64,000 nucleotides of DNA. Source: Myxococcota bacterium. Its GTDB lineage: Bacteria; Myxococcota_A; SURF-8. The stretch covers positions 3,872,001 to 3,936,000 of the forward strand of contig OZ223209.1 of NCBI GenBank assembly GCA_965140415.1. The letters run 5' to 3'. Below are positions 1 to 64,000 of this stretch, piece by piece; position 1 is the first letter of the stretch, and the number at the start of each line of letters is the position of its first letter. The position numbers and the translations under genes were made by a program. The notes beneath the pieces were generated by a model. The model searched no databases and was not told the origin of the DNA. It saw only the letters and a program-made list of their open reading frames with translations.

Positions 1-1
1 A

Positions 2-1156
2 GCACCGGCAGCACCACCTGCGCCCTCTCCTTCCGATCACACACAACGGGCAATCGATGTGTATTTGCGCACCATGGTGCAGCGTAAAGCATCGGATCTG
101 CATCTCTGCTCCCAACGCTCCCCGGTTTATCGCATCGACGGAGATCTGCAAGCCGACAGTGCTCATCCGCCGTTTGAGGAACATGCGTTACGCGACATAT
201 TGCTGGGACCATTGGAACAGAAATACCACGATGAATTCGAGGAGCAAGGTTCCACGGATTTCGCCTATGAGATTCCAGGCGTGGGACGTTATCGCTTCAA
301 TATCTACAAGGATTATCGCGGCCTTTCCGCCTCGGTGCGTTTGATTCCCAGCGAAATCCTAAGCGCGGAAGCGCTGAATTTACCCCCGGCCATCCGAGCC
401 CTGGCGGGACTGCCCAAAGGTTTCGTCGTGGTGACGGGACCGACCGGCTCCGGAAAATCCACGACGCTGGCGGCGATTATCGACCTGGTCAACCGGCAAC
501 GAGCGGATCATATCCTTACGGTGGAAGCCCCGATTGAATTCGTCCATCCCGACAAGAAATGCCTGATTCATCAGCGCGAAGTTTCGGTGCATACGCGCAG
601 TTTCAAGGATTCCTTGCGCGATGCCCTGCGCGAAGACCCGGATGTGGTCCTGGTCGGTGAAATGCGCGATCTGGAAACCATCGGCACCGCCATCGAAACC
701 GCCTCGACCGGTCACCTGGTCTTTGGAACGTTACACACGACCACCGCCACCAGCACCGTCAACCGGATTATCGAAATGTTCCCGCACGAGCAACAGTCGC
801 AAATTCGGCATATGCTGGCCGAATCGTTAAAAGCGGTTGTGGCCCAGAATCTGTTGAAGAAAAAAGGCGGAGGCCGGGTTGCGGCACAGGAAGTCTTGAT
901 CATCACCCCCAGCGTGGCCAACCTGATCCGCGAAAACAAGGCGCATCAACTGCTGAACGTGATGCAAACCGGTAAATCGCTGGGAATGCAGTTATTGAAT
1001 GATGAGCTGGTGCGCCTGGTCAAGGATGATCTCGTAGAGGCCGAAGAAGCCTACGCCAAAGCGGTGGACAAAGATGAAATTCTACGCGCGTTCCAGTCCA
1101 ATGGAATCAGCTTCACTCCGCCGCCCGAATTCGGAAGAACACCTGCGGGGGGTTAA
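2..1156 (+). CDS. pilT: Type IV pilus retraction ATPase PilT family (5' end outside window; preceded by a Pro/Ala linker)
   Basis: ASDLHL, Walker A GPTGSGKST, LREDPDVVLVGEMRD, TGHLVFGTLH and ANLIRE motifs. The frame is open from base 2 (APAAPPAPSPSDHTQRAIDVYLR), so the gene starts upstream of the window. Confidence 0.93.
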   Translation, partial: APAAPPAPSPSDHTQRAIDVYLRTMVQRKASDLHLCSQRSPVYRIDGDLQADSAHPPFEEHALRDILLGPLEQKYHDEFEEQGSTDFAYEIPGVGRYRFNIYKDYRGLSASVRLIPSEILSAEALNLPPAIRALAGLPKGFVVVTGPTGSGKSTTLAAIIDLVNRQRADHILTVEAPIEFVHPDKKCLIHQREVSVHTRSFKDSLRDALREDPDVVLVGEMRDLETIGTAIETASTGHLVFGTLHTTTATSTVNRIIEMFPHEQQSQIRHMLAESLKAVVAQNLLKKKGGGRVAAQEVLIITPSVANLIRENKAHQLLNVMQTGKSLGMQLLNDELVRLVKDDLVEAEEAYAKAVDKDEILRAFQSNGISFTPPPEFGRTPAGG

Positions 1157-2883
1157 TCCGTAATCACGTAGCCTTTGATCGGCTCGACCACACGCTCGGA
1201 ACGATACACACCCCAGCGCACCGGAAGCTGTACATGCCAGACTTCCTCCGGGTCGCTCTCGTGAGTGACTTCGATCAGGTGGGAAGGATTGACCGTGGAG
1301 CGTTGCCCGAAGACAAGCAGAACGTTACCGTTATCCATGCGGTCGGCATCTCCCCAGATCGGGGCGAAAATCGCCGGATCGGGCTCGAAACTCCACACTT
1401 TCTGCACGCTCTGCTGACCGGAAATGTCGTTGTAACTGATTTCCAGACCGCGACTGTAGGTGCGGTAACCCTCGCGGCCATTGTCGAACATCAGGATGTT
1501 TCCATTCGATTGGATTTCCGGATCGTGCTGAGCGTAAAACTGGCTCCCGGTTCCCATGTCGAAATCGCCGCTCAAACCCAGTTTCCAAACGATATCCTCG
1601 GTTTGTAGATTGACCTTGAACAGCGCATTCTGTTCGCGGGAAGAGACCAGCATGGCATTTTCACTGGGAAACTTATCGACGCTATTAAGATGCGACCAGT
1701 CAGAACGAATGACATCCGGGACGTAGTGATGACAAATCACCCAGGTCCACACCACCTTGCCCTGTGCAATATCCCAGATATTCGCCGCCCCGGCGGATTT
1801 ATCCTCGTGCCCTTCCCACGCGCCACCGGAGCAGGTCAAGTTGTCGTCCAGATAAAGCAGTTGTCCATCTCCCCAGGGTTCCATGTGATGATGCATGTTC
1901 AGCCGGATACTCCAAAGCCGATTTCCTTCCCAGTCGATTTTCTGCGGCATGATCATGCCGTGATTGCCCGCAATCAGCACCCCTTCGGGAATGGTGCGGA
2001 TATCATTGTCGTTTCCGGCATAGGTGGTTTGAACGCGATAATACCAGCGATATTGACCCCACACGTCGATCATGGCGACGATCATGGGTTCGTTGTCGTA
2101 GCCGTTACTCAGGTTGAACAGCGTCCATCCGGTCTGAATTTTATTGGCGTTGATCTTGGTGATCGACATATGCGGCAGAAAATCCGGCAATTCACCGACA
2201 CTGCGGGAAATGCTGCGGGAAACCGGTCTGCCTGCCGGATCGACGGCAGTGGCGGTAAACGTACAATTGGCCTGGGCGGTCAGTCCCATCACGAAGACCC
2301 GATGCTGAGAACGCGGATTATTGTCTTCAAATTCTTCATGATAGAAAATGCCGCAATCCGCATCGAGATAGGTTTTACTCAGGCGGCTGGTCTCCCACTC
2401 GACATAGTAGGAGAGAACGTTACTCGGGTTTTCTATCGCAGTCAGATTGGTGATTTCGATATCCGGCAGCCCCGGATCTTCATCGGAATCCAAATCGCCA
2501 TCCGGGATGACATCGCCATCCGTGGCATCACCATCTACAATATCGCCATCCGTGACATCACCATCGGTAGTGTCTCCATCCGTGCCGTCACCATCAATAC
2601 CATCGCCATCGATCAAGTCGACGTCACCATCGTTCGTGTCGCCATCTGTCAGATCGCCATCTATCGAATCAACATCACCGTCTGCCGTATCGCCATCTGT
2701 CAGATCGCCATCCGAATCAGGGTTCGAATCGGAATCCGCATCCAGATCTCCATCTTCCAACTCGCCATTTTCGATCCCATCCCGATCGCCAACAGGAGAA
2801 TTCGTATCGGAATCGGAACAGGCCGGCACGAGTAACCCGCACAGGATCAGCGCTATTAAAATCGGATACAGCGAAATTTTCAT
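1153..2883 (-). CDS. Arylsulfotransferase (ASST)-like lipoprotein with DGD-repeat linker
   Basis: Lipobox VPAC, acidic DGD linker, then ASST-type motifs MHHH, WSHLNS, SSREQ, WKLG, AQHDP, FDNG, SRGLE and GDADRMDNGN. Confidence 0.8.
   Translation of the reverse strand: MKISLYPILIALILCGLLVPACSDSDTNSPVGDRDGIENGELEDGDLDADSDSNPDSDGDLTDGDTADGDVDSIDGDLTDGDTNDGDVDLIDGDGIDGDGTDGDTTDGDVTDGDIVDGDATDGDVIPDGDLDSDEDPGLPDIEITNLTAIENPSNVLSYYVEWETSRLSKTYLDADCGIFYHEEFEDNNPRSQHRVFVMGLTAQANCTFTATAVDPAGRPVSRSISRSVGELPDFLPHMSITKINANKIQTGWTLFNLSNGYDNEPMIVAMIDVWGQYRWYYRVQTTYAGNDNDIRTIPEGVLIAGNHGMIMPQKIDWEGNRLWSIRLNMHHHMEPWGDGQLLYLDDNLTCSGGAWEGHEDKSAGAANIWDIAQGKVVWTWVICHHYVPDVIRSDWSHLNSVDKFPSENAMLVSSREQNALFKVNLQTEDIVWKLGLSGDFDMGTGSQFYAQHDPEIQSNGNILMFDNGREGYRTYSRGLEISYNDISGQQSVQKVWSFEPDPAIFAPIWGDADRMDNGNVLLVFGQRSTVNPSHLIEVTHESDPEEVWHVQLPVRWGVYRSERVVEPIKGYVITD
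2494..2754 (-). repeat. Imperfect coding repeat, about 15 DGD units
   Basis: DGDLT/DGDTA/DGDVD/DGDGI/DGDTT units in the 576-aa ORF; recurring atcgccatc on the + strand. Confidence 0.9.
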
Positions 2884-3173
2884 CGATCACCACTCCCTTG
2901 AAGTAAAGCCAAATTCTTTGCATTTAGCCTTTGTATGCCTAAGTGAACGGGATTCATCATACTATGAGCGAGTTAGGGCGTCAACAGAGCGTAGAAGAGA
3001 TTTGTGTATGTATTCAATGTAGAACTCGTTTAGACACTCATTGTATGGAATATTTTTCTAGCAGAGCGGTTTTTGTTGAGAATTTCGATAAAGTAGATAT
3101 GATAAGTGCCTACGCCATGGGCTTTTAATTAGAGACCTCCGACGAAACCTGTTCTGCCGGAAGGGGAGTAACA

Positions 3174-4991
3174 ATGAAGAAGATGATGATTTTGTGTTTG
3201 TTTTTCCTGCTTATCGCCTCCGTGAACCTACTAGGTTGCGGTGGAGACGACGATCCGATCACCGACGGCGATACAGCCGATGGCGATGCGACCGACGGCG
3301 ACACGACGGACGGTGACACCACTGACGGCGACACCACTGACGGCGACACGACGGACGGAGACACGACGGACGGCGACACGATAGACGGCGATACAACGGA
3401 CGGTGATACCACGGATGGCGATACGACCGACGGTGATACGACTGACGGCGACACCACCGACGGCGACACCACCGACGGCGACACGACAGACGGAGACACG
3501 ACCGATGGCGACAGCACCGATGGTGACACGACGACCGAACTGACGATCTCCAACCTGATTGTTGCGGAAAGTACGACAAATCATTTGGCGGCAATCGTTA
3601 TTTTCGACACCTCCGTTCCGACCACAGCCAGCGTAGCGGTTTCGGACGGCCAGCGCTCCTCCTGGACGGTGGATTCTGGCGATGAACTGAAAACAAGCCA
3701 TGAACTGGTCGTGCTTGGTCTGGTTTCAGAAACCGCGTATTCACTGACCATTACGGTCGAAGACGACTTGCAGCGCAGCATCAGCAGCGATCCGCAGCCC
3801 TTCACAACCGATTCCCTGCCCGATGATTTCCCGCCGATTCATCTGACCGTTGCCGCCACGGAAAACGTACAACCCGGCGTCACGCTGATGAATGTGGAGC
3901 GTTGGAATCCTGCCAATGATATCGGTTACGGCTTGATCCTGGCAGTAGACGATCAAGGACAGGTCGTTTGGTATCTGCGGGATAACTTCCTGATCTTCGA
4001 TGTCAAACCGATGGACTCAGACACACTGGTCTACTCCTACATCAACATCGGTTTCCGCTTTGTGGACTGGACCGGCGAAGAAACCAACGAACTCATTTCC
4101 TTCAACACCGGCGTAGACACCTTCCACCACGACATCATCCAGATTCCGAATGGCAATTACCTTACCATTTCCACCGAGTTAAAAGAAATCAGTGGATATC
4201 CGCCTGAAGCAGGCAAAGACGATGGTGAAACCTACAACGTGGTCGGCGATGTCATTGTGGAAGTAACCCCGGACGGCACGCTTGTTAAAAGCTGGTCGAT
4301 GTTCGATTACCTGGACCCGAAACGCACCCGTGAAGGATTTCACGATCAGTTCTGGGATCAGAACTACGCCAACATCGGCACCACCAAAGACTGGACCCAT
4401 TGCAATGCGCTACTGTATGACGAATCGGACAATTCGATAATCATCTCCTGTCGCAATCAGGATTGGCTGATCAAGATCGACCGCGACACCGACGATCTGG
4501 TCTGGAAACTGGGTGAAGGCGGCGATTTCACGATGCTTGGAGACGGCGAATGGATCTATCATCAGCACGCTCCCGAGTTTCTGCCTAACGGCAATCTGCT
4601 GATTTACGATAACGGAAATGGCCGTTACTCCAACAAGGAAAACGTTGCGCTTTACTCCCGCGCAGTGGAATACAACATCGACGAAGTCAACATGACGGTC
4701 GAGCAGGTCTGGGAATATCTCCCGGCAGAGACGCCGAATTATTCGCCCTTCGTTGGGGATGCCAACCGGCTTGAAAACGGGAATATCCTGGTCGTCAATG
4801 GTGGCTTGGTGGACGATCCCGATTTACATTACACCGAACCGACGAACTTGAAGAGCGCTAGAATCACCGAAATCATCCCTGGAGATCCGATTCAGAAAGC
4901 GTTTGAACTTACGGTGCGCGACGAAGCGGAAACCGATCCGGTCGGCTACAGTATTTATCGCGCTGTGCGCATTCCGGCTTTCCACGAATAA
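3174..4991 (+). CDS. Arylsulfotransferase (ASST)-like lipoprotein with DGDTT repeats
   Basis: RBS GGGGAG, lipobox LLGC, Ig-like N-domain, then FHHD, WTHCNA, ISCRNQD, HQHAP, YDNG, SRAVEY and GDANRLENGN. Confidence 0.85.
   Translation: MKKMMILCLFFLLIASVNLLGCGGDDDPITDGDTADGDATDGDTTDGDTTDGDTTDGDTTDGDTTDGDTIDGDTTDGDTTDGDTTDGDTTDGDTTDGDTTDGDTTDGDTTDGDSTDGDTTTELTISNLIVAESTTNHLAAIVIFDTSVPTTASVAVSDGQRSSWTVDSGDELKTSHELVVLGLVSETAYSLTITVEDDLQRSISSDPQPFTTDSLPDDFPPIHLTVAATENVQPGVTLMNVERWNPANDIGYGLILAVDDQGQVVWYLRDNFLIFDVKPMDSDTLVYSYINIGFRFVDWTGEETNELISFNTGVDTFHHDIIQIPNGNYLTISTELKEISGYPPEAGKDDGETYNVVGDVIVEVTPDGTLVKSWSMFDYLDPKRTREGFHDQFWDQNYANIGTTKDWTHCNALLYDESDNSIIISCRNQDWLIKIDRDTDDLVWKLGEGGDFTMLGDGEWIYHQHAPEFLPNGNLLIYDNGNGRYSNKENVALYSRAVEYNIDEVNMTVEQVWEYLPAETPNYSPFVGDANRLENGNILVVNGGLVDDPDLHYTEPTNLKSARITEIIPGDPIQKAFELTVRDEAETDPVGYSIYRAVRIPAFHE
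3264..3533 (+). repeat. 18 x 15-bp coding tandem repeat (DGDTT)
   Basis: 270 bp = 18 units encoding DGDT[T/A/I], DGDAT or DGDST; third codon positions vary between units. Confidence 0.97.
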
Positions 4992-5011
4992 ATACGAACT
5001 GCAACGCGACG

Positions 5012-5042
5012 AAAACGGGGAGCGGCGTCTCCCCGTTTTTTA
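5012..5042 (+). terminator. Intrinsic terminator
   Basis: AAAACGGGGAG-cggcgt-CTCCCCGTTTT plus T-run just after the ASST stop codon. Confidence 0.85.
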
Positions 5043-5060
5043 TTTCAGAAAAGGAACCCG

Positions 5061-5540
5061 ATGCCCGTCGAAATCGAACGCCGTTTTTTAATCGATCCGA
5101 AACAGCTTCCGCAGTCGTTATTGGTTGACGGAAATCACCTGGTGCAGGGCTATCTCACTTCCGGTGTGGATTTACAGGTGAGAGTGCGTACAGCCGGCGA
5201 CAAGGGAATACTGACGATCAAAGGGAAGCAACACCAAGGCGTTACGCCTGAATACGAGTACGAAATTCCACTGCAAGACGCCCAGGAACTGCTTCCGCTC
5301 TGCTCGAATTACCTGATTCGCAAAACCCGCTATCGCTACGACTTTGAGAGACATTGCTTCGAAATCGATGTTTTCAAAGCGGAGAACGCAGGGCTGGTTA
5401 TCGTTGAAGTTGAATTACAGCAAACGAATGAAGAAGTAAGCCTGCCTGCTTTCTTGCAGTCTGCGAGAGAGATCTCCGGTGATTTCCGCTATTCCAACGC
5501 CAGCTTATCCAAAACGCCGTACAGTGAATTTGGACGATAG
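5061..5540 (+). CDS. CYTH domain protein (triphosphate tunnel metalloenzyme)
   Basis: N-terminal EIERRF (ExExK/R), QGYL, VRVR, EYEYEIP, KTRY, EIDVF, EVE and YSNASL. Confidence 0.92.
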   Translation: MPVEIERRFLIDPKQLPQSLLVDGNHLVQGYLTSGVDLQVRVRTAGDKGILTIKGKQHQGVTPEYEYEIPLQDAQELLPLCSNYLIRKTRYRYDFERHCFEIDVFKAENAGLVIVEVELQQTNEEVSLPAFLQSAREISGDFRYSNASLSKTPYSEFGR

Positions 5541-5580
5541 TACGTTTGTTTCCATTTCTAATTCTACACGACCATGGCGA

Positions 5581-5647
5581 GCGGCATGGGCGAAGCGGAG
5601 CTTGTCCATGTAGATCACGGGCAAGCCTGCGGCTTGGCCCGCGCCAC
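5581..5647. repeat. Inverted pair of REP-like palindromes (REPIN-like doublet)
   Basis: 5581-5610(+) GCGGCATGGGCGAAGC-gga-GCTTGTCCATG and 5647-5616(-) GTGGCGCGGGCCAAGC-cgcag-GCTTGCCCGTG are homologous hairpins separated by 5 nt. Confidence 0.6.
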
Positions 5648-5785
5648 ACATCCGTGCTTAACCTATTGAAGACACACAGCCTTCCACGATCTTCGATCGC
5701 GTAAGACGATGGCACAACTTCATAGCATCATTGGTAATATATGACTAATTCCTAGTCCAACACACGCGATAACAGCCACAAATAG

Positions 5786-5822
5786 AAAACCGGATGAGCA
5801 CCCTGGCCTCATCCGGTTTTTT
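5786..5822. terminator. Bidirectional intrinsic terminator
   Basis: AAAACCGGATGAG...CTCATCCGGTTTTTT between convergent genes. Confidence 0.85.
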
Positions 5823-5844
5823 GTCTTATTCTCTGCGCTGTAAT

Positions 5845-8436
5845 TTAGAATTCGATCTGCACGGAATGCTCTCCCGCAGGCACTTTGACGAAGATCGCCC
5901 CGCCTTTTTCCATCGAATGCAGCCAGCCGCTTTGGGCCTCTTCCAACGCTTCGAAAGTAGCCACTTCCGAAAGCGCCGCATCATCCATGGCGACGCTGGC
6001 CGGTTTGCTTGGCTGCGCCATGACTTCGAACAGCGCACCATACTTGTATTGCTCGCCGTCCTTGTAAGCCAGCGACAGCACCCCCTCATCGGTCAATTCC
6101 TGGCTGAGCACACAACCATCATACAATGTGAATTCGCTTGCCGCACCGGCGACCACACGCGGATACAACACGCCCGGTGTCGTGGCCAGCGAATCGACGT
6201 TTTCTTCCGTAGTAGGTGCGATGGCGTCGATGGTCGGTCGTAATAGCGGTACGATACCGCCAGCCATCAGATACAAGGGAAGCTTGGACAATGGAGCCGC
6301 CACCGTTTCCGTTTTGCCGCCTTCATGCACGCTGCCGTCGAACCAATCCACCCAGCTTCCGGGCGGGAAAATGACGTCCTGCTCGGTTTGGCCTTCGTTC
6401 ACGACCGGAGCAACCAGCAGATAGTCGCCGAACATGTAGATGAAATCGGGATGCTCACCTAGCTCGGGGTACGCCAATCCAAGCGCGCGCTGAATCGGGC
6501 GACCATCCGTAGCCAGATTTTTGGCGTAGGTCCATTCATAAGGGAACAAGCGCAGATGCAGGCGCGTATATTCGCGGTACCAGCCCAGCATCTCGTCATC
6601 GAAGCCGTTGTCAGAGTCATACTCCCAGGCAACGTCGTTGCTGCTGGTGCCGATCTGCATGACCGAAGAGAGCGCCGTGTGCTGGAACCAGCGCGTGAAG
6701 GTTTCCTTATTTGGCGGCGAATGGCGATAGCCGCCGGTATCCGAACCGAAGAACGGGAAACCGCTAGGGCCAAGGCTGACCGAACAGATCACGGCGGAAG
6801 GCAAACCGCCCACCGCGCCGTATTCCTCTCCATCTCTACCGGTAACCCTGTCAAAATGATGCGACAAGTCCGCGTCCAGATCGCCCGGCCAGATAACGTT
6901 CACGTTTTTCTGATCGCCGTAGGTTCCACCGCGAGCGATGATGAAGCTTCCTTCCACAGGAAAGAGTTCGGCATAAACTTTGTGATAAAGCAGTTGGTAC
7001 ATCGAATGCATCGTGCGCTCGTCGGAACCGTCGTAGAATTCCCAGATATTACGCGCGCCGAAAATACCCGGCACGACATCTTCGCCGTAATCGAGCTTGA
7101 AACCTTCGATCCCCATATCCACGTACTTCTGAATCTGGCTCTGCCACCAGGCGTAGGCGTCCGGGTTGGTCAGATCGACAGGCAAGCTCCACTTGTTCAA
7201 CGGGATACCGGACTGCGGCGGGAAATATCCGTGTTCGGTAGCATAGTCATTCAAGACCTTGGCCGCATCCGTTGGAGATTCCTTCGTCGAAACGTATGGC
7301 GTATGCCAGAGCGCCAATCGGAAGCCGTAAGCGTGAATCTTTTCGATCATAGCACCCGGGTCCGGGAATTGGGACGGCAGAAAATCGAAGGAGTTCACCG
7401 CGCTGGCATAGGGACGATCGATCCAGATGGCAGTGGTCGCCAGATCCAGTTCCCGTATGGTTTCGATGTCGTTTTCCACTTCAGCCTGATCGCGGTTTTC
7501 ATCGCGCCAGATCCAAGGGCCCAGCGCCCACGGCGCAGGCAAGGACGGCGCGCCGGTGACTTCGTAATAGTGATGCGTCACATCCAGTGGATGCTCGGCG
7601 GCGAAAAGGTGGAAGACCAGGCCATCCATCGTTCCCACGCCGGTACCATAGGTCACGACAAGTTGGTCATCCTGTTCGGTGGCACATTCGAAAGTCGCCG
7701 GGTAAGGATTTTCCACAAACAGCCCCCAGCCGGTAGTTCCCGTTACGAAAGGAACCGGAACGTGGGCCTCGTTGTAACCGCTTTCCAAGGCCAGGTTGGC
7801 TTCGATCTGCATGGCGCGGACCTTGCCGCGACTGTTCACCGAATCCATCAACTCACCCAGTCCATAAAAGCCTTCCTGAGCGTCCACCGTAGGCTGCAAG
7901 CGATAATAGGCGATATCCGGACCGCCCTCTTTCGGCAGTATTTCCAGACGATAACTACCGTTATCGGCACGAGTTACCGTTAAACTGGCCTGCTTGCCCT
8001 CTTCAAACGTCAGGCCGTATTCCACGCTGTCCGTTTCGGATTTCTGCAATTCAATGGCGGTCAAACTCAACCAACGCAGATTTTCCGGTGGTGTATAGGT
8101 AGTTTCGCCGATTACCAGCGGCCATGGATCGTAGTTGCCATTAAGATCCAGTTTCTGCACGGCCCCCAGTTGCAAGCCCGCAGCCGGGAAATTCAACAGC
8201 ACCTCATCGTTACGAGAGAGCGAGAACGTCAGGGCTTCGCTATCCACATCCAACAGGTACCCTCCGCCGGATAAAGGTCCTCCGTCATCTGTTTCTCCCT
8301 GCTCTGAAAGATCGCTGTCGCCATCGGGTGTTGAATCCGAGTCGCTATCGTCGCTACAACTATAGAGCAGCGTAAAGCAGCATAAGACACTCCACAACAG
8401 CAGGTTTCGTTTGCTTCTCAACCAGGAAATACTCAT
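5845..8436 (-). CDS. Glycoside hydrolase family 31 lipoprotein (alpha-glucosidase/alpha-xylosidase-like)
   Basis: Lipobox LYSC, YGLGE, PWALG, WIDRPY, GFKLDYGE (nucleophile Asp), WPGD (acid/base), GSDTGGY and YMFGDYLLVAPV. Confidence 0.92.
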   Translation of the reverse strand: MSISWLRSKRNLLLWSVLCCFTLLYSCSDDSDSDSTPDGDSDLSEQGETDDGGPLSGGGYLLDVDSEALTFSLSRNDEVLLNFPAAGLQLGAVQKLDLNGNYDPWPLVIGETTYTPPENLRWLSLTAIELQKSETDSVEYGLTFEEGKQASLTVTRADNGSYRLEILPKEGGPDIAYYRLQPTVDAQEGFYGLGELMDSVNSRGKVRAMQIEANLALESGYNEAHVPVPFVTGTTGWGLFVENPYPATFECATEQDDQLVVTYGTGVGTMDGLVFHLFAAEHPLDVTHHYYEVTGAPSLPAPWALGPWIWRDENRDQAEVENDIETIRELDLATTAIWIDRPYASAVNSFDFLPSQFPDPGAMIEKIHAYGFRLALWHTPYVSTKESPTDAAKVLNDYATEHGYFPPQSGIPLNKWSLPVDLTNPDAYAWWQSQIQKYVDMGIEGFKLDYGEDVVPGIFGARNIWEFYDGSDERTMHSMYQLLYHKVYAELFPVEGSFIIARGGTYGDQKNVNVIWPGDLDADLSHHFDRVTGRDGEEYGAVGGLPSAVICSVSLGPSGFPFFGSDTGGYRHSPPNKETFTRWFQHTALSSVMQIGTSSNDVAWEYDSDNGFDDEMLGWYREYTRLHLRLFPYEWTYAKNLATDGRPIQRALGLAYPELGEHPDFIYMFGDYLLVAPVVNEGQTEQDVIFPPGSWVDWFDGSVHEGGKTETVAAPLSKLPLYLMAGGIVPLLRPTIDAIAPTTEENVDSLATTPGVLYPRVVAGAASEFTLYDGCVLSQELTDEGVLSLAYKDGEQYKYGALFEVMAQPSKPASVAMDDAALSEVATFEALEEAQSGWLHSMEKGGAIFVKVPAGEHSVQIEF

Positions 8437-8782
8437 ACCACTCTCCTTTATTACTCATTCTCCGAACGAATCGAGCTTTTAGTCTTATTGTGCAGGCGTA
8501 TTCGGAGCGGTTCATTGCTCCGGAATTCGCGAGTCAGTTTAATGGCTTCCCGGCCATCTGTCCAGTGTTTGCACGTCGAGTGTTCATGATTCGGATTCCA
8601 TTTAAAAAAACGATGCTTCACAGACGAGACAGAAATATTGCAAAGTTGAATAGCGAACGGAAGCTTTCTGCCCATTCATGCTCAACCTGATTTTTCTTTC
8701 ATTCCAAGATTTCGATTGCTATACTTCATTCACAATCCCACTCGCCAGGACCGGGGAGACTTGCACTTGCAGGAGAGGTTTC

Positions 8783-9700
8783 ATGATTTCCCATTGCAAT
8801 GCCGATCTGTCATTTCGCGTGAGTATCTTGCGCTATTGCGGCGCATTCTTGTTGCTGACACCTTTATTGCTGGGAATGCTCGTCGCCTGCAACGACTCCG
8901 AGAAAGAACTGCCGGATTACTTGAATGAAGACGGTAGCTGCAAATACTACAACAACGTCGATTTCCCCTGTGAGGTAGAAGGTCTGGCCTGTAACGGCTG
9001 CAAAATCGTGGAATACGAGAGCACCTGTTACGGTGGTGGCCCAGACGACCCCGATCATCCCTGTACCACGGGTTGTACCTGCGATGGCAGTAGCCTTGTG
9101 GAAGATTGCTGCGAGCAGGATCTAACTTGCGTGGACGATGAAACGGGAGTGCACTGCGGCATCCGAACGGATTCGGATGGCGATGAGAAACCACACATCT
9201 CGCTTAACGACGCCTGCGAACAAGCTCCCGTTTTGGGTTGTAATGACCATATCTCCGGTGACATAAATGACGGATACAACCATTTTTCGTATTACCGCCC
9301 CTGTAGCACGGCAAACGCAATCGGAACGGAATTGATCTACAGTTTTACCGTCGATCAGGATCTCGACGTGCAAGTGACTCTCTCCACGGGGTCAAGCTCG
9401 AAACTGTTGTACCTGCTGAGCCAATGTTCCAATGAGAGTTGCCTGGAATACGATTCCGCCTTGAGCAGATCGGCAGCCAGAATCGATTTTCAAGCAATTG
9501 CAGAAAAAACGTATTGGATCGTTGTCGATACCTACGAAGGCGGAGCCGGCCCGTTTGAACTGGATATTCATTGTCCAGGCATTGTCTCTGATGGCGATCT
9601 GGATACCATCGATAGAGAGTTTGAACCGGATGCGCCGGAAGCAGACGCCGAAACGGATCTCACGGAAAACGAATCCGAAGCCCACGAAAGCGCCGACTGA
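8783..9700 (+). CDS. Cys-rich lipoprotein with PPC-like beta-sandwich domain
   Basis: RBS AGGAGAGG before ATG 8783, lipobox LVAC, Cys-rich segment, ND.C..A / ELIYSF / YWIVVD..G.GPFEL pattern and acidic tail. Confidence 0.6.
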   Translation: MISHCNADLSFRVSILRYCGAFLLLTPLLLGMLVACNDSEKELPDYLNEDGSCKYYNNVDFPCEVEGLACNGCKIVEYESTCYGGGPDDPDHPCTTGCTCDGSSLVEDCCEQDLTCVDDETGVHCGIRTDSDGDEKPHISLNDACEQAPVLGCNDHISGDINDGYNHFSYYRPCSTANAIGTELIYSFTVDQDLDVQVTLSTGSSSKLLYLLSQCSNESCLEYDSALSRSAARIDFQAIAEKTYWIVVDTYEGGAGPFELDIHCPGIVSDGDLDTIDREFEPDAPEADAETDLTENESEAHESAD

Positions 9701-9738
9701 CAAACCGCCCTCCCCTACCCGGACTCTTTCTTAGCCTG

Positions 9739-11289
9739 TTACCCGTTTCCGGCTTGTCGTTGCGAAACGAAATCGTGGAAGTGCCGATACTGAGCGAGCA
9801 GTGTGAAACAGCGCTTGATCAGTTTGGGATTGTCCATCACCGCCAGGCGCATCACACGCAAGAACATGCGCCTTACGTTCGGATTGCGATTGAAAAGGAA
9901 ATGCCCGAAAAGCGGCCCGATACGCGCGAACTGCGACCAGTCCACTTTCTTAACAGGATATTTATCCGTAAAATAGTCCACCTGCATGAGCCAGTTCATT
10001 AAACGCGGGCCGAAGTCCTGCGGTTCATACAATTTACAGAACAGGTTCCAATACTTTTGTACTAACACGTCGCGCGTCATCTGTAGCGGAACGATATTGG
10101 TCTCCAATTGCCATTCGCCGGAAAAGTTGTCCTCTACCAGTCGCCCGGCTTCTTTAAGACGTTGGTGCAGCGGCGTCTTTTTCGGGGCATTCAACAGGCT
10201 GATACCCGCAATCGGACTGTCCGTTTCGGAGAGGAAGGAATAGAGCTCGTCGAACACGCTTTCATCATCGTGATCGAAGCCGACGATCAAGCCGATAAAG
10301 GGAACGATGCCATACTTGGAAATCGCCCGAATTCGCTGGCGGATATCTTTATTGGCGTTCTGGCCCTTGTGTACTTCATCCAGGCTATCCTTGCGCACCG
10401 TTTCCACCCCAAGAAACAGCACGGAAAAGCGCGCGTCGGCGAACTTTTTCAAAAGCGCGTCATCATCCGCCACCTGCACCGTGATCTGGGTGGAAAACGA
10501 CAGCGGGTGTGCCTGTTTGCCGTTCCATTCGATCAGGCGCTCCAGCAGTTCGTTGGTGTAGGCGGGTTTCCCGTAGAAATTATCGTCGGAAAAGAAGACC
10601 GACTTCGCCCCGATACGATGTGCCCTGCGCACCTCCTCCATCACCGCGTCGATCGGCTTGGTGCGACAGCCTCTGCCCACATACTGCACCACATCGCAAA
10701 AATCGCAGCGATTCGGGCAGCCGCGCCCGGTCTGCACACTGATATTCAAATAGTCCCCGCTGTCGATCAGCGACCAATCGGGAGCGGGACTGTCCTTCAT
10801 GTCTATATACTTCGCCTGACGATATTCGGGGCTAGCTTTTCCCCGTACCCATTCTTGCAGGAACTGCGGCCAGGTATACTCGGCTTCACCGACAAACAGA
10901 AAATCCGCCAGCCCTTCGCATTCTTCGGGAAGTATGCTTGCGTAGGTGCCTCCCAGCGCCACCGGAACGCCCCGTTCTTTGAATTTGCGACAGATTTCCC
11001 GAATCCGAGGCGCGTGCAAGGTGCCGCCCGTTACCGCCGCCAGATCACAGGGTGTTGTAAAATCGAGCGTAGACACATTCTCGTCGCACAGGATGTATTC
11101 CACACAGATTTCCGGCGGAGTCAAGGCCATCAGGGTTGCCAAGGCGTTATTGGGCATCAGGGTTTTTGCGCCGAACAGGTCCACCGTTCCCTGCATCGAC
11201 CAGAAATTTTCCGGGTGCTTGGGAGCGATTAAATAGACTTTGCGCGCATGATCTCTACCACCGTAGAGCTTGCTTCTACTGGGTTGCAT
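9739..11289 (-). CDS. Cobalamin-binding-domain radical SAM protein
   Basis: GG.YAS and GEAE in the B12-binding domain, RGCPNRCDFC (CxxxCxxC), DDNF, GVET and IVGFD; ATG 11289 follows GGAG. Confidence 0.9.
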   Translation of the reverse strand: MQPSRSKLYGGRDHARKVYLIAPKHPENFWSMQGTVDLFGAKTLMPNNALATLMALTPPEICVEYILCDENVSTLDFTTPCDLAAVTGGTLHAPRIREICRKFKERGVPVALGGTYASILPEECEGLADFLFVGEAEYTWPQFLQEWVRGKASPEYRQAKYIDMKDSPAPDWSLIDSGDYLNISVQTGRGCPNRCDFCDVVQYVGRGCRTKPIDAVMEEVRRAHRIGAKSVFFSDDNFYGKPAYTNELLERLIEWNGKQAHPLSFSTQITVQVADDDALLKKFADARFSVLFLGVETVRKDSLDEVHKGQNANKDIRQRIRAISKYGIVPFIGLIVGFDHDDESVFDELYSFLSETDSPIAGISLLNAPKKTPLHQRLKEAGRLVEDNFSGEWQLETNIVPLQMTRDVLVQKYWNLFCKLYEPQDFGPRLMNWLMQVDYFTDKYPVKKVDWSQFARIGPLFGHFLFNRNPNVRRMFLRVMRLAVMDNPKLIKRCFTLLAQYRHFHDFVSQRQAGNG

Positions 11290-11325
11290 TCCGTTCTCCA
11301 ACTAGTCGATGTCGTTTCCGAATCG

Positions 11326-11354
11326 ATCATGCGACATCGGGAGAAAGGTGTCAA
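11326..11354 (-). promoter_or_regulatory. Putative sigma-70 promoter of the radical SAM gene
   Basis: TTGACA-17 nt-CATGAT on the minus strand, about 40 nt upstream of the start. Confidence 0.55.
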
Positions 11355-11527
11355 CTTTTCAGGAATGATTGTTTGACCGGAAACAACTGCAACGACTTTA
11401 CTTTATAGTCGCTTCAACTCCACTTCCAACACACGAGCCTCCTCTACGAAATCCCCTGTAACAAGAGAATATGTGACATAGATATTGCGTCCCTTGCTCG
11501 CGCTGGTATTCAGCATGCGCTAGCGCA

Positions 11528-13648
11528 TCAATACTCCCCGTAAGGATAAGGAGTTGGAGCATGACAGTACGGCTCTCCACCAGCTTCCCAGTCGTAATAA
11601 CACTGACAGGCAGCGACGAGCACGATTTCATTTTCTCCATTGCAGGTATAGATTCCGATAACCGGATATAAGGTCGGGTTACCATCGTCATCCAAAAGGA
11701 CATCATCCATGCACCACTGCTCACCCTGGTTGTATCCGTCGCGATAACCTGCGGTACAATTCTGAACCGGCAGTACCGTTCCGCTCCAATCGTCGTGTTC
11801 GCAGGAAGCGGAGCAATCCGCCGCAGCCTCTCCGCAACGATCCCAGGTGAGAGGATTGCCATCGTCGCAGGAGCGCACTTCTTCGAACACGGAGCGCCCC
11901 GGGCGGGCTTCGGCACAAACCTGCTCGACTCTGTACAACGGATTACACATCACCACTCCGGTTTGCACTTCCCGACAGGCATTGATACCGGCAGGCGTAT
12001 AGCAGGTGCCTTCAGAGTAGTCCGGCCCATCGCCATCTGGCGTAACAGCCGTGCCCGGCTGAACCTGAACGGTGATCGCTCCCATCAATTGTCCAAGCTG
12101 ATCGCCGGAAACGTAGACAGTCACCCGGAACGTTCCAGCTTCGGTATAGGTATGATCTGGATAGGACAACGCGCTCTCTTCGTAGCCGCCATCACCGAAA
12201 TGCCAGGCATAGGTCAACGCTTCATTACTCGGATTCTCCACGGTGGCCTGGAAGGTAACGATCAAAGGAGCTTCTCCGCTGGCCGGAGATGCCGTGACGG
12301 TTACGGCTGGAGGATCGACAAGCACGGGATCGAACAACAGGCTATCGTTGAACAGTGGATTATCTTCCGATAAAATACCCTGGCTGCTGACATGCTCCAT
12401 CGACGAATCGGGATTTTCAGCATCCGTATTCCAACTCAAGTCATCCTTTGTGGCATCTGGCAAATCCCAAAGATCCGCCATGTTGACCGCATCAAGAACG
12501 AAATCGTCATCACTGGTAGGCTCGTCCACGAAACTGAAGCCCGAATTGTCCGAATTGGGAACGACAAGTTGGCTCTTCGGCAGTTGATAGTCGCCGGGTA
12601 GCAGTAAGTCGTCCAACACCTCCTGGCGCTGTTTATGCTGGGCCTCTGAGGTCGTTTTCTTCGGCGTACTGGAAACCTCCACAGTGTCGGAATTACCGTT
12701 GATATTGAAGTAGAGATCCGTTCCATCGTTCACCGGGCCGACTAGCGCCACAATGGAACCGACATCCTTTCCTCCCACTGCTTTTGGAATCAGCAAATAA
12801 CTGACGACTTTGTTGGCTTTGAATATTTTATCGATGACCGGTGGTTTTTCATCGGTGCCGATAGCCGCATTAACGACATTGACGCCGCTCTCAGCCACGT
12901 TCAGCACGGTATTCACTCCTTCTACGACCTGTACGGTTTTTTGCAGCGTGGTCAACGTTCCCGCAGCACCGGCACCACCGGTGGCAACAGTCACCAGCAC
13001 ACCTTCCGCAGTAACGGCTGTATCGCGAATGGCTTTGCAATTTCGCACAGCCTTTTCGTATTGCTGATCCACCGTCACATATCCGGCTGTTTCGATTTCG
13101 TAGGTGACCTGTTGCATCATCATTCGCAGACGCGTCATGGAAACACCGGTACGTCTGGCGATATCGGATAGCTTGTATTTCCGGTAGAAAGCGTCGTCGT
13201 TCATGTAGAGATCGATCAAGCGCTTGGCATGATACAGATCGCCGGTGGCGCTCTTTGCCATCAGCTTTCGTCCCATATTGGCTTGCACCAGTGGCAGCAG
13301 GTTCTGTTCTTCCAATTGAATCAAGTAGGCGGCCACGGTGTTAAGATCGTCGATGGCGGTTTGGGCGGCAATAGCTCGCGCCTTGATGACATCCGGGCTG
13401 GTACGGTAGAAATCCGCGAAAAGCGTCGAGTTGATCAGAACAGTCGCCCGATAACTCATTAAGTTAAACAGTTCTACAGTTTCTGCAATTTCTGTTTCCT
13501 GTGCAGCATCGAGCAAACCACTGTAGCGATCCTCAATCGAGATGCTGAAACTCACATCACTATCGGAATCACCGCTGCATCCGGCAACCAGCGTAAAGAA
13601 AAAAGAAACGGCAAGCATGCTCAAGAAGAAGATTCGATGGTGCATCAT
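11528..13648 (-). CDS. Lipoprotein with PKD domain and Cys-rich C-terminus
   Basis: Lipobox VAGC; PKD signature ASPASGEAPLIVTF...YAWHFGDG...HTYTEAGTFRVTV; CDDGNPLTWDRC repeat. Start placed at MMHH after GAAGGA. Confidence 0.75.
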   Translation of the reverse strand: MMHHRIFFLSMLAVSFFFTLVAGCSGDSDSDVSFSISIEDRYSGLLDAAQETEIAETVELFNLMSYRATVLINSTLFADFYRTSPDVIKARAIAAQTAIDDLNTVAAYLIQLEEQNLLPLVQANMGRKLMAKSATGDLYHAKRLIDLYMNDDAFYRKYKLSDIARRTGVSMTRLRMMMQQVTYEIETAGYVTVDQQYEKAVRNCKAIRDTAVTAEGVLVTVATGGAGAAGTLTTLQKTVQVVEGVNTVLNVAESGVNVVNAAIGTDEKPPVIDKIFKANKVVSYLLIPKAVGGKDVGSIVALVGPVNDGTDLYFNINGNSDTVEVSSTPKKTTSEAQHKQRQEVLDDLLLPGDYQLPKSQLVVPNSDNSGFSFVDEPTSDDDFVLDAVNMADLWDLPDATKDDLSWNTDAENPDSSMEHVSSQGILSEDNPLFNDSLLFDPVLVDPPAVTVTASPASGEAPLIVTFQATVENPSNEALTYAWHFGDGGYEESALSYPDHTYTEAGTFRVTVYVSGDQLGQLMGAITVQVQPGTAVTPDGDGPDYSEGTCYTPAGINACREVQTGVVMCNPLYRVEQVCAEARPGRSVFEEVRSCDDGNPLTWDRCGEAAADCSASCEHDDWSGTVLPVQNCTAGYRDGYNQGEQWCMDDVLLDDDGNPTLYPVIGIYTCNGENEIVLVAACQCYYDWEAGGEPYCHAPTPYPYGEY

Positions 13649-13903
13649 GCGAGTTTTCCTTCGAAATGAAATTGAACAATGTTTCATGATAGCCCGAATA
13701 TGGAAATGCGTCAATTTTCCTATTAAATTCGTGGTTTATGTTCGTTCTCAGATTTTACCCTTAGTCAGAATTGCAAAGATGATCAATTCGTTTTCTGTTG
13801 AAATTAGCCGTCGGCTCCTGTATTATTCTCACATCGGAAAAATTGGATGCGATCTGAGGCTTGGGAAGTCATTCGACTCGGCAGAAACCAACAGGGAGGA
13901 ACT

Positions 13904-15088
13904 ATGAAGGCGTTGAAATATCTACAGGTTTTAATTTTATTGCTTGCAATGGCACTGTTTGTCATGGGTTGTGGCGGAGACGACGACAGCACGGACGGCG
14001 ACACCGTAGACGGCGATCAGGAAGAAGACAGCTTACCGGACGGTGACACCGCGGATGGTGACACGGCTGACGGTGACACGGCAGATGGCGATACGACTGA
14101 CGGCGATACGGCTGATGGCGATACCGCTGACGGCGATACGGCTGACGGTGACACGGCGGATGGTGATACGGCTGACGGCGATACGGCTGACGGTGACAGT
14201 CAACCGCAAGAGTCGATCTGGTGCGATCCTGTTACCAACATTTGCTGGCAAGATCCGCCTTCACCGGAGACGATGGCTCAAACCGACATGGTGCAATATT
14301 GCGATGACCTGATCTGGGCCGGTCACCAGTACTGGCGCGCCCCCTGCATCAACGATCTGCGCACCTTGATTTCGGGCTGCAACACCACCGCTACTGGTGG
14401 CGATTGCCCCGTGTCAATCAACTGCCTGGATCTTTCCTGCATCACAGGCGACTGCGCCGGCTGCGTCGGCAATCCCTGTTTCCGTTCCGGCGATTTAAAC
14501 GGGGAATGCGGTTCGTTATGGTCGATGTCCGAAGTCATGGATGATACCACTCAGGCTTTTACCATCGATTTCACGATGGCGGCAATTTCAAACGCCTTAA
14601 AAACGGAAAAAATGCCGGTACGTTGCGTGAAAGTCGATATGGATGGCGACATCGATGTTGATGTAGATGGCGATATGGATACGCCGGATGGAGACACTCC
14701 GGATGGTGATATCGATGCGTTCGATTCCGACATTGATTTTGACGGCGACGCGATGGAAGATGAGATTCCAGAAATCGACTGGGAAGCCGCAGATAGCGAA
14801 GTTCCCGAAATCGACTGGGATGCAGAGCTATTCGAACTTGATATGGAAGGCAGCTATTGCGGTTGTTCCTGTACGCAAAATCCTGATTACTCATACGATT
14901 GCACTGCCGTTCCCTCGGGCACGACCTTTACCGCCACAGGCTGCGATTGGGACGACGGCGAAGCCTGCACCGGTTGGCACAGCATCGTAGAAGCCAACGG
15001 CGGCAACCCGAATGGTCAGTTCCCGGATGGAACGAGCTTTGGCAAATCGGATTGGGGCTGTGACAGCATCACGATTCACTGTCCATAA
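13904..15088 (+). CDS. Lipoprotein with DGDTA repeats and Lcl/DUF1566-like domain
   Basis: RBS GGGAGG, lipobox VMGC, DPVTNICWQ...YCDDL...WRAPCINDLRTL...WS...VRCV (DUF1566 pattern) and a Cys-rich tail. Confidence 0.8.
   Translation: MKALKYLQVLILLLAMALFVMGCGGDDDSTDGDTVDGDQEEDSLPDGDTADGDTADGDTADGDTTDGDTADGDTADGDTADGDTADGDTADGDTADGDSQPQESIWCDPVTNICWQDPPSPETMAQTDMVQYCDDLIWAGHQYWRAPCINDLRTLISGCNTTATGGDCPVSINCLDLSCITGDCAGCVGNPCFRSGDLNGECGSLWSMSEVMDDTTQAFTIDFTMAAISNALKTEKMPVRCVKVDMDGDIDVDVDGDMDTPDGDTPDGDIDAFDSDIDFDGDAMEDEIPEIDWEAADSEVPEIDWDAELFELDMEGSYCGCSCTQNPDYSYDCTAVPSGTTFTATGCDWDDGEACTGWHSIVEANGGNPNGQFPDGTSFGKSDWGCDSITIHCP
14039..14203 (+). repeat. 11 x 15-bp coding tandem repeat (DGDTA)
   Basis: Ten DGDT[A/T] units plus DGDSQ. 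Confidence 0.95.
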
Positions 15089-15129
15089 CATCACGTAACG
15101 TGCCGCTTCCGGCACGGAAAGACAACACA

Positions 15130-15164
15130 AAAGGCCACTTCCGCTACATGTGGAAGTGGCCTTT
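15130..15164. terminator. Bidirectional intrinsic terminator
   Basis: AAAGGCCACTTCC...GGAAGTGGCCTTT between convergent genes. Confidence 0.8.
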
Positions 15165-15205
15165 CTATTCGTATTTTATAGGACAGCATGATACTTCGTG
15201 TTGTT

Positions 15206-15790
15206 TCAACCCACTTTGCGCAGCACCACAGCTCGACTGAAGCGGACCTTGGGCCGGTCCGTAATGTCCAGTCCAGCCCCCTTGGCCAGCTGGATTTCAC
15301 GGTCAAACGCGGCATTGGAAACATGCCCCTTCGGCTCTGCAAGAAAGAAATGCCCGCCCGGCTTCAATAGCGAGCCGATTTCATTAAAAAAGGCGGCCTG
15401 ATCGGGAGTTTCGTGCGCCATCCAAAACGCCACGGCGAAATCAACCGGTCCGCTGGCGCCAATTCGGTCCGATTCGCAACGGTGGAAGTCGATGCGTTCC
15501 AATAGACCGGACTTTTCGGCCCGCTCTTTAACCATCGCCAGCATTTCAGGCTGTAAATCGGCTGAGGTTACCTTTCCGCTCTGCCCGACCAGCTTAGCCA
15601 AACCGATTGAAGCGAAACCACGGCCACAACCGACATCCAGTACCTGCATTCCTTCCTGAACATAAGGCCGGAACATCTTTACCGGATTGTGAATCAAAGG
15701 ACGCAGGAAATTATCGAAAGATTTCACGGATTGCCAGGGGCAAACGTGCGGAGCTTTTTCACCTGACTTTGAAGCTTTGGGATTTGCCAT
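15206..15790 (-). CDS. Class I SAM-dependent methyltransferase
   Basis: VLDVGCGRG motif I, DLQPEML, LKPGG and an N-terminal HVCPW. Confidence 0.9.
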   Translation of the reverse strand: MANPKASKSGEKAPHVCPWQSVKSFDNFLRPLIHNPVKMFRPYVQEGMQVLDVGCGRGFASIGLAKLVGQSGKVTSADLQPEMLAMVKERAEKSGLLERIDFHRCESDRIGASGPVDFAVAFWMAHETPDQAAFFNEIGSLLKPGGHFFLAEPKGHVSNAAFDREIQLAKGAGLDITDRPKVRFSRAVVLRKVG

Positions 15791-15851
15791 TTTTCTAGCT
15801 TAACCTATCTAGCTTAACCTTCCCCCTGCACAAGACAAGAGAATTATATTT

Positions 15852-16313
15852 TTACTTATGATACACGTGTTTTTCCAGTTTGGTCAGTTCATCGTAATGC
15901 TTTTTCTCGACTTCGGCAAGCTTTGAGAAAAATGCATACGCCATGTCGCTGCCCGCATCTTTCACACGTGCCGCCAGGCCATCATAGAAAGAAAATGCCG
16001 ACTTTTCAGAAGCTTTTGCATATTTGATCGCCTCGCTCAACACGGTCTTTTCTCCCAGCATCAGCGCTGGAAGAGGCGTGAAATCCAGATCCTCCAACGA
16101 AATCCCCAACAGAGATTCATTTTCTGTGGATAATTCTTCTCCAAAAAGGCGCACACGCTCGATGTGATTTTCTTCCTGCTTCTGCATATGACGAAAGAAC
16201 TTCTTCGAGTTCTGATCGGTGACCAGATCATGCAGGAACGAATAAATTTCCACAGCCGCCTTTTCCGATGAAACGGCGTATTCAATGGCATCTTTCAAAG
16301 TTGCAACAATCAT
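15852..16313 (-). CDS. Rubrerythrin/ferritin-like di-iron protein
   Basis: Duplicated A..SE..A..FY and E..H motifs (EENH, EKKH). Confidence 0.85.
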   Translation of the reverse strand: MIVATLKDAIEYAVSSEKAAVEIYSFLHDLVTDQNSKKFFRHMQKQEENHIERVRLFGEELSTENESLLGISLEDLDFTPLPALMLGEKTVLSEAIKYAKASEKSAFSFYDGLAARVKDAGSDMAYAFFSKLAEVEKKHYDELTKLEKHVYHK

Positions 16314-16756
16314 GTACTTCCTTTCGGAATCTATTTATTCACCAATTACCTCTCCAACAATACTTACACGATTCCATTGCATCGATAAAGGTCTTTTGAC
16401 AATTAACAAAATCCTTATCTCTGCCAATTATACGATTTTCGGACGAAAACCACCCTTGATATCAACTAAAGATTCCCCTCTTTTCGGAATATCAGATTCT
16501 TATTTCAACTCCATTGATGCATGGATGTATTTCTTTTTAAGAAAGAAAAACCGTAGTTCCGATCAATGGAACCGATCCAAATCGCATTGATTATGAACTT
16601 GATGAAATGTTGAATATGAGGAAACACCTTTTGCTTTAGAGCCTGTGAAATGACATATTTTCTTGCTCTACACGAAACAGGCAAAGCATGCTACAATGAT
16701 CGTTAGTCAAAGCAGGGCTATCCTATTTTCACAACACGCTTTTATAAGAAGCGTCG

Positions 16757-17761
16757 ATGAAGGGGCTGAAGATGTATAGGCAATTCGCAAATTATGTCAT
16801 TGTGGTCATTGCGATGCTACTGACAGTGGCTTGTTCCAAACCCAGCCAGGAGCAAGGCGGTGGAAGCGGAATCAAGCAAAACTCCGAAGAAAAGAAGCTT
16901 CATATCGTTGCCACCACCGGCATGATCGGCGACCTTGTTCGTCGCATCGGCGGCGACCGCGTTCAGGTGGATGTGATGATGGGGCCAGGTACAGACCCTC
17001 ACCTGTACAAAGCACGAGAAAAGGATATTCGCATGATTGCCCAGGCAGATATCGTTTTTTATAACGGTCTGCATTTGGAAGGCAAACTTGCTGAAGTATT
17101 CGAACGATTTACCTATCGTGAAGGCAAAAGCCTCGCCGATCAAAGCCGATACAAGGATATTTACGCGGTAACGGAAGAATTCCAAGAAGAAGATCTACTT
17201 GCCTCTCCTAAGAATCCTGGTGCTCACGATCCGCATGTCTGGTTCAACGTTAAATTGTGGCTCAAGGCTGCCCTTCAAATCAATAAGCGATTGATTGGGA
17301 AAGATAACACAATTCAGGAATATATCGCTCCAAACATGCAGAAACTAACCACTGAACTATTGGAGTTGGACAAATGGACTCGTGAGCAAATTGCTTCCAT
17401 CCCCAAAGAACAGCGCCTGCTCGTAACCGCCCACGACGCCTTTGGATATTTCGGAAAGGCCTATGACATCGAAGTACGAGGCATTCAGGGAATCAGCACC
17501 GAATCGGAAGCCAGCGTCAACGACCTGAACCAACTCATCGATTTCATCGTAAAGCGCAAAGCCAAGGCAATCTTCGTTGAATCCACCATTTCGAAAAAGA
17601 ACGTTGAAGCGCTACTTGAAGGCGCACAGGCCCAGATGCATCCGTTAAAACTTGGCGGTGAGTTGTTCAGCGACGCCATGGGAGCAGAAGGCACCCCGGA
17701 AGGAACCTACGTTGGAATGGTGCGCCACAACGTCAACACCATAGTCAACGCATTGAAATAG
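16757..17761 (+). CDS. troA: Mn/Zn/Fe ABC transporter substrate-binding lipoprotein (TroA/MntA)
   Basis: Lipobox [32 protein letters not shown] and LFSDAMG. Confidence 0.93.
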
Positions 17762-17775
17762 CGAAAGACCACAAT

Positions 17776-18579
17776 ATGCCCGCAAGCGAGACAAATACGG
17801 AACCGAAGGCAGGACTTGTTCCACCGTTGGAGATCCACGACATGACGGTGGCGTATCACCATAAACCGGTGCTGTGGGATATCGATCTTACGGTGCCGGA
17901 AAATCAGTTGATCGCCGTTATCGGTCCCAATGGGGCAGGAAAAAGCACCTTGATGAAAGCCGTTCTGGGTTTGATTCCACGAGCCAGTGGTCGAGTGGAT
18001 ATCTTCGGAAAGCCGTATGAGAAGCAGCGCCACCTGGTCGGGTACGTCCCCCAGCGAGAATCGGTGGACTGGGACTTTCCCGTAAGCGTACTGGAAGTCG
18101 TACTGATGGGACGATACGGGCATGTCGGCTGGTTCCGTCGTCCGGGTAAGCGGGATTACAGCATTGCACGCGACTGCCTGGAAAAGGTGGGCATGGCCGA
18201 TTATGCCGAGCGACAGATCAGCCAGCTTTCCGGTGGCCAGCAACAACGTGTTTTTCTTGCCCGCGCTCTGGCTCAGGATGCCAAACTGTACTTCATGGAT
18301 GAACCTTTCGCCGGTGTGGATGCCGCCACCGAACAGGCCATCCTGACCATGCTGCGGGAACTGCGCGAATCGGGGAAAACGGTGATCGTCGTTCACCATA
18401 CCCTGCAAACGGTTAAAGATTATTTCGATCATCTGATACTGTTAAATATGCGCGTCATCGATCACGGTCCGATCGATCGGGTCTTTACAGAGGAAAACCT
18501 GCAAAAAACCTATGGCGGGCGTCTTTCCATTCTCGATCAGGCCGCCGAGGCCGTGCGACAGGCGAAAACCCGATCATGA
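17776..18579 (+). CDS. troB: Metal ABC transporter ATP-binding protein (TroB/MntB)
   Basis: [28 protein letters not shown] and MDEPFAGVD. Confidence 0.95.
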
Positions 18580-19973
18580 AAGCCCTACTCGTTTTACCCA
18601 TTCTGCTTCTGACGGAGGCTCTGCTGTTCGCCACGTTGGGCTTAAGCAGCATCCAAACCGGACTGCAAACCGTTTCCAGCGCATTGGGCGTGCCTTACAA
18701 TACGTTTGTGGTTCTACTTGGCACCGGCCTGCTCGGATTGGCCAGCGGAATCGTAGGCTTGTTTGCGGTATTGCGGCAACGTTCCTTGGTCGGCGACGCC
18801 GTTGCCCATAGCGCTTTGCCGGGTCTGGCTCTTGCATACATGATTATCGGTGAACGCAATTTTACGGCGATGCTTGCGGGAGCGGTCATCTCCGGTCTAT
18901 TGGGCGGATTCCTGATTTCCTGGTTACAGAAAAATACGCGGATCAAGGCCGATGCCGCCATCGGAATAGTATTGAGCGTTCTATTCGGTCTGGGTCTGGT
19001 TCTTTCCAGCATCGTGCAGGACGACCCCAGCGGACGCCAAGCCGGGCTGGATTCCTTTCTTCTTGGAAAAACCGCCGGAATGATCGGACAGGATGTACTG
19101 CTGATCGGCTTGATGGCGCTCAATGTCGTGGTCGTGGTCGGTCTGACCTTTAAAGAATTGAAGCTGATCACCTTCGATCCGAACTTCGGTAAAGTCCAAG
19201 GACTGCCGGTTTTGGCGCTCGATGCGATTCTGATGGCGCTACTGGTACTCACCACCGTCATCGGACTGCCCGCCGTGGGCGTCGTGCTGATGGCGGCCAT
19301 GCTCATCATTCCCGGCGTTTCCGCCCGTTTCTGGACAGACCGACTGGGGCGCGTGATGCTGCTTTCGGCGATGTTCGGTTTGATCTCCGCCCTGCTTGGA
19401 ACCTGGATCAGTTCCCGAGTTTCCGATCTGCCTGCCGGGGCGATTATCGTATTGACCGGGGCTGCGGTATTCCTGTTCTCGATGTTGTTCGCTCCCAGGC
19501 GTGGTGTTCTTGCACGTGGCTGGCTGAGTCTGCATACCGAGTGGAAAATCGCACGACAGAATCTGCTTCGCACACTTTACGAAGTCAACGAGCCGAGCTT
19601 ACCCGACCGCACTGAGGTTTCTCTATCCGAGATTCTGGCCACCCGCGCATGGCGGCGCAGCACGGCAAAAGCGTTGCTGCTTTTTGCCAACTGGAAGAAA
19701 GAGGTTCTGCCGCGAGGCGCGGATCGTTGGGTGTTGACCGATTCCGGGTTGAAACAGGCAGCGCAGATCGTTAAAGCCCACCGCTTATGGGAGATCTTTC
19801 TGGTGGAACAGGCCAGCATTGCGCCGGATCATGTAGACCGCGATGCCGATGAAATCGAACATGTACTGACTCCAAAAATTCTGGCCGAACTTGAATCCCG
19901 CCTGCAAGAGCAGGGACGTCTTCCCGAATTCGCACCACCGAGCTCGGTTCATCCGGTTGGAGAGGGGGTGTAA
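18576..19973 (+). CDS. troC: Metal ABC permease (TroC) fused to C-terminal DtxR/MntR-like domain
   Basis: [14 protein letters not shown]-3 signature and TM helices; C-terminal LTDSG...HRLWEIFL...DRDADEIEH. Confidence 0.9.
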
Positions 19974-21271
19974 TGGGCACCGTATTGGGATTTGACGCCA
20001 TCGGCTTCTGGATCATCGTCACCGGTATTCTGGTGAACACTAGTGGCGCATTGCTCGGAAATTTTCTGCTGCTACGCCGCATGAGCCTGTTAGGCGATGC
20101 CATTAGCCATGCCGTACTTCCCGGTCTGGCTATCGCGTTTATCGTCACCCAGAGCCGCTCTCCCATTTACATGCTCATCGGTGCAGGCGTGGCCGGACTA
20201 TTGACGGTGCTGCTGACCGAGTCGATCCGCCGCCTGGCCAGAGTCAACGAAGACGCAGCGATCGGGGTTGTATTTACTTCCTTGTTCGCGTTGGGGGTGG
20301 TACTGATTACACGCGCTGCCAGCCAGGTCGATCTCGATCCGGGTTGTGTCCTGTACGGTATTTTGGAATCGGCGGCGCTGGATACGACTCCCGTTTTCGG
20401 CCTGGACGTTCCTCGTATGACCTTGAATCTGGGTATACTGACGGCCATCGTGCTGCTGTTCGTATCGTTACTATGGAAAGAATTGAAACTGGTGGCCTTC
20501 GACGCCCAACTTGCCACAACACTGGGTTTCCGCGCCGGACTGGTACACGTGCTGCTGATGTCGCTGGTGGCCGCCTTTACGGTTATTGCGTTTGAGGCAG
20601 TCGGCTCGATTCTGGTGGTAGCCATGCTGATCGTTCCCAGCGCTACGGCCTACTTGCTGACCGATCGGCTCGGCTGGATGGCGCTGCTTTCCGTGGCGGT
20701 CGGCATCTCTTCCGCGATACTGGGACGAGAGGCAGCCTATCACTACAACGCGACAGTCGCCGGAATGATGGCTGTGATGGCGGGAGGACATTTTGCACTG
20801 GCGGTGCTGTTCTCGCCGAAATACGGCTACCTGGCCAAACGCATATTCCAGCTACGCATGGGTTTTCGAATCGTGCGGGAAGACCTTTTGGCGCTGCTGT
20901 ATCGCTGGCAGGAACAAGGTTCTACCGAACCGATGCCTCGTTCTCTGATTATCGAAACCATGAAAAGCGGCTGGCGAAGTCGCGTTGCGATTCAATTCGC
21001 GTTGTGGCAGGGAGAAACCATGCGACAAGCTACAGGGCTACGCCTGACCGATTCCGGTACGGAGAAGGCCAGTCGCCTGATTCGCGGGCATCGTTTATGG
21101 GAAAGCTATCTTGCTAAAAACACGCCGCTTCCAGACGATCACCTGCATGAACCGGCCCATCGCATGGAGCATTTCCTGGATGAGAAGATCCTGTCGCAGG
21201 TGGAACAGGATGTCGAATTTCCGGATATCGACCCACATGGCCGACCATTACCCAAAGATGGTTCCACCTGA
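19973..21271 (+). CDS. troD: Metal ABC permease (TroD) fused to C-terminal DtxR/MntR-like domain
   Basis: GDAISHAVLPG and VDLDPGCVLYG; C-terminal LTDSG...HRLWESYL...HEPAHRMEH. Confidence 0.9.
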   Translation: MGTVLGFDAIGFWIIVTGILVNTSGALLGNFLLLRRMSLLGDAISHAVLPGLAIAFIVTQSRSPIYMLIGAGVAGLLTVLLTESIRRLARVNEDAAIGVVFTSLFALGVVLITRAASQVDLDPGCVLYGILESAALDTTPVFGLDVPRMTLNLGILTAIVLLFVSLLWKELKLVAFDAQLATTLGFRAGLVHVLLMSLVAAFTVIAFEAVGSILVVAMLIVPSATAYLLTDRLGWMALLSVAVGISSAILGREAAYHYNATVAGMMAVMAGGHFALAVLFSPKYGYLAKRIFQLRMGFRIVREDLLALLYRWQEQGSTEPMPRSLIIETMKSGWRSRVAIQFALWQGETMRQATGLRLTDSGTEKASRLIRGHRLWESYLAKNTPLPDDHLHEPAHRMEHFLDEKILSQVEQDVEFPDIDPHGRPLPKDGST

Positions 21272-21409
21272 TTGACATTGCTAAAGTATTCAGTTTAAAA
21301 GGCTCGATAACCGCTGCGATGATCGCGTTTTACCCTTCCTTATGGGAATATTCATGCAACGAGAGTCATTCTACCTAAACGGATGAAATGCGACCGTGAG
21401 AGGATGTAG

Positions 21410-22366
21410 ATGAAACAAGCGTTGGAAGTCCAAGCCATCACGAAACGGTACAAGCAAACCAAAAAAGCGGATCTCATCGCCGTGGATAACCTGTCTCTCT
21501 CCGTGCCGGAAGGGTCGATATACGGCCTGTTGGGTCCGAACGGAGCCGGGAAATCGACCTTGATCAACATGATCGGCGGAGTCACCAAACCGACTTCCGG
21601 GCGCATTCGCATTTTCGGAGTGGACAACCAGCAGCACCCGATCCAAACACGTAAAATGCTCGGCGTGGTTCCCCAGGAAATCACGCAGGAATCCATCTTT
21701 ACGGTAGAGGAGGTGCTATACTATTTTTCCGGCATGTATGGGTTGTCGCATGCCCGCCGCAAACAACGCATCGAGCAGGTACTGGAAGAACTTGGCCTGG
21801 CGGACAAGCTCAAGCAGCGCGCCTATCAACTTTCCGGCGGCATGAAGCGCCGCCTGATGATCGCCAAAGCGATTTTGCATGAGCCCCGCTTCGTGATTCT
21901 GGACGAACCGACCGCCGGGGTGGACGTTGCACTGCGACAGCGTATCTGGGATCTGATCGTGCAGATGAACCGCAACGGCACGACCATCCTGTTTACGACG
22001 CATTACCTGGAAGAAGCGGAACAACTTTGCGACGAGCTTACGATCATCGATCACGGGCAGATCGTTGGAGCCGGTTCACTAAAAGATTTTCAGCGCAACT
22101 TCGAGCAGGGCGTGATTTACTTCGAGTTGTATCATCCCCAAGAGCGGAATATCGACGGTGTTGAACGTGTTGGAACGGAATTCGAATATCACAGTCGCGA
22201 ATTGCTGCCCGGCTTGGCCAAATTATGCAAACACTACGGCTCCAACCTGAAATCGGTGCGTAGCGAACATGCCAGCCTGGAAAAGATCTTTCTGGAATTG
22301 ACCGGCCTGAACGGACATAAAACCGACGATGCCGCCACTTCCGCCTCCGAGAAAGGAGGCGACTGA
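21410..22366 (+). CDS. ABC-2 type exporter ATP-binding protein (YadG-like)
   Basis: [26 protein letters not shown] and TTHYLEEAE. Confidence 0.92.
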   Translation: MKQALEVQAITKRYKQTKKADLIAVDNLSLSVPEGSIYGLLGPNGAGKSTLINMIGGVTKPTSGRIRIFGVDNQQHPIQTRKMLGVVPQEITQESIFTVEEVLYYFSGMYGLSHARRKQRIEQVLEELGLADKLKQRAYQLSGGMKRRLMIAKAILHEPRFVILDEPTAGVDVALRQRIWDLIVQMNRNGTTILFTTHYLEEAEQLCDELTIIDHGQIVGAGSLKDFQRNFEQGVIYFELYHPQERNIDGVERVGTEFEYHSRELLPGLAKLCKHYGSNLKSVRSEHASLEKIFLELTGLNGHKTDDAATSASEKGGD

Positions 22367-23112
22367 TGCGCTATATGCTGGCTTTATACGCACGCGAAGT
22401 ACGCCGCTTCCGAAAAATCTGGATGGACACCCTATTCACTCCCATTATTTCCACACTGTTGTTCCTAACGGTCTTCGGGGTGTTGATGGGCCAACGCAGC
22501 ATCGGCAACGCGCAGGCGCTGCCGTTCATCTACACCGGTCTGCTGGGAATGACGATTATCAACGCCAGCTTCATGAATCCCGGCTTTGCGCTGGTGTTGG
22601 CGAAAAACCATGGGACAATCATAGATTTGCAACTGGTCCCGATTCCACGCTGGCAGATCGGGCTGGCGTATACACTGGCGGCTGCGACTCGCGCAATGGT
22701 GGCACTGACTACCGTACTTTTAACCAGCATCTGGTTCGTTCCCGACTTGTCGATCACTCACCCTGCCCTGCTGGTCGTTGCAATTGTACTGACCGGGATC
22801 GAATTCGGCTTGATCGGCACCGTGTTCGGCATGTGGGCCAGCAGCTTTGAGGCCGTTACTTTCATGACCACCTTTATCATGCAACCCATGATTTTCCTGG
22901 GAGGCGTGTTCTACCCCATTCAAAGCCTACCGGACCTATGGCAGACGATCAGTCAATTCAACCCGTTGTTCCACAATATCAACATGATCCGATACGGCTT
23001 TATCGGCTATTCCGACGTGCCCCCCCTGTTGTCGCTGGGGGTGATGATTGCAGCTACGCTACTGCTGTTTTTCATTCTCAACCAGGTCATTCATCGGAAA
23101 CTGGCGGGATAA
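22366..23112 (+). CDS. ABC-2 type exporter permease (YadH-like)
   Basis: REVRRF, about six TM helices, FLGGVFYP and NPLF; translationally coupled to the ATPase. Confidence 0.9.
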   Translation: MRYMLALYAREVRRFRKIWMDTLFTPIISTLLFLTVFGVLMGQRSIGNAQALPFIYTGLLGMTIINASFMNPGFALVLAKNHGTIIDLQLVPIPRWQIGLAYTLAAATRAMVALTTVLLTSIWFVPDLSITHPALLVVAIVLTGIEFGLIGTVFGMWASSFEAVTFMTTFIMQPMIFLGGVFYPIQSLPDLWQTISQFNPLFHNINMIRYGFIGYSDVPPLLSLGVMIAATLLLFFILNQVIHRKLAG

Positions 23113-23121
23113 GCAAAGCAC

Positions 23122-23820
23122 TTAAATTGTTGCTGTCCCTGCTTTAGCATACATCAGCGCAGAAGGTGTCTGGCAACCGACGATTGCCGGAGCTTCCCGG
23201 ATCAAGTCCTCGTTCTGAATTGCTTCCACCATGAACAAAGCGAAATCGATCCGGCGCGTGAGATTGCTTTGCAGAATCGGATCACCTACGTGCCTGCTCC
23301 AAACAGGCAAGCCCTGACTTTCACCCTCTTCCAGATCGCTTCCACGCACGACGGTCCAGCGGGTATCGCTTTCGAAAATTCGTCGGCAGGCTTCCACCTG
23401 GTCATCGATATCCACTGCCCGAAACAGTTTCGCAATCCAACCGAAGATTTTCACCATCCATAAAAACTTTTTTGAGTATTGATCCTTGCCATCTCTGCTG
23501 ATATGCCAGCCACATGAAAAAATCAGTCGTGCGTTCGGTTCGGCATGGTCAAGCACGGCCTGCGCCGTTCCGGTTGAATACTGCTGCACCCCCCAGGGAA
23601 CCAGCACGACAAGCACCGCATCGCAACCAGCCACCGCAGACCGGATCACCTCCGGGTCGTTGGTCGCCCCCGGCACAAGTTCGATTCTTCCTTTAAAGCG
23701 ACCCAGCTTATCCACGCTCTTTTCACGACAAACACCTACGACCTCATATCCCTTATCCAGCGCATGCTGAACCATGTATTGACCGAGTTTTCCTGAAGCG
23801 CCAACAATGCAGATCTTCAT
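23122..23820 (-). CDS. NAD(P)H-binding protein (flavin reductase/BVR-B-like atypical SDR)
   Basis: IVGASGKLG Rossmann motif, WTVVR and TRRIDFA; RBS GGAGG. Confidence 0.85.
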   Translation of the reverse strand: MKICIVGASGKLGQYMVQHALDKGYEVVGVCREKSVDKLGRFKGRIELVPGATNDPEVIRSAVAGCDAVLVVLVPWGVQQYSTGTAQAVLDHAEPNARLIFSCGWHISRDGKDQYSKKFLWMVKIFGWIAKLFRAVDIDDQVEACRRIFESDTRWTVVRGSDLEEGESQGLPVWSRHVGDPILQSNLTRRIDFALFMVEAIQNEDLIREAPAIVGCQTPSALMYAKAGTATI

Positions 23821-23938
23821 GATGCATACCTCCGCAAAACCTTGTTTCAAGGTTAACAGCCATACCCCACCGATTCGGCTCTGCCAATGAGTTACCTCAG
23901 TTTTATTGGAATGTTTCGGCTGCTAAGAAGAGCAGGTT

Positions 23939-24523
23939 TTATCGATTCCGATCGATTTCGATGGTTTCCGTTTCGGTGATCAGCAGCATTACCGGCAGAT
24001 CATGCACCTCGCGCGGCACCTCATCCACCAGTTGCACGTTAAAAGCAAGCCCAACCGTTACAGCCCGGGTTTGCGGCAGGAAACGATCGTAGTAGCCGCC
24101 GCCATATCCCATGCGATAACCTTGACGATCATAGGCCATGCCGGGTACGAGAATCAGGTCCAAATCGCCAAGCGGAAACTCGGGACAAGCGCCGGAAGGC
24201 TCCAGAATCCCAGCGTAACCGGGCGTAAACTGCTCCCAGTTTTGCGCCGCACGATGAATAAGGGTGTCGTTCTTGCGATCCGTCACCGGAAACACAACCG
24301 TTTTACCGTCCGCCCAGGCTTGCTCGATGATCGGGCGGGTGTCGATTTCAGAGCCGAAAGGAACGAAGGCATGAATCGCACCGGCGTTACGATAAAGATC
24401 CAGAGTTAAAAGCCGATTGCAGGCGGCCAACGAGAAGTCCTGTCGTTGCTCTGGCGAAAGAGTCTCACGCCTGGCAATCGCCTGCTTGCGAAAACGACGT
24501 TTCTGTTCTGCCAAATCACTCAT
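23939..24523 (-). CDS. 5-formyltetrahydrofolate cyclo-ligase
   Basis: K..FR, EIDT, GILEP, DLILVPG.AYD..GYRMGYGGGYYDRFL and PREVHD. Confidence 0.95.
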   Translation of the reverse strand: MSDLAEQKRRFRKQAIARRETLSPEQRQDFSLAACNRLLTLDLYRNAGAIHAFVPFGSEIDTRPIIEQAWADGKTVVFPVTDRKNDTLIHRAAQNWEQFTPGYAGILEPSGACPEFPLGDLDLILVPGMAYDRQGYRMGYGGGYYDRFLPQTRAVTVGLAFNVQLVDEVPREVHDLPVMLLITETETIEIDRNR

Positions 24524-24560
24524 GGAAGATCATCCTGCTGTATAGCGTGATAACGGGAAA

Positions 24561-24917
24561 TCAGAAGCTAAGTACCTTGGATTCTTTCATCAATTCGATC
24601 AGCATTTTTCCGGTTCCGAGTTTGGCATTGGGGATGAATTCATCCTCGGAAAGATGCCGGGCGTTGGCGCAGGGAGTGCAGACCAGAATCGGGACGTTGT
24701 TCTCGATCAACGAATCCAGATACGGTTTCATTTCGTCACCGGTCGGAGCCTTGACATTATCCGCCATGCCGATTTTGGCAAAACAGACCGCGTCATCGAC
24801 CAAAAAGACAGTAACCGGATTTCCGTCTTCCATGGCGAACTTGGCAAACTGGAATATACGTGTGGCACGGGTGGGATCTTCCTGTCCTCTGGAGAGAACG
24901 AAAAGGAAACGCTGCAT
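24561..24917 (-). CDS. DsrE/DsrF-like protein
   Basis: VFLVDDAV and VCTPCANAR (CxxC); RBS GAGGAG before ATG 24917. Confidence 0.88.
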   Translation of the reverse strand: MQRFLFVLSRGQEDPTRATRIFQFAKFAMEDGNPVTVFLVDDAVCFAKIGMADNVKAPTGDEMKPYLDSLIENNVPILVCTPCANARHLSEDEFIPNAKLGTGKMLIELMKESKVLSF

Positions 24918-25160
24918 AGTATCCTCCTCACTGAAACAAGTATTCAGATGAGCGGCCAAGCCGCAACCGCTGATGCACCAATGCCTTTTGTTTTACTCCA
25001 ATTGCCGGTATCATGCAACCCAGTATTCACAAGGAAATACATGAAGCCCCGCATTTATAATAATCTCTCGGTTTTGATAGGAATCGGTGGAAGCCAGACA
25101 TGGCGTGGCGAGCCCCGACTTTATGGGTCGAATAATGCCAAGATAATCCAAGAACTTCAG

Positions 25161-25700
25161 TTAGGCCTGAACGCCGTCTTCTTCACTGGTGGAGGAACGC
25201 AATCCGGCAAAGAACTCGTCGTATTTCTTGTACAATTGCGACATGGTTTCCTCGGCCACCGACAGGCTGCCTTTGTCGACTTCGTAGCCATTTAAAATGC
25301 CGACCGCTTCCTGATAGCCCTTGCCCACCGCGCCGCGCACCATCTTTTCAAAGCCTGCGATCTGCTCTTCCAGGCTCTCGTCTTCATGCTGCATACGGTA
25401 CATGTCGAAGAAGCTGGTGGTGAAATCGAAAATGCGCTGCGACGTGGCTTCCGGCGACCAGTCCACACCCATAAGTTGGTTGATATCAAGGCCGTTGGCC
25501 TTGAGCATCTCATCGACTTTCTGGCCGATGGTGGTGGAAAGCGTCCGCTGGATAAAGGTTTCGTCGACCTTGGCGCTCAGTTGCACCTGGTCTAAGACAT
25601 CCTTAGCCGTGCGTGTTTCCGCATTCTGAACCGGTTGCGTTTTTTGAATCGATTGCAGTTGCGCGACATATGCGCTGGATTGTGTTGGTTGCAGTTTCAT
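25161..25700 (-). CDS. DUF5610-like protein
   Basis: RBS GGGAGG; low-complexity N-terminus with DQVQLS; DWSPEATSQRIFDF...GY.EA..IL pattern. Confidence 0.7.
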   Translation of the reverse strand: MKLQPTQSSAYVAQLQSIQKTQPVQNAETRTAKDVLDQVQLSAKVDETFIQRTLSTTIGQKVDEMLKANGLDINQLMGVDWSPEATSQRIFDFTTSFFDMYRMQHEDESLEEQIAGFEKMVRGAVGKGYQEAVGILNGYEVDKGSLSVAEETMSQLYKKYDEFFAGLRSSTSEEDGVQA

Positions 25701-25750
25701 TCGTGACCTCCCTGTCGTCGAAACTACCCTTCCCTGGGTTCTCATCCTTA

Positions 25751-25777
25751 CAATCGGCCTGTTTTGAACTTTCTTTA
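25751..25777 (-). promoter_or_regulatory. Sigma-28 (FliA)-type promoter
   Basis: Minus strand TAAA-GAAAGTTCAAAACAG (15 nt)-GCCGATTG, matching TAAA-N15-GCCGATAA, 50 nt upstream of the DUF5610-like start. Confidence 0.7.
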
Positions 25778-26273
25778 GGAAAATTTTGCCTAGTCAGCTT
25801 GCAACAGTTGAAAAACGGATTAATACATGGACTTTGTTCTGTAATTACAAAGGGATAAGAATATACGCCAAACGTCATAAATCAGCGAAATCCGCTACGC
25901 ACGCAGCGTACACTACTTATTTGCCTGTTGCCTCTTGACATGCCTAAGTGCTAAGATTACATTATGTTTTATGTTTAATGTACGACTTTTTTTATCATTT
26001 GGACGAGACTTGAACGAAGACTGAATGCATCGAATGTTTCTGGAGATGAGAGCACAACCACCGGCACCGGAGTCGATTATGCCGCCGCCGTCGGAGATAT
26101 CCGGGGTCTCCAAAGTCAATCGGCTGATCCGGACCTAACACAATGACTGGCGTCAGTATCGGGGTCAGGGCAGTTGACAGAACCGAACGACACGAGTACT
26201 CTCCCAAAAGCACCATTATGGTCGAAGTTGCCGGACAGACGTTCAACGCCATCATGCGATAACAACCACACAG

Positions 26274-28163
26274 ATGGAAACAGGTGATTTGCACTCAGAC
26301 TCAGATTACAGCGATACCCTGAAGCCACAGGAAAACACTTTAAACGCACGTCTGGCAGTCGCCTTGTTGGCGATCTGCGTCGTCGCCACGCTCCTGGCTT
26401 ACTGGCCGGTTCTTAACGCACCATGGTTTTACGATGATACCGAGCATGTCATCACCAACACATCGGTAACCGGCGACTCAATTCTGCCTGTTTTTACTCG
26501 CAACTTCTGGGGACAAACCCCAGGAATCTTTTCGGTCTGGTCGTATCGGCCGATAGCCTCGCTTTCAACACGTTTGGTTTATCAGGTTTGCCCGAGCCCG
26601 TTTTGCGCACGCTCGGTCAATTTGTTGATTCACATCGGATTCTGCCTTAGTCTGTTTGTATTTTTTTGCCGTTGGTTTGGAGAACTGGCCGCCGCGCTTG
26701 GAGCGGGTCTGTTCATGATCCACCCCATTCACAGTGAAGCCATCCTGTTTGCTGTTGGGCGAGCCGACTTGCTTGCAGCCTGTTTTTCACTGGCTGCATT
26801 CACTTGCTACCTGAAGCGTCGCTATGTGTGGATGCTACTTCTGTTCACCCTCGGTTTACTGTCTAAAGAAAATGCAGCCTTGCTTTTCCCTCTGATGTTA
26901 GCACATGCCGCGCTGACGCGGCGCTTTCAAAGTATGCGTTCGTACATCGCATTCTCCATACCATTTTTCGCCATCGGCATCATTGATTTCATCCTTCATA
27001 GACTGGTTAGCGGTCGCTGGTGGGAATTTATCGATGCACTGCAAAATCCTCTGATTCTCGCTCCAAAAGCAGAACGCTGGGCACACGTTTTGAGTTTTCC
27101 GGCTGAATACCTCTCCCGTATTTTATGGCCGTTTTCCATCCCGGCCGATTTCAGCATGGGTGCCTATCAGGTTACGCCGTGGCACGATCCGCGCTTGCTT
27201 TTAATCGGGGCGATCTCGATTGTGCTTCCAATCGTCGTGCTCTTGCTGACCCGCAAGTTTTTACCCTGGCGCAATATTGCAATCGGGATTTGGGCCTATT
27301 ATTGCCTTGCCTTGATTGCCTTCCAGTGGCACTCGCTCGGCGCGTTTACCCTCGCGGATCGACATCTTTATCTGCCTTTTACCGGTTTGGCTTTTTCAGT
27401 CGCCGCGACGGTTCAAGCCATTCAAGGTCTTCGTCCAAAGTTTCTCACAACGTCTTATCGTCGTATGCTCGCCTCAACATTAAGCTTTCTCCCAGTTGGT
27501 TTTCTTGCCACGGCGCTCTTTTTTGCGGTCCCCGCCTATGCAGGGCCAATCAGTCTGGGCAAGGCGTGGCTTAAGAATTCCCCGGGCGGCGCACGCGCTT
27601 ATTTTATGATCGGCAACGAATATGCGACTCAGGGCAGGCCGGATCTTGCCCTGCCCTATTTTGAAAAGGCCATCGAAATCTACCCGAGTTTCAATCAGGC
27701 AAAACTCTCCAGAGCCAAGGCATTGTCCGATTTGGGAAAACAGGAAGAGTCGGGTAAATTGTTCGCCGATCTATACCAAAATGCTCCTGATGAACCCGAT
27801 ACCGCTTTTTCATATGCCGTTTGGCTATGGCGCGGTGGTAAACTGAAAGAAGCGGAATCGATTTTTTCTAAAACCGCACGAGTATGGCCTCAGAATTCTG
27901 GGTTGATATTTGAATGGGGTCGATTGACGGAAGTACTGTCGGGTCCTGCTGTCGCGCTTCCCATCCTTGAAAACGCTTGCCGCCTCGATACTCGTCCCAC
28001 CTGCACAAAAGCTGCGGCCGCCACTCGAATCAGATTGCTTAATCAACTCCTACAACATGCGGACTTCGACCAGGCTAAAGAAGAACTCAATCGAGTTGGA
28101 GCAGTCGCCATCCCAGAGTCCGAAAAAGAAAGAATTACGCAACAGCTACACGACTCCAAATGA
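26274..28163 (+). CDS. TMTC-like GT-C membrane glycosyltransferase with C-terminal TPRs
   Basis: FYDD, YRP, HPIHSEA...GRADLL, LLSKE and DRHLYLP motifs, many TM helices, TPRs (AYFMIGNEY...ALPYFEKAIEIYP). Exact start uncertain. Confidence 0.85.
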   Translation: METGDLHSDSDYSDTLKPQENTLNARLAVALLAICVVATLLAYWPVLNAPWFYDDTEHVITNTSVTGDSILPVFTRNFWGQTPGIFSVWSYRPIASLSTRLVYQVCPSPFCARSVNLLIHIGFCLSLFVFFCRWFGELAAALGAGLFMIHPIHSEAILFAVGRADLLAACFSLAAFTCYLKRRYVWMLLLFTLGLLSKENAALLFPLMLAHAALTRRFQSMRSYIAFSIPFFAIGIIDFILHRLVSGRWWEFIDALQNPLILAPKAERWAHVLSFPAEYLSRILWPFSIPADFSMGAYQVTPWHDPRLLLIGAISIVLPIVVLLLTRKFLPWRNIAIGIWAYYCLALIAFQWHSLGAFTLADRHLYLPFTGLAFSVAATVQAIQGLRPKFLTTSYRRMLASTLSFLPVGFLATALFFAVPAYAGPISLGKAWLKNSPGGARAYFMIGNEYATQGRPDLALPYFEKAIEIYPSFNQAKLSRAKALSDLGKQEESGKLFADLYQNAPDEPDTAFSYAVWLWRGGKLKEAESIFSKTARVWPQNSGLIFEWGRLTEVLSGPAVALPILENACRLDTRPTCTKAAAATRIRLLNQLLQHADFDQAKEELNRVGAVAIPESEKERITQQLHDSK

Positions 28164-28339
28164 AGTTGCCTCTTCGATAGGTTTCCTACCTATTTAAACT
28201 TCAGCACTTAGATTCCCCTTTTTACTCACGCGCAAATAAAACATTTCACAACTCGTGGTACCAGAAAATTCAATCCAGCCCGGGATCTGGTTTTATTTGG
28301 GCATCAAGCGAAGCAGTTTCGGCTTTGAGTTGAAATGAC

Positions 28340-28642
28340 CTGAAAAGCGAACTGGTCTTCTGTAAACCGGACGGCGGGAGACATATTCACCGTCGAGCAG
28401 ATGTCGCCTTGAAGCGGTGTTGTATGAAAGCGGGGCTACGACCTATCGGATGGCATGTGCTACAACATACCTTCGCAAGCCATTTAGTGGGAAAGGGTGT
28501 CCATCTCAGGACCATTCAGGAACTGCTCGGACATGCCTCCATCGCCATGACGGAGCGCTATGCACACACTTCAACAGAACTCATTCGAGGGGCCGTGGAG
28601 GCCCTGGACGAGCCCATTTTGTGCAAGGTTACGGCACAATAG
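28340..28642 (+). pseudogene. Truncated tyrosine recombinase/phage integrase (C-terminal fragment)
   Basis: LKSELVFC...GWHVLQHTFASHL..KGV.LRTIQELLGHASIAMTERYAH; in-frame stop at 28331, no N-terminal domains, and HxLR reads HVLQ. Confidence 0.88.
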
Positions 28643-28701
28643 CGGCACAAAACGGAGGTGTTCAAGTTGGCACGAAACCTGCCTAGCCATAAATACAGAA
28701 A

Positions 28702-28726
28702 ATCCCTTGAGAATTTCCCAAGGGAT
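28702..28726 (-). terminator. Hairpin downstream of tRNA-Asp (terminator-like)
   Basis: ATCCCTTG...CAAGGGAT followed by TTTCT on the minus strand. Confidence 0.6.
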
Positions 28727-28738
28727 CGCTCTGAAAAA

Positions 28739-28815
<77 letters not shown>

Positions 28816-28851
28816 GTATTTAAAAAGATCGCTGTGTGCAGCGGGTAAAGC

Positions 28852-28927
28852 TGGTAGGCGGACACGGATTTGAACCGTGGACCCCCGGCTTGTAAGGCCG
28901 GTGCTCTAACCGCTGAGCTACCCGCCT
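28852..28927 (-). tRNA. tRNA-Val (TAC)
   Basis: AGGCGGG/TCCGCCT acceptor stem, TAGCTCAG, anticodon arm CCGGC-CTTACAA-GCCGG, GGTTCAAAT and encoded CCA; 76 nt. Confidence 0.97.
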
Positions 28928-29027
28928 GCAACCCGCGAGATATTCTCCTAGAACGCGGGTAAAGTCAAGAATTTTTCTTTCACAATTTCATTTTTTTTTC
29001 AAAGCCGCTTTGCCGGTCCCACAAATA

Positions 29028-29062
29028 AAAACGGCCCGATCGAAAACCCGACCGAGCCGTTT
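29028..29062 (-). terminator. Intrinsic terminator after ino1
   Basis: AAACGGC...GCCGTTT imperfect hairpin with T-run on the minus strand. Confidence 0.55.
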
Positions 29063-29081
29063 GAAATCACAGGGGAAAGGC

Positions 29082-30416
29082 TTACTCTTCCTCACCTACC
29101 ATGTCGTAATAATCCAGTCCGAGATGAGTGATGAGATCTTCCTTCATCAGCCAACGCATGGTGTTTTTCAGTTTGGTCTGCTGGATGAAGATATCGTGCT
29201 CGGGATACAGGCCTTCCACCACCATCGGGCTCTTCCAGTAGAAGCTCAGCCATTCCTGAATTCCCCACATGTTGCAACGCTGGGAGAGGTCCAGAAGCAG
29301 GGCCAGATCCAAAACCACCGGCGCGGCCAGGATGGAATCACGGCAGAGGAAATCGACTTTGATCTGCATCGGGTAGCCGAGCCAACCGAAGATGTCGATA
29401 TTGTCCCAACCTTCTTTGTTGTCGCCACGCGGCGGATAGTAGTTGATACGGACCTTGTGGTACAGATCGCTGTACAGATCCGGGTAAACTTCCGGCTGCA
29501 GGATGGTGTCCAACACGCCCAGCTTGGATACTTCCTTGCTGCGGAAGGACTCGGGATCGTCGAGCACTTCGCCGTCGCGGTTGCCCAGGATGTTGGTGCT
29601 GAACCAACCGGACACACCCAGCATACGGGATTTGAAGCCCGGCGACAGGATGGTTTTCATCAAGGTTTGGCCGGTTTTGAAATCCTTGCCACCCACCGGA
29701 ACCTTGTTTTCGCGGGCCAACTCGCGCAGCGCCGGAACTTCCAGGCAGATATTGGGAGCACCGTTACCGAAAGGCACGTGTTCCATCAACGCAGCGTAGG
29801 CGTAAATCTGGCTCGGAGCGATACTCGGATCGTCCTTCTTCAAACCTTCTTCAAAGGCCGCCAGGCTCTCGTGCACGGCTGTCGGCTGGCGATACGCTTC
29901 GGTGGAGGCGCACCAGATGACCACGGCGCGGTTGCAGTCGTTTTCTTTCATGAAGTTACGGATATCTTCACGCAGCGCCTGGGCTTTTTCCCAACGCGTA
30001 CCCGTTTTCTTGTTCGGACCATCGATATTCTTGACGAAGCTATGATCGAAGACCGCTTTCATCGGAGTGATCGTAGACATTTCATCTTTGACTTTGTCCA
30101 GATCTTCTCTTTTGAGAACGGACGCATTGCAGGCCGCTTCGTAAGTGTTGTCTTCAAAAATGTCCCAGCCGCCAAAAACCATTTGATCCAAACCGGCCAG
30201 CGGCAGGAAATCTTTGATTTTGGGCGAACGACTATCCGTGCGCTTTCCAAGACGAATGGTGCTCAGCTGGGTCACGCTGCCGATCGGCTTGGCCATTCCT
30301 TTGCGAATGGATAACACACCCGCGATGAAGGTTGTTGCCACAGCACCCAGACCGGGGAGCAGAACCGCCACTTTTCCGTCTTTGGACTTGATTTCGTCTT
30401 TTCGTAGCACTGCCAT
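29082..30416 (-). CDS. ino1: Myo-inositol-1-phosphate synthase
   Basis: GLGAVATT, WCASTE, NGAP, GKDFKTGQT, NILGNRDG, YYPPRGDNKEGWD and CRDSILAAP. Confidence 0.96.
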   Translation of the reverse strand: MAVLRKDEIKSKDGKVAVLLPGLGAVATTFIAGVLSIRKGMAKPIGSVTQLSTIRLGKRTDSRSPKIKDFLPLAGLDQMVFGGWDIFEDNTYEAACNASVLKREDLDKVKDEMSTITPMKAVFDHSFVKNIDGPNKKTGTRWEKAQALREDIRNFMKENDCNRAVVIWCASTEAYRQPTAVHESLAAFEEGLKKDDPSIAPSQIYAYAALMEHVPFGNGAPNICLEVPALRELARENKVPVGGKDFKTGQTLMKTILSPGFKSRMLGVSGWFSTNILGNRDGEVLDDPESFRSKEVSKLGVLDTILQPEVYPDLYSDLYHKVRINYYPPRGDNKEGWDNIDIFGWLGYPMQIKVDFLCRDSILAAPVVLDLALLLDLSQRCNMWGIQEWLSFYWKSPMVVEGLYPEHDIFIQQTKLKNTMRWLMKEDLITHLGLDYYDMVGEEE

Positions 30417-30754
30417 CGTTCAACCTCTTTTCTAGGTTATCTTAAGTCATGTTTCCTTAACATTGGTTGCCAATCTACGGATATCCCTATGGCAATCAGT
30501 TTTGACATCATAGTCCCCACCCTATGATTGTCAACACAAATCTAAACTCATCAGAACACTTTTTATGAGCGAAAACCGGGTTCGTCAAGTTTGAATCCAC
30601 AATCAACCTCTCCACATTAAAATTCCATTCCGAACATGGACATAACAAACAGAACAACCCGTAAATATATTGGAATATTCCGGATTCCCCCAATTTCTTT
30701 GACAGGTGTATGGCTCTCTGTTACAAGGGTGTTTCCTTATTAACGGGAGGCTGC

Positions 30755-31405
30755 ATGGAGAATCAGATCCTCAGAGCGGTAGCATTATTAATTCCGATGG
30801 TCCTGTCGCTGACCGTTCACGAGTACAGCCACGCCTTTGCTGCCAAAAAACTGGACGATCCCACCGCAGAGCGGCTGGGGCGATTGACGATGAACCCGAT
30901 TGCCCATATCGACCCGATCGGAACCATCTTTCTGCCGCTGATGGGATTCATGTTCGGAGGCTTCATTTTCGGCTGGGCAAAACCGGTGCCGGTCAATCCG
31001 GTTCTCTTTACACGCCGTCTACCGATGAAGACCGGAATGCTGCTGGTTGCCGCAGCGGGACCGGCCTCCAACCTGATCATGGCGCTGATCGCCTCCTTAT
31101 TAATGTTCCTGGTCGTCCACGTAATCGGTTTCGTGGATCAAGCTGTTTTGTTCATCTTCGTGGTGTTCATTAAATTGAATGTTATTCTGGCGTTTTTCAA
31201 TCTGCTGCCGATTCCTCCCTTGGATGGAGGCCGCATTCTGGGTGGACTGCTGCCGGATCGCTTCGAACAGATGCTGGCGAGCATTGAGCGCTACGGATTC
31301 ATCGTTCTGATCTTCCTGCTTTTCAGCGGTGCCATGTCCTATTTGTTCATTCCGGTGACCTGGGTTTCCGATTTCCTGATCGGCTGGCCGGAGTTCTTGC
31401 AATAA
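30755..31405 (+). CDS. Site-2 protease (peptidase M50)
   Basis: HEYSH, GWAKPVP, AGPASN and FNLLPIPPLDG; RBS GGGAGG; TTGACA-17-TACAAG at 30699-30727. Confidence 0.95.
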   Translation: MENQILRAVALLIPMVLSLTVHEYSHAFAAKKLDDPTAERLGRLTMNPIAHIDPIGTIFLPLMGFMFGGFIFGWAKPVPVNPVLFTRRLPMKTGMLLVAAAGPASNLIMALIASLLMFLVVHVIGFVDQAVLFIFVVFIKLNVILAFFNLLPIPPLDGGRILGGLLPDRFEQMLASIERYGFIVLIFLLFSGAMSYLFIPVTWVSDFLIGWPEFLQ

Positions 31406-31458
31406 CTTCAGAAAACGGCGTTTTTGCTGGTTTCTGTTCCGGACGTGAGGAAAACCCA

Positions 31459-32109
31459 ATGAGAATCTTCCTTTTTACAAGTCTGTTGCTGGTGCTGTTT
31501 CTTTTCGGTTGCGAATCCAAGGATGTGCCGCCAACGAACGTCCAACCGGAGGCGGTTGAACCAACCGCTTTAGATCCGGTTAAAGAAAAAAAGGTCGACG
31601 CTCAAACTCAGGATTCCATGCCGAAACCCGGCTGGCAATTGTTTGAAGATCCCCAGGGAAGCTATCATTTTTACTTGCCACCCGGCATGAAGACCATGGA
31701 AACCGAAGAGGATTTGCTTCGCTTCGGAATTGAAAACGGAACGACAATGGACTTTCTGACCGTCGCAACTTCACGAAGCAACATCTCGCAAGGAAACACG
31801 CCACAGAGCTTCATGGAGGAGCAACTCCATCCTTTGAAGCAGAAAAAGAACTTCAAAGTCATGATCATGCAGAAACAGGAGTTGCCTGTCTTCGGTCCCA
31901 GACATTTATACTATAAAGCCCTGGTAGAATGGGGGAGCAAGAAAAAGCCGCACCGAGCGAAATGCTATGTGGTGATGTTCGAAGATCACTTGCTCGCATT
32001 TCAGTTTAGCGCAAAGGCGGAGCGCTATAGGGTTTTAAATGGTTACTTCTCGCAACTGATCGAAAGCATTCGTCCCGACCGGGCAACCCCTTCTGAATCG
32101 GAGCACTGA
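31459..32109 (+). CDS. Hypothetical lipoprotein (possibly PsbP/Mog1-like fold)
   Basis: RBS GAGG, lipobox LFGC, F.D..GSY.F.LP.G and F..LIESIR ending. Confidence 0.55.
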   Translation: MRIFLFTSLLLVLFLFGCESKDVPPTNVQPEAVEPTALDPVKEKKVDAQTQDSMPKPGWQLFEDPQGSYHFYLPPGMKTMETEEDLLRFGIENGTTMDFLTVATSRSNISQGNTPQSFMEEQLHPLKQKKNFKVMIMQKQELPVFGPRHLYYKALVEWGSKKKPHRAKCYVVMFEDHLLAFQFSAKAERYRVLNGYFSQLIESIRPDRATPSESEH

Positions 32110-32116
32110 CACCCAC

Positions 32117-33136
32117 ATGCAGCCGCTAAGCAGTCCTATTCGCATCGGTTCCTGTACGATCCGTAACCGTCTTTTTCTGGCACCCGTCGATGGTGTTTTC
32201 GACCGGGCGTTCCGGCTGTTGGCCGTACAGCACGGCGTGGGATTAACCTGCTCGGAAATGGTTTCTGCACGTGGGCTGCGTTACAGCAAATCCAAATTCC
32301 TGGACAAAATCATCGGCGATCCACAGGAAAGCCCTTATCAGGTGCAACTTTCGGAACACGAACCGCAATTGCTGGCCGACGCTGCACGCTGGCTACAGGA
32401 AGACGGCATTGCCGATATCGTCGATTTGAACATGGGTTGCCCCTCCCGCCTGGTGACAGGAAGCGGAAACGGCTCTGCATTGATGAAAAGCCCCGAACTG
32501 GTGGCATCAATTGTTAGAGAAGTCCGTAAGGCAATCGATCTACCGCTCACGGTGAAAATCCGGGCAGGCTGGGACGATTCCAACCGCAACGCGGTGGACA
32601 TCGCCTGGATCTGTCAGGAAGAAGGCGCTGACGCCGTTACCGTGCATGGCCGCACACGTAGCCAGGCTTTCGGAGGCAAGGCCGATTGGGAAATCATTGG
32701 CCGGGTAAAGCGGCGTTTGTCCATTCCGGTAATCGGAAACGGAGATGTCGTCTCCGCCGCAGATGCCCGTCGTATCCGAGAAGTTTCCAATTGCGACGGC
32801 ATCATGATCGCTCGTGGCGCATTCGGCAACCCGTGGCTGATCGACCGCATTCTGAAGGATGACGAGTCAATCGCTCCCGACCTGGATGAACTGGAAGAAA
32901 CGATCCTGCTGCACATCGATCTGCAATGCCGGATCTGCGAAGAAAAACTGGCCATCCCGAGATTGCGCAAGCATCTTGCCTGGTATGTCAAAGGCTTATA
33001 TGGAGCCGCAGCCTTCCGCCGCACGGCCTTTATTCTCTCTAGCCGAACCGAACTGGAAACCGCGATCCGCGACTATTTCAAGCAACTGAAAACAAAAGCA
33101 ACGGAAATCGATACGGATTCCGGCCAATCGGTCTGA
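32117..33136 (+). CDS. dusB: tRNA-dihydrouridine synthase B
   Basis: LAP, SEMV, DLNMGCP, GSALM, TVKIR.GWD, VHGRTR, GNGD and RKHLAWY. Confidence 0.92.
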   Translation: MQPLSSPIRIGSCTIRNRLFLAPVDGVFDRAFRLLAVQHGVGLTCSEMVSARGLRYSKSKFLDKIIGDPQESPYQVQLSEHEPQLLADAARWLQEDGIADIVDLNMGCPSRLVTGSGNGSALMKSPELVASIVREVRKAIDLPLTVKIRAGWDDSNRNAVDIAWICQEEGADAVTVHGRTRSQAFGGKADWEIIGRVKRRLSIPVIGNGDVVSAADARRIREVSNCDGIMIARGAFGNPWLIDRILKDDESIAPDLDELEETILLHIDLQCRICEEKLAIPRLRKHLAWYVKGLYGAAAFRRTAFILSSRTELETAIRDYFKQLKTKATEIDTDSGQSV

Positions 33137-33163
33137 ATTGAGCAGGCAGCAGGAGAAACCCCA

Positions 33164-34492
33164 TTGATCAGCCGACTGGCCACCCGACTGGAGTTGACGG
33201 AAGCGGAAAAGAAAACGTTCCGTCTTCTGATGGTGGCCTCTTTTTTCAGCGGTCTGATGGCCTCGGTCTGGTTGATCCTGCCGGAGATTGCACGAAACAC
33301 GCTGGGCGCCAGTAAAAATTACATTGCAATCATGACCTTGATCTGGCCCACCGGTCAACTGGTGGCCGCCTACTGGTCCTCTTACCTCGACGGCAGAAAA
33401 AGCAAGGCGCGTATCCTTGTGTTCATCGCGTTATTCGGTCGCTTTCCAATCGTGCTGGGGGCTCTGTTCAGCGAGGTGCAGCCCTTGCTGCTGTTGCTGC
33501 TTTTCATCGTGCTGAGCTGGCCGGCGATTATCGCCATTCAACATTCGATCATCCAGACCAACTTCAGAAAAGAAATCCGTGGCAAGCTGTTCAGCTATTA
33601 CATGTCCGGAACGACCTTAACCAGCCTGGTTTCCGTGTTGTTCATGGGATTGCTTTTGGACGCCAACGAACAGAATTACCGCTGGATTATCATGTTCGTA
33701 GGTGTCGCTGGGATGTTGGAACCGCTGATCCTATCCAAAATCGCCGTAACCAATTCCTTCCATTCCGTTTACAATCAAAATCGTGCAAATCGACGCAAAG
33801 CAAGCCAGGTATTTCTCAAACCATGGCGAAACCTGTACACGCTGTTTAAAGAGGATCGCAACTTCTTCCGCTATGAAATCAATTTCATGATTTACGGCAT
33901 GGGTTACATGATCTTGCAACCCTTTGTCACACTCTTTCTGGTCAACGATCTGCAATTGAACTACACACAGATCAGCCTGGCCAAAGGTACAATACTACAG
34001 GTCGGTGTGGTTTCGTTGCTGCCGATCATGGGCCGATTGTTCGATCGCCAGAATCCGATTCTGTTTGGCTCGCTCGTGTTTCTGATGATTAGCGTACTAC
34101 CGATTTCTTTCATCCTGACCGGGGTGCTCCAGCCTGAAAATCCTCAATATTACATCTATGCCGGATACGCCCTGCTCAGTTTCGGCTGGGCAGGCAACCA
34201 GATCGTGTGGAATCTCGGTTCGATGTTCTTTGCCGACAGCCGTGATGTCTCCAGCTATTCCGGCGCACACGTCGTCATGGTCGGTATACGTGGTTTATTG
34301 ACGATGGGCATTACGCTGTTGCTGGTCAACGTAGTCGATCCGTTATTCGCCTTTTCGTGCACGATTATCCTGTGGCTTGGGGCCAGCGCGAGCATGTATC
34401 GTCACTACCACATCAAATATCGAAACCAAACGATTGTTACCGGCGAACACGAACCGGCGCAGGTAAACCACCCGACTTTGACAGGCAAGTAA
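33164..34492 (+). CDS. MFS transporter
   Basis: About 12 hydrophobic helices, RGKLFS and GRLFDR loops; TTG start after AGGAG. Confidence 0.82.
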   Translation: MISRLATRLELTEAEKKTFRLLMVASFFSGLMASVWLILPEIARNTLGASKNYIAIMTLIWPTGQLVAAYWSSYLDGRKSKARILVFIALFGRFPIVLGALFSEVQPLLLLLLFIVLSWPAIIAIQHSIIQTNFRKEIRGKLFSYYMSGTTLTSLVSVLFMGLLLDANEQNYRWIIMFVGVAGMLEPLILSKIAVTNSFHSVYNQNRANRRKASQVFLKPWRNLYTLFKEDRNFFRYEINFMIYGMGYMILQPFVTLFLVNDLQLNYTQISLAKGTILQVGVVSLLPIMGRLFDRQNPILFGSLVFLMISVLPISFILTGVLQPENPQYYIYAGYALLSFGWAGNQIVWNLGSMFFADSRDVSSYSGAHVVMVGIRGLLTMGITLLLVNVVDPLFAFSCTIILWLGASASMYRHYHIKYRNQTIVTGEHEPAQVNHPTLTGK

Positions 34493-34592
34493 CCCCGGAT
34501 ACCTGTCATAACCGATTCGATCTCCCCCTTGCCTACTTAACTATCAGTTCAAAGTTGCACCCTGATTCGGATGCGGTATGAGTTGCACCATG

Positions 34593-35012
34593 CTACTCTC
34601 CGAAGCACTGTACCATCACTCGGCGACTTCGGGCTTTGTTGTCCAGATCCACCAGTACGATCTGCTGCCAGGTACCCAAGGGCACCCTGCCATTCTCGAT
34701 GGGAAAGACGCGAGATGGTCCCAACAAGGCCGCCAATACATGACTATAGCCGTTGCCATCGCCCCAGGCGTTGTCGTGTTCGTATTGCCGCTCGGGTGGA
34801 GCGATTTCCTTCAAGGTCCGCTTTAAATCGTTCACCACGCCCGGCTCGAACTCGATTGTCGTAACCGATCCGGTCGAGCCGCCGACAAATACACAGGCTT
34901 GCCCCTGTTTCACACGGCTTGCTCCCACAGAGCCCAAAACCTGTTCCGTGATATCCAACACATCGATTTCATGTGTGGTCTGAATCTGAAACGTTGAAAG
35001 CGACGATGCCAT
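34593..35012 (-). CDS. yjbQ: YjbQ/UPF0047 family protein
   Basis: DIT, GST..VTTIE.EPG, YEH...GDGNGYSH and LGTWQQI. Confidence 0.93.
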   Translation of the reverse strand: MASSLSTFQIQTTHEIDVLDITEQVLGSVGASRVKQGQACVFVGGSTGSVTTIEFEPGVVNDLKRTLKEIAPPERQYEHDNAWGDGNGYSHVLAALLGPSRVFPIENGRVPLGTWQQIVLVDLDNKARSRRVMVQCFGE

Positions 35013-35045
35013 GTTCTCTTTCCTCCCACGGATGTTCGCGGACCA

Positions 35046-36800
35046 TCACCAATCGAAATACTGTCCCCAGAACTCACATTGTTGAGAACGGTAATCGCTG
35101 ACACGCTCGCTGCTCGATGCATTCCCAACCCGATACAGCGTCATTCGATCCGACGAATAGGGAAGCCAGTCTCGCATTCCCATGATCTCCTCTACTTCCC
35201 CTTTACTAGCGAAAGAGGTCCAGTCCGTCTGCAACCAATACCGAATAAAAGGCGCATCGTCATCTAGCAACCGGTCATCCAGTGAATCGAACAGGTAGGG
35301 CAATTCTGCACCATGATACGCGCCCAGTCCTTCCGATACCGCATAGGAACCGGAATAATCGAACAAGTAACCGTAAGTCGGCAGTTCTTTTTGCATATGC
35401 TGCTGCAATAGCCATTTCATCGGACAGACAAAGTACAGATCGCCAACAAGCGCGGATGCCGCTGCATGGGCATCACCGCCGTAATCGTCTACTGAATAGG
35501 CGGCCAGAACCGCTCCCGCCAGCGAACCGAAAATCGCCGTAACGAAATCTTCGTACTGCGAAGCCGTGCTGATGTGGTAAGGCGCTATGAACAACGTGCC
35601 CTCGTCGGTAGTCATTCCCGCCAGCAAAGGCACCTCGGCGCTATGACCCGCCCGGATGGCATCGCTCATGCTTTCCGTAAGCGCATAGCCGTCGATGACC
35701 GGTCGATAGGTATTTCCGTTACTCAATACGCTGGGCGTTCCCGGCATGGTGTCCAGAATGCGTTGCACGGATTTCTGTCGTAAACAGGCCGCCACATCCT
35801 GCTCGTTGCTGCATCCGATTTCTTCCGCGAAATCCCGCCCCTGATCGGTTGCAGGAGGCAATAAGCCATTTCTCTCGGTCAGTTTGTTCATGGCCGACAG
35901 GCACCCACCGCTTTGCATGATGGCCTTGTGGAACAAACCTTGCGACAAAGGAGACGCCATCAAGGCGCATACGCCTACCGCCCCCGCCGACTGGCCGAAA
36001 ATCGTGATGTTGTTTACATCGCCACCAAAAGCCTCGATGTTATCCTGCACCCATTGCAGTGCCGCGATCTGATCGAGCAGCCCGTAATTCCCTGCCCCGG
36101 GAACGTCGGAATCCTGATCGATGAAAGACTCGTGTACGAGATAGCCCAGAGCGCCCAGCCGGTAGTTGATCGTCACCACCACAACACCCTGTGCAGCCAG
36201 CTTATCGCCTTGGTACAGAGGCATCGAGCCGCTGCCGGAAACAAAGCCACCGCCGTGAATCCAGAGCATCACAGGAAGCGCTTGATTCTCCGCCTCCTTC
36301 GGAGCCCAGACATTCAACGTCAGGCAGTCTTCATCCCAACTCAACTGTTCACCGGTCACCGGCAGCGGCCCCTGCGGACAGGCGGGACTATAGGAAGCAG
36401 CATGAAGCACTTCGGAGTGATTCGGTGCAGGCTGGGGCGCTCTCCAGCGCAACTCGCCGATGGGAGCCGCCGCATAGGCAATCCCCTTGTAACTCCAAGT
36501 TTTCGTATCACTGCTCCAGACGCCCTGCACCGGTCCCTGTTCAGTATGAACCAAACCCTCAACAACCGCTTCTTCTTCCAGCTCAGATACTTCAGAATCC
36601 AAATCGGTTTCAGCGTCTCCATCCACTAACTCACTGTCGCCATCCGGCAGAATCGGAAGATCGCCGTCAACCGACGCATCCCCGTCCATCGATTCGTTAT
36701 CATTATCTGAAGTAGCATCCACATCACCCGTTTCGGAACAGGCAAAACTCAGAAGCAATACCAGCATCAAAATCACGTATATCAGTATCGATCGCAGCAT
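35046..36800 (-). CDS. Type-B carboxylesterase lipoprotein
   Basis: Lipobox SFAC, DGD linker, EDCLTLNVW, WIHGGGF, NYRLG, GQSAG nucleophile elbow, DEG and HGAEL. Confidence 0.93.
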   Translation of the reverse strand: MLRSILIYVILMLVLLLSFACSETGDVDATSDNDNESMDGDASVDGDLPILPDGDSELVDGDAETDLDSEVSELEEEAVVEGLVHTEQGPVQGVWSSDTKTWSYKGIAYAAAPIGELRWRAPQPAPNHSEVLHAASYSPACPQGPLPVTGEQLSWDEDCLTLNVWAPKEAENQALPVMLWIHGGGFVSGSGSMPLYQGDKLAAQGVVVVTINYRLGALGYLVHESFIDQDSDVPGAGNYGLLDQIAALQWVQDNIEAFGGDVNNITIFGQSAGAVGVCALMASPLSQGLFHKAIMQSGGCLSAMNKLTERNGLLPPATDQGRDFAEEIGCSNEQDVAACLRQKSVQRILDTMPGTPSVLSNGNTYRPVIDGYALTESMSDAIRAGHSAEVPLLAGMTTDEGTLFIAPYHISTASQYEDFVTAIFGSLAGAVLAAYSVDDYGGDAHAAASALVGDLYFVCPMKWLLQQHMQKELPTYGYLFDYSGSYAVSEGLGAYHGAELPYLFDSLDDRLLDDDAPFIRYWLQTDWTSFASKGEVEEIMGMRDWLPYSSDRMTLYRVGNASSSERVSDYRSQQCEFWGQYFDW

Positions 36801-36870
36801 CTGTACTATCCCAGTGAAAAGGGGGAGCTAACGCTCCCCCGAAAATCGACACAATCCATCAATCGAATGA

Positions 36871-38886
36871 CTATCCTGCCAGAGCTTTCTTGACGGCCCC
36901 GGCGACATTCTCCCCGGTGAATCCGAATTTCTCCTGCAATACGCCGCCCGGTGCACTGGCGCCATAACGATCCATGCCAACCGCCACGCCTTTCAATCCG
37001 ATGTAGCGCTCCCAGCCAAAGGTAGCTCCCGCTTCCACGGATACACGCGCGGTAATCGCAGAAGGCAATACGCTTTCCTTGTATGCCTCATCCTGCTGTT
37101 CGAACAGTTCCCAACTCGGCATGGAAACAACGCGCACGCCGATCCCTTCCGCCGCCAGTTGTTCCTGCGCCTGCAAGGCGATGTGAACTTCCGAACCGGT
37201 CGCAATGATGATCGCCTGGGGCGCTGCGCCGTCGGCATCGCGCAATACATAGGCGCCACGCGCCAGATTGCTGGCGGGAGCGAAGACGCTGCGGTCTAAG
37301 GTTGGTAATCCCTGGCGGCTGAATACCAACATGGCCGGACCGTTCGTTTGCTGAACCGCCACTTTCCAAGCTTCGGCGGTTTCGTTGGCATCGCAGGGAC
37401 GCAACACCGTCAGTTTCGGCATGGCGCGCCAGCTCATCAAATGTTCTACCGGCTGATGCGTGGGACCGTCCTCGCCGACATGGAAAGAGTCATGCGTGAA
37501 CACGTAAAGTACCGGCAGGCCGTTCATGGCGGCCAGACGGATGGAAGGACGCATGTAATCGGAAAACACGAAAAACGTACCGGTAAAGGGTCGCACGCCG
37601 CCATGATAAGCCATGCCATTGGCGATAGCAGCCATGGCGTGCTCGCGAACACCAAAATGAATGTTGCGCCCTGCGCCGCTCTGACCGTCAAACGACCCCA
37701 TGCTCGTCAAGGCTGTTTTGGTCGAGCAGGACAGATCGGCATCGCCGCCAACGAGTGCCGGATAGTTCTGCGCGATGGCATTCAGACATTTCCCGCTGCT
37801 GACGCGCGTCGCCAGTTTTTCACCGACTTCAAACACCGGCAGCGCCTGGTCCCAACCCTGCGGCAGTTCACCGGCTAAAGTCTGTAAGAATTCCGCATGT
37901 AATTCAGGATAGGCTTTTGCATAGGCTTCCAGCTTTTTCTGCCACTGCTCGTTGGCAGCTTTACCCGTCTGAATCGTTTCCTCGACGTGACGTTTCGCAT
38001 CATCGGGCACCATAAAACTCTGTTGCGCATCCCAACCCAGAGTCTGCTTGGTCAACGCGACTTCATCCACTCCTAAAGGGCTGCCATGACAGGAAGCGGT
38101 GCCCTGCTTGTTGGGGGAACCGTAACCGATGGTGGTTTTTACGATGATGATTGAGGGGCGTTTGGTATCGGCTTTCGCCTGCGAAATCGCATCGTTTAGC
38201 GCGTCGAGATCGGTATCGCCCTGCTTGACATGCAACACCTGCCAGCCATAGGCTTCGTAACGCTTGCCGACATCCTCCACAGAGAACGTCAGATCGGCTG
38301 GACCGTCTAACGTGACATCGTTAGCATCGTACAAATAAATCAGTTTCCCCAGGCCCAACTGACCGGCTAAGCTTGCCGCCTCGGTAGAAATGCCTTCCAT
38401 CAGATCGCCATCGGAAACCAATGCGAAGGAAAAATGATCCACAATCTCATGGTCCGGGCGATTGAAACGATTTGCCAATGCGCGCTCGGCAATGGCCATA
38501 CCGACCGCATTTGCCGTCCCCTGCCCCAACGGACCGGTAGTGGCTTCTACGCCGGGAACGTGGCGATATTCCGGATGCCCCGGCGTCAGGCTGCCCCATT
38601 GGCGGAAATCCTTGATATCGTCCATGGAAAGTGAAAAACCGAACAGATGCAACAGGCTGTAAATCAACATGGAGCCATGTCCGGCGGAGAGGATAAAGCG
38701 GTCACGATCCGGCCAGCTCGGTTGGCTGGGATCTTGTTTCAGGTGGTTTTTCCACAAGGCATACGCCATCGGTGCGGCCCCCAAAGGTAGACCGGGATGA
38801 CCGGAGTTCGCTTTCTGAATGGCGTCGATCGACAAGGTTCGAATCGTGTTTACGCACAACATGTCCAGGGATTGCTTCTCGCCCAT
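36871..38886 (-). CDS. tkt: Transketolase
   Basis: [39 protein letters not shown] and GEDGPTHQP. Confidence 0.98.
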
Positions 38887-39038
38887 GTTTGCTTCCTCTC
38901 TTGCAAGCGCTATAGGTTACGGTTGGTTCTCATCATGTTTTTCCGAATTGGGAATAGAATGCGATGACATTATACAGATCACCTCCGTTTTGGCAACCTA
39001 TCAAATTCACTGTCGTCAAATTCACGAATGGTTCGGTT

Positions 39039-39785
39039 TTACGGGAGGTATTCGAGCGGATCGATGGGCTGCTTGTGATAGCGGATCTCAAAATGTACGT
39101 GCGGACCGGTGGTGCGTCCGGTCTGACCGACCTTGCCAATGACATCGCCTTTGCGGACGCGATCCCCCTTATGTACGCTATTAAACTGATTGTGTGCGTA
39201 CACCGTGTAAAAACCGTGATCGTGCTGTATCAGCACCATGTTTCCGAAGCCGCGCTGGGTATTATCCGAATAGATGACCGTTCCGGCAGCGGCGGCAACA
39301 ATAGGCGTTCCCTGCGGGGCGCTGATGTCGATGCCGGTGTGCATCTTGCCATGCCGTGGACCGAAACCGGAGGTCAGCACGCCTTCCACCGGCCAGCGGA
39401 AAACCACCTTGTTCTTCGGAGCGATACTCGACCCCGACTTTCCCTTGGATTTTCCGATAGATGTAGAGGAACCGCCGTGATTTCTTTTGTTACCGCGTTT
39501 AGCGGATTTGGTGTGCTGATCCGGTTTGGACTGATCGACACGCTTCACGCGACTGGCTCCCGGAATGAACAACTGTTCGCCGGGATAGATCGTGTTGGCG
39601 TTACGAAGAAAGTTGGCTTCTTTTAACTGCTGTACGGGAATGTCGTAGGTACGCGAAATGGCGTAGAGCGTCTCCCCTTTATGCACCGTGTGGTATATAC
39701 CGAACGCTGTATGGCAGCCGGAGATCACACCGATGGCCACGATGAAAAGAAACAGCGGGTAGAGCTTTAAAAATACACTGCGCAA
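39039..39785 (-). CDS. LysM + M23 peptidase-domain lipoprotein (NlpD-like)
   Basis: Lipobox ISGC, LysM HTVHKGETLYAIS, M23 HTGID, YAH and GPHVHFE. Confidence 0.92.
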   Translation of the reverse strand: MRSVFLKLYPLFLFIVAIGVISGCHTAFGIYHTVHKGETLYAISRTYDIPVQQLKEANFLRNANTIYPGEQLFIPGASRVKRVDQSKPDQHTKSAKRGNKRNHGGSSTSIGKSKGKSGSSIAPKNKVVFRWPVEGVLTSGFGPRHGKMHTGIDISAPQGTPIVAAAAGTVIYSDNTQRGFGNMVLIQHDHGFYTVYAHNQFNSVHKGDRVRKGDVIGKVGQTGRTTGPHVHFEIRYHKQPIDPLEYLP

Positions 39786-39807
39786 GGCATCCCATTCGGC
39801 TAATTAC

Positions 39808-40419
39808 CTAATGAAATGCGTATTTTACCACAACGAAGCCAAGAATCAAGAGTACGGAGAAGACAATCGCCAGTAAATCGAAGTATTTATCGATCCAGTT
39901 CTTGATCGGATCACCGAATTTGTAGATCAACACGCCTTCCATTCCAAAACGGAAGCCGCGACCGACCAGGGATGCGATCAGGAAGGTTGCAATATCGCTT
40001 TTGCACACACCCGCTGTAATCGTGAAGACTTTATAGGGAATCGGCGTGATGGCAGCGATCACAACTGCCAGAAAACTGTTCTCGTTAAATACCGTCGTAA
40101 GTTGTTCGTAAACCGCCTGGGCATTGTAGAATTCGATAATGGACTTGCCCACCGTTTCGAACAGACCATAACCGATGTAATATCCCAAGATCCCACCAAT
40201 AACGGAAGCGAAGGTGCAATAGGCTGCGAAATGAATCGCCTTGGAGCGGTTTCCAAGCGCCAAAGCCATTAGTAGCGGATCGGGAGGAATCGGAAAGAAA
40301 GAGGACTCTGCAAACGATAGCGTAACCAGAGCCGGAGTCCCATATTTAGTGTCGGCCCAATGCAGTACCCAGTCGTATAACGCACGCACCCAAGACATCA
40401 CTTTGCGGTACAGTCCCAT
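39808..40419 (-). CDS. YqaA/DedA family membrane protein
   Basis: SFAESSFFPIPPD and TPIPYKVFTI. Confidence 0.93.
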   Translation of the reverse strand: MGLYRKVMSWVRALYDWVLHWADTKYGTPALVTLSFAESSFFPIPPDPLLMALALGNRSKAIHFAAYCTFASVIGGILGYYIGYGLFETVGKSIIEFYNAQAVYEQLTTVFNENSFLAVVIAAITPIPYKVFTITAGVCKSDIATFLIASLVGRGFRFGMEGVLIYKFGDPIKNWIDKYFDLLAIVFSVLLILGFVVVKYAFH

Positions 40420-40445
40420 CTACGGTTTCTCCAGGAGTAAAAGCG

Positions 40446-41186
40446 CTACCATTCCCAATCGTTCATCGATTCGAGCATGGAATGGGCGGTCAGGTTAAGG
40501 GAAAGCGGCGTGACCGACACCATCCCGTTTTCTATCACTTCCATATCGCTTCCCGGTACCGGTTCGACGCCCATGGCGTCTCCGCCGATCCAGTAATATT
40601 CTTTTCCTCGCGGGTCCAATCGCTTGACCACAAACTGGCGGTAGTCGCGCCGTCCCAGGCGCGTCAAACGAATCTGCGCCTTTTCCGCGTCGATCTGCGG
40701 CGGGATATTGACGTTCAATAGGCGACGCGCAGGCAGTCCCTGCTTGGCCACTTTTACGGCGATACGCCGCGCCACTTTTGCGGCCTCGGTATAATTCAGG
40801 TTAGCGAAACCGACGATCGAAAACGCAATAGAAGGAATGTTGAGCACCGCGCCTTCCATGGCGGCGGCAACAGTGCCGGAATAGGTAACATCGTCTCCCA
40901 GGTTCGGTCCACGGTTGATGCCGGAGAGGATGATGTCCGGCGGTTTGGGCAGAACCTGATGAAGGCCCACATAGACCGAATCGGTCGGGGTGCCATCCAC
41001 CGAAACCCAACGCTCGGATAAATACTTTATTCGCAACGGGCGACTCAATGTCAGTTTGTGCGACGAGGCGCTCTGCTCACGATCGGGAGCCACCACCCAG
41101 ACTTCGTGATCCGGCTCAAAGACTTCCGCCAAAGCCTTGATTCCCTCCGCCTGGATTCCATCGTCGTTCGTCACCAGAATGCGCAT
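40446..41186 (-). CDS. surE: 5'/3'-nucleotidase SurE
   Basis: ILVTNDDG, APDREQS, GTPTD and SGINRGPNLGDDVTYSGT. Confidence 0.97.
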   Translation of the reverse strand: MRILVTNDDGIQAEGIKALAEVFEPDHEVWVVAPDREQSASSHKLTLSRPLRIKYLSERWVSVDGTPTDSVYVGLHQVLPKPPDIILSGINRGPNLGDDVTYSGTVAAAMEGAVLNIPSIAFSIVGFANLNYTEAAKVARRIAVKVAKQGLPARRLLNVNIPPQIDAEKAQIRLTRLGRRDYRQFVVKRLDPRGKEYYWIGGDAMGVEPVPGSDMEVIENGMVSVTPLSLNLTAHSMLESMNDWEW

Positions 41187-41426
41187 TGCAGCATCGATCC
41201 TTTCTTATTTATGGCGTACTCTTATACTCAATCGAACGAATGGGATCAAGGAAAAACGGGAAAACACGGAATCTGCATGTATGAATTTCACAGATCCACC
41301 ACTCTCACTTCCGTGAATTTCTTTGCGTCGCTGCATCCTTTTTGGTATGGTCTTTCCGTCTAACTGTTGGAATGGAAAACAATAGCGAATACCGAACGCA
41401 AACGCACCGAATAGGGAGAGATTCGC

Positions 41427-41636
41427 GTGGGCAGACGCACGGTCCAGAAGAAAATCGTCATCACCAAAAAAGACGGCCAGGTTCGGGTGCCGATCAGTTT
41501 TCAACGCACCGCCATGGTGCTATTGGCCAGCACCGCCGCAATGTGGACCGTGGTAAATTATGGCGACTCGCTACGGGAGTTACTCTCGCAATTATGGGTC
41601 TGGCTATTGACGTTGGTAGACGGCACACCAAAATAG
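41427..41636 (+). CDS. Small hypothetical membrane protein
   Basis: GTG after AGGGAG; basic N-terminus and a hydrophobic segment; fills an intergenic gap. Confidence 0.45.
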   Translation: MGRRTVQKKIVITKKDGQVRVPISFQRTAMVLLASTAAMWTVVNYGDSLRELLSQLWVWLLTLVDGTPK

Positions 41637-41789
41637 GCGGGCATCCAAGCGTTCAGTCAACACAAAAACAAACGGAAAACAGCTTGACGACATTCGTGCA
41701 ATGCTGTTATGAATAACGGACAATTTATTTAAATTCAACAGCTTACCGATCCATAAACTAGGTGGATAATCGCAAATGCGAAGGAGAAA

Positions 41790-43457
41790 ATGATGTTCAG
41801 CATTATCCTGCAATCCGAAAATCAGGAGCCCCGTCGTTTCGATTTTGACAAAGAGGAAGTCACCATCGGGCGGCTGTCCACCTCGGACATCTCCCTCAAG
41901 GCGAGCAACGTATCCAAACAACATACTCGCATCGTTTTTCGCGAGGGACGCTATTTCATTATCGATCGCAAGTCCACCAACGGCACCTTCGTCAACGGTA
42001 AGCGCGTCACCGCGCCAGTTTCCCTTTCCGCCGGCGACAAGGTGTTTATCGGCGATTTCTCGTTGACCTTCCTGGTTCCCGAAAGCGAAGCCAAACCCAA
42101 AGAAGCTCCTGCCAAACCAGCCACCAAGACCGTTACCGCACCGCCGCTGCCACCCAAGCCGCAGGCTGCACCTGCCGCTGCCGCTGCTCCGGAAGCAGAG
42201 GAGAAACCGGAAGAACCGAAACTTCCCGAACTGGTCCCGCAGGAAGAAGAAAAGCCGGAACCAGCTTTGGATATGTATCTGGAACAACGCTATCAACTCT
42301 TCAGTATGGCGATTGAATTCGATGAATTCGAATCGGGCGAAGACATTGCAGAATACCGCCTGGACGATGAAGAAGTCGTCGAGAGTGTTTCCGAAAAGCT
42401 GTCTAAGCTGATCGAGAAAGAAGCCGAATCCGACCTGCCAGCCGACATTCTGGCGACCATGCACGCCGCCTTGTTGGAGGAACTGCTCGGCTACGGCTGT
42501 CTGGAGAAATACCTTTACGACGACACCATCTCGGAAATTTTCATCAACGGCCCCACCCGCATCGTGCTGCATCGCGGAAACCAGAAACTGGTCGCGCCCG
42601 AAACCTTTACCTGTGAAGAAGCCCTTTTATTGGTGCTTAACCGTATGCTCGCCCCGGCGGGTGTCGATTTGGAAGAAGAAACCGCCATCATCGATGTCAA
42701 ACTGCCCGAAGGTTTTGCCTTTGCCGGAGTGCTTTACCCTTATTCGTTGATGGGCACCTCGCTGCGCATCAGTAAAACAAGCGGCGAGAGCATGACGATG
42801 GATACGCTACAGAATGAGGGCGTCTTGAATGACGACATCGCCACCTACCTGCAACAGGCCGTCAACGAACACAAAACGGTGCTAGTGACGGGACGTGACG
42901 ATAACGCCCGCTTCCACCTGCTGGGCGCCATCGCCAATCTGATTCCGGACAACGAGCGACTCGCGTTGGTCAATGCCGGTGCGGGACTGTTACTTCCGCA
43001 CCCGGATCAGGTTTCGTTTGAAGGCATTGTCGGCGATGTGGTCGAGTCCGACCTGGCCATGGGAACCGGAGACCTGTTACGGCACCTCGGACGACTTTCC
43101 GCCGACCGGTTGATTTTGAAAGATCTGCGCGAAGACGCCGCCATCGAATTGCTCTATGCCCTGGATAGTGGGCTGTGTGGCTCGGTCTTCTCGCTCTTCG
43201 GTCATGGTGCAGTCGATGCCGCCAAGCGTCTGGCCCGCATGGCGGTCTACGTCGAGGGTGACCAGGGTCGCTCTCTGGTAAACGAGCTGATCGATGAGAC
43301 CGTGGATGTCATCATTACGATTGACGTATACAAAAGCGGTGACCGCCGTGTAAGCGCCGTTTCCGAATGGAACGAGGGAAAAGCCAAGGATGTCTTCGTC
43401 TTCAATCCGACGGCTGACACAGCAGAAAAACTGGAAGGCGATTTCGCCAAGAAATAG
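41790..43457 (+). CDS. FHA domain fused to degenerate CpaF/TadA-like ATPase
   Basis: FHA (GR, VSKQH, STNGTFVNG), Pro/Glu linker, CpaF-like LLGYG.LE..L.DD.ISEIFING; Walker A and B are degenerate. Confidence 0.85.
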   Translation: MMFSIILQSENQEPRRFDFDKEEVTIGRLSTSDISLKASNVSKQHTRIVFREGRYFIIDRKSTNGTFVNGKRVTAPVSLSAGDKVFIGDFSLTFLVPESEAKPKEAPAKPATKTVTAPPLPPKPQAAPAAAAAPEAEEKPEEPKLPELVPQEEEKPEPALDMYLEQRYQLFSMAIEFDEFESGEDIAEYRLDDEEVVESVSEKLSKLIEKEAESDLPADILATMHAALLEELLGYGCLEKYLYDDTISEIFINGPTRIVLHRGNQKLVAPETFTCEEALLLVLNRMLAPAGVDLEEETAIIDVKLPEGFAFAGVLYPYSLMGTSLRISKTSGESMTMDTLQNEGVLNDDIATYLQQAVNEHKTVLVTGRDDNARFHLLGAIANLIPDNERLALVNAGAGLLLPHPDQVSFEGIVGDVVESDLAMGTGDLLRHLGRLSADRLILKDLREDAAIELLYALDSGLCGSVFSLFGHGAVDAAKRLARMAVYVEGDQGRSLVNELIDETVDVIITIDVYKSGDRRVSAVSEWNEGKAKDVFVFNPTADTAEKLEGDFAKK

Positions 43458-43482
43458 CCAGGAAGACCATCTTCATAACAGA

Positions 43483-43514
43483 CGCCCCTTGAAAAACTTC
43501 AAGGGGCGCTTTTG
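43483..43514 (+). terminator. Intrinsic terminator
   Basis: CGCCCCTTGAA-aaac-TTCAAGGGGCG plus T-run. Confidence 0.85.
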
Positions 43515-43583
43515 TTTCTGAGTTCACACTAAAAATATAAAAAGAATCCCCCGCGCTTTTCAATGAAATCGAACGCGAAAGGG

Positions 43584-43612
43584 TTGACGAACGAAGCCTT
43601 ATCCGCTATATA
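43584..43612 (+). promoter_or_regulatory. Putative sigma-70 promoter
   Basis: TTGACG-17 nt-TATATA, giving a leader of about 180 nt before the CoA-transferase gene. Confidence 0.65.
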
Positions 43613-43800
43613 GGTTGTCGGCATTTCTCGGAAGACAGTACACGAGTGGTGCATCTGTTTTCCCTGACCGGCAAAAACCGTAACGCCTTCGCAGCTTTAG
43701 ATGCCGGGCCGCTGTTATCGAGTCATGATCGCATCGCTGCAAACAGATGCACAACTGATTATTACATGTTGAAATTCGCCCACGTGAAGGCAGGAGGAAA

Positions 43801-45456
43801 ATGATGGCGACCCATTCGTACCCAAAATTCTTTCAGGATCACATTCTAACCAACGAAGAAGCGTTGAAACGGACCGTTATTTCGGGCCGAACCGTCGCCT
43901 CCGGTTTTGCGACCAGCGAACCGCATAAATTCTACGAAACCCTCTGGGAGCATATTCAGAAAGAGGATGTCGTCGATTTGACGATCAAACAAGCACTCTT
44001 TCTTGCCCCCCATAAGCTCTTGCTTGGCGATACGATGGAAAGCAAGGGCAAGTTCGAAAACTTGGCTCAAAGCGCCAGTTCTTCGATTATCTCTCGCATC
44101 GCCCAAAGCGCCAACCTCGTTACGAAGAAACTTGAAGGTCTAAAGCGCCTCGTAGGGCACTATGAAGAACTGAAAGAACGCCGCATCGTGTTCATGTCGC
44201 CTTTCATCGGTGCGACCAACAATATCGTCATTCCCGGCAACGCCATGACGCACGTGCTGTATCCTGATTATGTAGGCCGCAACACGACGCGCATGGGCAT
44301 CACCGACATGCAGTCCATCCACTTCCCCGACGCGGTGGATTCAATGGGTTACAATCCGGACGGCAAGCCGGTTGTCGATTGTTTCATCACGGTGCTGACG
44401 CCTCCCAATGAGGACGGTGAGATGAGCCTGGGACCGGCCAACGGTGCCAACATGGAAATCGTCGAGAAAGTGCTGCGCCAGAAAGATGCCGATCTACTGG
44501 TATACATCAACGGTCGCTATCCCTTCACACGTGGTTACGGAGACGCGCCGAACACGGTTAACGTAAACGATTTCGAAGGTCTGGCCAAAGCAGGACGTCT
44601 GTTCGTAGTCGAAGACGATTCCAAAATCCCCTGCATGCCCAAAGGCAGCTTCGACAATCCGGAACCGCGCGAAGAGAAAATCGCGGAGATCCTGGTCAAC
44701 CATATCGAATTGAATAAGCATTACAGCTACGGACGCGCGATTCAAGTCGGTTTCGGCGGTACCGGTGTATTGGCCATTCGCAACCTGAAAGATTCCGGCT
44801 GGCATGGACGCAGCTACACGGAAATGATGGAACCCTTCACGTTGGATCTGTTTGAAGCGGGCAAAATCGCCGGTTCACATTTCATTGAAAAAGACGGTCG
44901 CCGCACTCAGCTGGACGGCAAAATGGTTTGTACCTTCACGCTGGCAGAAGACGGAAGCGACTTCTACAAAAAACTGGACAACAATCCCAATATCATCATC
45001 TCCGCGGCCTCGCGCGTCGTCATTCCGGAAGGATTCTACGGCGGACTGGGAATCAACAACTGCCTCGGAGTGGATTTCAACGGCCATGTCGTCTCCGGTG
45101 GACGCGGCAAGAATCACCATTCCGGCGTCGGTGGCGGAGCCATGATCTTCCGTGGTCTGGGAAATGGCGGTCTTGGCTACCTCTGCCTCAAATCCACTCA
45201 CAAAGACATGGAAGGTCGCCTGCGCTCCTCGATCTTCCCCTTCCTGCCGCTGGGCACGCCAATCAGCCACATCGGTCCCGACCTGATGGGTGGTCGTTCC
45301 GGAGCCCGCTTGTTTATCGTTACCGAACACGGCGTGGCTCAGGTTTCCGGTCAAAGCCAGGCCAATCTGGTAAGGAATCTGATCGGTGTCGCCGATCCGC
45401 GCTTCCGCGATTACCTCAAGCACGAAGCATGGCAACACTACCGGATTAAGGTCTAA
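43801..45456 (+). CDS. Divergent acetyl-CoA hydrolase/CoA-transferase family protein
   Basis: RBS AGGAGG; QVGFGG, YTEM (catalytic Glu position), INNCLGVD..G, SGVGG and IVTEHGVA...LIGVADPRFR. Confidence 0.8.
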   Translation: MMATHSYPKFFQDHILTNEEALKRTVISGRTVASGFATSEPHKFYETLWEHIQKEDVVDLTIKQALFLAPHKLLLGDTMESKGKFENLAQSASSSIISRIAQSANLVTKKLEGLKRLVGHYEELKERRIVFMSPFIGATNNIVIPGNAMTHVLYPDYVGRNTTRMGITDMQSIHFPDAVDSMGYNPDGKPVVDCFITVLTPPNEDGEMSLGPANGANMEIVEKVLRQKDADLLVYINGRYPFTRGYGDAPNTVNVNDFEGLAKAGRLFVVEDDSKIPCMPKGSFDNPEPREEKIAEILVNHIELNKHYSYGRAIQVGFGGTGVLAIRNLKDSGWHGRSYTEMMEPFTLDLFEAGKIAGSHFIEKDGRRTQLDGKMVCTFTLAEDGSDFYKKLDNNPNIIISAASRVVIPEGFYGGLGINNCLGVDFNGHVVSGGRGKNHHSGVGGGAMIFRGLGNGGLGYLCLKSTHKDMEGRLRSSIFPFLPLGTPISHIGPDLMGGRSGARLFIVTEHGVAQVSGQSQANLVRNLIGVADPRFRDYLKHEAWQHYRIKV

Positions 45457-45499
45457 CAACCTCAGCAAGAATCAATCCGTATAAGATTGAGTTTCGGTT

Positions 45500-45541
45500 A
45501 TAGAAAAACGTCCTCGCCTTGATGCGGGGACGTTTTTCTAT
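45500..45541. terminator. Bidirectional intrinsic terminator
   Basis: ATAGAAAAACGTCC...GGACGTTTTTCTAT between convergent genes. Confidence 0.88.
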
Positions 45542-45572
45542 TGGGAAGCGATAGAAGATAAAATCTTCCGTT

Positions 45573-46037
45573 TCAATTCCGATCCAGAACGATCTGATCC
45601 ACCTTGATTTCGTCATGATCGATCAATAAGCGAGCGATAGAGGGAGGATGGGGAGCGCGTCCGGGTCCGGCACTGCCTGGATTTACGATCAGCACTCCAT
45701 TGTCCCGTAGTTCAGAGGGCTTGTGCGTATGCCCGTGAACCACTACGGAAATTTTGGCGGATCGAGGATCTAAATCAAGCGCCAGCAAATCGTGAAGAAC
45801 ATGAAAAGAGATTCCTTCGATTTCGAAGGTTTCCTCTTCCGGCAATCTCCTCGCCCAGGATTCTCTGTCCATATTTCCTCGCACCGCAGTCACCGGCGCT
45901 AGCGACTTCAACTGATCTAATATTTGCTGTGAACCGATATCGCCGGCATGGATGATATGGGCTACATCAGAAAAAATTCGCAGCACTTCCGGTCTTAACT
46001 GACCGTGAGTGTCTGAAATCAAGCCGATTACCGTCAT
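45573..46037 (-). CDS. YfcE/MJ0936-type metallophosphoesterase
   Basis: SDTH, HAGD, GNMD, GHTH and NPGS. Confidence 0.93.
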   Translation of the reverse strand: MTVIGLISDTHGQLRPEVLRIFSDVAHIIHAGDIGSQQILDQLKSLAPVTAVRGNMDRESWARRLPEEETFEIEGISFHVLHDLLALDLDPRSAKISVVVHGHTHKPSELRDNGVLIVNPGSAGPGRAPHPPSIARLLIDHDEIKVDQIVLDRN

Positions 46038-46176
46038 GCAGTCTTCCTTTCAAGACCGTTTCTTCTCTTTTTTAAGAATATTCCTATTCCCCTTGGAATG
46101 TCAATTATTTACAGCAAGTTACAAGAATTGAGTCAAATCACGATGCGGATAGAAGAAATCAAGCCTCCGAATACTA

Positions 46177-47859
46177 TCAAGTGGCCATTACAACTTGATT
46201 GCGACCCGCCTTTTTCGCCTGATACAATGCATCGTCTGCTGCGGCAATAATAAGCTCCTCATGACCGTCATCAGGACTGTAAGTAGCCACACCGATACTA
46301 ACGGTCTGTATCATACCGAATTGACACAGCTTTGTGGACTCGCAAGCCCTGCGGACACGCTGTGCAATGTCATAGGCTCGATTCGCTTTGCAATCCGGTA
46401 GCAAAACGACCATTTCTTCACCACCATAGCGACAGGCGACATCTTCGCGACGGACGTTTTGTTTAACAAGATCCGCAATCCTTGCTAAAACCAAATCGCC
46501 AGCCTCGTGACCATGGGTGTCATTGACTTTTTTGAACAGGTCCAAATCGATCATCAGAAGCGAAAACGGCTGTTCCGTTTCTTTTGCTTCATCTATCAAC
46601 TGCTTGATTTTCTTGTCGAAAAAGCGCCTATTCATCAGTCCGGTAAGTGCGTCGAGGAAAGCAAGTTCTTCCAGAATCCTGTTTTTCCTCATGATTTCAT
46701 TAAACAGTTCCTTTACACGTAACTGACTCCCCAACCGAGCAAGCAATTCCTGTTTTGTAAAGGGTTTCGTAATAAAATCATTTGCACCGGACTGCAAACA
46801 GTTCAACATCGTAGCAGAATCATCCTGTCCGGTAAGCATGAGGATGGAAACACTATCGAACCTGGAATCCGAGCGGATTTCTCGTATCAGGTCCAAACCG
46901 GAGCCATCCGGTAAACTGAGATCGACGGAGATGATATCCGGCTTGCTGACAGTCAGATGGGCTTTGAACTCCTTGATTGTACTGTAGGATATTGTGGATA
47001 ATCCAACCTCGGAAGCAATCTTTGTAATAATAGAAGCGATGATCGTACTATCCTCAAGCACGACCAAACTGCCCCTGCTGTTTCCGGCAGTCAAGGGAAT
47101 GACATCGTGCAGAGCTTTTGCCAATAAGGCGCTCTCGACCGGCTTTGGCAACATATCCACGGCCCCTGCCCAGAATCCCTTCTTTGTTGTATCTTCACTG
47201 ATTGTAGCGGATTCGATGATCACCGGGATTCGACGGGTTCTTGGATTTGCCGCCAATTCCGTACATACCTCGTAACCGCTCATTCCCGGCATCTGCAAAT
47301 CTACAATCACGACGTGCGGCATTGTCTCCAGCACAAGATCAATTCCCTCGCGACCATCCGTAGCGGTATCGACATGAAAACCAAAGCCTTCGATCTGCTT
47401 TTTCAAGACAGACACGACGGTTTTACTGTCATCAATCAGCACGACTCGCGGCTTTTCGGAATTTCCCCTTTTCTTTTCTGCAACAAAGGGTTCGAAAACC
47501 TCGAAAATATCTTCTCTTGAGAACGGCTTGAATAGAACACCGTTGACGATCTCGATATCCCACTCCGCCTCCATATCCTTTTTTTCCAGGGATGTGGTAA
47601 CGATAACCGTGGGATTCAGATCCGGGCAATCTGCATTTAGATCGGAAATGATATCCGCTGGGGAATACTCCTCTGGGACACCGGGAAAAACCAGAAAGTC
47701 CGGGGCATACTCACTAAGTTCTTCCGGATCGTAAGAATCTCCTTCGAAAAAGAATAGTTGATACTCAGTATCTGATAGGAACTTGGACCATAGCGTCCGC
47801 ATTACATTGGAATGTTCGAAAACTCCAACTTTGAGTTTGGTAGATTGCTTCAAGTCCAT
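46177..47859 (-). CDS. Diguanylate cyclase with three receiver domains
   Basis: Degenerate REC, REC (DD, DLQMP, KP), REC (ED, DLSLP, KPF), DALTGL.NRR, D.D.FKKVND..GH, RRED I-site and GGEEM. Confidence 0.92.
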   Translation of the reverse strand: MDLKQSTKLKVGVFEHSNVMRTLWSKFLSDTEYQLFFFEGDSYDPEELSEYAPDFLVFPGVPEEYSPADIISDLNADCPDLNPTVIVTTSLEKKDMEAEWDIEIVNGVLFKPFSREDIFEVFEPFVAEKKRGNSEKPRVVLIDDSKTVVSVLKKQIEGFGFHVDTATDGREGIDLVLETMPHVVIVDLQMPGMSGYEVCTELAANPRTRRIPVIIESATISEDTTKKGFWAGAVDMLPKPVESALLAKALHDVIPLTAGNSRGSLVVLEDSTIIASIITKIASEVGLSTISYSTIKEFKAHLTVSKPDIISVDLSLPDGSGLDLIREIRSDSRFDSVSILMLTGQDDSATMLNCLQSGANDFITKPFTKQELLARLGSQLRVKELFNEIMRKNRILEELAFLDALTGLMNRRFFDKKIKQLIDEAKETEQPFSLLMIDLDLFKKVNDTHGHEAGDLVLARIADLVKQNVRREDVACRYGGEEMVVLLPDCKANRAYDIAQRVRRACESTKLCQFGMIQTVSIGVATYSPDDGHEELIIAAADDALYQAKKAGRNQVVMAT

Positions 47860-48115
47860 CTTTTTCTGCCCCGCGATTTAGCTGAGAATCAATTGGTACG
47901 TTCTTATATTGATGTCAAAAGGAACCGAACAACCCCGCTAGTAGAATAGCACATTGGAAAGCGATGTTTAAATTTTTATTGTTTCAGCTATTTCGAATCA
48001 TTAACAAAACATGGTTTCATAATTCTGAGATAGCTTCGTGTTGTAATCAGAAAATTGCTATGTTACGATTCTGATTGATCCGAATCTGAAAAGACTAGCT
48101 TCGAAGGTAATTGCC

Positions 48116-48940
48116 ATGCCGCCAATAAAACGAATCCATCTCTTAGCTGCCATGATGCTGTTGCTGTCTATAAACCATGTAACCTGCCAATCAGACGACA
48201 GTGCAACCATGGATGCCGACATAGACCAAATAGAAATTGGCGATGGAGAACAGTCGGAAGAAGAGAACTTTAACGTTGCCTGCCTGAACCCGGACACGGA
48301 AGGAGCTACTTCCCGCTGCTTACAAGCGACTAAAACTTCCGAATATTATGTAGAACAAAGCCTGAAATATTTTGACACGTTGGACATTGAAGCCGACCCG
48401 GAAAGCATTCCAAACTACTCGGAGTTGGTTGCTCGCTGGGAATGGCCTCCCTGGCTGAAACTGACCGGCTTCGACCGGGACACAATGAATTCCACAGCAA
48501 CCATCCTACGACAGTTCGACCCGTCTACCGTGCCGGAAAGAGAATGCCGTGCTTTTCAGGTTCAACCCTTTGGCCGTTGTTATATCGTATTTGAATATGA
48601 GGGGCGCCCCTGCCCGATATATGAAGAGTTCACCTTCAACGATCAAGGCGAAATGACCTTCATCGAAGCCTGGTCCGATCAACTAGGTATGCTACCGATG
48701 GACAAAGACCTGGACCGATGGGCGCAAGGAGAAAACGTGCCACGGCTCTCGACCAGACTTCCCGGATTGGGAAACGCTACGGGACGCCTGGATTTAGAAA
48801 GTCAGTGGATGAAAACCGCAGAATCCAACGACCCGGACATCGCCGACTTCGCCATGCGGGCGCGCAATCAATGGAAATACTGGATGGACGAACTCGAAGC
48901 TTCCGGAGATGATTTATATGAACGCGGCTGCGGCTGGTGA
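48116..48940 (+). CDS. Hypothetical secreted protein/lipoprotein
   Basis: Signal peptide with VTC, acidic linker, Trp/Cys-rich globular part; no family recognised. Confidence 0.65.
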   Translation: MPPIKRIHLLAAMMLLLSINHVTCQSDDSATMDADIDQIEIGDGEQSEEENFNVACLNPDTEGATSRCLQATKTSEYYVEQSLKYFDTLDIEADPESIPNYSELVARWEWPPWLKLTGFDRDTMNSTATILRQFDPSTVPERECRAFQVQPFGRCYIVFEYEGRPCPIYEEFTFNDQGEMTFIEAWSDQLGMLPMDKDLDRWAQGENVPRLSTRLPGLGNATGRLDLESQWMKTAESNDPDIADFAMRARNQWKYWMDELEASGDDLYERGCGW

Positions 48941-48983
48941 AAATTGGCCAAGCAGCATAGCGGTAATTAACAATCTCAGGCTA

Positions 48984-49556
48984 TCAGGTCGGCATATCAA
49001 GAACAATATCCTCTCGCTGTGCCGGATCGATTTTCCAGACTTCCCGTCTTTCGAAATGCAATGGACGCGCCACTAAAACATCGGGGAACTGTTCGATATG
49101 CGTATTGAAAACCGTCACGGAATCATTGTAAAACTCGCGCCGGTCTGCGATGTGATCTTCCAACTGACTGATACGCCCCTGCAATCGAAGGAAGTGCTCA
49201 TCTGCTTTAAGTTGCGGATACGCTTCCGAAACGGCAAATAAAGACTTCAAGGTATCTGAAATCGCATTTTGCGCGTCGATCATTTCCTTGTCGCTTCTCG
49301 CATGTCCCATACGGTTACGCGCCTGCACAACGGCTTCCAGCGTTTCCCGCTCGTGCTTCATATACCCCTTGCACACCTCCACAAGCTTGGGAAGTTCATC
49401 GAATCGCTGTTTCAGCAACACATCGATGTTGCTCCACGACTTGTCGATGTTGTTTTTCATGCGGATCAATCCATTGTAAATCACCACAACATAGGTCAGT
49501 AGTCCCAAGATCAGTAAACCTGCTACCGCAAGTACAATCCACCCGATTACCATCAC
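48984..49556 (-). CDS. lemA: LemA family protein
   Basis: N-terminal TM, YNGL, WSNIDVLLKQR, YMKHERETL, EAYPQLKA and RREFYND. Confidence 0.95.
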   Translation of the reverse strand: MMVIGWIVLAVAGLLILGLLTYVVVIYNGLIRMKNNIDKSWSNIDVLLKQRFDELPKLVEVCKGYMKHERETLEAVVQARNRMGHARSDKEMIDAQNAISDTLKSLFAVSEAYPQLKADEHFLRLQGRISQLEDHIADRREFYNDSVTVFNTHIEQFPDVLVARPLHFERREVWKIDPAQREDIVLDMPT

Positions 49557-49591
49557 GTATTCTCCCTGGCGTATTCACGCCGTGATCTAGA

Positions 49592-51676
49592 TCAACCATA
49601 GAAAAAGCCATCGTGATCTATAAAAAGAGATAAATCCATCACATTCAATAGGAAAAGCATTCCCGTAACCAGCAAACCGATGGCTCCGATGAACATTAGG
49701 CTGCTGTAAATCTTATAGCGTCGCGTAAGCCCGGTTTCCGTCGCACCGGCGACAACAAACGGTAATCGACCCACTTCCGCTTTCTGAATCACTGCACTTG
49801 GTGTTTCAGCATGAAGCTTTTGTTTTTCTTCTAAAACGGACTCGATTGCCTTCGCTTCCATGGCTGAACGCGCACTTTCCCATTCCTGTTCGTCGATAAC
49901 GCCATTACCATCTGCATCGTACTCGCGCAGCAGTTTTTCATGATCCTGTTTCAGTTCTCGAATCTTTTCCGCCGTACGCTGACTAAGGCTTGATAATTCC
50001 TGTTCGACACGCTGGGCCGATCCCAATACGTAAATCGGAGCGAATTCAGGAATGGTCTCTTCGATAACCTTCTCATCGGGACTGAAATGCACGTTCAACG
50101 AACCGGACAATCCGATATCACCACGATAGGTTTCCGAATGAGAAGGGAGAATACGCGCCCCCAGCGGATTCACCAAAACCTTGCCGGTCTCGTCTTTCAC
50201 TAAAAACGGCGCGGAACCGCTGTTCATGTCGGTTTGCAATACCCATTCCGTCTTGTTGCCGCTGTGCTTTTTCTTATAGCGACGCATCCTGTAATACACA
50301 CAGGCAATGTTGGAAATCGGCGCTTGCAGGTTACAGGCCCGCTCGCAGATTCCCTTGACTTCCACCATCCCCATGGCTAGGGAGCGGATTTTGGATGTAG
50401 GCGTGTTGTCCATCCAACGTTTTAAACTGAGAAAACGAAACGCGCTGTAAAACAGACCGGCGGAAATCAGGAAAAACAACACTCCCCGATTGATTCCGAC
50501 ATTCAGCAACCACATTTGAACTTTGGGGTTGAAATGTGCGGCAACGATCAACGCGAAAACCAGTAACGAAATTGCAATCGGGACCAGCGAAACTTTGAAC
50601 TCTAAACTGATTCCCCCCGCATTCTGTATCGGCTCTGGTGGTGACGGTAAAAAAGAGGCCGCCGTCATCGTATCTTCCGGTTTGTAACTCGGTTCGTCGA
50701 TCCCTTCGGAAGCGATTGCTTGAGAGGACATTCCGGTGTTGACTTGCGCCGCTGTCGCAATTCCTACCACGGCAGCAACCGCTCCACCTGCACCGGAATC
50801 TCCCATTACCGCTTTTTCCGTTTCAGGCGCAGTGGAGGCAGTATTTGTTTGAGTCGTACCCGGCTTGATATCCTGACCTTTGCGCGTCAGGTTTTGGCGA
50901 TACAATTCTCCTAAATAATATCCGTAACGTGATAAGCTATTCAGATTCGATTCCAAACTACCGGCAATATCCCCTTGAGTCAGACGACAACCCGGCATCT
51001 GAAACAATCCGAAATCCATTTCCAACGCGAACCACGATGACAAGCCTTTCACCAGCCGCACCACCCGATCCATATTTTGCCTGGCACTGGGAGTTGCGTG
51101 TTTCCCCAAACCGGTTGCGTTGAATTTTCCAGGTATGAACCGGAACGGTCCAATGGGAGCTTCATCGGATTGGGTAAACGATTCAGGCAGGATATACACA
51201 TCCAGAACCGGATTCGCGCTGAAAATGGTCTTATACTTTTCCTTGGCGTCCAATCCGACCAGTTCATTGGTCCGGTTGGACATGCGACGCATCAGTTTAC
51301 TAAGCAATCGTCCGTCGAAATCGGCCAGAACACCAAACGCCCTGCCCTTTTTCGGAAAAGAAACACGTTCCGATTTGGTTTCGAAAACAAGCGTTTCCCC
51401 CTGCATGGAAACCGCTTTTACCATCTGCGCTTTTGGAATACCCGGACGCGCGGGAACAACAGCCCTTTGGAATCCACCCTGCCCTAGTATTCCAGCCGCC
51501 GTGGAAAGCTCATTCGCTGTACCCTTCGCCAAATATCCCAACCCGGCTCCCATCAACGAAAGACGAGTCTGATAGGCATCCATCGAAGCCTGTTTGACAA
51601 GTTCTTCCACCAATGCAGACAGTTTCTGTGGATCGACAATCTGTTTTCGTACGAACAGGATGTGTTCTTCGCTCAT
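49592..51676 (-). CDS. Membrane protein with GIDE-like domain and EF-hand-like loop
   Basis: TM helices, NTPTSKIRSLAMGMVEVKG (GIDE start), PF.VKDETG.VLVNP.GA, DADGNGVIDEQEW loop and C-terminal TM; adjacent to lemA. Confidence 0.78.
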   Translation of the reverse strand: MSEEHILFVRKQIVDPQKLSALVEELVKQASMDAYQTRLSLMGAGLGYLAKGTANELSTAAGILGQGGFQRAVVPARPGIPKAQMVKAVSMQGETLVFETKSERVSFPKKGRAFGVLADFDGRLLSKLMRRMSNRTNELVGLDAKEKYKTIFSANPVLDVYILPESFTQSDEAPIGPFRFIPGKFNATGLGKHATPSARQNMDRVVRLVKGLSSWFALEMDFGLFQMPGCRLTQGDIAGSLESNLNSLSRYGYYLGELYRQNLTRKGQDIKPGTTQTNTASTAPETEKAVMGDSGAGGAVAAVVGIATAAQVNTGMSSQAIASEGIDEPSYKPEDTMTAASFLPSPPEPIQNAGGISLEFKVSLVPIAISLLVFALIVAAHFNPKVQMWLLNVGINRGVLFFLISAGLFYSAFRFLSLKRWMDNTPTSKIRSLAMGMVEVKGICERACNLQAPISNIACVYYRMRRYKKKHSGNKTEWVLQTDMNSGSAPFLVKDETGKVLVNPLGARILPSHSETYRGDIGLSGSLNVHFSPDEKVIEETIPEFAPIYVLGSAQRVEQELSSLSQRTAEKIRELKQDHEKLLREYDADGNGVIDEQEWESARSAMEAKAIESVLEEKQKLHAETPSAVIQKAEVGRLPFVVAGATETGLTRRYKIYSSLMFIGAIGLLVTGMLFLLNVMDLSLFIDHDGFFYG

Positions 51677-51952
51677 CTTTACCCCAATATAAAAACCACT
51701 TGATGGAATTTCCACATTCAGTATATGCATTTTATCCGGTTTTGTCACTTTTCTCAAGTCAAGCTCCAGCCTTCAACCCAATCTAGGCGCATGGCCCATC
51801 AACACCGCCTTTTCCGTCGAACTATAGGGTATCTTTAAAAATTCTCTTGTCGGATGTACTGCGTATTGATACTCTAATGGATATCATTGGATTTTCTCTA
51901 CGCGCCGAAGAAGCATCAAAACGGCAAAACAGGGGTTGGCGGTGAAATCATT

Positions 51953-52546
51953 ATGAAAGTCTATGGTCTGACTGGCGGAATCGCCTCCGGAAAAAGTACG
52001 GTGTCGTATATGTTCGAAGAACTGGGAGCCACCGTTTTAGACGCCGATCAACTGGCGCGCCAGATCGTGGAACCAGGCACAAGAGAATACAATCGTATTA
52101 TCGATGCGTTCGGACGCAAAGTGCTCTTGGAAGACGGTCGCCTGGATCGGCGCAAATTACGACGCATTGTCTTTGCCAACGAAAAAAAGCGTGCGATTCT
52201 AAATGAAATCGTGCATCCCGAAGTCATGCGGCAAAGTTCCAAACGGATGAGCCTTGCAGCAGAATCGGGTGTGCGTGTGCTGATTTACGAGGCGGCGCTG
52301 TTGGTTGAAACGGGAATGTACAAGAACTTCGATGGACTGATCGTCGTAACCTGCGATGTCAAGCAGCAACGCGAGAGATTGATGGCCAGAGATCACGTCA
52401 ACACCAAAGATATCGACAACGCCCTGGCGAGCCAATCCTCTCACGAGGAAAAACTGCTGCTCGCAGACCACGTAATCGATACCAAAGGTACGCACGACGA
52501 AACCCGAAGCCAGGTACAATCCATTTGGCGAACCATTTCAGGATGA
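51953..52546 (+). CDS. coaE: Dephospho-CoA kinase
   Basis: GLTGGIASGKST, DAD, LDRRKL, L..IVHP and LLVE. Confidence 0.96.
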   Translation: MKVYGLTGGIASGKSTVSYMFEELGATVLDADQLARQIVEPGTREYNRIIDAFGRKVLLEDGRLDRRKLRRIVFANEKKRAILNEIVHPEVMRQSSKRMSLAAESGVRVLIYEAALLVETGMYKNFDGLIVVTCDVKQQRERLMARDHVNTKDIDNALASQSSHEEKLLLADHVIDTKGTHDETRSQVQSIWRTISG

Positions 52547-52557
52547 GCGGAGGTCGT

Positions 52558-53697
52558 ATGGCGAAATCCAAACCGGACCCCAAACAGATCCTGGTGACAG
52601 GCTGTCCATACTTCACCGCAATCAAATTCGTCAAACAAATCGCGAGAACCGAGCGAAGCACGACCCTGCATTTGCTGGTTATGGAAAAATACCTTCCGGC
52701 AACCAAAGCCATTCTGCAAACTCTGCCTAAAAGCGCTCAGAAACGGATTCATTATTACAGCGGAGACACAACCTTTCTGGATCTGGGTCTGGCCGGAGAA
52801 GAAGTGCTTGCGCTAAACGAGAAGATCACACACATTTTCCATCTGGCGCATATCTGGCAATTCGACGTCCCCCATCACATCTGTGAAGAAGTCAACATTC
52901 GCGGTACCCGCAACGTGTTGGCTTTTGCGGGAGAATGTCCGAATCTCCGACACTTGGCTTTCTTTTCCACTCTGTTTGTTTCCGGCAAACGCAAAGGTGT
53001 CATTCGGGAAGATGAATTCTGGCTGGGTCAGGAATTCAAGAATGCCTTTGAAGAAACGCGCTTTGCAGGCGAACGGCTTGCCCGCAAAGCCCTTGAAAAC
53101 GGCATGCCGATTTCGTTTTATCGCATCGGACAAGTCATGGGAGACAGCCAAAGCGGAGAAATCTACCGCTTCGACGGTCCCAATCTTTTCTTAAAAATTC
53201 TTCTAACGACAGACAAGAGCCTGCCGTTTTTCCTGCCCGGACCTTGCGAAGGGGCAAGCAATCTCGTTCCCGTAGACTATGTGGTCAACGCCTGTCTGCA
53301 TATGATCGATAACGACAAAAACATCGGGCGCACGTTCCATATCACCGATCCTTATCCGCATTCGGTTCGCACGGTATTCGAGGCGGTCTGCTCGTATCTG
53401 GGGCGCAAGCAGCCGACATTCGGCATACCGAAACGCTTGTATAAAGCCGTGTTTCTCATCCCCGGCATGGAACGCTTGGCCGGTGCTCCCAAAGAATTAT
53501 TCGACTACTTCAACCACCGTGCCATCCACAACTGTTCCAACACGTTGGCAGCGTTGAAAGGATCGGGAATCACCTGTCCACGCTTCGATTCCTACTTCCC
53601 CATCGTCATCGAATTCGCACGAGATCTGCTGAAAAAACGGGAGGAAAAACGGGAAGAAGAACAGGCCGTGGACCCCTTCGATCACCTGCGCCCTTGA
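52558..53697 (+). CDS. Extended SDR / thioester-reductase-like protein with degenerate motifs
   Basis: GD..LDLGL, IFHLA, VN..GTRNVL, ST.FVSG, GDS.SGE and VPVDYV; the NAD-binding and YxxxK motifs are altered. Confidence 0.82.
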   Translation: MAKSKPDPKQILVTGCPYFTAIKFVKQIARTERSTTLHLLVMEKYLPATKAILQTLPKSAQKRIHYYSGDTTFLDLGLAGEEVLALNEKITHIFHLAHIWQFDVPHHICEEVNIRGTRNVLAFAGECPNLRHLAFFSTLFVSGKRKGVIREDEFWLGQEFKNAFEETRFAGERLARKALENGMPISFYRIGQVMGDSQSGEIYRFDGPNLFLKILLTTDKSLPFFLPGPCEGASNLVPVDYVVNACLHMIDNDKNIGRTFHITDPYPHSVRTVFEAVCSYLGRKQPTFGIPKRLYKAVFLIPGMERLAGAPKELFDYFNHRAIHNCSNTLAALKGSGITCPRFDSYFPIVIEFARDLLKKREEKREEEQAVDPFDHLRP

Positions 53698-53779
53698 TGG
53701 GCAATTTTTCTCTCCGATCGATTTGCTATCCTATAGCAGCAATAGAAAACGTAATCGAACCTGTTGATATGCGGTTGGT

Positions 53780-54106
53780 TTATTTGAGGATACTACGTAG
53801 AGCAACTTCCAAATCGGGAAGGTCATTTACAATAATGTTCCAGACTTCGATAAGATCCACCCCCATGTAATCGTGAACCAACACATCTCGAAGCCCGGCT
53901 ATCCTACGCCAAGGAACATTTGCATAATGATCCTTCAACTCTAAGGAAATTTTCTTCGTCGCCTCTCCGATAATCTCGAAGTTTCGGATTACGCCATCTT
54001 GGATCAGTAAACTCGATTCAAAGGCGTCCTTTCCGTCTATCGTATATTCTTTGATCTTGGCGATAGAATCAAGAATGTGGTGCAGGTAAAGAAGGTCGGT
54101 TTTCAT
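53780..54106 (-). CDS. hepT: HepT (HEPN/DUF86) toxin RNase
   Basis: IRNFEIIGEA and PW..IAGLRDVLVHDY (RX4HXY). Confidence 0.93.
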   Translation of the reverse strand: MKTDLLYLHHILDSIAKIKEYTIDGKDAFESSLLIQDGVIRNFEIIGEATKKISLELKDHYANVPWRRIAGLRDVLVHDYMGVDLIEVWNIIVNDLPDLEVALRSILK

Positions 54107-54393
54107 AACGGAACAGATTCCCGCAGCACTTGCTCTCGAATGCTTTCGTGGAGAGCGCGTTCGTTTACGACATCGATTTTCCGTCCCAATAGATCTTCCA
54201 AAGCTTGCATGAAGGCGATGCGGTCCAGCAGGCTGCGATCTAGGTCCATTTCTACAAGGATGTCAATATCGCTGTCCGGTCGATCCTCCCCACGCACGGC
54301 AGAACCAAACAGCCGCAAGTTTCTTACACCGTGAGCTTTAGCCAAACGGTTGATATCAGTAATGTATGCTTTGATACGATCGTGGGTTGTCAT
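54103..54393 (-). CDS. mntA: MntA minimal nucleotidyltransferase antitoxin
   Basis: FGSAVRGEDRPDSDID (GSX10DXD) and LGRKIDVV; 4-bp overlap with hepT; ATG 54393 after GAGGA. Confidence 0.92.
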   Translation of the reverse strand: MTTHDRIKAYITDINRLAKAHGVRNLRLFGSAVRGEDRPDSDIDILVEMDLDRSLLDRIAFMQALEDLLGRKIDVVNERALHESIREQVLRESVPL

Positions 54394-54445
54394 TTCACAA
54401 TCCTCTTCATCATGATATCTATTATGCCGAGAATAAACGTAAAAA

Positions 54446-55225
54446 TCAAGATTTACAGCTCTTTCGCCCCTTCCCGCAATCGGGACAATCATCGTTTTTA
54501 GCCCGAGACAAATCCAAAATCGAATAGCGCCCGGACCAGATATCGAAACTGAACAATTCTGGATGTCGCTTCGATTCATCTTCCAACAGGATTTTCAATA
54601 CTTCTGTGACTTGCACGGCGCTAGCAAGAGCAACCGCCGTGCTTAAAACGCCGACTTCCAGAACGGAGTTCGGACCGGTTTCTTCCGGAGTCTGGGGAAA
54701 GATACAGCGTAAACAGGGAGTATTTCCGGTAAGGATGGAACAGACGGAGCCGGTGGTTCCCAATATTCCGGCATATACCCAGGGAATACCCAACCGTATG
54801 CATACACGATTGATCACATAATAACGCACCCCAAACGAATCACTTCCATCCAGTACGACATGCGACCCGGAAAGAAACTCCTCGGCGTTATTTTCATTAA
54901 GGAAGATCTCGTGAGATTCGATGTGACAGCTAGAATTGATTTTGCCAAGCCGCTCTGCCAAAGTAGCCGCTTTCGCTCGCTTTTCCTTTGCATCTTCTTC
55001 GGTGAACAGCGTTTGACGAGGTAAATTGGAAAGCGACACACAATCGCCATCCACCAATTGCAGTTCTCCAATTCCCCCTCGACAAAGTCTCTCTGCGCCC
55101 AGCGATCCCAATGCTCCGCAACCGACAATCGTAATCCTCGAACGTGCCAGTTTTTCCTGACCGACTTCTCCAAACTGCTCCAATAGAATATGGCGGCTGT
55201 ATCGCTCTCGATTTTGTGAATCCAT
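54446..55225 (-). CDS. ThiF/MoeB/HesA family adenylyltransferase
   Basis: RYSRHI, GCGALG, D.V..SNL.RQ, DGSD, CLRC and C-terminal CPDC. Confidence 0.92.
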   Translation of the reverse strand: MDSQNRERYSRHILLEQFGEVGQEKLARSRITIVGCGALGSLGAERLCRGGIGELQLVDGDCVSLSNLPRQTLFTEEDAKEKRAKAATLAERLGKINSSCHIESHEIFLNENNAEEFLSGSHVVLDGSDSFGVRYYVINRVCIRLGIPWVYAGILGTTGSVCSILTGNTPCLRCIFPQTPEETGPNSVLEVGVLSTAVALASAVQVTEVLKILLEDESKRHPELFSFDIWSGRYSILDLSRAKNDDCPDCGKGRKSCKS

Positions 55226-55739
55226 CGATTCTCCCTCTTTGCTCGTTCGGTAATAGTTTCCAACGGCATTCGCATCGCTGTCAATGGATTTCGTCTATCG
55301 ATCCACTTTCAAGAAAACTCTCTCAAACACACCTGCCTCCCAGAAGTCTAAATTCAAGACCAACTATTTTCTGAATGATTATTCATTAGATAGTTGACAA
55401 GAAGCCTTTCCTCGAAAATAATGTAGTGCCTTTTCCTAAATTGCTGAAAGTACTATTTCAGCCGGGTGGGATCGCTATTTGGCAGAATGTCAGAGGGATG
55501 CGAATTGGATACGAACAAGGCACGCTTGTATATTTATGCACTTTTGTTCGCATTTTCAAGTAAGGCATTCAATTGAGGGTTACCGGAATCGATGGCAAAT
55601 GGCCAGATGATTCCACGTTTCTTTATTCTTGCCAGTTCTCGAAGCGGCAGGTTTACACTTCGCATAAATGGGAATAAAGAAACCGATTCGCAAAAAATAA
55701 CGAAACGCAACAGCACGAAAGACTGGGAACGAAAGCGGC

Positions 55740-58700
55740 ATGCAGGGACCATTCAAACGAACGATCAACAAAGCGTCCGATCTCCGAGCGCAAAAGCAAT
55801 CGGGTAAGAATTCCGCTCAAAGCACCATAACAGAAGCGCTTCACGAAGCGTTTGTGCAGGCTGGGTTCAAGCCGTTGGATAATCGATTGATGGATGATGG
55901 CGGCAAGGAAGTGCAGAACGAGTGCATTCTGCGCGCCCGTTCGACGAGCGACGTACAACGGATCGTCACTATCGCGCATTCCATGTCTTTCGGTGTGATG
56001 CCGATTGGGTCGCTGACCAGCGCCATTGGCGCTTTCGAAACGCGCTCGGCAGCACGCCTGCATGGCTTGAACGGCTTTGTCGGTATTCAAATCCAACCTT
56101 CCGGACAACTGGAACCGCAAAACGCCCCCCCCTCCGAATTCGAACGCCTGATCCCCAGCGATCCGGATCTGCGCGAAAATATGGAAGTCTTCCGCAGCGT
56201 CAATTCGGAAGCCAGTCACCAGGTGCGCGTATGGGCGGGCCTCACACCGGGGCGTATCAACGAGGCGCTCATCGATTTACTGGGGCCGGGGCATTCCGTT
56301 TACCTGGATCTGACGACATTCAATCAGGCCCAGATCGGAGCCGTTGTGGCCAATGGAAGCGAAGGTCCGGTGCGCGCCAACGCACGCTTCAATCTCGTTT
56401 CCGCCACGCTTGTCGATGGCGCAGGGCAGTTACATCAGTTAACTCATGAACAAGCCAAAGCACAAGTCGGCCAGGGAGGAACGGCGGGAATCCTATCGGA
56501 AATCACGTTGGAAGTGATTTTTGAGGGAAGTAACGAATTCGGGTTCTTCATGCCATTGCCGGGAAGAATCGGTAAAGAATACACCGGCATGGTCAACCAT
56601 CTGCCGCATGTCATGGCGACACTCGATCCTTTCAGCCAGGCGCATTTCATCCAAGATTCGAAAGGGAAAAAACTCGTTGCCAAACGTGGCCCGATTTTAT
56701 TGAAAGGCTTTGAAATCATTACCCGCTCGGAACTGCGCAGCACCTATGGAAGTTTACGCGAAGACAGCGAAGAACGCGGGCGCATCGGAAGCCTTTTGGA
56801 AAACATGCGCGACAGCCACTGCCATGTCGGTCTGATGATCAATTGCACCACGGATATCACCGAAGAAGAGATGCTGACGTACCTGGAAGCGCTTTACGAA
56901 GATCGGCAGGATGCAGACAACCTCTTCTGTGTCATTCGAAACCTGCAACGCGAGCAGGAGGTTTACCAAAGCAAGGAAGGCTTGTACGAAACGGAAGAGG
57001 ACATTGTGTACTTCCGCCCCAGCGAAATCAAAGCGCTAAAACGAATGCGCGAAGCGATCCCGGAAATGACGCGTGCCTCCAAACTTCGGGGCTTCACCAG
57101 TTCTACGGATGTGAACTGTCGTCTGACTTCAGAATCGGAGCAAGAACGCGAGCGCGCCTATAAAGCCATTATGGAAACCTATTGGATGTATATCAACGAC
57201 CTGCGGGATCGTGATTTCCGGGTATACATCTATGGTCATCTTCATCCCGGCGACAGGGAACAGGCAACCGGCGGCGGCATCGACCTGCACGTGCGTGGCT
57301 CCTACTTTCTTGAAGGAGAAGACGAGGATCGCCAGAAGCGCGCGCCGGAAGCCTGGGTGTATCTGAAGGATCGCAAAAAGCAATTACTTAACGAACTCCA
57401 CGGCTTGCACGGTCAATTCGGAATCTGTATCGAGGCCGGAGAAAAACGGATATCCTCCGACTACGCCAGGTGGCTGTCCAATATCGAACCGGAAGCCGCT
57501 GAAGCATTTTATCGCACCAATGAACTCTATGGCGCACCAACCTTGGCCGCGCGCAGTCCGATCAAGCTACACGCTCATCCGCCACGAATCAAAGAAGGCA
57601 TCCTGAATCTCTTTGCACCGGACCCGAATATCGACGAACGGGCTTCTCTACTTATTCGCCTGCAACAATCGATCCTGTTGTGGTGCCAGCATTCTCATCG
57701 CAGTCCGGAATCGGCCAGGGTGATTGCGGAAACTCATGGCCTGCTTCGAGATTGGCTGGCGCTCGATTCCGAGGCACGGATATTCTTTACCGAATCGCCG
57801 GAAAAGGCCCTGCATACCTCGTTGATGGGCCTGGTCAATTTCCGCAAGGATGGAACTTTCGTCGATTTGAGAACGCAACGCTGGGAAGAGCTAACGTATG
57901 AAACGAAACAGCATTGCCAGGTTGTAATCTGCGATTCACCAGCCCAACTGGTCAATCCCGATTTTAAAGACTGTCACACGATTCTGATTTCCGAAAATGC
58001 CGAACCGATCTGCAAAGCGGATCTCGACCGGGCTAGCATCGCGATTTTATCCGCTCAGGCAATTGGCGCTGGCGCGGAGTTGGGAATCATTGTTACATCC
58101 CGAAACGTAATTCAACATGCCCGCATGATTGCGCTACGCAACAATCCGGGCTATGCCCATGCCCTTGTCGAGTTGGACGATCGCCCGCATGAAACGATCG
58201 AAACGCCACGTCTGCCCGTGATCGCCGAACTGGGCTGCCTGCTCGCTGAAAAGCTGGGACAATCCTGCAACTTGTCTCATGAACAAGCGACAGAAATGCT
58301 GGAATGGCAGAACAAGCTGATCACGTTTAATCCCGGTCCCAGCCAGATCAACAGGAAAATCGTTGAGAAAGCCGTCGCTCTGCATAAGCAAACTTTATTG
58401 TTGCACAGCGATACAGAGGCGCGCATCAAAGCCATTGCCGGAGTAGAGCGGCAACTGCGCGACTACTTTAGCATACCGAACAATCATCACATTTTCTTTA
58501 CCGGATCGGCGACGCAGGCCATGGAACAGATCGTTGAAAGCCTGCCGCTCGACTACGCCGTGGTCGGTGTCAAAGGCGCTTTCGGAGAACGCATGGCGAC
58601 TGTCGCCCGGCGCTACGGGCAAGGCATCATGAAGTCCGTTCACTTGCGCTGGGGCGAAGGAGAAAACAGCCAGGTCAAGTCCATTGCGTCTGAAATGTTC

Positions 58701-59636
58701 AGTAAGCTTCCAGCCAACCCGCGTAAGCGCAAGCAAAGCCGCGTCGGCTTCTTTATTACCGCCCACGAAACCTCCACCGCCGTTCAGACCCAACAAAAAC
58801 CCTTTCTCGCGGAATTGCAGTTTCTGGCGCAGAAAAACGGGCTGAAGCACCGACCCTTCTGCATCGTGGATGGCACATCGGAACTCGGATTCACGAAGCC
58901 GGACTTTCAGGATATCGATGTCTATTTCGGCTCCGTGCAGAAATTTCTGGGTTGTCCGGCTGGCCTGGGCGTAATGATCGTCTCGGATAGAGCCTTGCGC
59001 TACTCTATAGAACAGCAAAAAGCACAACAGAACATCAAGTGCATGCAGGGTTATCGCTGCTTCCCACAGTTGCAGCAGCAACGGGAACAGGGCTTTATAT
59101 CCAACCTGCGCGGCGTGCTCGAATTGGGTGTCGCACTGGCGGACTACCAGCAGCGCGGCGGCATTCGCACCCTGCAAAAGGAAACCCAGAAAAAACTCTC
59201 GATACTTATGGATGCCGTTTCGAATACGACTCACCTTGCGCCGGTTATTGTATCTCATAAAGATCGCTCGGGTGTGATGGCGCATCTTGTCGGCGTAGAT
59301 ATTGAAGTGAGCAGAATCGTAGAACGCCTTGCCGATCACGCGATCATCGGCAACGGCTATGGCCCTTACAAAGGAGAAACCCTGCGTTTGTACTGCTCTC
59401 CCAATCTTTCGTTGAAACAGGTGCACAGTACAACGCGCCTGCTGGACCGGGCGCTTTCGGAAATGGAGTCGGATGACGAGATTCTGACCGTCAAGCCGCC
59501 ACGCAAAAGCCGCAATCTGGACAAGGAATGGTTACGGGCGCAAGGACAGATCTCCGTGGACAGCCTTCGTTCCCTGCTGCCGGAACGGCTGCTGTGGAGA
59601 ATCAGGCGGGAATTGGGACGATTCAGCAGAAGCTAA
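55740..59636 (+). CDS. Fusion of FAD-linked oxidoreductase (FAD_binding_4/GlcD-like) with degenerate and PLP-Lys-bearing class-V aminotransferase (SerC-like) domains
   Basis: N-part P.GSLTS..G, AG.T, AQIGAVVAN, G..GT.GILSEITL, YGHLH...DLHV; middle SHRS...LRDWL..RIFF and ETP; C-part FNPGPSQ, GSATQAME, HETST, DGTS and SVQKFLGCPAGLG. Confidence 0.8.
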   Translation: MQGPFKRTINKASDLRAQKQSGKNSAQSTITEALHEAFVQAGFKPLDNRLMDDGGKEVQNECILRARSTSDVQRIVTIAHSMSFGVMPIGSLTSAIGAFETRSAARLHGLNGFVGIQIQPSGQLEPQNAPPSEFERLIPSDPDLRENMEVFRSVNSEASHQVRVWAGLTPGRINEALIDLLGPGHSVYLDLTTFNQAQIGAVVANGSEGPVRANARFNLVSATLVDGAGQLHQLTHEQAKAQVGQGGTAGILSEITLEVIFEGSNEFGFFMPLPGRIGKEYTGMVNHLPHVMATLDPFSQAHFIQDSKGKKLVAKRGPILLKGFEIITRSELRSTYGSLREDSEERGRIGSLLENMRDSHCHVGLMINCTTDITEEEMLTYLEALYEDRQDADNLFCVIRNLQREQEVYQSKEGLYETEEDIVYFRPSEIKALKRMREAIPEMTRASKLRGFTSSTDVNCRLTSESEQERERAYKAIMETYWMYINDLRDRDFRVYIYGHLHPGDREQATGGGIDLHVRGSYFLEGEDEDRQKRAPEAWVYLKDRKKQLLNELHGLHGQFGICIEAGEKRISSDYARWLSNIEPEAAEAFYRTNELYGAPTLAARSPIKLHAHPPRIKEGILNLFAPDPNIDERASLLIRLQQSILLWCQHSHRSPESARVIAETHGLLRDWLALDSEARIFFTESPEKALHTSLMGLVNFRKDGTFVDLRTQRWEELTYETKQHCQVVICDSPAQLVNPDFKDCHTILISENAEPICKADLDRASIAILSAQAIGAGAELGIIVTSRNVIQHARMIALRNNPGYAHALVELDDRPHETIETPRLPVIAELGCLLAEKLGQSCNLSHEQATEMLEWQNKLITFNPGPSQINRKIVEKAVALHKQTLLLHSDTEARIKAIAGVERQLRDYFSIPNNHHIFFTGSATQAMEQIVESLPLDYAVVGVKGAFGERMATVARRYGQGIMKSVHLRWGEGENSQVKSIASEMFSKLPANPRKRKQSRVGFFITAHETSTAVQTQQKPFLAELQFLAQKNGLKHRPFCIVDGTSELGFTKPDFQDIDVYFGSVQKFLGCPAGLGVMIVSDRALRYSIEQQKAQQNIKCMQGYRCFPQLQQQREQGFISNLRGVLELGVALADYQQRGGIRTLQKETQKKLSILMDAVSNTTHLAPVIVSHKDRSGVMAHLVGVDIEVSRIVERLADHAIIGNGYGPYKGETLRLYCSPNLSLKQVHSTTRLLDRALSEMESDDEILTVKPPRKSRNLDKEWLRAQGQISVDSLRSLLPERLLWRIRRELGRFSRS

Positions 59637-59797
59637 TCTTGACCTGGAAAAAACAATCTTACAGAGGACATTGACAAGCGATCCAATGCCGGTAAACATA
59701 GCGGCTGCGCAAACAAACTACTTTGTTATTATCGATTGAACCGTAACACACCAGCCGTATACACGGCTTTCAGTTCGTTCATGGAAAGGATGTACCG

Positions 59798-62700
59798 TTG
59801 AAACCGAAAACCTTCGAACAAGTTGCAGAAGAAATAAAAGGCAAGCCCATTCTGGTGGCGAACCGAGGCATTCCCGCCCGGCGTGTGCTGCGCTCCATCC
59901 GCGAGGTCTTCAAAGCGATACCCGTTATGACCGCCACGGATGTCGACCGCACTTCTCCAGCCACCAGCGGCGCACAGGAACTGATCCTGCTCGGCGAAAA
60001 TTCCCGCGCCTACCTCGATCTGGACCGGATCATCAAAAAGGCCAAGGACAAGGGGGTCATCGGCATCCATCCCGGCTGGGGATTTGCTGCGGAAGACGAC
60101 ACCTTCCCGGAAAAATGCGAAAAAGCGGGCATCGTCTTTATCGGCTCGGACGCCCGAACCATGCGCTTGTTAGGCAACAAGGTTTTGGTGCGCGGTATCG
60201 CCCGAGACTTGGGCATTCCGGTCGTTCCCGGTTCCGAAGGAGCCGTTACGATTGCAGAAGCCCGCAAAGAAGCCAGGAAAATCGGCTTCCCCATTTTATT
60301 GAAGGCGGAAGCGGGCGGCGGTGGTCGCGGCATTTACGAAGTCTACGACCAATCCCAGTTGGAAGAAGCATTCGCCAAAGCCTCTACCATGGCACAGGCC
60401 TCCTTCGGCAATCCCCGCTTGTTCGTTGAGAAATTGCTTACAAATATCCGGCACATCGAAATCCAGGTGGTGGCGGACCGCTTCGGCCATGTCATCGCTT
60501 TGGACGAACGTGACTGCACGGTGCAGCGCAACCATCAGAAGTTGATCGAAATCACGCCATCGCCTTGGCCCGTCATGACGGAAAGTCTGCGTAAAAAGTT
60601 GAAGCGCTGGGCCGAGAAGCTTATCAAGTCCGTGGGGTATCACTCGCTGGCGACTGTTGAATATCTGGTAGACCAACATGGCGAACCGTATCTGATCGAA
60701 GTGAACACCCGCCTGCAAGTAGAGCATGGCATTACGGAATGCCGCTACGGCATCGATCTGGCGGAAGAACAGATCGCCATCGCCTTCGGGGCGCGGCTTA
60801 GACTGACTCGGGACACCTGCCCGATGAACCACGCGTTGCAAGTGCGTATCAACTGCGAAGATCCGCAAAATGGCTTCAGCCCGAATGCTGGCGTCATCAC
60901 CCGTTATATTTCGCCCGGCGGCCAGGGCGTGCGCATCGATTCCTGCGTTACGGCAGGCTATGAATTCCCCAGCGACTACGACTCAGCAGCATCTCTGCTG
61001 ATCGCTTATGGCGCGAGTTGGAACAAGGTGCTGGGCATTATGGATCGCGCATTGGGCGAATACATCATTCGCGGCGTAAAAACCACGATTCCTTTCCACA
61101 AGATGATCATCGCCAATCCGCAGTTTCGCTCGGGCCAGTACAGCACCTCTTTCCTGTCAGAATCGCCGGAATTGATGAATTACGTCGATCCGATACCAGC
61201 ACCACTGCGCAGTTCTCGTTTAGTCGCGGAGATTTCCGCCAAGGGCTACAATCCCCATCTACAACTGGGAGAGTATCGCGGCGTTCAGGACAAACGCGTG
61301 GGACGCTTTTCGCCAATCCTGCCGGAAATCGATATCAAGCAGGAGCCTTCTCCCTACCCTCGCTGGGATCGCAAAGGCTTGCTCGATGTGCTGCGGGATT
61401 CCGACTACGTTCACTTTACCGACACCACAACTCGCGACATCACCCAGTCCAACAGCGGCAATCGCTTTCGACTGGCCGAGGATCGCCTGATCGGTCCTTA
61501 CCTGGACAATTGCTCGTTCATGTCGTTGGAAAACGGCGGCGGAGCGCATTTCCACGTCGCCATGCTGGCGAACATGACCTATCCTTTTTCCGAAGCCGAG
61601 GAATGGAACCGCTTCGCGCCGCAAACACCCAAGCAAATTCTGATCCGTTCCACCAACGTGCTGGGATATCGACCGCAACCCCCGAATCTCATGGATAAAA
61701 CCGGGGAAATGATCTGTGAACAGTACGACATCGTACGCTGCTTCGACTTTCTGAACCACGTCGAAAATATGGAGTCGTTTGCCCGGGTTGTGATGAATTC
61801 CCCCCGCAATACCTTCGAGCCTGCAATTTCCCTGTCGTATTCGGAGGCGTTTACGGTGCGCCATTACGTCAAGGTCGCCACGGAAATCGTGACGATGTGC
61901 GCTAAAGCCGCCGGGGTCGGTCCGAAAAAGACGTCGCGCATGATTATCCTGGGGTTGAAGGATATGGCGGGCGTCTGCCCTCCGCGCTTCATCGGAGAAC
62001 TGGTTTCCGAACTGCGCAAAAAGTTCCCGGATCTGGTGCTGCACTATCACCGCCATTACACCGACGGCCTGTTCGTTCCCGCCTACGGAGCCGCCGCCAA
62101 ATCCGGAGCCAAGATTCTGGACACCGGAATCGGCGCCGCCGTGCGCTGGTACGGCCAGGGCGAGGTGCTTTCCACCGCCGCCTATTTGGAAGGCGAACTC
62201 GGTCTGAAAACGAAACTGAACACGGAAATGATCCGTACCACCGGTTTCGTGCTGAAGCAGATCATGCCTTATTACGACCGCTACACCGCCCCTTATTTCC
62301 AGGGCATCGATTACGACGTCGTCGAGCACGGCATGCCGGGAGGAGCCACCTCGTCTTCACAGGAAGGCGCGCTCAAGCAGGGATACATTCACCTGCTGCC
62401 GCACATGTTGAAGTTTCTTGCAGGTACACGACGCATCGTGAAGTACCATGATGTGACACCCGGCTCGCAGATCACCTGGAACACCGCATTTCTGGCTGTA
62501 ACCGGCGCCTACAAGCGCGGAGGAGAAAAGGCGGTGAACGATCTCTTAAACGTGCTGCAAACCGTAGTGGAAACTCCCGAGAAGAAACTGTCTTCGGAAA
62601 TCAAGCGAGCGCGGCTGAAACTCTATGCAGACTGTAACGACGCCTTCCGCGATCTTCTGCTGGGTAAATTCGGCAAACTGCCGCTCGGCTTTCCCAAAGA

Positions 62701-63493
62701 CTGGGTATATGAAAGCGCCTTCGGCAAGAAGTATCGCGAGGCGCTGGCCCAACGTACCGAAATCTCTCCCTTGCAGCAACTGACCGATATCGACCTGGAA
62801 AAGGAACGGCAGGCGCTGCAAAGCGCCATCAAGCGTGAACCCAGCGAAGAAGAATTCGTGATGTACCTCAACCATCCCGGTGATGCGCTGAAAACCATTT
62901 CCTTTAAGAGTGACTACGGCGATCCCAACCAATTGCCATTGGATGTCTGGTTCGAAGGAATCGAAATAGGAGAAACGCTGGTCTTCCGGGACAACTTCGA
63001 CAAGCCGCACGAGATGGTCATTCTGGACTTTCAGGAACCAGATGAACGCGGCATGAGTATCGTGCGTTATACCCTGGATTCGGAATTCTTTTCGTACCAG
63101 GTTCGTGTTGCGGAGCCGACCGGCGCAGCGAGTGCAACCGCACTTGAATTGGCCGATCCAGATAATCCCTATCACATCGGCGCACCCAGCAACGGCGATC
63201 TGTGGGTGATGCACGTCCGACCGGGAGATCGAGTCAAGCAGAACGAGGAAATCTGCAACATCTCGATTATGAAACAGGAAAAGGCGATACTCGCCCCGAT
63301 GGACGGCACCGTCAAGCGCGTATTGAAAACCGCCGATTACACCAAAGATCGCAAGATGGTTGGCGTTAAAGCCGGAGAATTGCTTGTGGAATTGGGAGAG
63401 CCGGTGGATGCTTGCCCGACCTGCCGGGCGGAAATCGTCGCCAGCGATTTCCAGTTCTGCCCACATTGCGGCCAAAAACTGGCAAAAGCTTGA
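59798..63493 (+). CDS. pyc: Pyruvate carboxylase (single chain BC-CT-BCCP) with C-terminal zinc ribbon
   Basis: ANRG, HPGWGF, GGGGRG, RDCTVQRNHQK, EVNTRLQVEH; CT DTTTRD, LKDMAG, HRH, VTPGSQ; biotin site IMKQ; CPTC..CPHC; TTG start after GAAAGGA. Confidence 0.93.
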   Translation: MKPKTFEQVAEEIKGKPILVANRGIPARRVLRSIREVFKAIPVMTATDVDRTSPATSGAQELILLGENSRAYLDLDRIIKKAKDKGVIGIHPGWGFAAEDDTFPEKCEKAGIVFIGSDARTMRLLGNKVLVRGIARDLGIPVVPGSEGAVTIAEARKEARKIGFPILLKAEAGGGGRGIYEVYDQSQLEEAFAKASTMAQASFGNPRLFVEKLLTNIRHIEIQVVADRFGHVIALDERDCTVQRNHQKLIEITPSPWPVMTESLRKKLKRWAEKLIKSVGYHSLATVEYLVDQHGEPYLIEVNTRLQVEHGITECRYGIDLAEEQIAIAFGARLRLTRDTCPMNHALQVRINCEDPQNGFSPNAGVITRYISPGGQGVRIDSCVTAGYEFPSDYDSAASLLIAYGASWNKVLGIMDRALGEYIIRGVKTTIPFHKMIIANPQFRSGQYSTSFLSESPELMNYVDPIPAPLRSSRLVAEISAKGYNPHLQLGEYRGVQDKRVGRFSPILPEIDIKQEPSPYPRWDRKGLLDVLRDSDYVHFTDTTTRDITQSNSGNRFRLAEDRLIGPYLDNCSFMSLENGGGAHFHVAMLANMTYPFSEAEEWNRFAPQTPKQILIRSTNVLGYRPQPPNLMDKTGEMICEQYDIVRCFDFLNHVENMESFARVVMNSPRNTFEPAISLSYSEAFTVRHYVKVATEIVTMCAKAAGVGPKKTSRMIILGLKDMAGVCPPRFIGELVSELRKKFPDLVLHYHRHYTDGLFVPAYGAAAKSGAKILDTGIGAAVRWYGQGEVLSTAAYLEGELGLKTKLNTEMIRTTGFVLKQIMPYYDRYTAPYFQGIDYDVVEHGMPGGATSSSQEGALKQGYIHLLPHMLKFLAGTRRIVKYHDVTPGSQITWNTAFLAVTGAYKRGGEKAVNDLLNVLQTVVETPEKKLSSEIKRARLKLYADCNDAFRDLLLGKFGKLPLGFPKDWVYESAFGKKYREALAQRTEISPLQQLTDIDLEKERQALQSAIKREPSEEEFVMYLNHPGDALKTISFKSDYGDPNQLPLDVWFEGIEIGETLVFRDNFDKPHEMVILDFQEPDERGMSIVRYTLDSEFFSYQVRVAEPTGAASATALELADPDNPYHIGAPSNGDLWVMHVRPGDRVKQNEEICNISIMKQEKAILAPMDGTVKRVLKTADYTKDRKMVGVKAGELLVELGEPVDACPTCRAEIVASDFQFCPHCGQKLAKA

Positions 63494-63706
63494 TCAAATC
63501 GAAGATCCATGTTTTCGGAATGTACTCGATTCGTCTATTCGCCCAGGCATCCAGCCAAAGCGAATAGGCGGATCGAAGGTTTCCACTCCGGCAAAACTCT
63601 GCTATAATCAGAACGTTAATTCAGGTTTGGGGAATAGGGACACGAAGTTATAACCTCTATCCTTTGGGCCGCGATGCATCGTGCACAAGACACAGGAGGA
63701 CTTCCC

Positions 63707-64000
63707 ATGAAGAAAGCCGGACTCATTCTACTTATTTCCCTGCTGTTGCTCCCCTTCGGTCAGCTTTCCACTTCTTCTTCCAATTCCGGTGTTGAACTGA
63801 TTCCCAGCGCCCAGGCGGAAGAAGACGGCGGCTGGTCGATGTCCGGGTTTACCCTGGCCCCCAAAGTCGGCTATGGTTTCTTCCCGAAGCATCAAAAAGC
63901 CATGGATGGCGACTTGGGGCAGCGCCATGCAGTAATTGCCGGCTTGAGCCTGGACCTTGGTGGCGATGGTTTCAACTTTGAGATCATGCCCTTATACACA
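63707..64000 (+). CDS. Secreted protein, possibly outer-membrane beta-barrel (3' end outside window)
   Basis: RBS AGGAGG; MKKAGLILLISLLLLPFG signal peptide; alternating beta-strand pattern FTLAPKVGYGF and AGLSLDLGG; open to the window end. Confidence 0.7.
   Translation, partial: MKKAGLILLISLLLLPFGQLSTSSSNSGVELIPSAQAEEDGGWSMSGFTLAPKVGYGFFPKHQKAMDGDLGQRHAVIAGLSLDLGGDGFNFEIMPLYT

What the first reader, a model, noticed from the sequence alone, without database searches (positions are those of the whole stretch)
55740..59636. FAD-dependent 2-hydroxyacid dehydrogenase fused to SerC: candidate one-protein route for PLP or serine synthesis
Seen: an N-terminal domain of about 600 aa with FAD_binding_4/GlcD-type motifs, in frame with the SerC-like domains. 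Its substrate/metal motifs are divergent (YGHLH..DLHV and EAGEK versus GH.GDGNLH and GEHG). Established: this family includes D-lactate, glycolate and D-2-hydroxyglutarate dehydrogenases and the rhizobial FAD-dependent 4-phospho-D-erythronate dehydrogenase PdxR. SerC transaminates both phosphohydroxypyruvate and the PdxB/PdxR product. Inference, three options: (a) a PdxR-SerC fusion channelling an unstable keto acid in vitamin B6 synthesis; (b) an FAD-dependent replacement for SerA acting on D-3-phosphoglycerate; (c) a D-2-hydroxyglutarate recycler coupled to serine synthesis. I do not recognise this architecture, but I cannot confirm novelty without a search.
Basis: partly seen in the sequence, partly recalled or inferred. 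Interest (0 to 1): 0.8.

Follow-up and report, generated by a model that had tools for sequence, protein, structure and literature searches.

The report
FAD dehydrogenase fused to one-site aminotransferase
A rare, uncharacterised 1298-residue enzyme joins a flavin-type 2-hydroxyacid dehydrogenase to a phosphoserine-aminotransferase-like unit that carries its own dead partner domain, and it may make phosphoserine from 3-phosphoglycerate without SerA or SerC.

Summary
The ORF (55740-59636, +, 1298 aa) is real and the architecture is conserved in independent assemblies, so it is not a chimera. It has three modules. (1) Residues ~30-620 are a very divergent VAO/PCMH flavoenzyme domain whose fold is closest to FAD D-lactate/D-2-hydroxyglutarate dehydrogenases. 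It keeps the His/His/Glu metal triad and the carboxylate-binding Arg, but the catalytic His is replaced by an invariant Lys. (2) Residues 621-858 are a degenerate PSAT-like half-subunit without the Schiff-base Lys. It keeps exactly the residues a PSAT dimer mate supplies in trans (H653-R654, T822). (3) Residues 859-1250 are an active-looking class-V aminotransferase (D1044, K1068, R1216) that has lost those trans residues.

The family is rare: some Peregrinibacteria and three Myxococcota genomes, all annotated hypothetical. The PdxR-SerC (vitamin B6) reading is disfavoured: PdxJ passes its cut-off in 0 of 8 host genomes and PdxS is in 8 of 8. The SerA-coupled D-2-HG recycler is disfavoured in the Peregrinibacteria hosts, which lack SerA.

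Best reading: a D-2-hydroxyacid-to-L-amino-acid enzyme for an anionic substrate, most likely 3-phosphoglycerate to phosphoserine. The substrate is inferred, not shown.

The parts
55740..59636 (+). Whole ORF of 1298 aa plus stop. It is a three-module fusion protein (P0001).
   Evidence: Full-length homologs are and their alignment A1.
55827..57599 (+). N-domain, residues 30-620. A divergent VAO/PCMH FAD-type D-2-hydroxyacid-dehydrogenase-like domain.
   Evidence: The AF2 model has pLDDT 89.4 and pTM 0.90. Foldseek top hits are A. woodii Ldh 7qh2_C (E 1.2e-17, TMt 0.72), mouse LDHD 8jde (TMt 0.75), 3pm9 and human D2HGDH 6lpn. hhalign against GlcD-type proteins gives probability 98.3%.
56016..56024 (+). 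T93-S94-A95 of the 'IGSLTSAIG' loop, which aligns to the canonical 'RGxGTxxxGG' FAD-pyrophosphate loop.
   Evidence: T93, S94 and A95 are invariant in the 14-sequence alignment A1. The loop is aligned to the canonical one. Flavin binding itself is inferred.
57048..57050 (+). R437, the predicted binder of the substrate C1-carboxylate (equivalent to LDHD Arg347 and D2HGDH Arg386).
   Evidence: R437 aligns to the canonical Arg and is invariant in 62 of 62 family members. The role of the residue is taken from PMC10589216 and PMC7801405 (passages read).
57231..57239 (+). Y498-G499-H500. H500 is the first metal-ligand His. Y498 matches D2HGDH Tyr432, which binds the distal carboxylate.
   Evidence: Alignment. 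Y498 and H500 are each in 62 of 62 members.
57288..57296 (+). H517-V-R519. H517 is the second metal-ligand His. R519 sits at the position of LDHD Ile407 (hydrophobic subsite) and D2HGDH Asn443 (binds the C5-carboxylate).
   Evidence: Alignment. H517 and R519 are each in 62 of 62 members. The position equivalence is by motif register, not by structural superposition.
57441..57446 (+). E568-K569. E568 is the metal-ligand Glu. K569 is an invariant Lys in place of the catalytic His of GEHG.
   Evidence: Alignment. Both residues are in 61 of 62 members, with one gap.
57600..58313 (+). Middle domain, residues 621-858. A degenerate PSAT-like large domain with no Schiff-base Lys, read here as an intramolecular pseudo-subunit.
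   Evidence: hhalign against the C-domain gives probability 87%, E 3.7e-6. The domain profile hits PSAT 3ffr at E 7.1e-5. The AF2 model has pLDDT 93.7. The Foldseek listing is headed by 3ffr (E 8.5e-10) and 2dr1 (PH1308) and consists mostly of phosphoserine aminotransferases. The region aligned to 'SVQK' reads 'LSAQAIGAG', without a Lys.
57693..57701 (+). S652-H653-R654, the 'SHR' motif. It is equivalent to the His/Arg that a PSAT dimer mate supplies in trans to bind the substrate's distal anion.
   Evidence: The motif aligns to SerC 'SHRS'. H653 and R654 are at least 90% conserved in 28 sequences. The trans role is taken from PMC6797613 and PMC6043687 (passages read).
58200..58208 (+). E821-T822-P823. 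It is equivalent to the Asn-Thr that the PSAT dimer mate supplies in trans to the PLP phosphate.
   Evidence: T822 is the only invariant column of the 28-sequence alignment A6. The motif aligns to 'ETPN' of 3ffr. Residues 200-207 of the middle domain touch the GSAT loop and the residues beside the Lys in the predicted complex.
58314..59489 (+). C-domain, residues 859-1250. A class-V (PSAT/AGXT-type) aminotransferase domain with a complete cis active site.
   Evidence: Pfam Aminotran_5. The A1 profile hits 3ffr at E 3.9e-36 and 2dr1 at 1.2e-25. It is aligned with stand-alone relatives in A7.
58503..58514 (+). G922-S923-A924-T925, the PLP-phosphate loop.
   Evidence: G922, S923, A924 and T925 are invariant in A1. 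The loop corresponds to A145-T146 of AtPSAT1. It lies at the predicted interface with the middle domain.
58869..58871 (+). D1044, the Asp that pairs with the PLP pyridine nitrogen.
   Evidence: D1044 is invariant in A1 and in A7.
58938..58943 (+). Q1067-K1068. K1068 is the Schiff-base lysine.
   Evidence: K1068 is invariant and aligns to the SVQK of 3ffr and 2dr1.
59103..59111 (+). N1122-L-R1124. This replaces the 'TPN' trans loop of stand-alone relatives, so the C-domain has lost its own trans Thr.
   Evidence: Alignment A7. R1124 is invariant in A1. Residues 263-267 of the C-domain touch the dead site of the middle domain in the predicted complex.
59385..59387 (+). R1216, the binder of the alpha-carboxylate (equivalent to AtPSAT1 R403). 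It is preceded by 'GYGPYK' instead of the canonical SerC 'GHR'.
59490..59633 (+). Basic C-terminal tail, residues 1251-1298. It is present in the four sequences P0001, P0003, P0004 and P0005 and largely lacking in the other ten of A1.
   Evidence: Alignment A1, last blocks.
55394..55422 (+). Promoter-like site (11 of 12 matches) in the 514-bp gap upstream of the ORF.
   Evidence: The number of such sites in the region is not above the shuffled expectation.
59798..63493 (+). Downstream pyruvate carboxylase with a C-terminal zinc ribbon, 161 bp after the fusion gene. No terminator-like site lies between them.
   Evidence: PRK12999 scores 1224.5 bits against a cut-off of 965. Pfam domains are and the terminator scan. 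The adjacency is not conserved in the 7 other genome loci.

Best explanation
The protein is a bifunctional two-step enzyme.

The N-domain is an FAD- and metal-dependent D-2-hydroxyacid dehydrogenase of a new, very divergent subfamily. It would oxidise an anionic D-2-hydroxyacid to the 2-oxoacid. The C-terminal class-V aminotransferase would then transaminate that oxoacid to the L-amino acid.

The aminotransferase is not a homodimer. It is an intramolecular pseudo-heterodimer with one active site. The C-domain supplies the cis residues: the GSAT loop, D1044, K1068 and R1216. The dead middle domain supplies the residues a dimer mate normally gives in trans: H653-R654 for the distal anion and T822 for the PLP phosphate.

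The most likely substrate pair is D-3-phosphoglycerate to 3-phosphohydroxypyruvate to O-phospho-L-serine. That would make it a one-polypeptide, NAD-independent replacement of SerA plus SerC in Peregrinibacteria, and an accessory copy in this Myxococcota genome.

Shown here: the domain folds, which residues are kept and which are lost, and the predicted packing. Inferred: flavin and metal binding, catalysis, the substrate and the electron acceptor.

The general scheme (2-hydroxyacid to 2-oxoacid to amino acid, single-site pseudo-dimer) has about 0.8 confidence. The 3-phosphoglycerate assignment has about 0.4. The confidence value given for this field (0.45) is for the whole statement including the substrate.
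For: N-domain.
- The model has pLDDT 89.4. Its nearest solved folds are FAD D-lactate and D-2-HG dehydrogenases.
- hhalign against 14 GlcD-type proteins gives probability 98.3% and aligns R437, H500, H517 and E568 to the canonical carboxylate Arg and His/His/Glu metal triad.
- R437, H500 and H517 are in 62 of 62 family members; E568 is in 61 of 62, with one gap.
- Y498 and R519 (62 of 62) and R/K445 (62 of 62) sit at or near positions that bind the distal carboxylate in D2HGDH and are small or hydrophobic in D-LDH and GlcD (PMC7801405 and PMC10589216, passages read). This points to an anionic side chain on the substrate.

Middle domain.
- It has a PSAT-like fold.
- It has no Lys at the Schiff-base position.
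- Its most conserved residues are T822 (invariant in 28 of 28) and H653/R654 (at least 90%). These are the residues given in trans in PSAT structures (PMC6043687 and PMC6797613).

C-domain.
- It keeps the cis residues but has lost SHR and TPN, both of which stand-alone relatives carry in one chain.

Packing.
- Score 0.84 against a best of 3 controls of 0.00. The mark was reached by 116 of 157 solved complexes and by 2 of 215 mismatched pairs.
- The runs agree in at least 76% of contacts and the partner pLDDT is at least 82.
- The interface joins middle-domain residues 29-33 and 200-207 to C-domain residues 63-68, 207/209 and 263-267.
- This pass may reflect likeness to solved class-V aminotransferase homodimers.

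Substrate.
- Among the 3 AT-only matches in the class sample, the 358-aa stand-alone relative in G583 (30% identical to P0010's C-domain) lies in a contiguous PGDH (600.9 bits against 404) - aminotransferase - HAD-IB phosphatase operon. The one in G464 (35%) lies 2.3 kb from a PGDH of 641.3 bits.
- In 5 of 5 Peregrinibacteria carriers the fusion is the only SerC-family match.
- Their 2-Hacid_dh protein is glyoxylate/hydroxypyruvate-reductase-like in the three examined.
- 0 of 8 carriers in the class sample have a PGDH over the cut-off.
- SHMT is present in 4 of 5 carriers.
- Neighbouring genes make or use 3-phosphoglycerate. AMP phosphorylase and ribose-1,5-bisphosphate isomerase are downstream in L002 and L008, and GAPDH lies 2.4, 1.4 and 2.5 kb downstream in L003, L004 and L005 (the L005 ORF at 14244-15245 was not itself scanned but matches the others in size and position).
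- There is a precedent for a GlcD-type flavoenzyme replacing an NAD 2-Hacid_dh on a phosphorylated hydroxyacid: PdxR for PdxB (PMC9997740).
Against: - No enzyme activity, flavin, PLP or metal has been measured.
- The catalytic His of the GEHG motif is Lys in 61 of 62 members, so the chemistry may differ.
- No SerB is over its cut-off in any of 8 host genomes. No homolog of the G583 operon phosphatase was found in 5 of 5 carriers (that search had no positive control). Phosphoserine would therefore have no known outlet.
- The cis His-Arg phosphate binders of canonical SerC are replaced by GYGPYK. The same is true of the stand-alone relatives found in serA-serC-serB context.
- The SerC equivalog models score far below their cut-offs: 58.8 against 443.6 and 49 against 253.
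- The lack of PGDH in carriers has no statistical weight. Only 26 of 401 genomes of the class have one.
- Peregrinibacteria carriers have no ETF (0 of 5), so the electron acceptor is unknown.
- The window's genome already has two SerC-type genes (454.5 bits, over the cut-off, and 408 bits, under it) and a PGDH-like gene (401 bits against 454). There the fusion is not needed for serine synthesis.
- The residue equivalences in the N-domain rest on profile alignment and motif register, not on structural superposition.
Confidence: 0.45

Rival explanations
1. The mechanism is the same, but the substrate is a dicarboxylic D-2-hydroxyacid. Either D-2-hydroxyglutarate goes to 2-oxoglutarate and then glutamate, or D-malate goes to oxaloacetate and then aspartate.
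For: The pattern Y498-x-H500 and H517-x-(polar residue), with a Pro at R437+4 in 46 of 62 members, resembles D2HGDH and yeast DLD2/3 more than D-LDH or GlcD. The trans His-Arg of PSAT also binds the gamma-carboxylate of a glutamate analogue. In the window the next gene is a pyruvate carboxylase, which makes oxaloacetate. Some class-V enzymes are aspartate aminotransferases, for example 1iug in the PDB hit list.
Against: The pyruvate carboxylase adjacency is absent from all 7 other genome loci. The Peregrinibacteria carriers have no SerA that would produce D-2-HG. The stand-alone relatives of the C-domain that were examined lie beside PGDH genes, not beside TCA-cycle genes.
Confidence: 0.2
2. 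The route is non-phosphorylated. Either D-glycerate goes to hydroxypyruvate and then L-serine, or glycolate goes to glyoxylate and then glycine, as in the photorespiratory GlcD plus serine:glyoxylate aminotransferase pair.
For: No phosphoserine phosphatase was found in carriers. Carriers have a hydroxypyruvate/glyoxylate-reductase-like gene next to glycerate 2-kinase, so glycerate is an intermediate there. The C-domain shares 'GAFG.R' and 'GYG..K' with AGXT/SGAT-type enzymes such as 2dr1 and 3zrp. In L002 and L008 the gene lies in a RuBisCO-linked nucleoside-salvage cluster.
Against: RuBisCO is in only 2 of 8 host genomes. The invariant R519 and R/K445 in the dehydrogenase pocket and H653-R654 in the transaminase argue for a distal anion, which glycolate and glycerate lack. 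The glycerate cluster has its own class-I aminotransferase next to it in G001 and G005.
Confidence: 0.15
3. It is a PdxR-SerC fusion for the DXP-dependent vitamin B6 pathway, converting 4-phosphoerythronate through the keto acid to 4-phosphohydroxythreonine.
For: PdxR is a GlcD-family flavoenzyme acting on a phosphorylated D-2-hydroxyacid, and SerC does the next step (PMC9997740). The anionic-pocket features would fit this substrate.
Against: PdxJ is over its cut-off in 0 of 8 host genomes and gives no match at all in 7 of 8. PdxS, the other route to PLP, is in 8 of 8. The N-domain has no PF02913 match at E <= 1.
Confidence: 0.03
4. The N-domain is not a dehydrogenase in this protein. The His-to-Lys change marks a non-redox or regulatory flavin or ligand-binding module, and only the aminotransferase is catalytic.
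For: The proposed catalytic base His is Lys in 61 of 62 members. Mutating the equivalent His abolishes activity in LDHD and D2HGDH. No electron-acceptor partner is evident in CPR carriers. The VAO fold also includes a non-oxidative enzyme, alkyl-DHAP synthase, among the Foldseek hits.
Against: The metal triad, the carboxylate Arg and the FAD-loop residues are strictly conserved, including in 27 stand-alone members that have no aminotransferase to regulate. Lys could act as the base. Alkyl-DHAP synthase matches score lower than the D-LDHs (TMt 0.49-0.62 against 0.72-0.75).
Confidence: 0.1

Closest known systems
FAD-dependent D-2-hydroxyacid dehydrogenases of the VAO/PCMH superfamily: mouse LDHD (8jde), A. 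woodii Ldh of Ldh-EtfAB (7qh2_C), human D2HGDH (6lpn), GlcD
   Same: The two-domain fold is shared (TMt 0.67-0.75). The FAD-binding loops, the carboxylate-binding Arg and the His/His/Glu metal triad align.
   Different: Identity is only 12-14%. No PF02913 hit and no PDB sequence hit better than E 0.0015 was found. There is a 10-residue insertion between the two His residues. The catalytic His is replaced by Lys. An Arg sits where D-LDH has Ile and D2HGDH has Asn. The domain has about 130 extra residues and is fused to an aminotransferase.
Phosphoserine aminotransferase of the 3ffr type (CHU_0995), and the stand-alone class-V aminotransferases found beside PGDH genes in relatives of the Peregrinibacteria hosts (G583 in a serA-serC-serB-like operon, G464 2.3 kb away)
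   Same: It is the best sequence and fold match for both aminotransferase-like domains. The motifs GSAT, D, SVQK and GYG..K...R are shared.
   Different: Stand-alone enzymes carry SHR, TPN and the Lys in one chain and form homodimers. Here these are split between a dead middle domain (SHR and T) and an active C-domain (Lys), which gives one active site per polypeptide. The SerC equivalog cut-offs are not reached.
Glycine decarboxylase P-protein (GcvP/GLDC)
   Same: It is a fold-type-I PLP enzyme in which an N-terminal homologous half lacking the Lys and a C-terminal PLP-binding half lie in one chain, or occur as an alpha-beta heterodimer (PMC7259800, passages read). This is the same logic of an internalised, degenerate dimer partner.
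   Different: It belongs to a different family and carries out different chemistry (decarboxylase). Its N-terminal half is full-size, whereas here the dead half is cut down to 238 residues. No dehydrogenase is attached. PMC7259800 states that all other fold-type-I enzymes are alpha2 homodimers.
PdxR (SMc00985) and DVU0827, the FAD-dependent 4-phosphoerythronate dehydrogenase
   Same: It is a precedent for a GlcD-type flavoenzyme displacing an NAD-dependent 2-Hacid_dh enzyme (PdxB, a paralogue of SerA) on a phosphorylated D-2-hydroxyacid whose product goes to SerC (PMC9997740).
   Different: PdxR is a canonical PF02913 member, is not fused to SerC, and occurs with PdxA and PdxJ. The hosts of this protein use PdxS and lack PdxJ.
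SerA (NAD-dependent D-3-phosphoglycerate dehydrogenase)
   Same: It catalyses the proposed reaction, 3-phosphoglycerate to 3-phosphohydroxypyruvate, which feeds PSAT.
   Different: The fold and cofactor are unrelated (Rossmann 2-Hacid_dh with NAD). SerA over the cut-off was not found in the Peregrinibacteria carriers.

Membership tests
VAO/PCMH FAD-dependent D-2-hydroxyacid dehydrogenases (GlcD/LDHD/D2HGDH) | A match to the FAD_binding_4 (PF01565) domain | tested here: met
   The score is 26.8 bits against a cut-off of 26.4, which is marginal, over residues 148-234. The whole-genome PF01565 scan of G000 did not list this gene among its 6 matches at E <= 0.001.
VAO/PCMH FAD-dependent D-2-hydroxyacid dehydrogenases (GlcD/LDHD/D2HGDH) | A match to the FAD-oxidase_C (PF02913) cap domain | tested here: not met
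   There is no PF02913 hit at E <= 1. The cap is recognised only by fold and by profile-profile alignment.
VAO/PCMH FAD-dependent D-2-hydroxyacid dehydrogenases (GlcD/LDHD/D2HGDH) | The two-domain VAO fold | tested here: met
   The AF2 model has pLDDT 89.4 and pTM 0.90. Foldseek gives E 1e-17 to 1e-15 and TMt 0.67-0.75 to LDHD, Ldh and D2HGDH.
VAO/PCMH FAD-dependent D-2-hydroxyacid dehydrogenases (GlcD/LDHD/D2HGDH) | The His/His/Glu metal triad and the Arg that binds the C1-carboxylate | tested here: met
   H500, H517, E568 and R437 align to the canonical residues. R437, H500 and H517 are conserved in 62 of 62 members and E568 in 61 of 62.
VAO/PCMH FAD-dependent D-2-hydroxyacid dehydrogenases (GlcD/LDHD/D2HGDH) | The catalytic His following the Glu (GEHG) | tested here: not met
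   The residue is Lys569 (GEK) in 61 of 62 members.
VAO/PCMH FAD-dependent D-2-hydroxyacid dehydrogenases (GlcD/LDHD/D2HGDH) | Bound FAD and oxidation of a D-2-hydroxyacid | not testable with these tools
   This needs purified protein.
Phosphoserine aminotransferase SerC (TIGR01364 / NF003764 equivalogs) | A score over the curated cut-off | tested here: not met
   The scores are 58.8 against 443.6 and 49 against 253.
Phosphoserine aminotransferase SerC (TIGR01364 / NF003764 equivalogs) | The PLP site in cis: phosphate loop, Asp, Gln-Lys and the alpha-carboxylate Arg | tested here: met
   G922-T925, D1044, Q1067-K1068 and R1216 are invariant and aligned.
Phosphoserine aminotransferase SerC (TIGR01364 / NF003764 equivalogs) | Trans His-Arg (distal anion) and trans Asn/Thr (PLP phosphate) supplied by an identical dimer mate | tested here: inconclusive
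   Both are present, but on the dead middle domain (H653-R654, T822) and not on the catalytic domain. The predicted packing places them at the C-domain site.
Phosphoserine aminotransferase SerC (TIGR01364 / NF003764 equivalogs) | Cis His-Arg phosphate binders ('GHR' before the Arg; H396/R397 in AtPSAT1) | tested here: not met
   The sequence is 'GYGPYK' instead. The same replacement is seen in the stand-alone relatives in serA-serC-serB context, while the genome's own SerC has 'GHR'.
PdxR-type 4-phosphoerythronate dehydrogenase (B6 pathway) | Co-occurrence with the DXP-dependent pathway (PdxJ) | tested here: not met
   PdxJ is over its cut-off in 0 of 8 host genomes. PdxS is in 8 of 8. PdxA was not searched.
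Intramolecular pseudo-dimeric fold-type-I PLP enzymes (GcvP-like logic) | Two homologous halves in one chain, with only one carrying the Lys, packed like a dimer | tested here: met
   The missing Lys is. Packing scored 0.84 against controls of 0.00, possibly through likeness to solved homodimers. This is a resemblance in design, not membership of the GcvP family.

The most novel reading that the evidence does not exclude
This is an NAD-independent, flavin-driven phosphorylated serine pathway packed into one polypeptide. A new E-K-signature flavoenzyme family oxidises 3-phosphoglycerate, which avoids the unfavourable SerA equilibrium. It hands the labile keto acid directly to a PSAT that has internalised and degraded its own dimer partner. 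Among fold-type-I PLP enzymes I found this design described only for the glycine decarboxylase P-protein. The protein would fill the missing serA/serC steps in Peregrinibacteria, and it appears to have moved between CPR bacteria and Myxococcota.
Probability: 0.35. Interest if true: 0.75.

Novelty: new variant of a known kind. Interest (0 to 1): 0.6.

Why it matters
If the reading holds, it names a function for a family that is annotated only as 'hypothetical protein'. It would fill a serine-biosynthesis gap in some CPR bacteria. It would add a flavin-dependent alternative to SerA, parallel to PdxR replacing PdxB.

It also gives a clean natural example of how a homodimeric PLP enzyme can turn into a single-site intramolecular heterodimer by dividing cis and trans active-site residues between two copies.

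The invariant Glu-Lys in place of Glu-His defines a testable mechanistic variant of the D-2-hydroxyacid dehydrogenases. The stand-alone members of the N-domain family, 27 of which were examined, are equally uncharacterised.

Tried and rejected
- A riboswitch or other RNA leader that might name the ligand. Rfam gave 0 matches in window 53500-60500 at E <= 1 and 0 in the 7 related loci at gathering score.
- Residue-level alignment of the N-domain with four VAO paralogues of the same genome (A5). Only the FAD domain aligned, at probability 52.7%. Those paralogues lack the GEHG motif. They were replaced by 14 GlcD-type proteins from other Myxococcota.
- Sequence search of the N-domain profile against the PDB. 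The best hit was E 0.0015 over about 100 residues, which is uninformative.
- Anti-correlation of the fusion with PGDH. 0 of 8 carriers against 26 of 393 others have a PGDH over the cut-off. This is expected by chance more than half the time, so it is not used as evidence.
- A search for the G583 operon phosphatase in 5 carriers. Nothing was found, but there was no positive control.
- The 578-aa neighbour of the G464 aminotransferase as a possible stand-alone N-domain. No similarity was found.
- The 370-aa neighbour of the G200 N-domain-like gene as a possible aminotransferase. No similarity was found.
- The ESM Atlas gave only generic FAD_binding_4 clusters.
- The record of earlier findings returned nothing.
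- Tree of 27 fused proteins. This is the quick tree only, because the careful search did not finish. The four Myxococcota-like sequences form one clade (SH-aLRT 100) in an unresolved fork with Peregrinibacteria clades. The root is at the midpoint only, so the direction of transfer is not established.
- Literature. The searches found no paper describing this architecture.
- P0006 (829 aa, 60% coverage) was not examined for being a split or truncated form.
- The 'shorter' and 'longer' length searches of the search for homologous proteins were not run.

Full report
**Observation.** An uninterrupted ORF runs from 55740 to 59636 on the + strand and encodes 1298 residues. The window belongs to a single-contig genome of 5.98 Mb that holds one copy of the gene. 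Pfam gives only two weak hits: FAD_binding_4 at residues 148-234 (26.8 bits against a cut-off of 26.4) and Aminotran_5 at 1040-1202 (39.2 bits). NCBIfam's best models are the SerC equivalogs, but far below their cut-offs: 58.8 against 443.6 bits and 49 against 253. So the protein is neither a canonical GlcD nor a canonical SerC.

**The architecture is real.** A search of 5.8 billion proteins returned 14 relatives. Thirteen of them are 1226-1350 aa and cover 86-97% of the query at 32-55% identity (alignment A1). A scan of one genome per species found 7 loci: five Peregrinibacteria/Peribacteria MAGs at 37-40% identity and two Myxococcota MAGs at 55%. A metagenome scan found 45 loci. Eight are fused or partial fused forms (L016-L023). 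The other 37 (L024-L060) are stand-alone class-V aminotransferases that match only residues ~823-1242 at 23-32% identity. An assembly chimera is therefore excluded. The named cluster members that were listed are all called 'hypothetical protein'.

**N-domain (residues ~30-620).**
- phmmer of residues 1-620 against 1.84 billion representatives found only 70 proteins at E <= 0.001. They fall into three groups: fused forms of ~1110-1350 aa, a second fused group of ~1350-1570 aa (two looked up are from Peregrinibacteria), and stand-alone proteins of ~530-690 aa. Pfam matches are weak or absent.
- A 35-sequence alignment (A4) gave an AlphaFold2 model with pLDDT 89.4 and pTM 0.90.
- Foldseek against the PDB ranks FAD-dependent D-lactate dehydrogenases first: A. 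woodii Ldh 7qh2_C (E 1.2e-17, TMt 0.72), mouse LDHD 8jde (TMt 0.75) and RPA1076 3pm9. Human D2HGDH follows, then alkyl-DHAP synthase and cytokinin oxidase. Identities are 8-15%.
- By sequence alone the PDB gives nothing better than E 0.0015.
- For a residue-level register I took 14 GlcD-type ORFs from other Myxococcota genomes. These are the 14 of the 27 loci that contain both canonical motifs. Each was trimmed to its last 470 residues.
- hhalign in global mode gave probability 98.3%, E 8.4e-14 over 429 columns. It aligns R437 to the canonical carboxylate Arg. It aligns YGH500...(10-residue insertion)...DLH517 to GH.GDGN.H, and GE568-K569 to GEHG.
- In mouse LDHD and human D2HGDH these positions are the Mn/Zn ligands (His, His, Glu), the C1-carboxylate Arg and the catalytic base His. 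Mutating any of them abolishes activity (PMC10589216 and PMC7801405, passages read).
- Across 62 family members (17 fused, 18 long fused, 27 stand-alone), R437, D457, Y498, H500, H517 and R519 are in 62 of 62. E568 and K569 are in 61 of 62, with one gap. Position 445 is Arg or Lys in 62 of 62.

Two conclusions follow for the N-domain.
- The metal and carboxylate machinery of a D-2-hydroxyacid dehydrogenase is intact, but the base is an invariant Lys.
- The positions that read Tyr432 and Asn443 in D2HGDH (binders of the distal carboxylate) and small or hydrophobic residues in D-LDH and GlcD (Ile407 in LDHD) are Tyr498 and Arg519 here. This argues for a substrate with an anionic tail. That equivalence is by motif register and is inferred.

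**Aminotransferase part.**
- A profile of the whole family hits only aminotransferase chains in the PDB, all through the C-terminal region. The best are 3ffr 'SerC' (E 3.9e-36) and 2dr1 (1.2e-25), followed by AGXT-type enzymes and canonical PSATs.
- The C-domain (859-1250) keeps the PLP-phosphate loop G922-S-A-T925, D1044, Q1067-K1068 and R1216.
- The middle domain (621-858) is homologous to the C-domain (hhalign probability 87%, E 3.7e-6) and to 3ffr (E 7.1e-5).
- The middle domain folds confidently on its own (pLDDT 93.7, pTM 0.90). Its Foldseek listing is headed by 3ffr and 2dr1 and consists mostly of phosphoserine aminotransferases.
- The middle domain has no lysine where the C-domain has SVQK. 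The sequence there is 'LSAQAIGAG'.
- What the middle domain does keep is telling. In a 28-sequence alignment T822 is the only invariant residue, and Q650, H653, R654 and P823 are among the columns that are at least 90% conserved.
- In PSAT structures the His-Arg of the SHR motif and the Asn-Thr loop reach into the active site of the other subunit. There they bind the substrate's phosphate or distal carboxylate and the PLP phosphate (AtPSAT1: H110*, R111*, N306*, T307*; PMC6043687. E. coli His41', Arg42'; PMC6797613).
- Stand-alone relatives carry SHR, TPN and the Lys in one chain. The fusion's C-domain has lost SHR and has NLR in place of TPN.
- So the cis and trans halves of one active site have been divided between two tandem copies.

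**Predicted packing.** A complex prediction of the two domains scored 0.84 against a best of 3 controls of 0.00. That mark was reached by 116 of 157 solved complexes and by 2 of 215 mismatched pairs. The runs agree in at least 76% of contacts and the partner pLDDT is at least 82. Middle-domain residues 29-33 and 200-207 touch C-domain residues 63-68 (the GSAT loop), 207/209 (beside K1068) and 263-267. Class-V aminotransferase homodimers are solved structures, so this pass may reflect likeness rather than independent evidence. The design has a described precedent in the glycine decarboxylase P-protein, which PMC7259800 describes as the exception among fold-type-I enzymes.

**Which reaction? Vitamin B6 reading.** PdxJ is over its cut-off in 0 of 8 host genomes; only G000 has a sub-threshold match of 141.7 bits. 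PdxS is in 8 of 8.

**Which reaction? SerA-coupled D-2-HG recycling.**
- The five Peregrinibacteria hosts have at most one strong 2-Hacid_dh protein, and G002 has none.
- In the three examined, that protein is glyoxylate/hydroxypyruvate-reductase-like: 319-374 bits on PRK13243, and PGDH models below cut-off. In two of them it lies next to glycerate 2-kinase.
- In a 401-genome sample of the hosts' class, 26 have a PGDH over the NF008759 cut-off, and none of the 8 fusion carriers do. This is what chance would give and carries no weight by itself.

**Which reaction? Serine reading, evidence for.**
- In 5 of 5 Peregrinibacteria hosts the fusion is the only SerC-family match.
- SHMT is present in 4 of 5.
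- Among the three AT-only matches in the class sample, the 358-aa aminotransferase of G583 (30% identity to P0010's C-domain) lies in a contiguous operon: PGDH (600.9 bits against 404), aminotransferase, HAD-IB phosphatase. The one in G464 (35%) lies 2.3 kb from a PGDH of 641.3 bits. The third, G704, was not examined.
- These contextual PSATs share the 'GYG..K...R' C-terminal motif with the fusion instead of the canonical 'GHR'.
- In L002 and L008 (and L016, L021 and L022, which have matching ORF layouts) the gene lies between pyruvate formate-lyase with its activase and AMP phosphorylase with ribose-1,5-bisphosphate isomerase. In L003-L005 it lies between dnaK and grpE-hrcA, with GAPDH beyond.
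- PdxR replacing PdxB is a precedent for a GlcD-type flavoenzyme taking over from a 2-Hacid_dh enzyme on a phosphorylated hydroxyacid (PMC9997740).

**Which reaction? Serine reading, evidence against.**
- No SerB is over its cut-off in 0 of 8 hosts.
- No homologue of the G583 phosphatase was found in 5 of 5 carriers, without a positive control.
- ETF is absent from the CPR hosts.
- RuBisCO is in only 2 of 8 hosts.
- The window's genome already has a SerC over the cut-off (454.5 bits), a second SerC-like gene (408 bits) and a 319-aa PGDH-like gene (401 bits against 454).
- The downstream pyruvate carboxylase is not a conserved neighbour.

**Distribution.** In a 401-genome sample of the phylum, 3 genomes have the full-length gene: G000 and two genomes of another family of the same order. 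By size and coordinates those two are the genomes of L006 and L007. One more genome has an N-domain-like 771-aa ORF. None of the 5 other genomes of the window's own family has the gene. In the hosts' class, 11 of 401 genomes match: 8 fused forms and 3 aminotransferase-only. A quick tree puts the four Myxococcota-like sequences in one clade among Peregrinibacteria clades, but the root is not established.

**Verdict.** The protein most likely converts an anionic D-2-hydroxyacid through its 2-oxoacid to an L-amino acid, using a single-site pseudo-dimeric PSAT-type transaminase. 3-phosphoglycerate to phosphoserine is the leading, unproven assignment.

**Literature.** I found no paper on this architecture in three literature searches (and, for PdxR, 87). 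Papers were read as passages only, and no supplements were seen.

Noticed in passing
window 53780-54579 (- strand): There is a HepT-like RNase (53780-54106) overlapping a nucleotidyltransferase (MNT/Polbeta, 54103-54579). This is a HepT/MNT-type toxin-antitoxin pair, lying between the FAR-like reductase and ThiF.
   Followed up: no
window 59798-63493 (+): The pyruvate carboxylase (PRK12999, 1224.5 bits) carries an extra C-terminal zinc-ribbon (Zn_ribbon_3, residues 1206-1228). It starts at TTG, 161 bp after the fusion gene, and no terminator-like site lies between them.
   Followed up: partly
L097:1959-5510 (-) = G000:C1:1915458-1919009: The same genome encodes a 1183-aa fusion of serine hydroxymethyltransferase (residues 94-432) with a GCV_T aminomethyltransferase folate-binding domain (763-1037). 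Similar 1192-1257-aa open frames with an SHMT domain occur in the two other Myxococcota genomes that carry the FAD-aminotransferase fusion.
   Followed up: partly
L010 (G000:C1:2433965-2438026): The genome's second SerC-like gene (408 bits, just under the TIGR01364 cut-off) lies directly beside a sulfoacetaldehyde-acetyltransferase-like gene (NF005713, 618.6 bits against 620). It may serve sulfonate metabolism rather than serine synthesis.
   Followed up: no
L002 4091-14466 and L008 4692-14265: In two Peregrinibacteria the fusion sits in a same-strand run: pyruvate formate-lyase, its activase, the fusion, AMP phosphorylase-like, ribose-1,5-bisphosphate isomerase-like. Only these two hosts (G001, G005) have a RuBisCO large subunit.
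   Followed up: partly
L007 11981-14807 (- strand): In one Myxococcota MAG the fusion is followed, convergently, by LarC-, LarB- and LarE-like genes, which make the nickel-pincer cofactor of 2-hydroxyacid racemases. This was seen in 1 of 8 loci only.
   Followed up: no
L014 2754-5213 and L015 1961-5220: Peregrinibacteria hosts have a cluster of a glyoxylate/hydroxypyruvate-reductase-like gene and a glycerate 2-kinase. In L015 a class-I aspartate-aminotransferase-like gene is also present.
   Followed up: no
G804:C16:4076-5023: A PGDH match in one genome of the hosts' class has 16 in-frame TGA codons. This is consistent with a TGA-reassigned genetic code in that lineage.
   Followed up: no
window 49592-51757 (-) and 48984-49556 (-): A 721-aa protein with a GIDE (E3 ligase-like) match and an EF-hand lies next to a LemA-family gene.
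   Followed up: no
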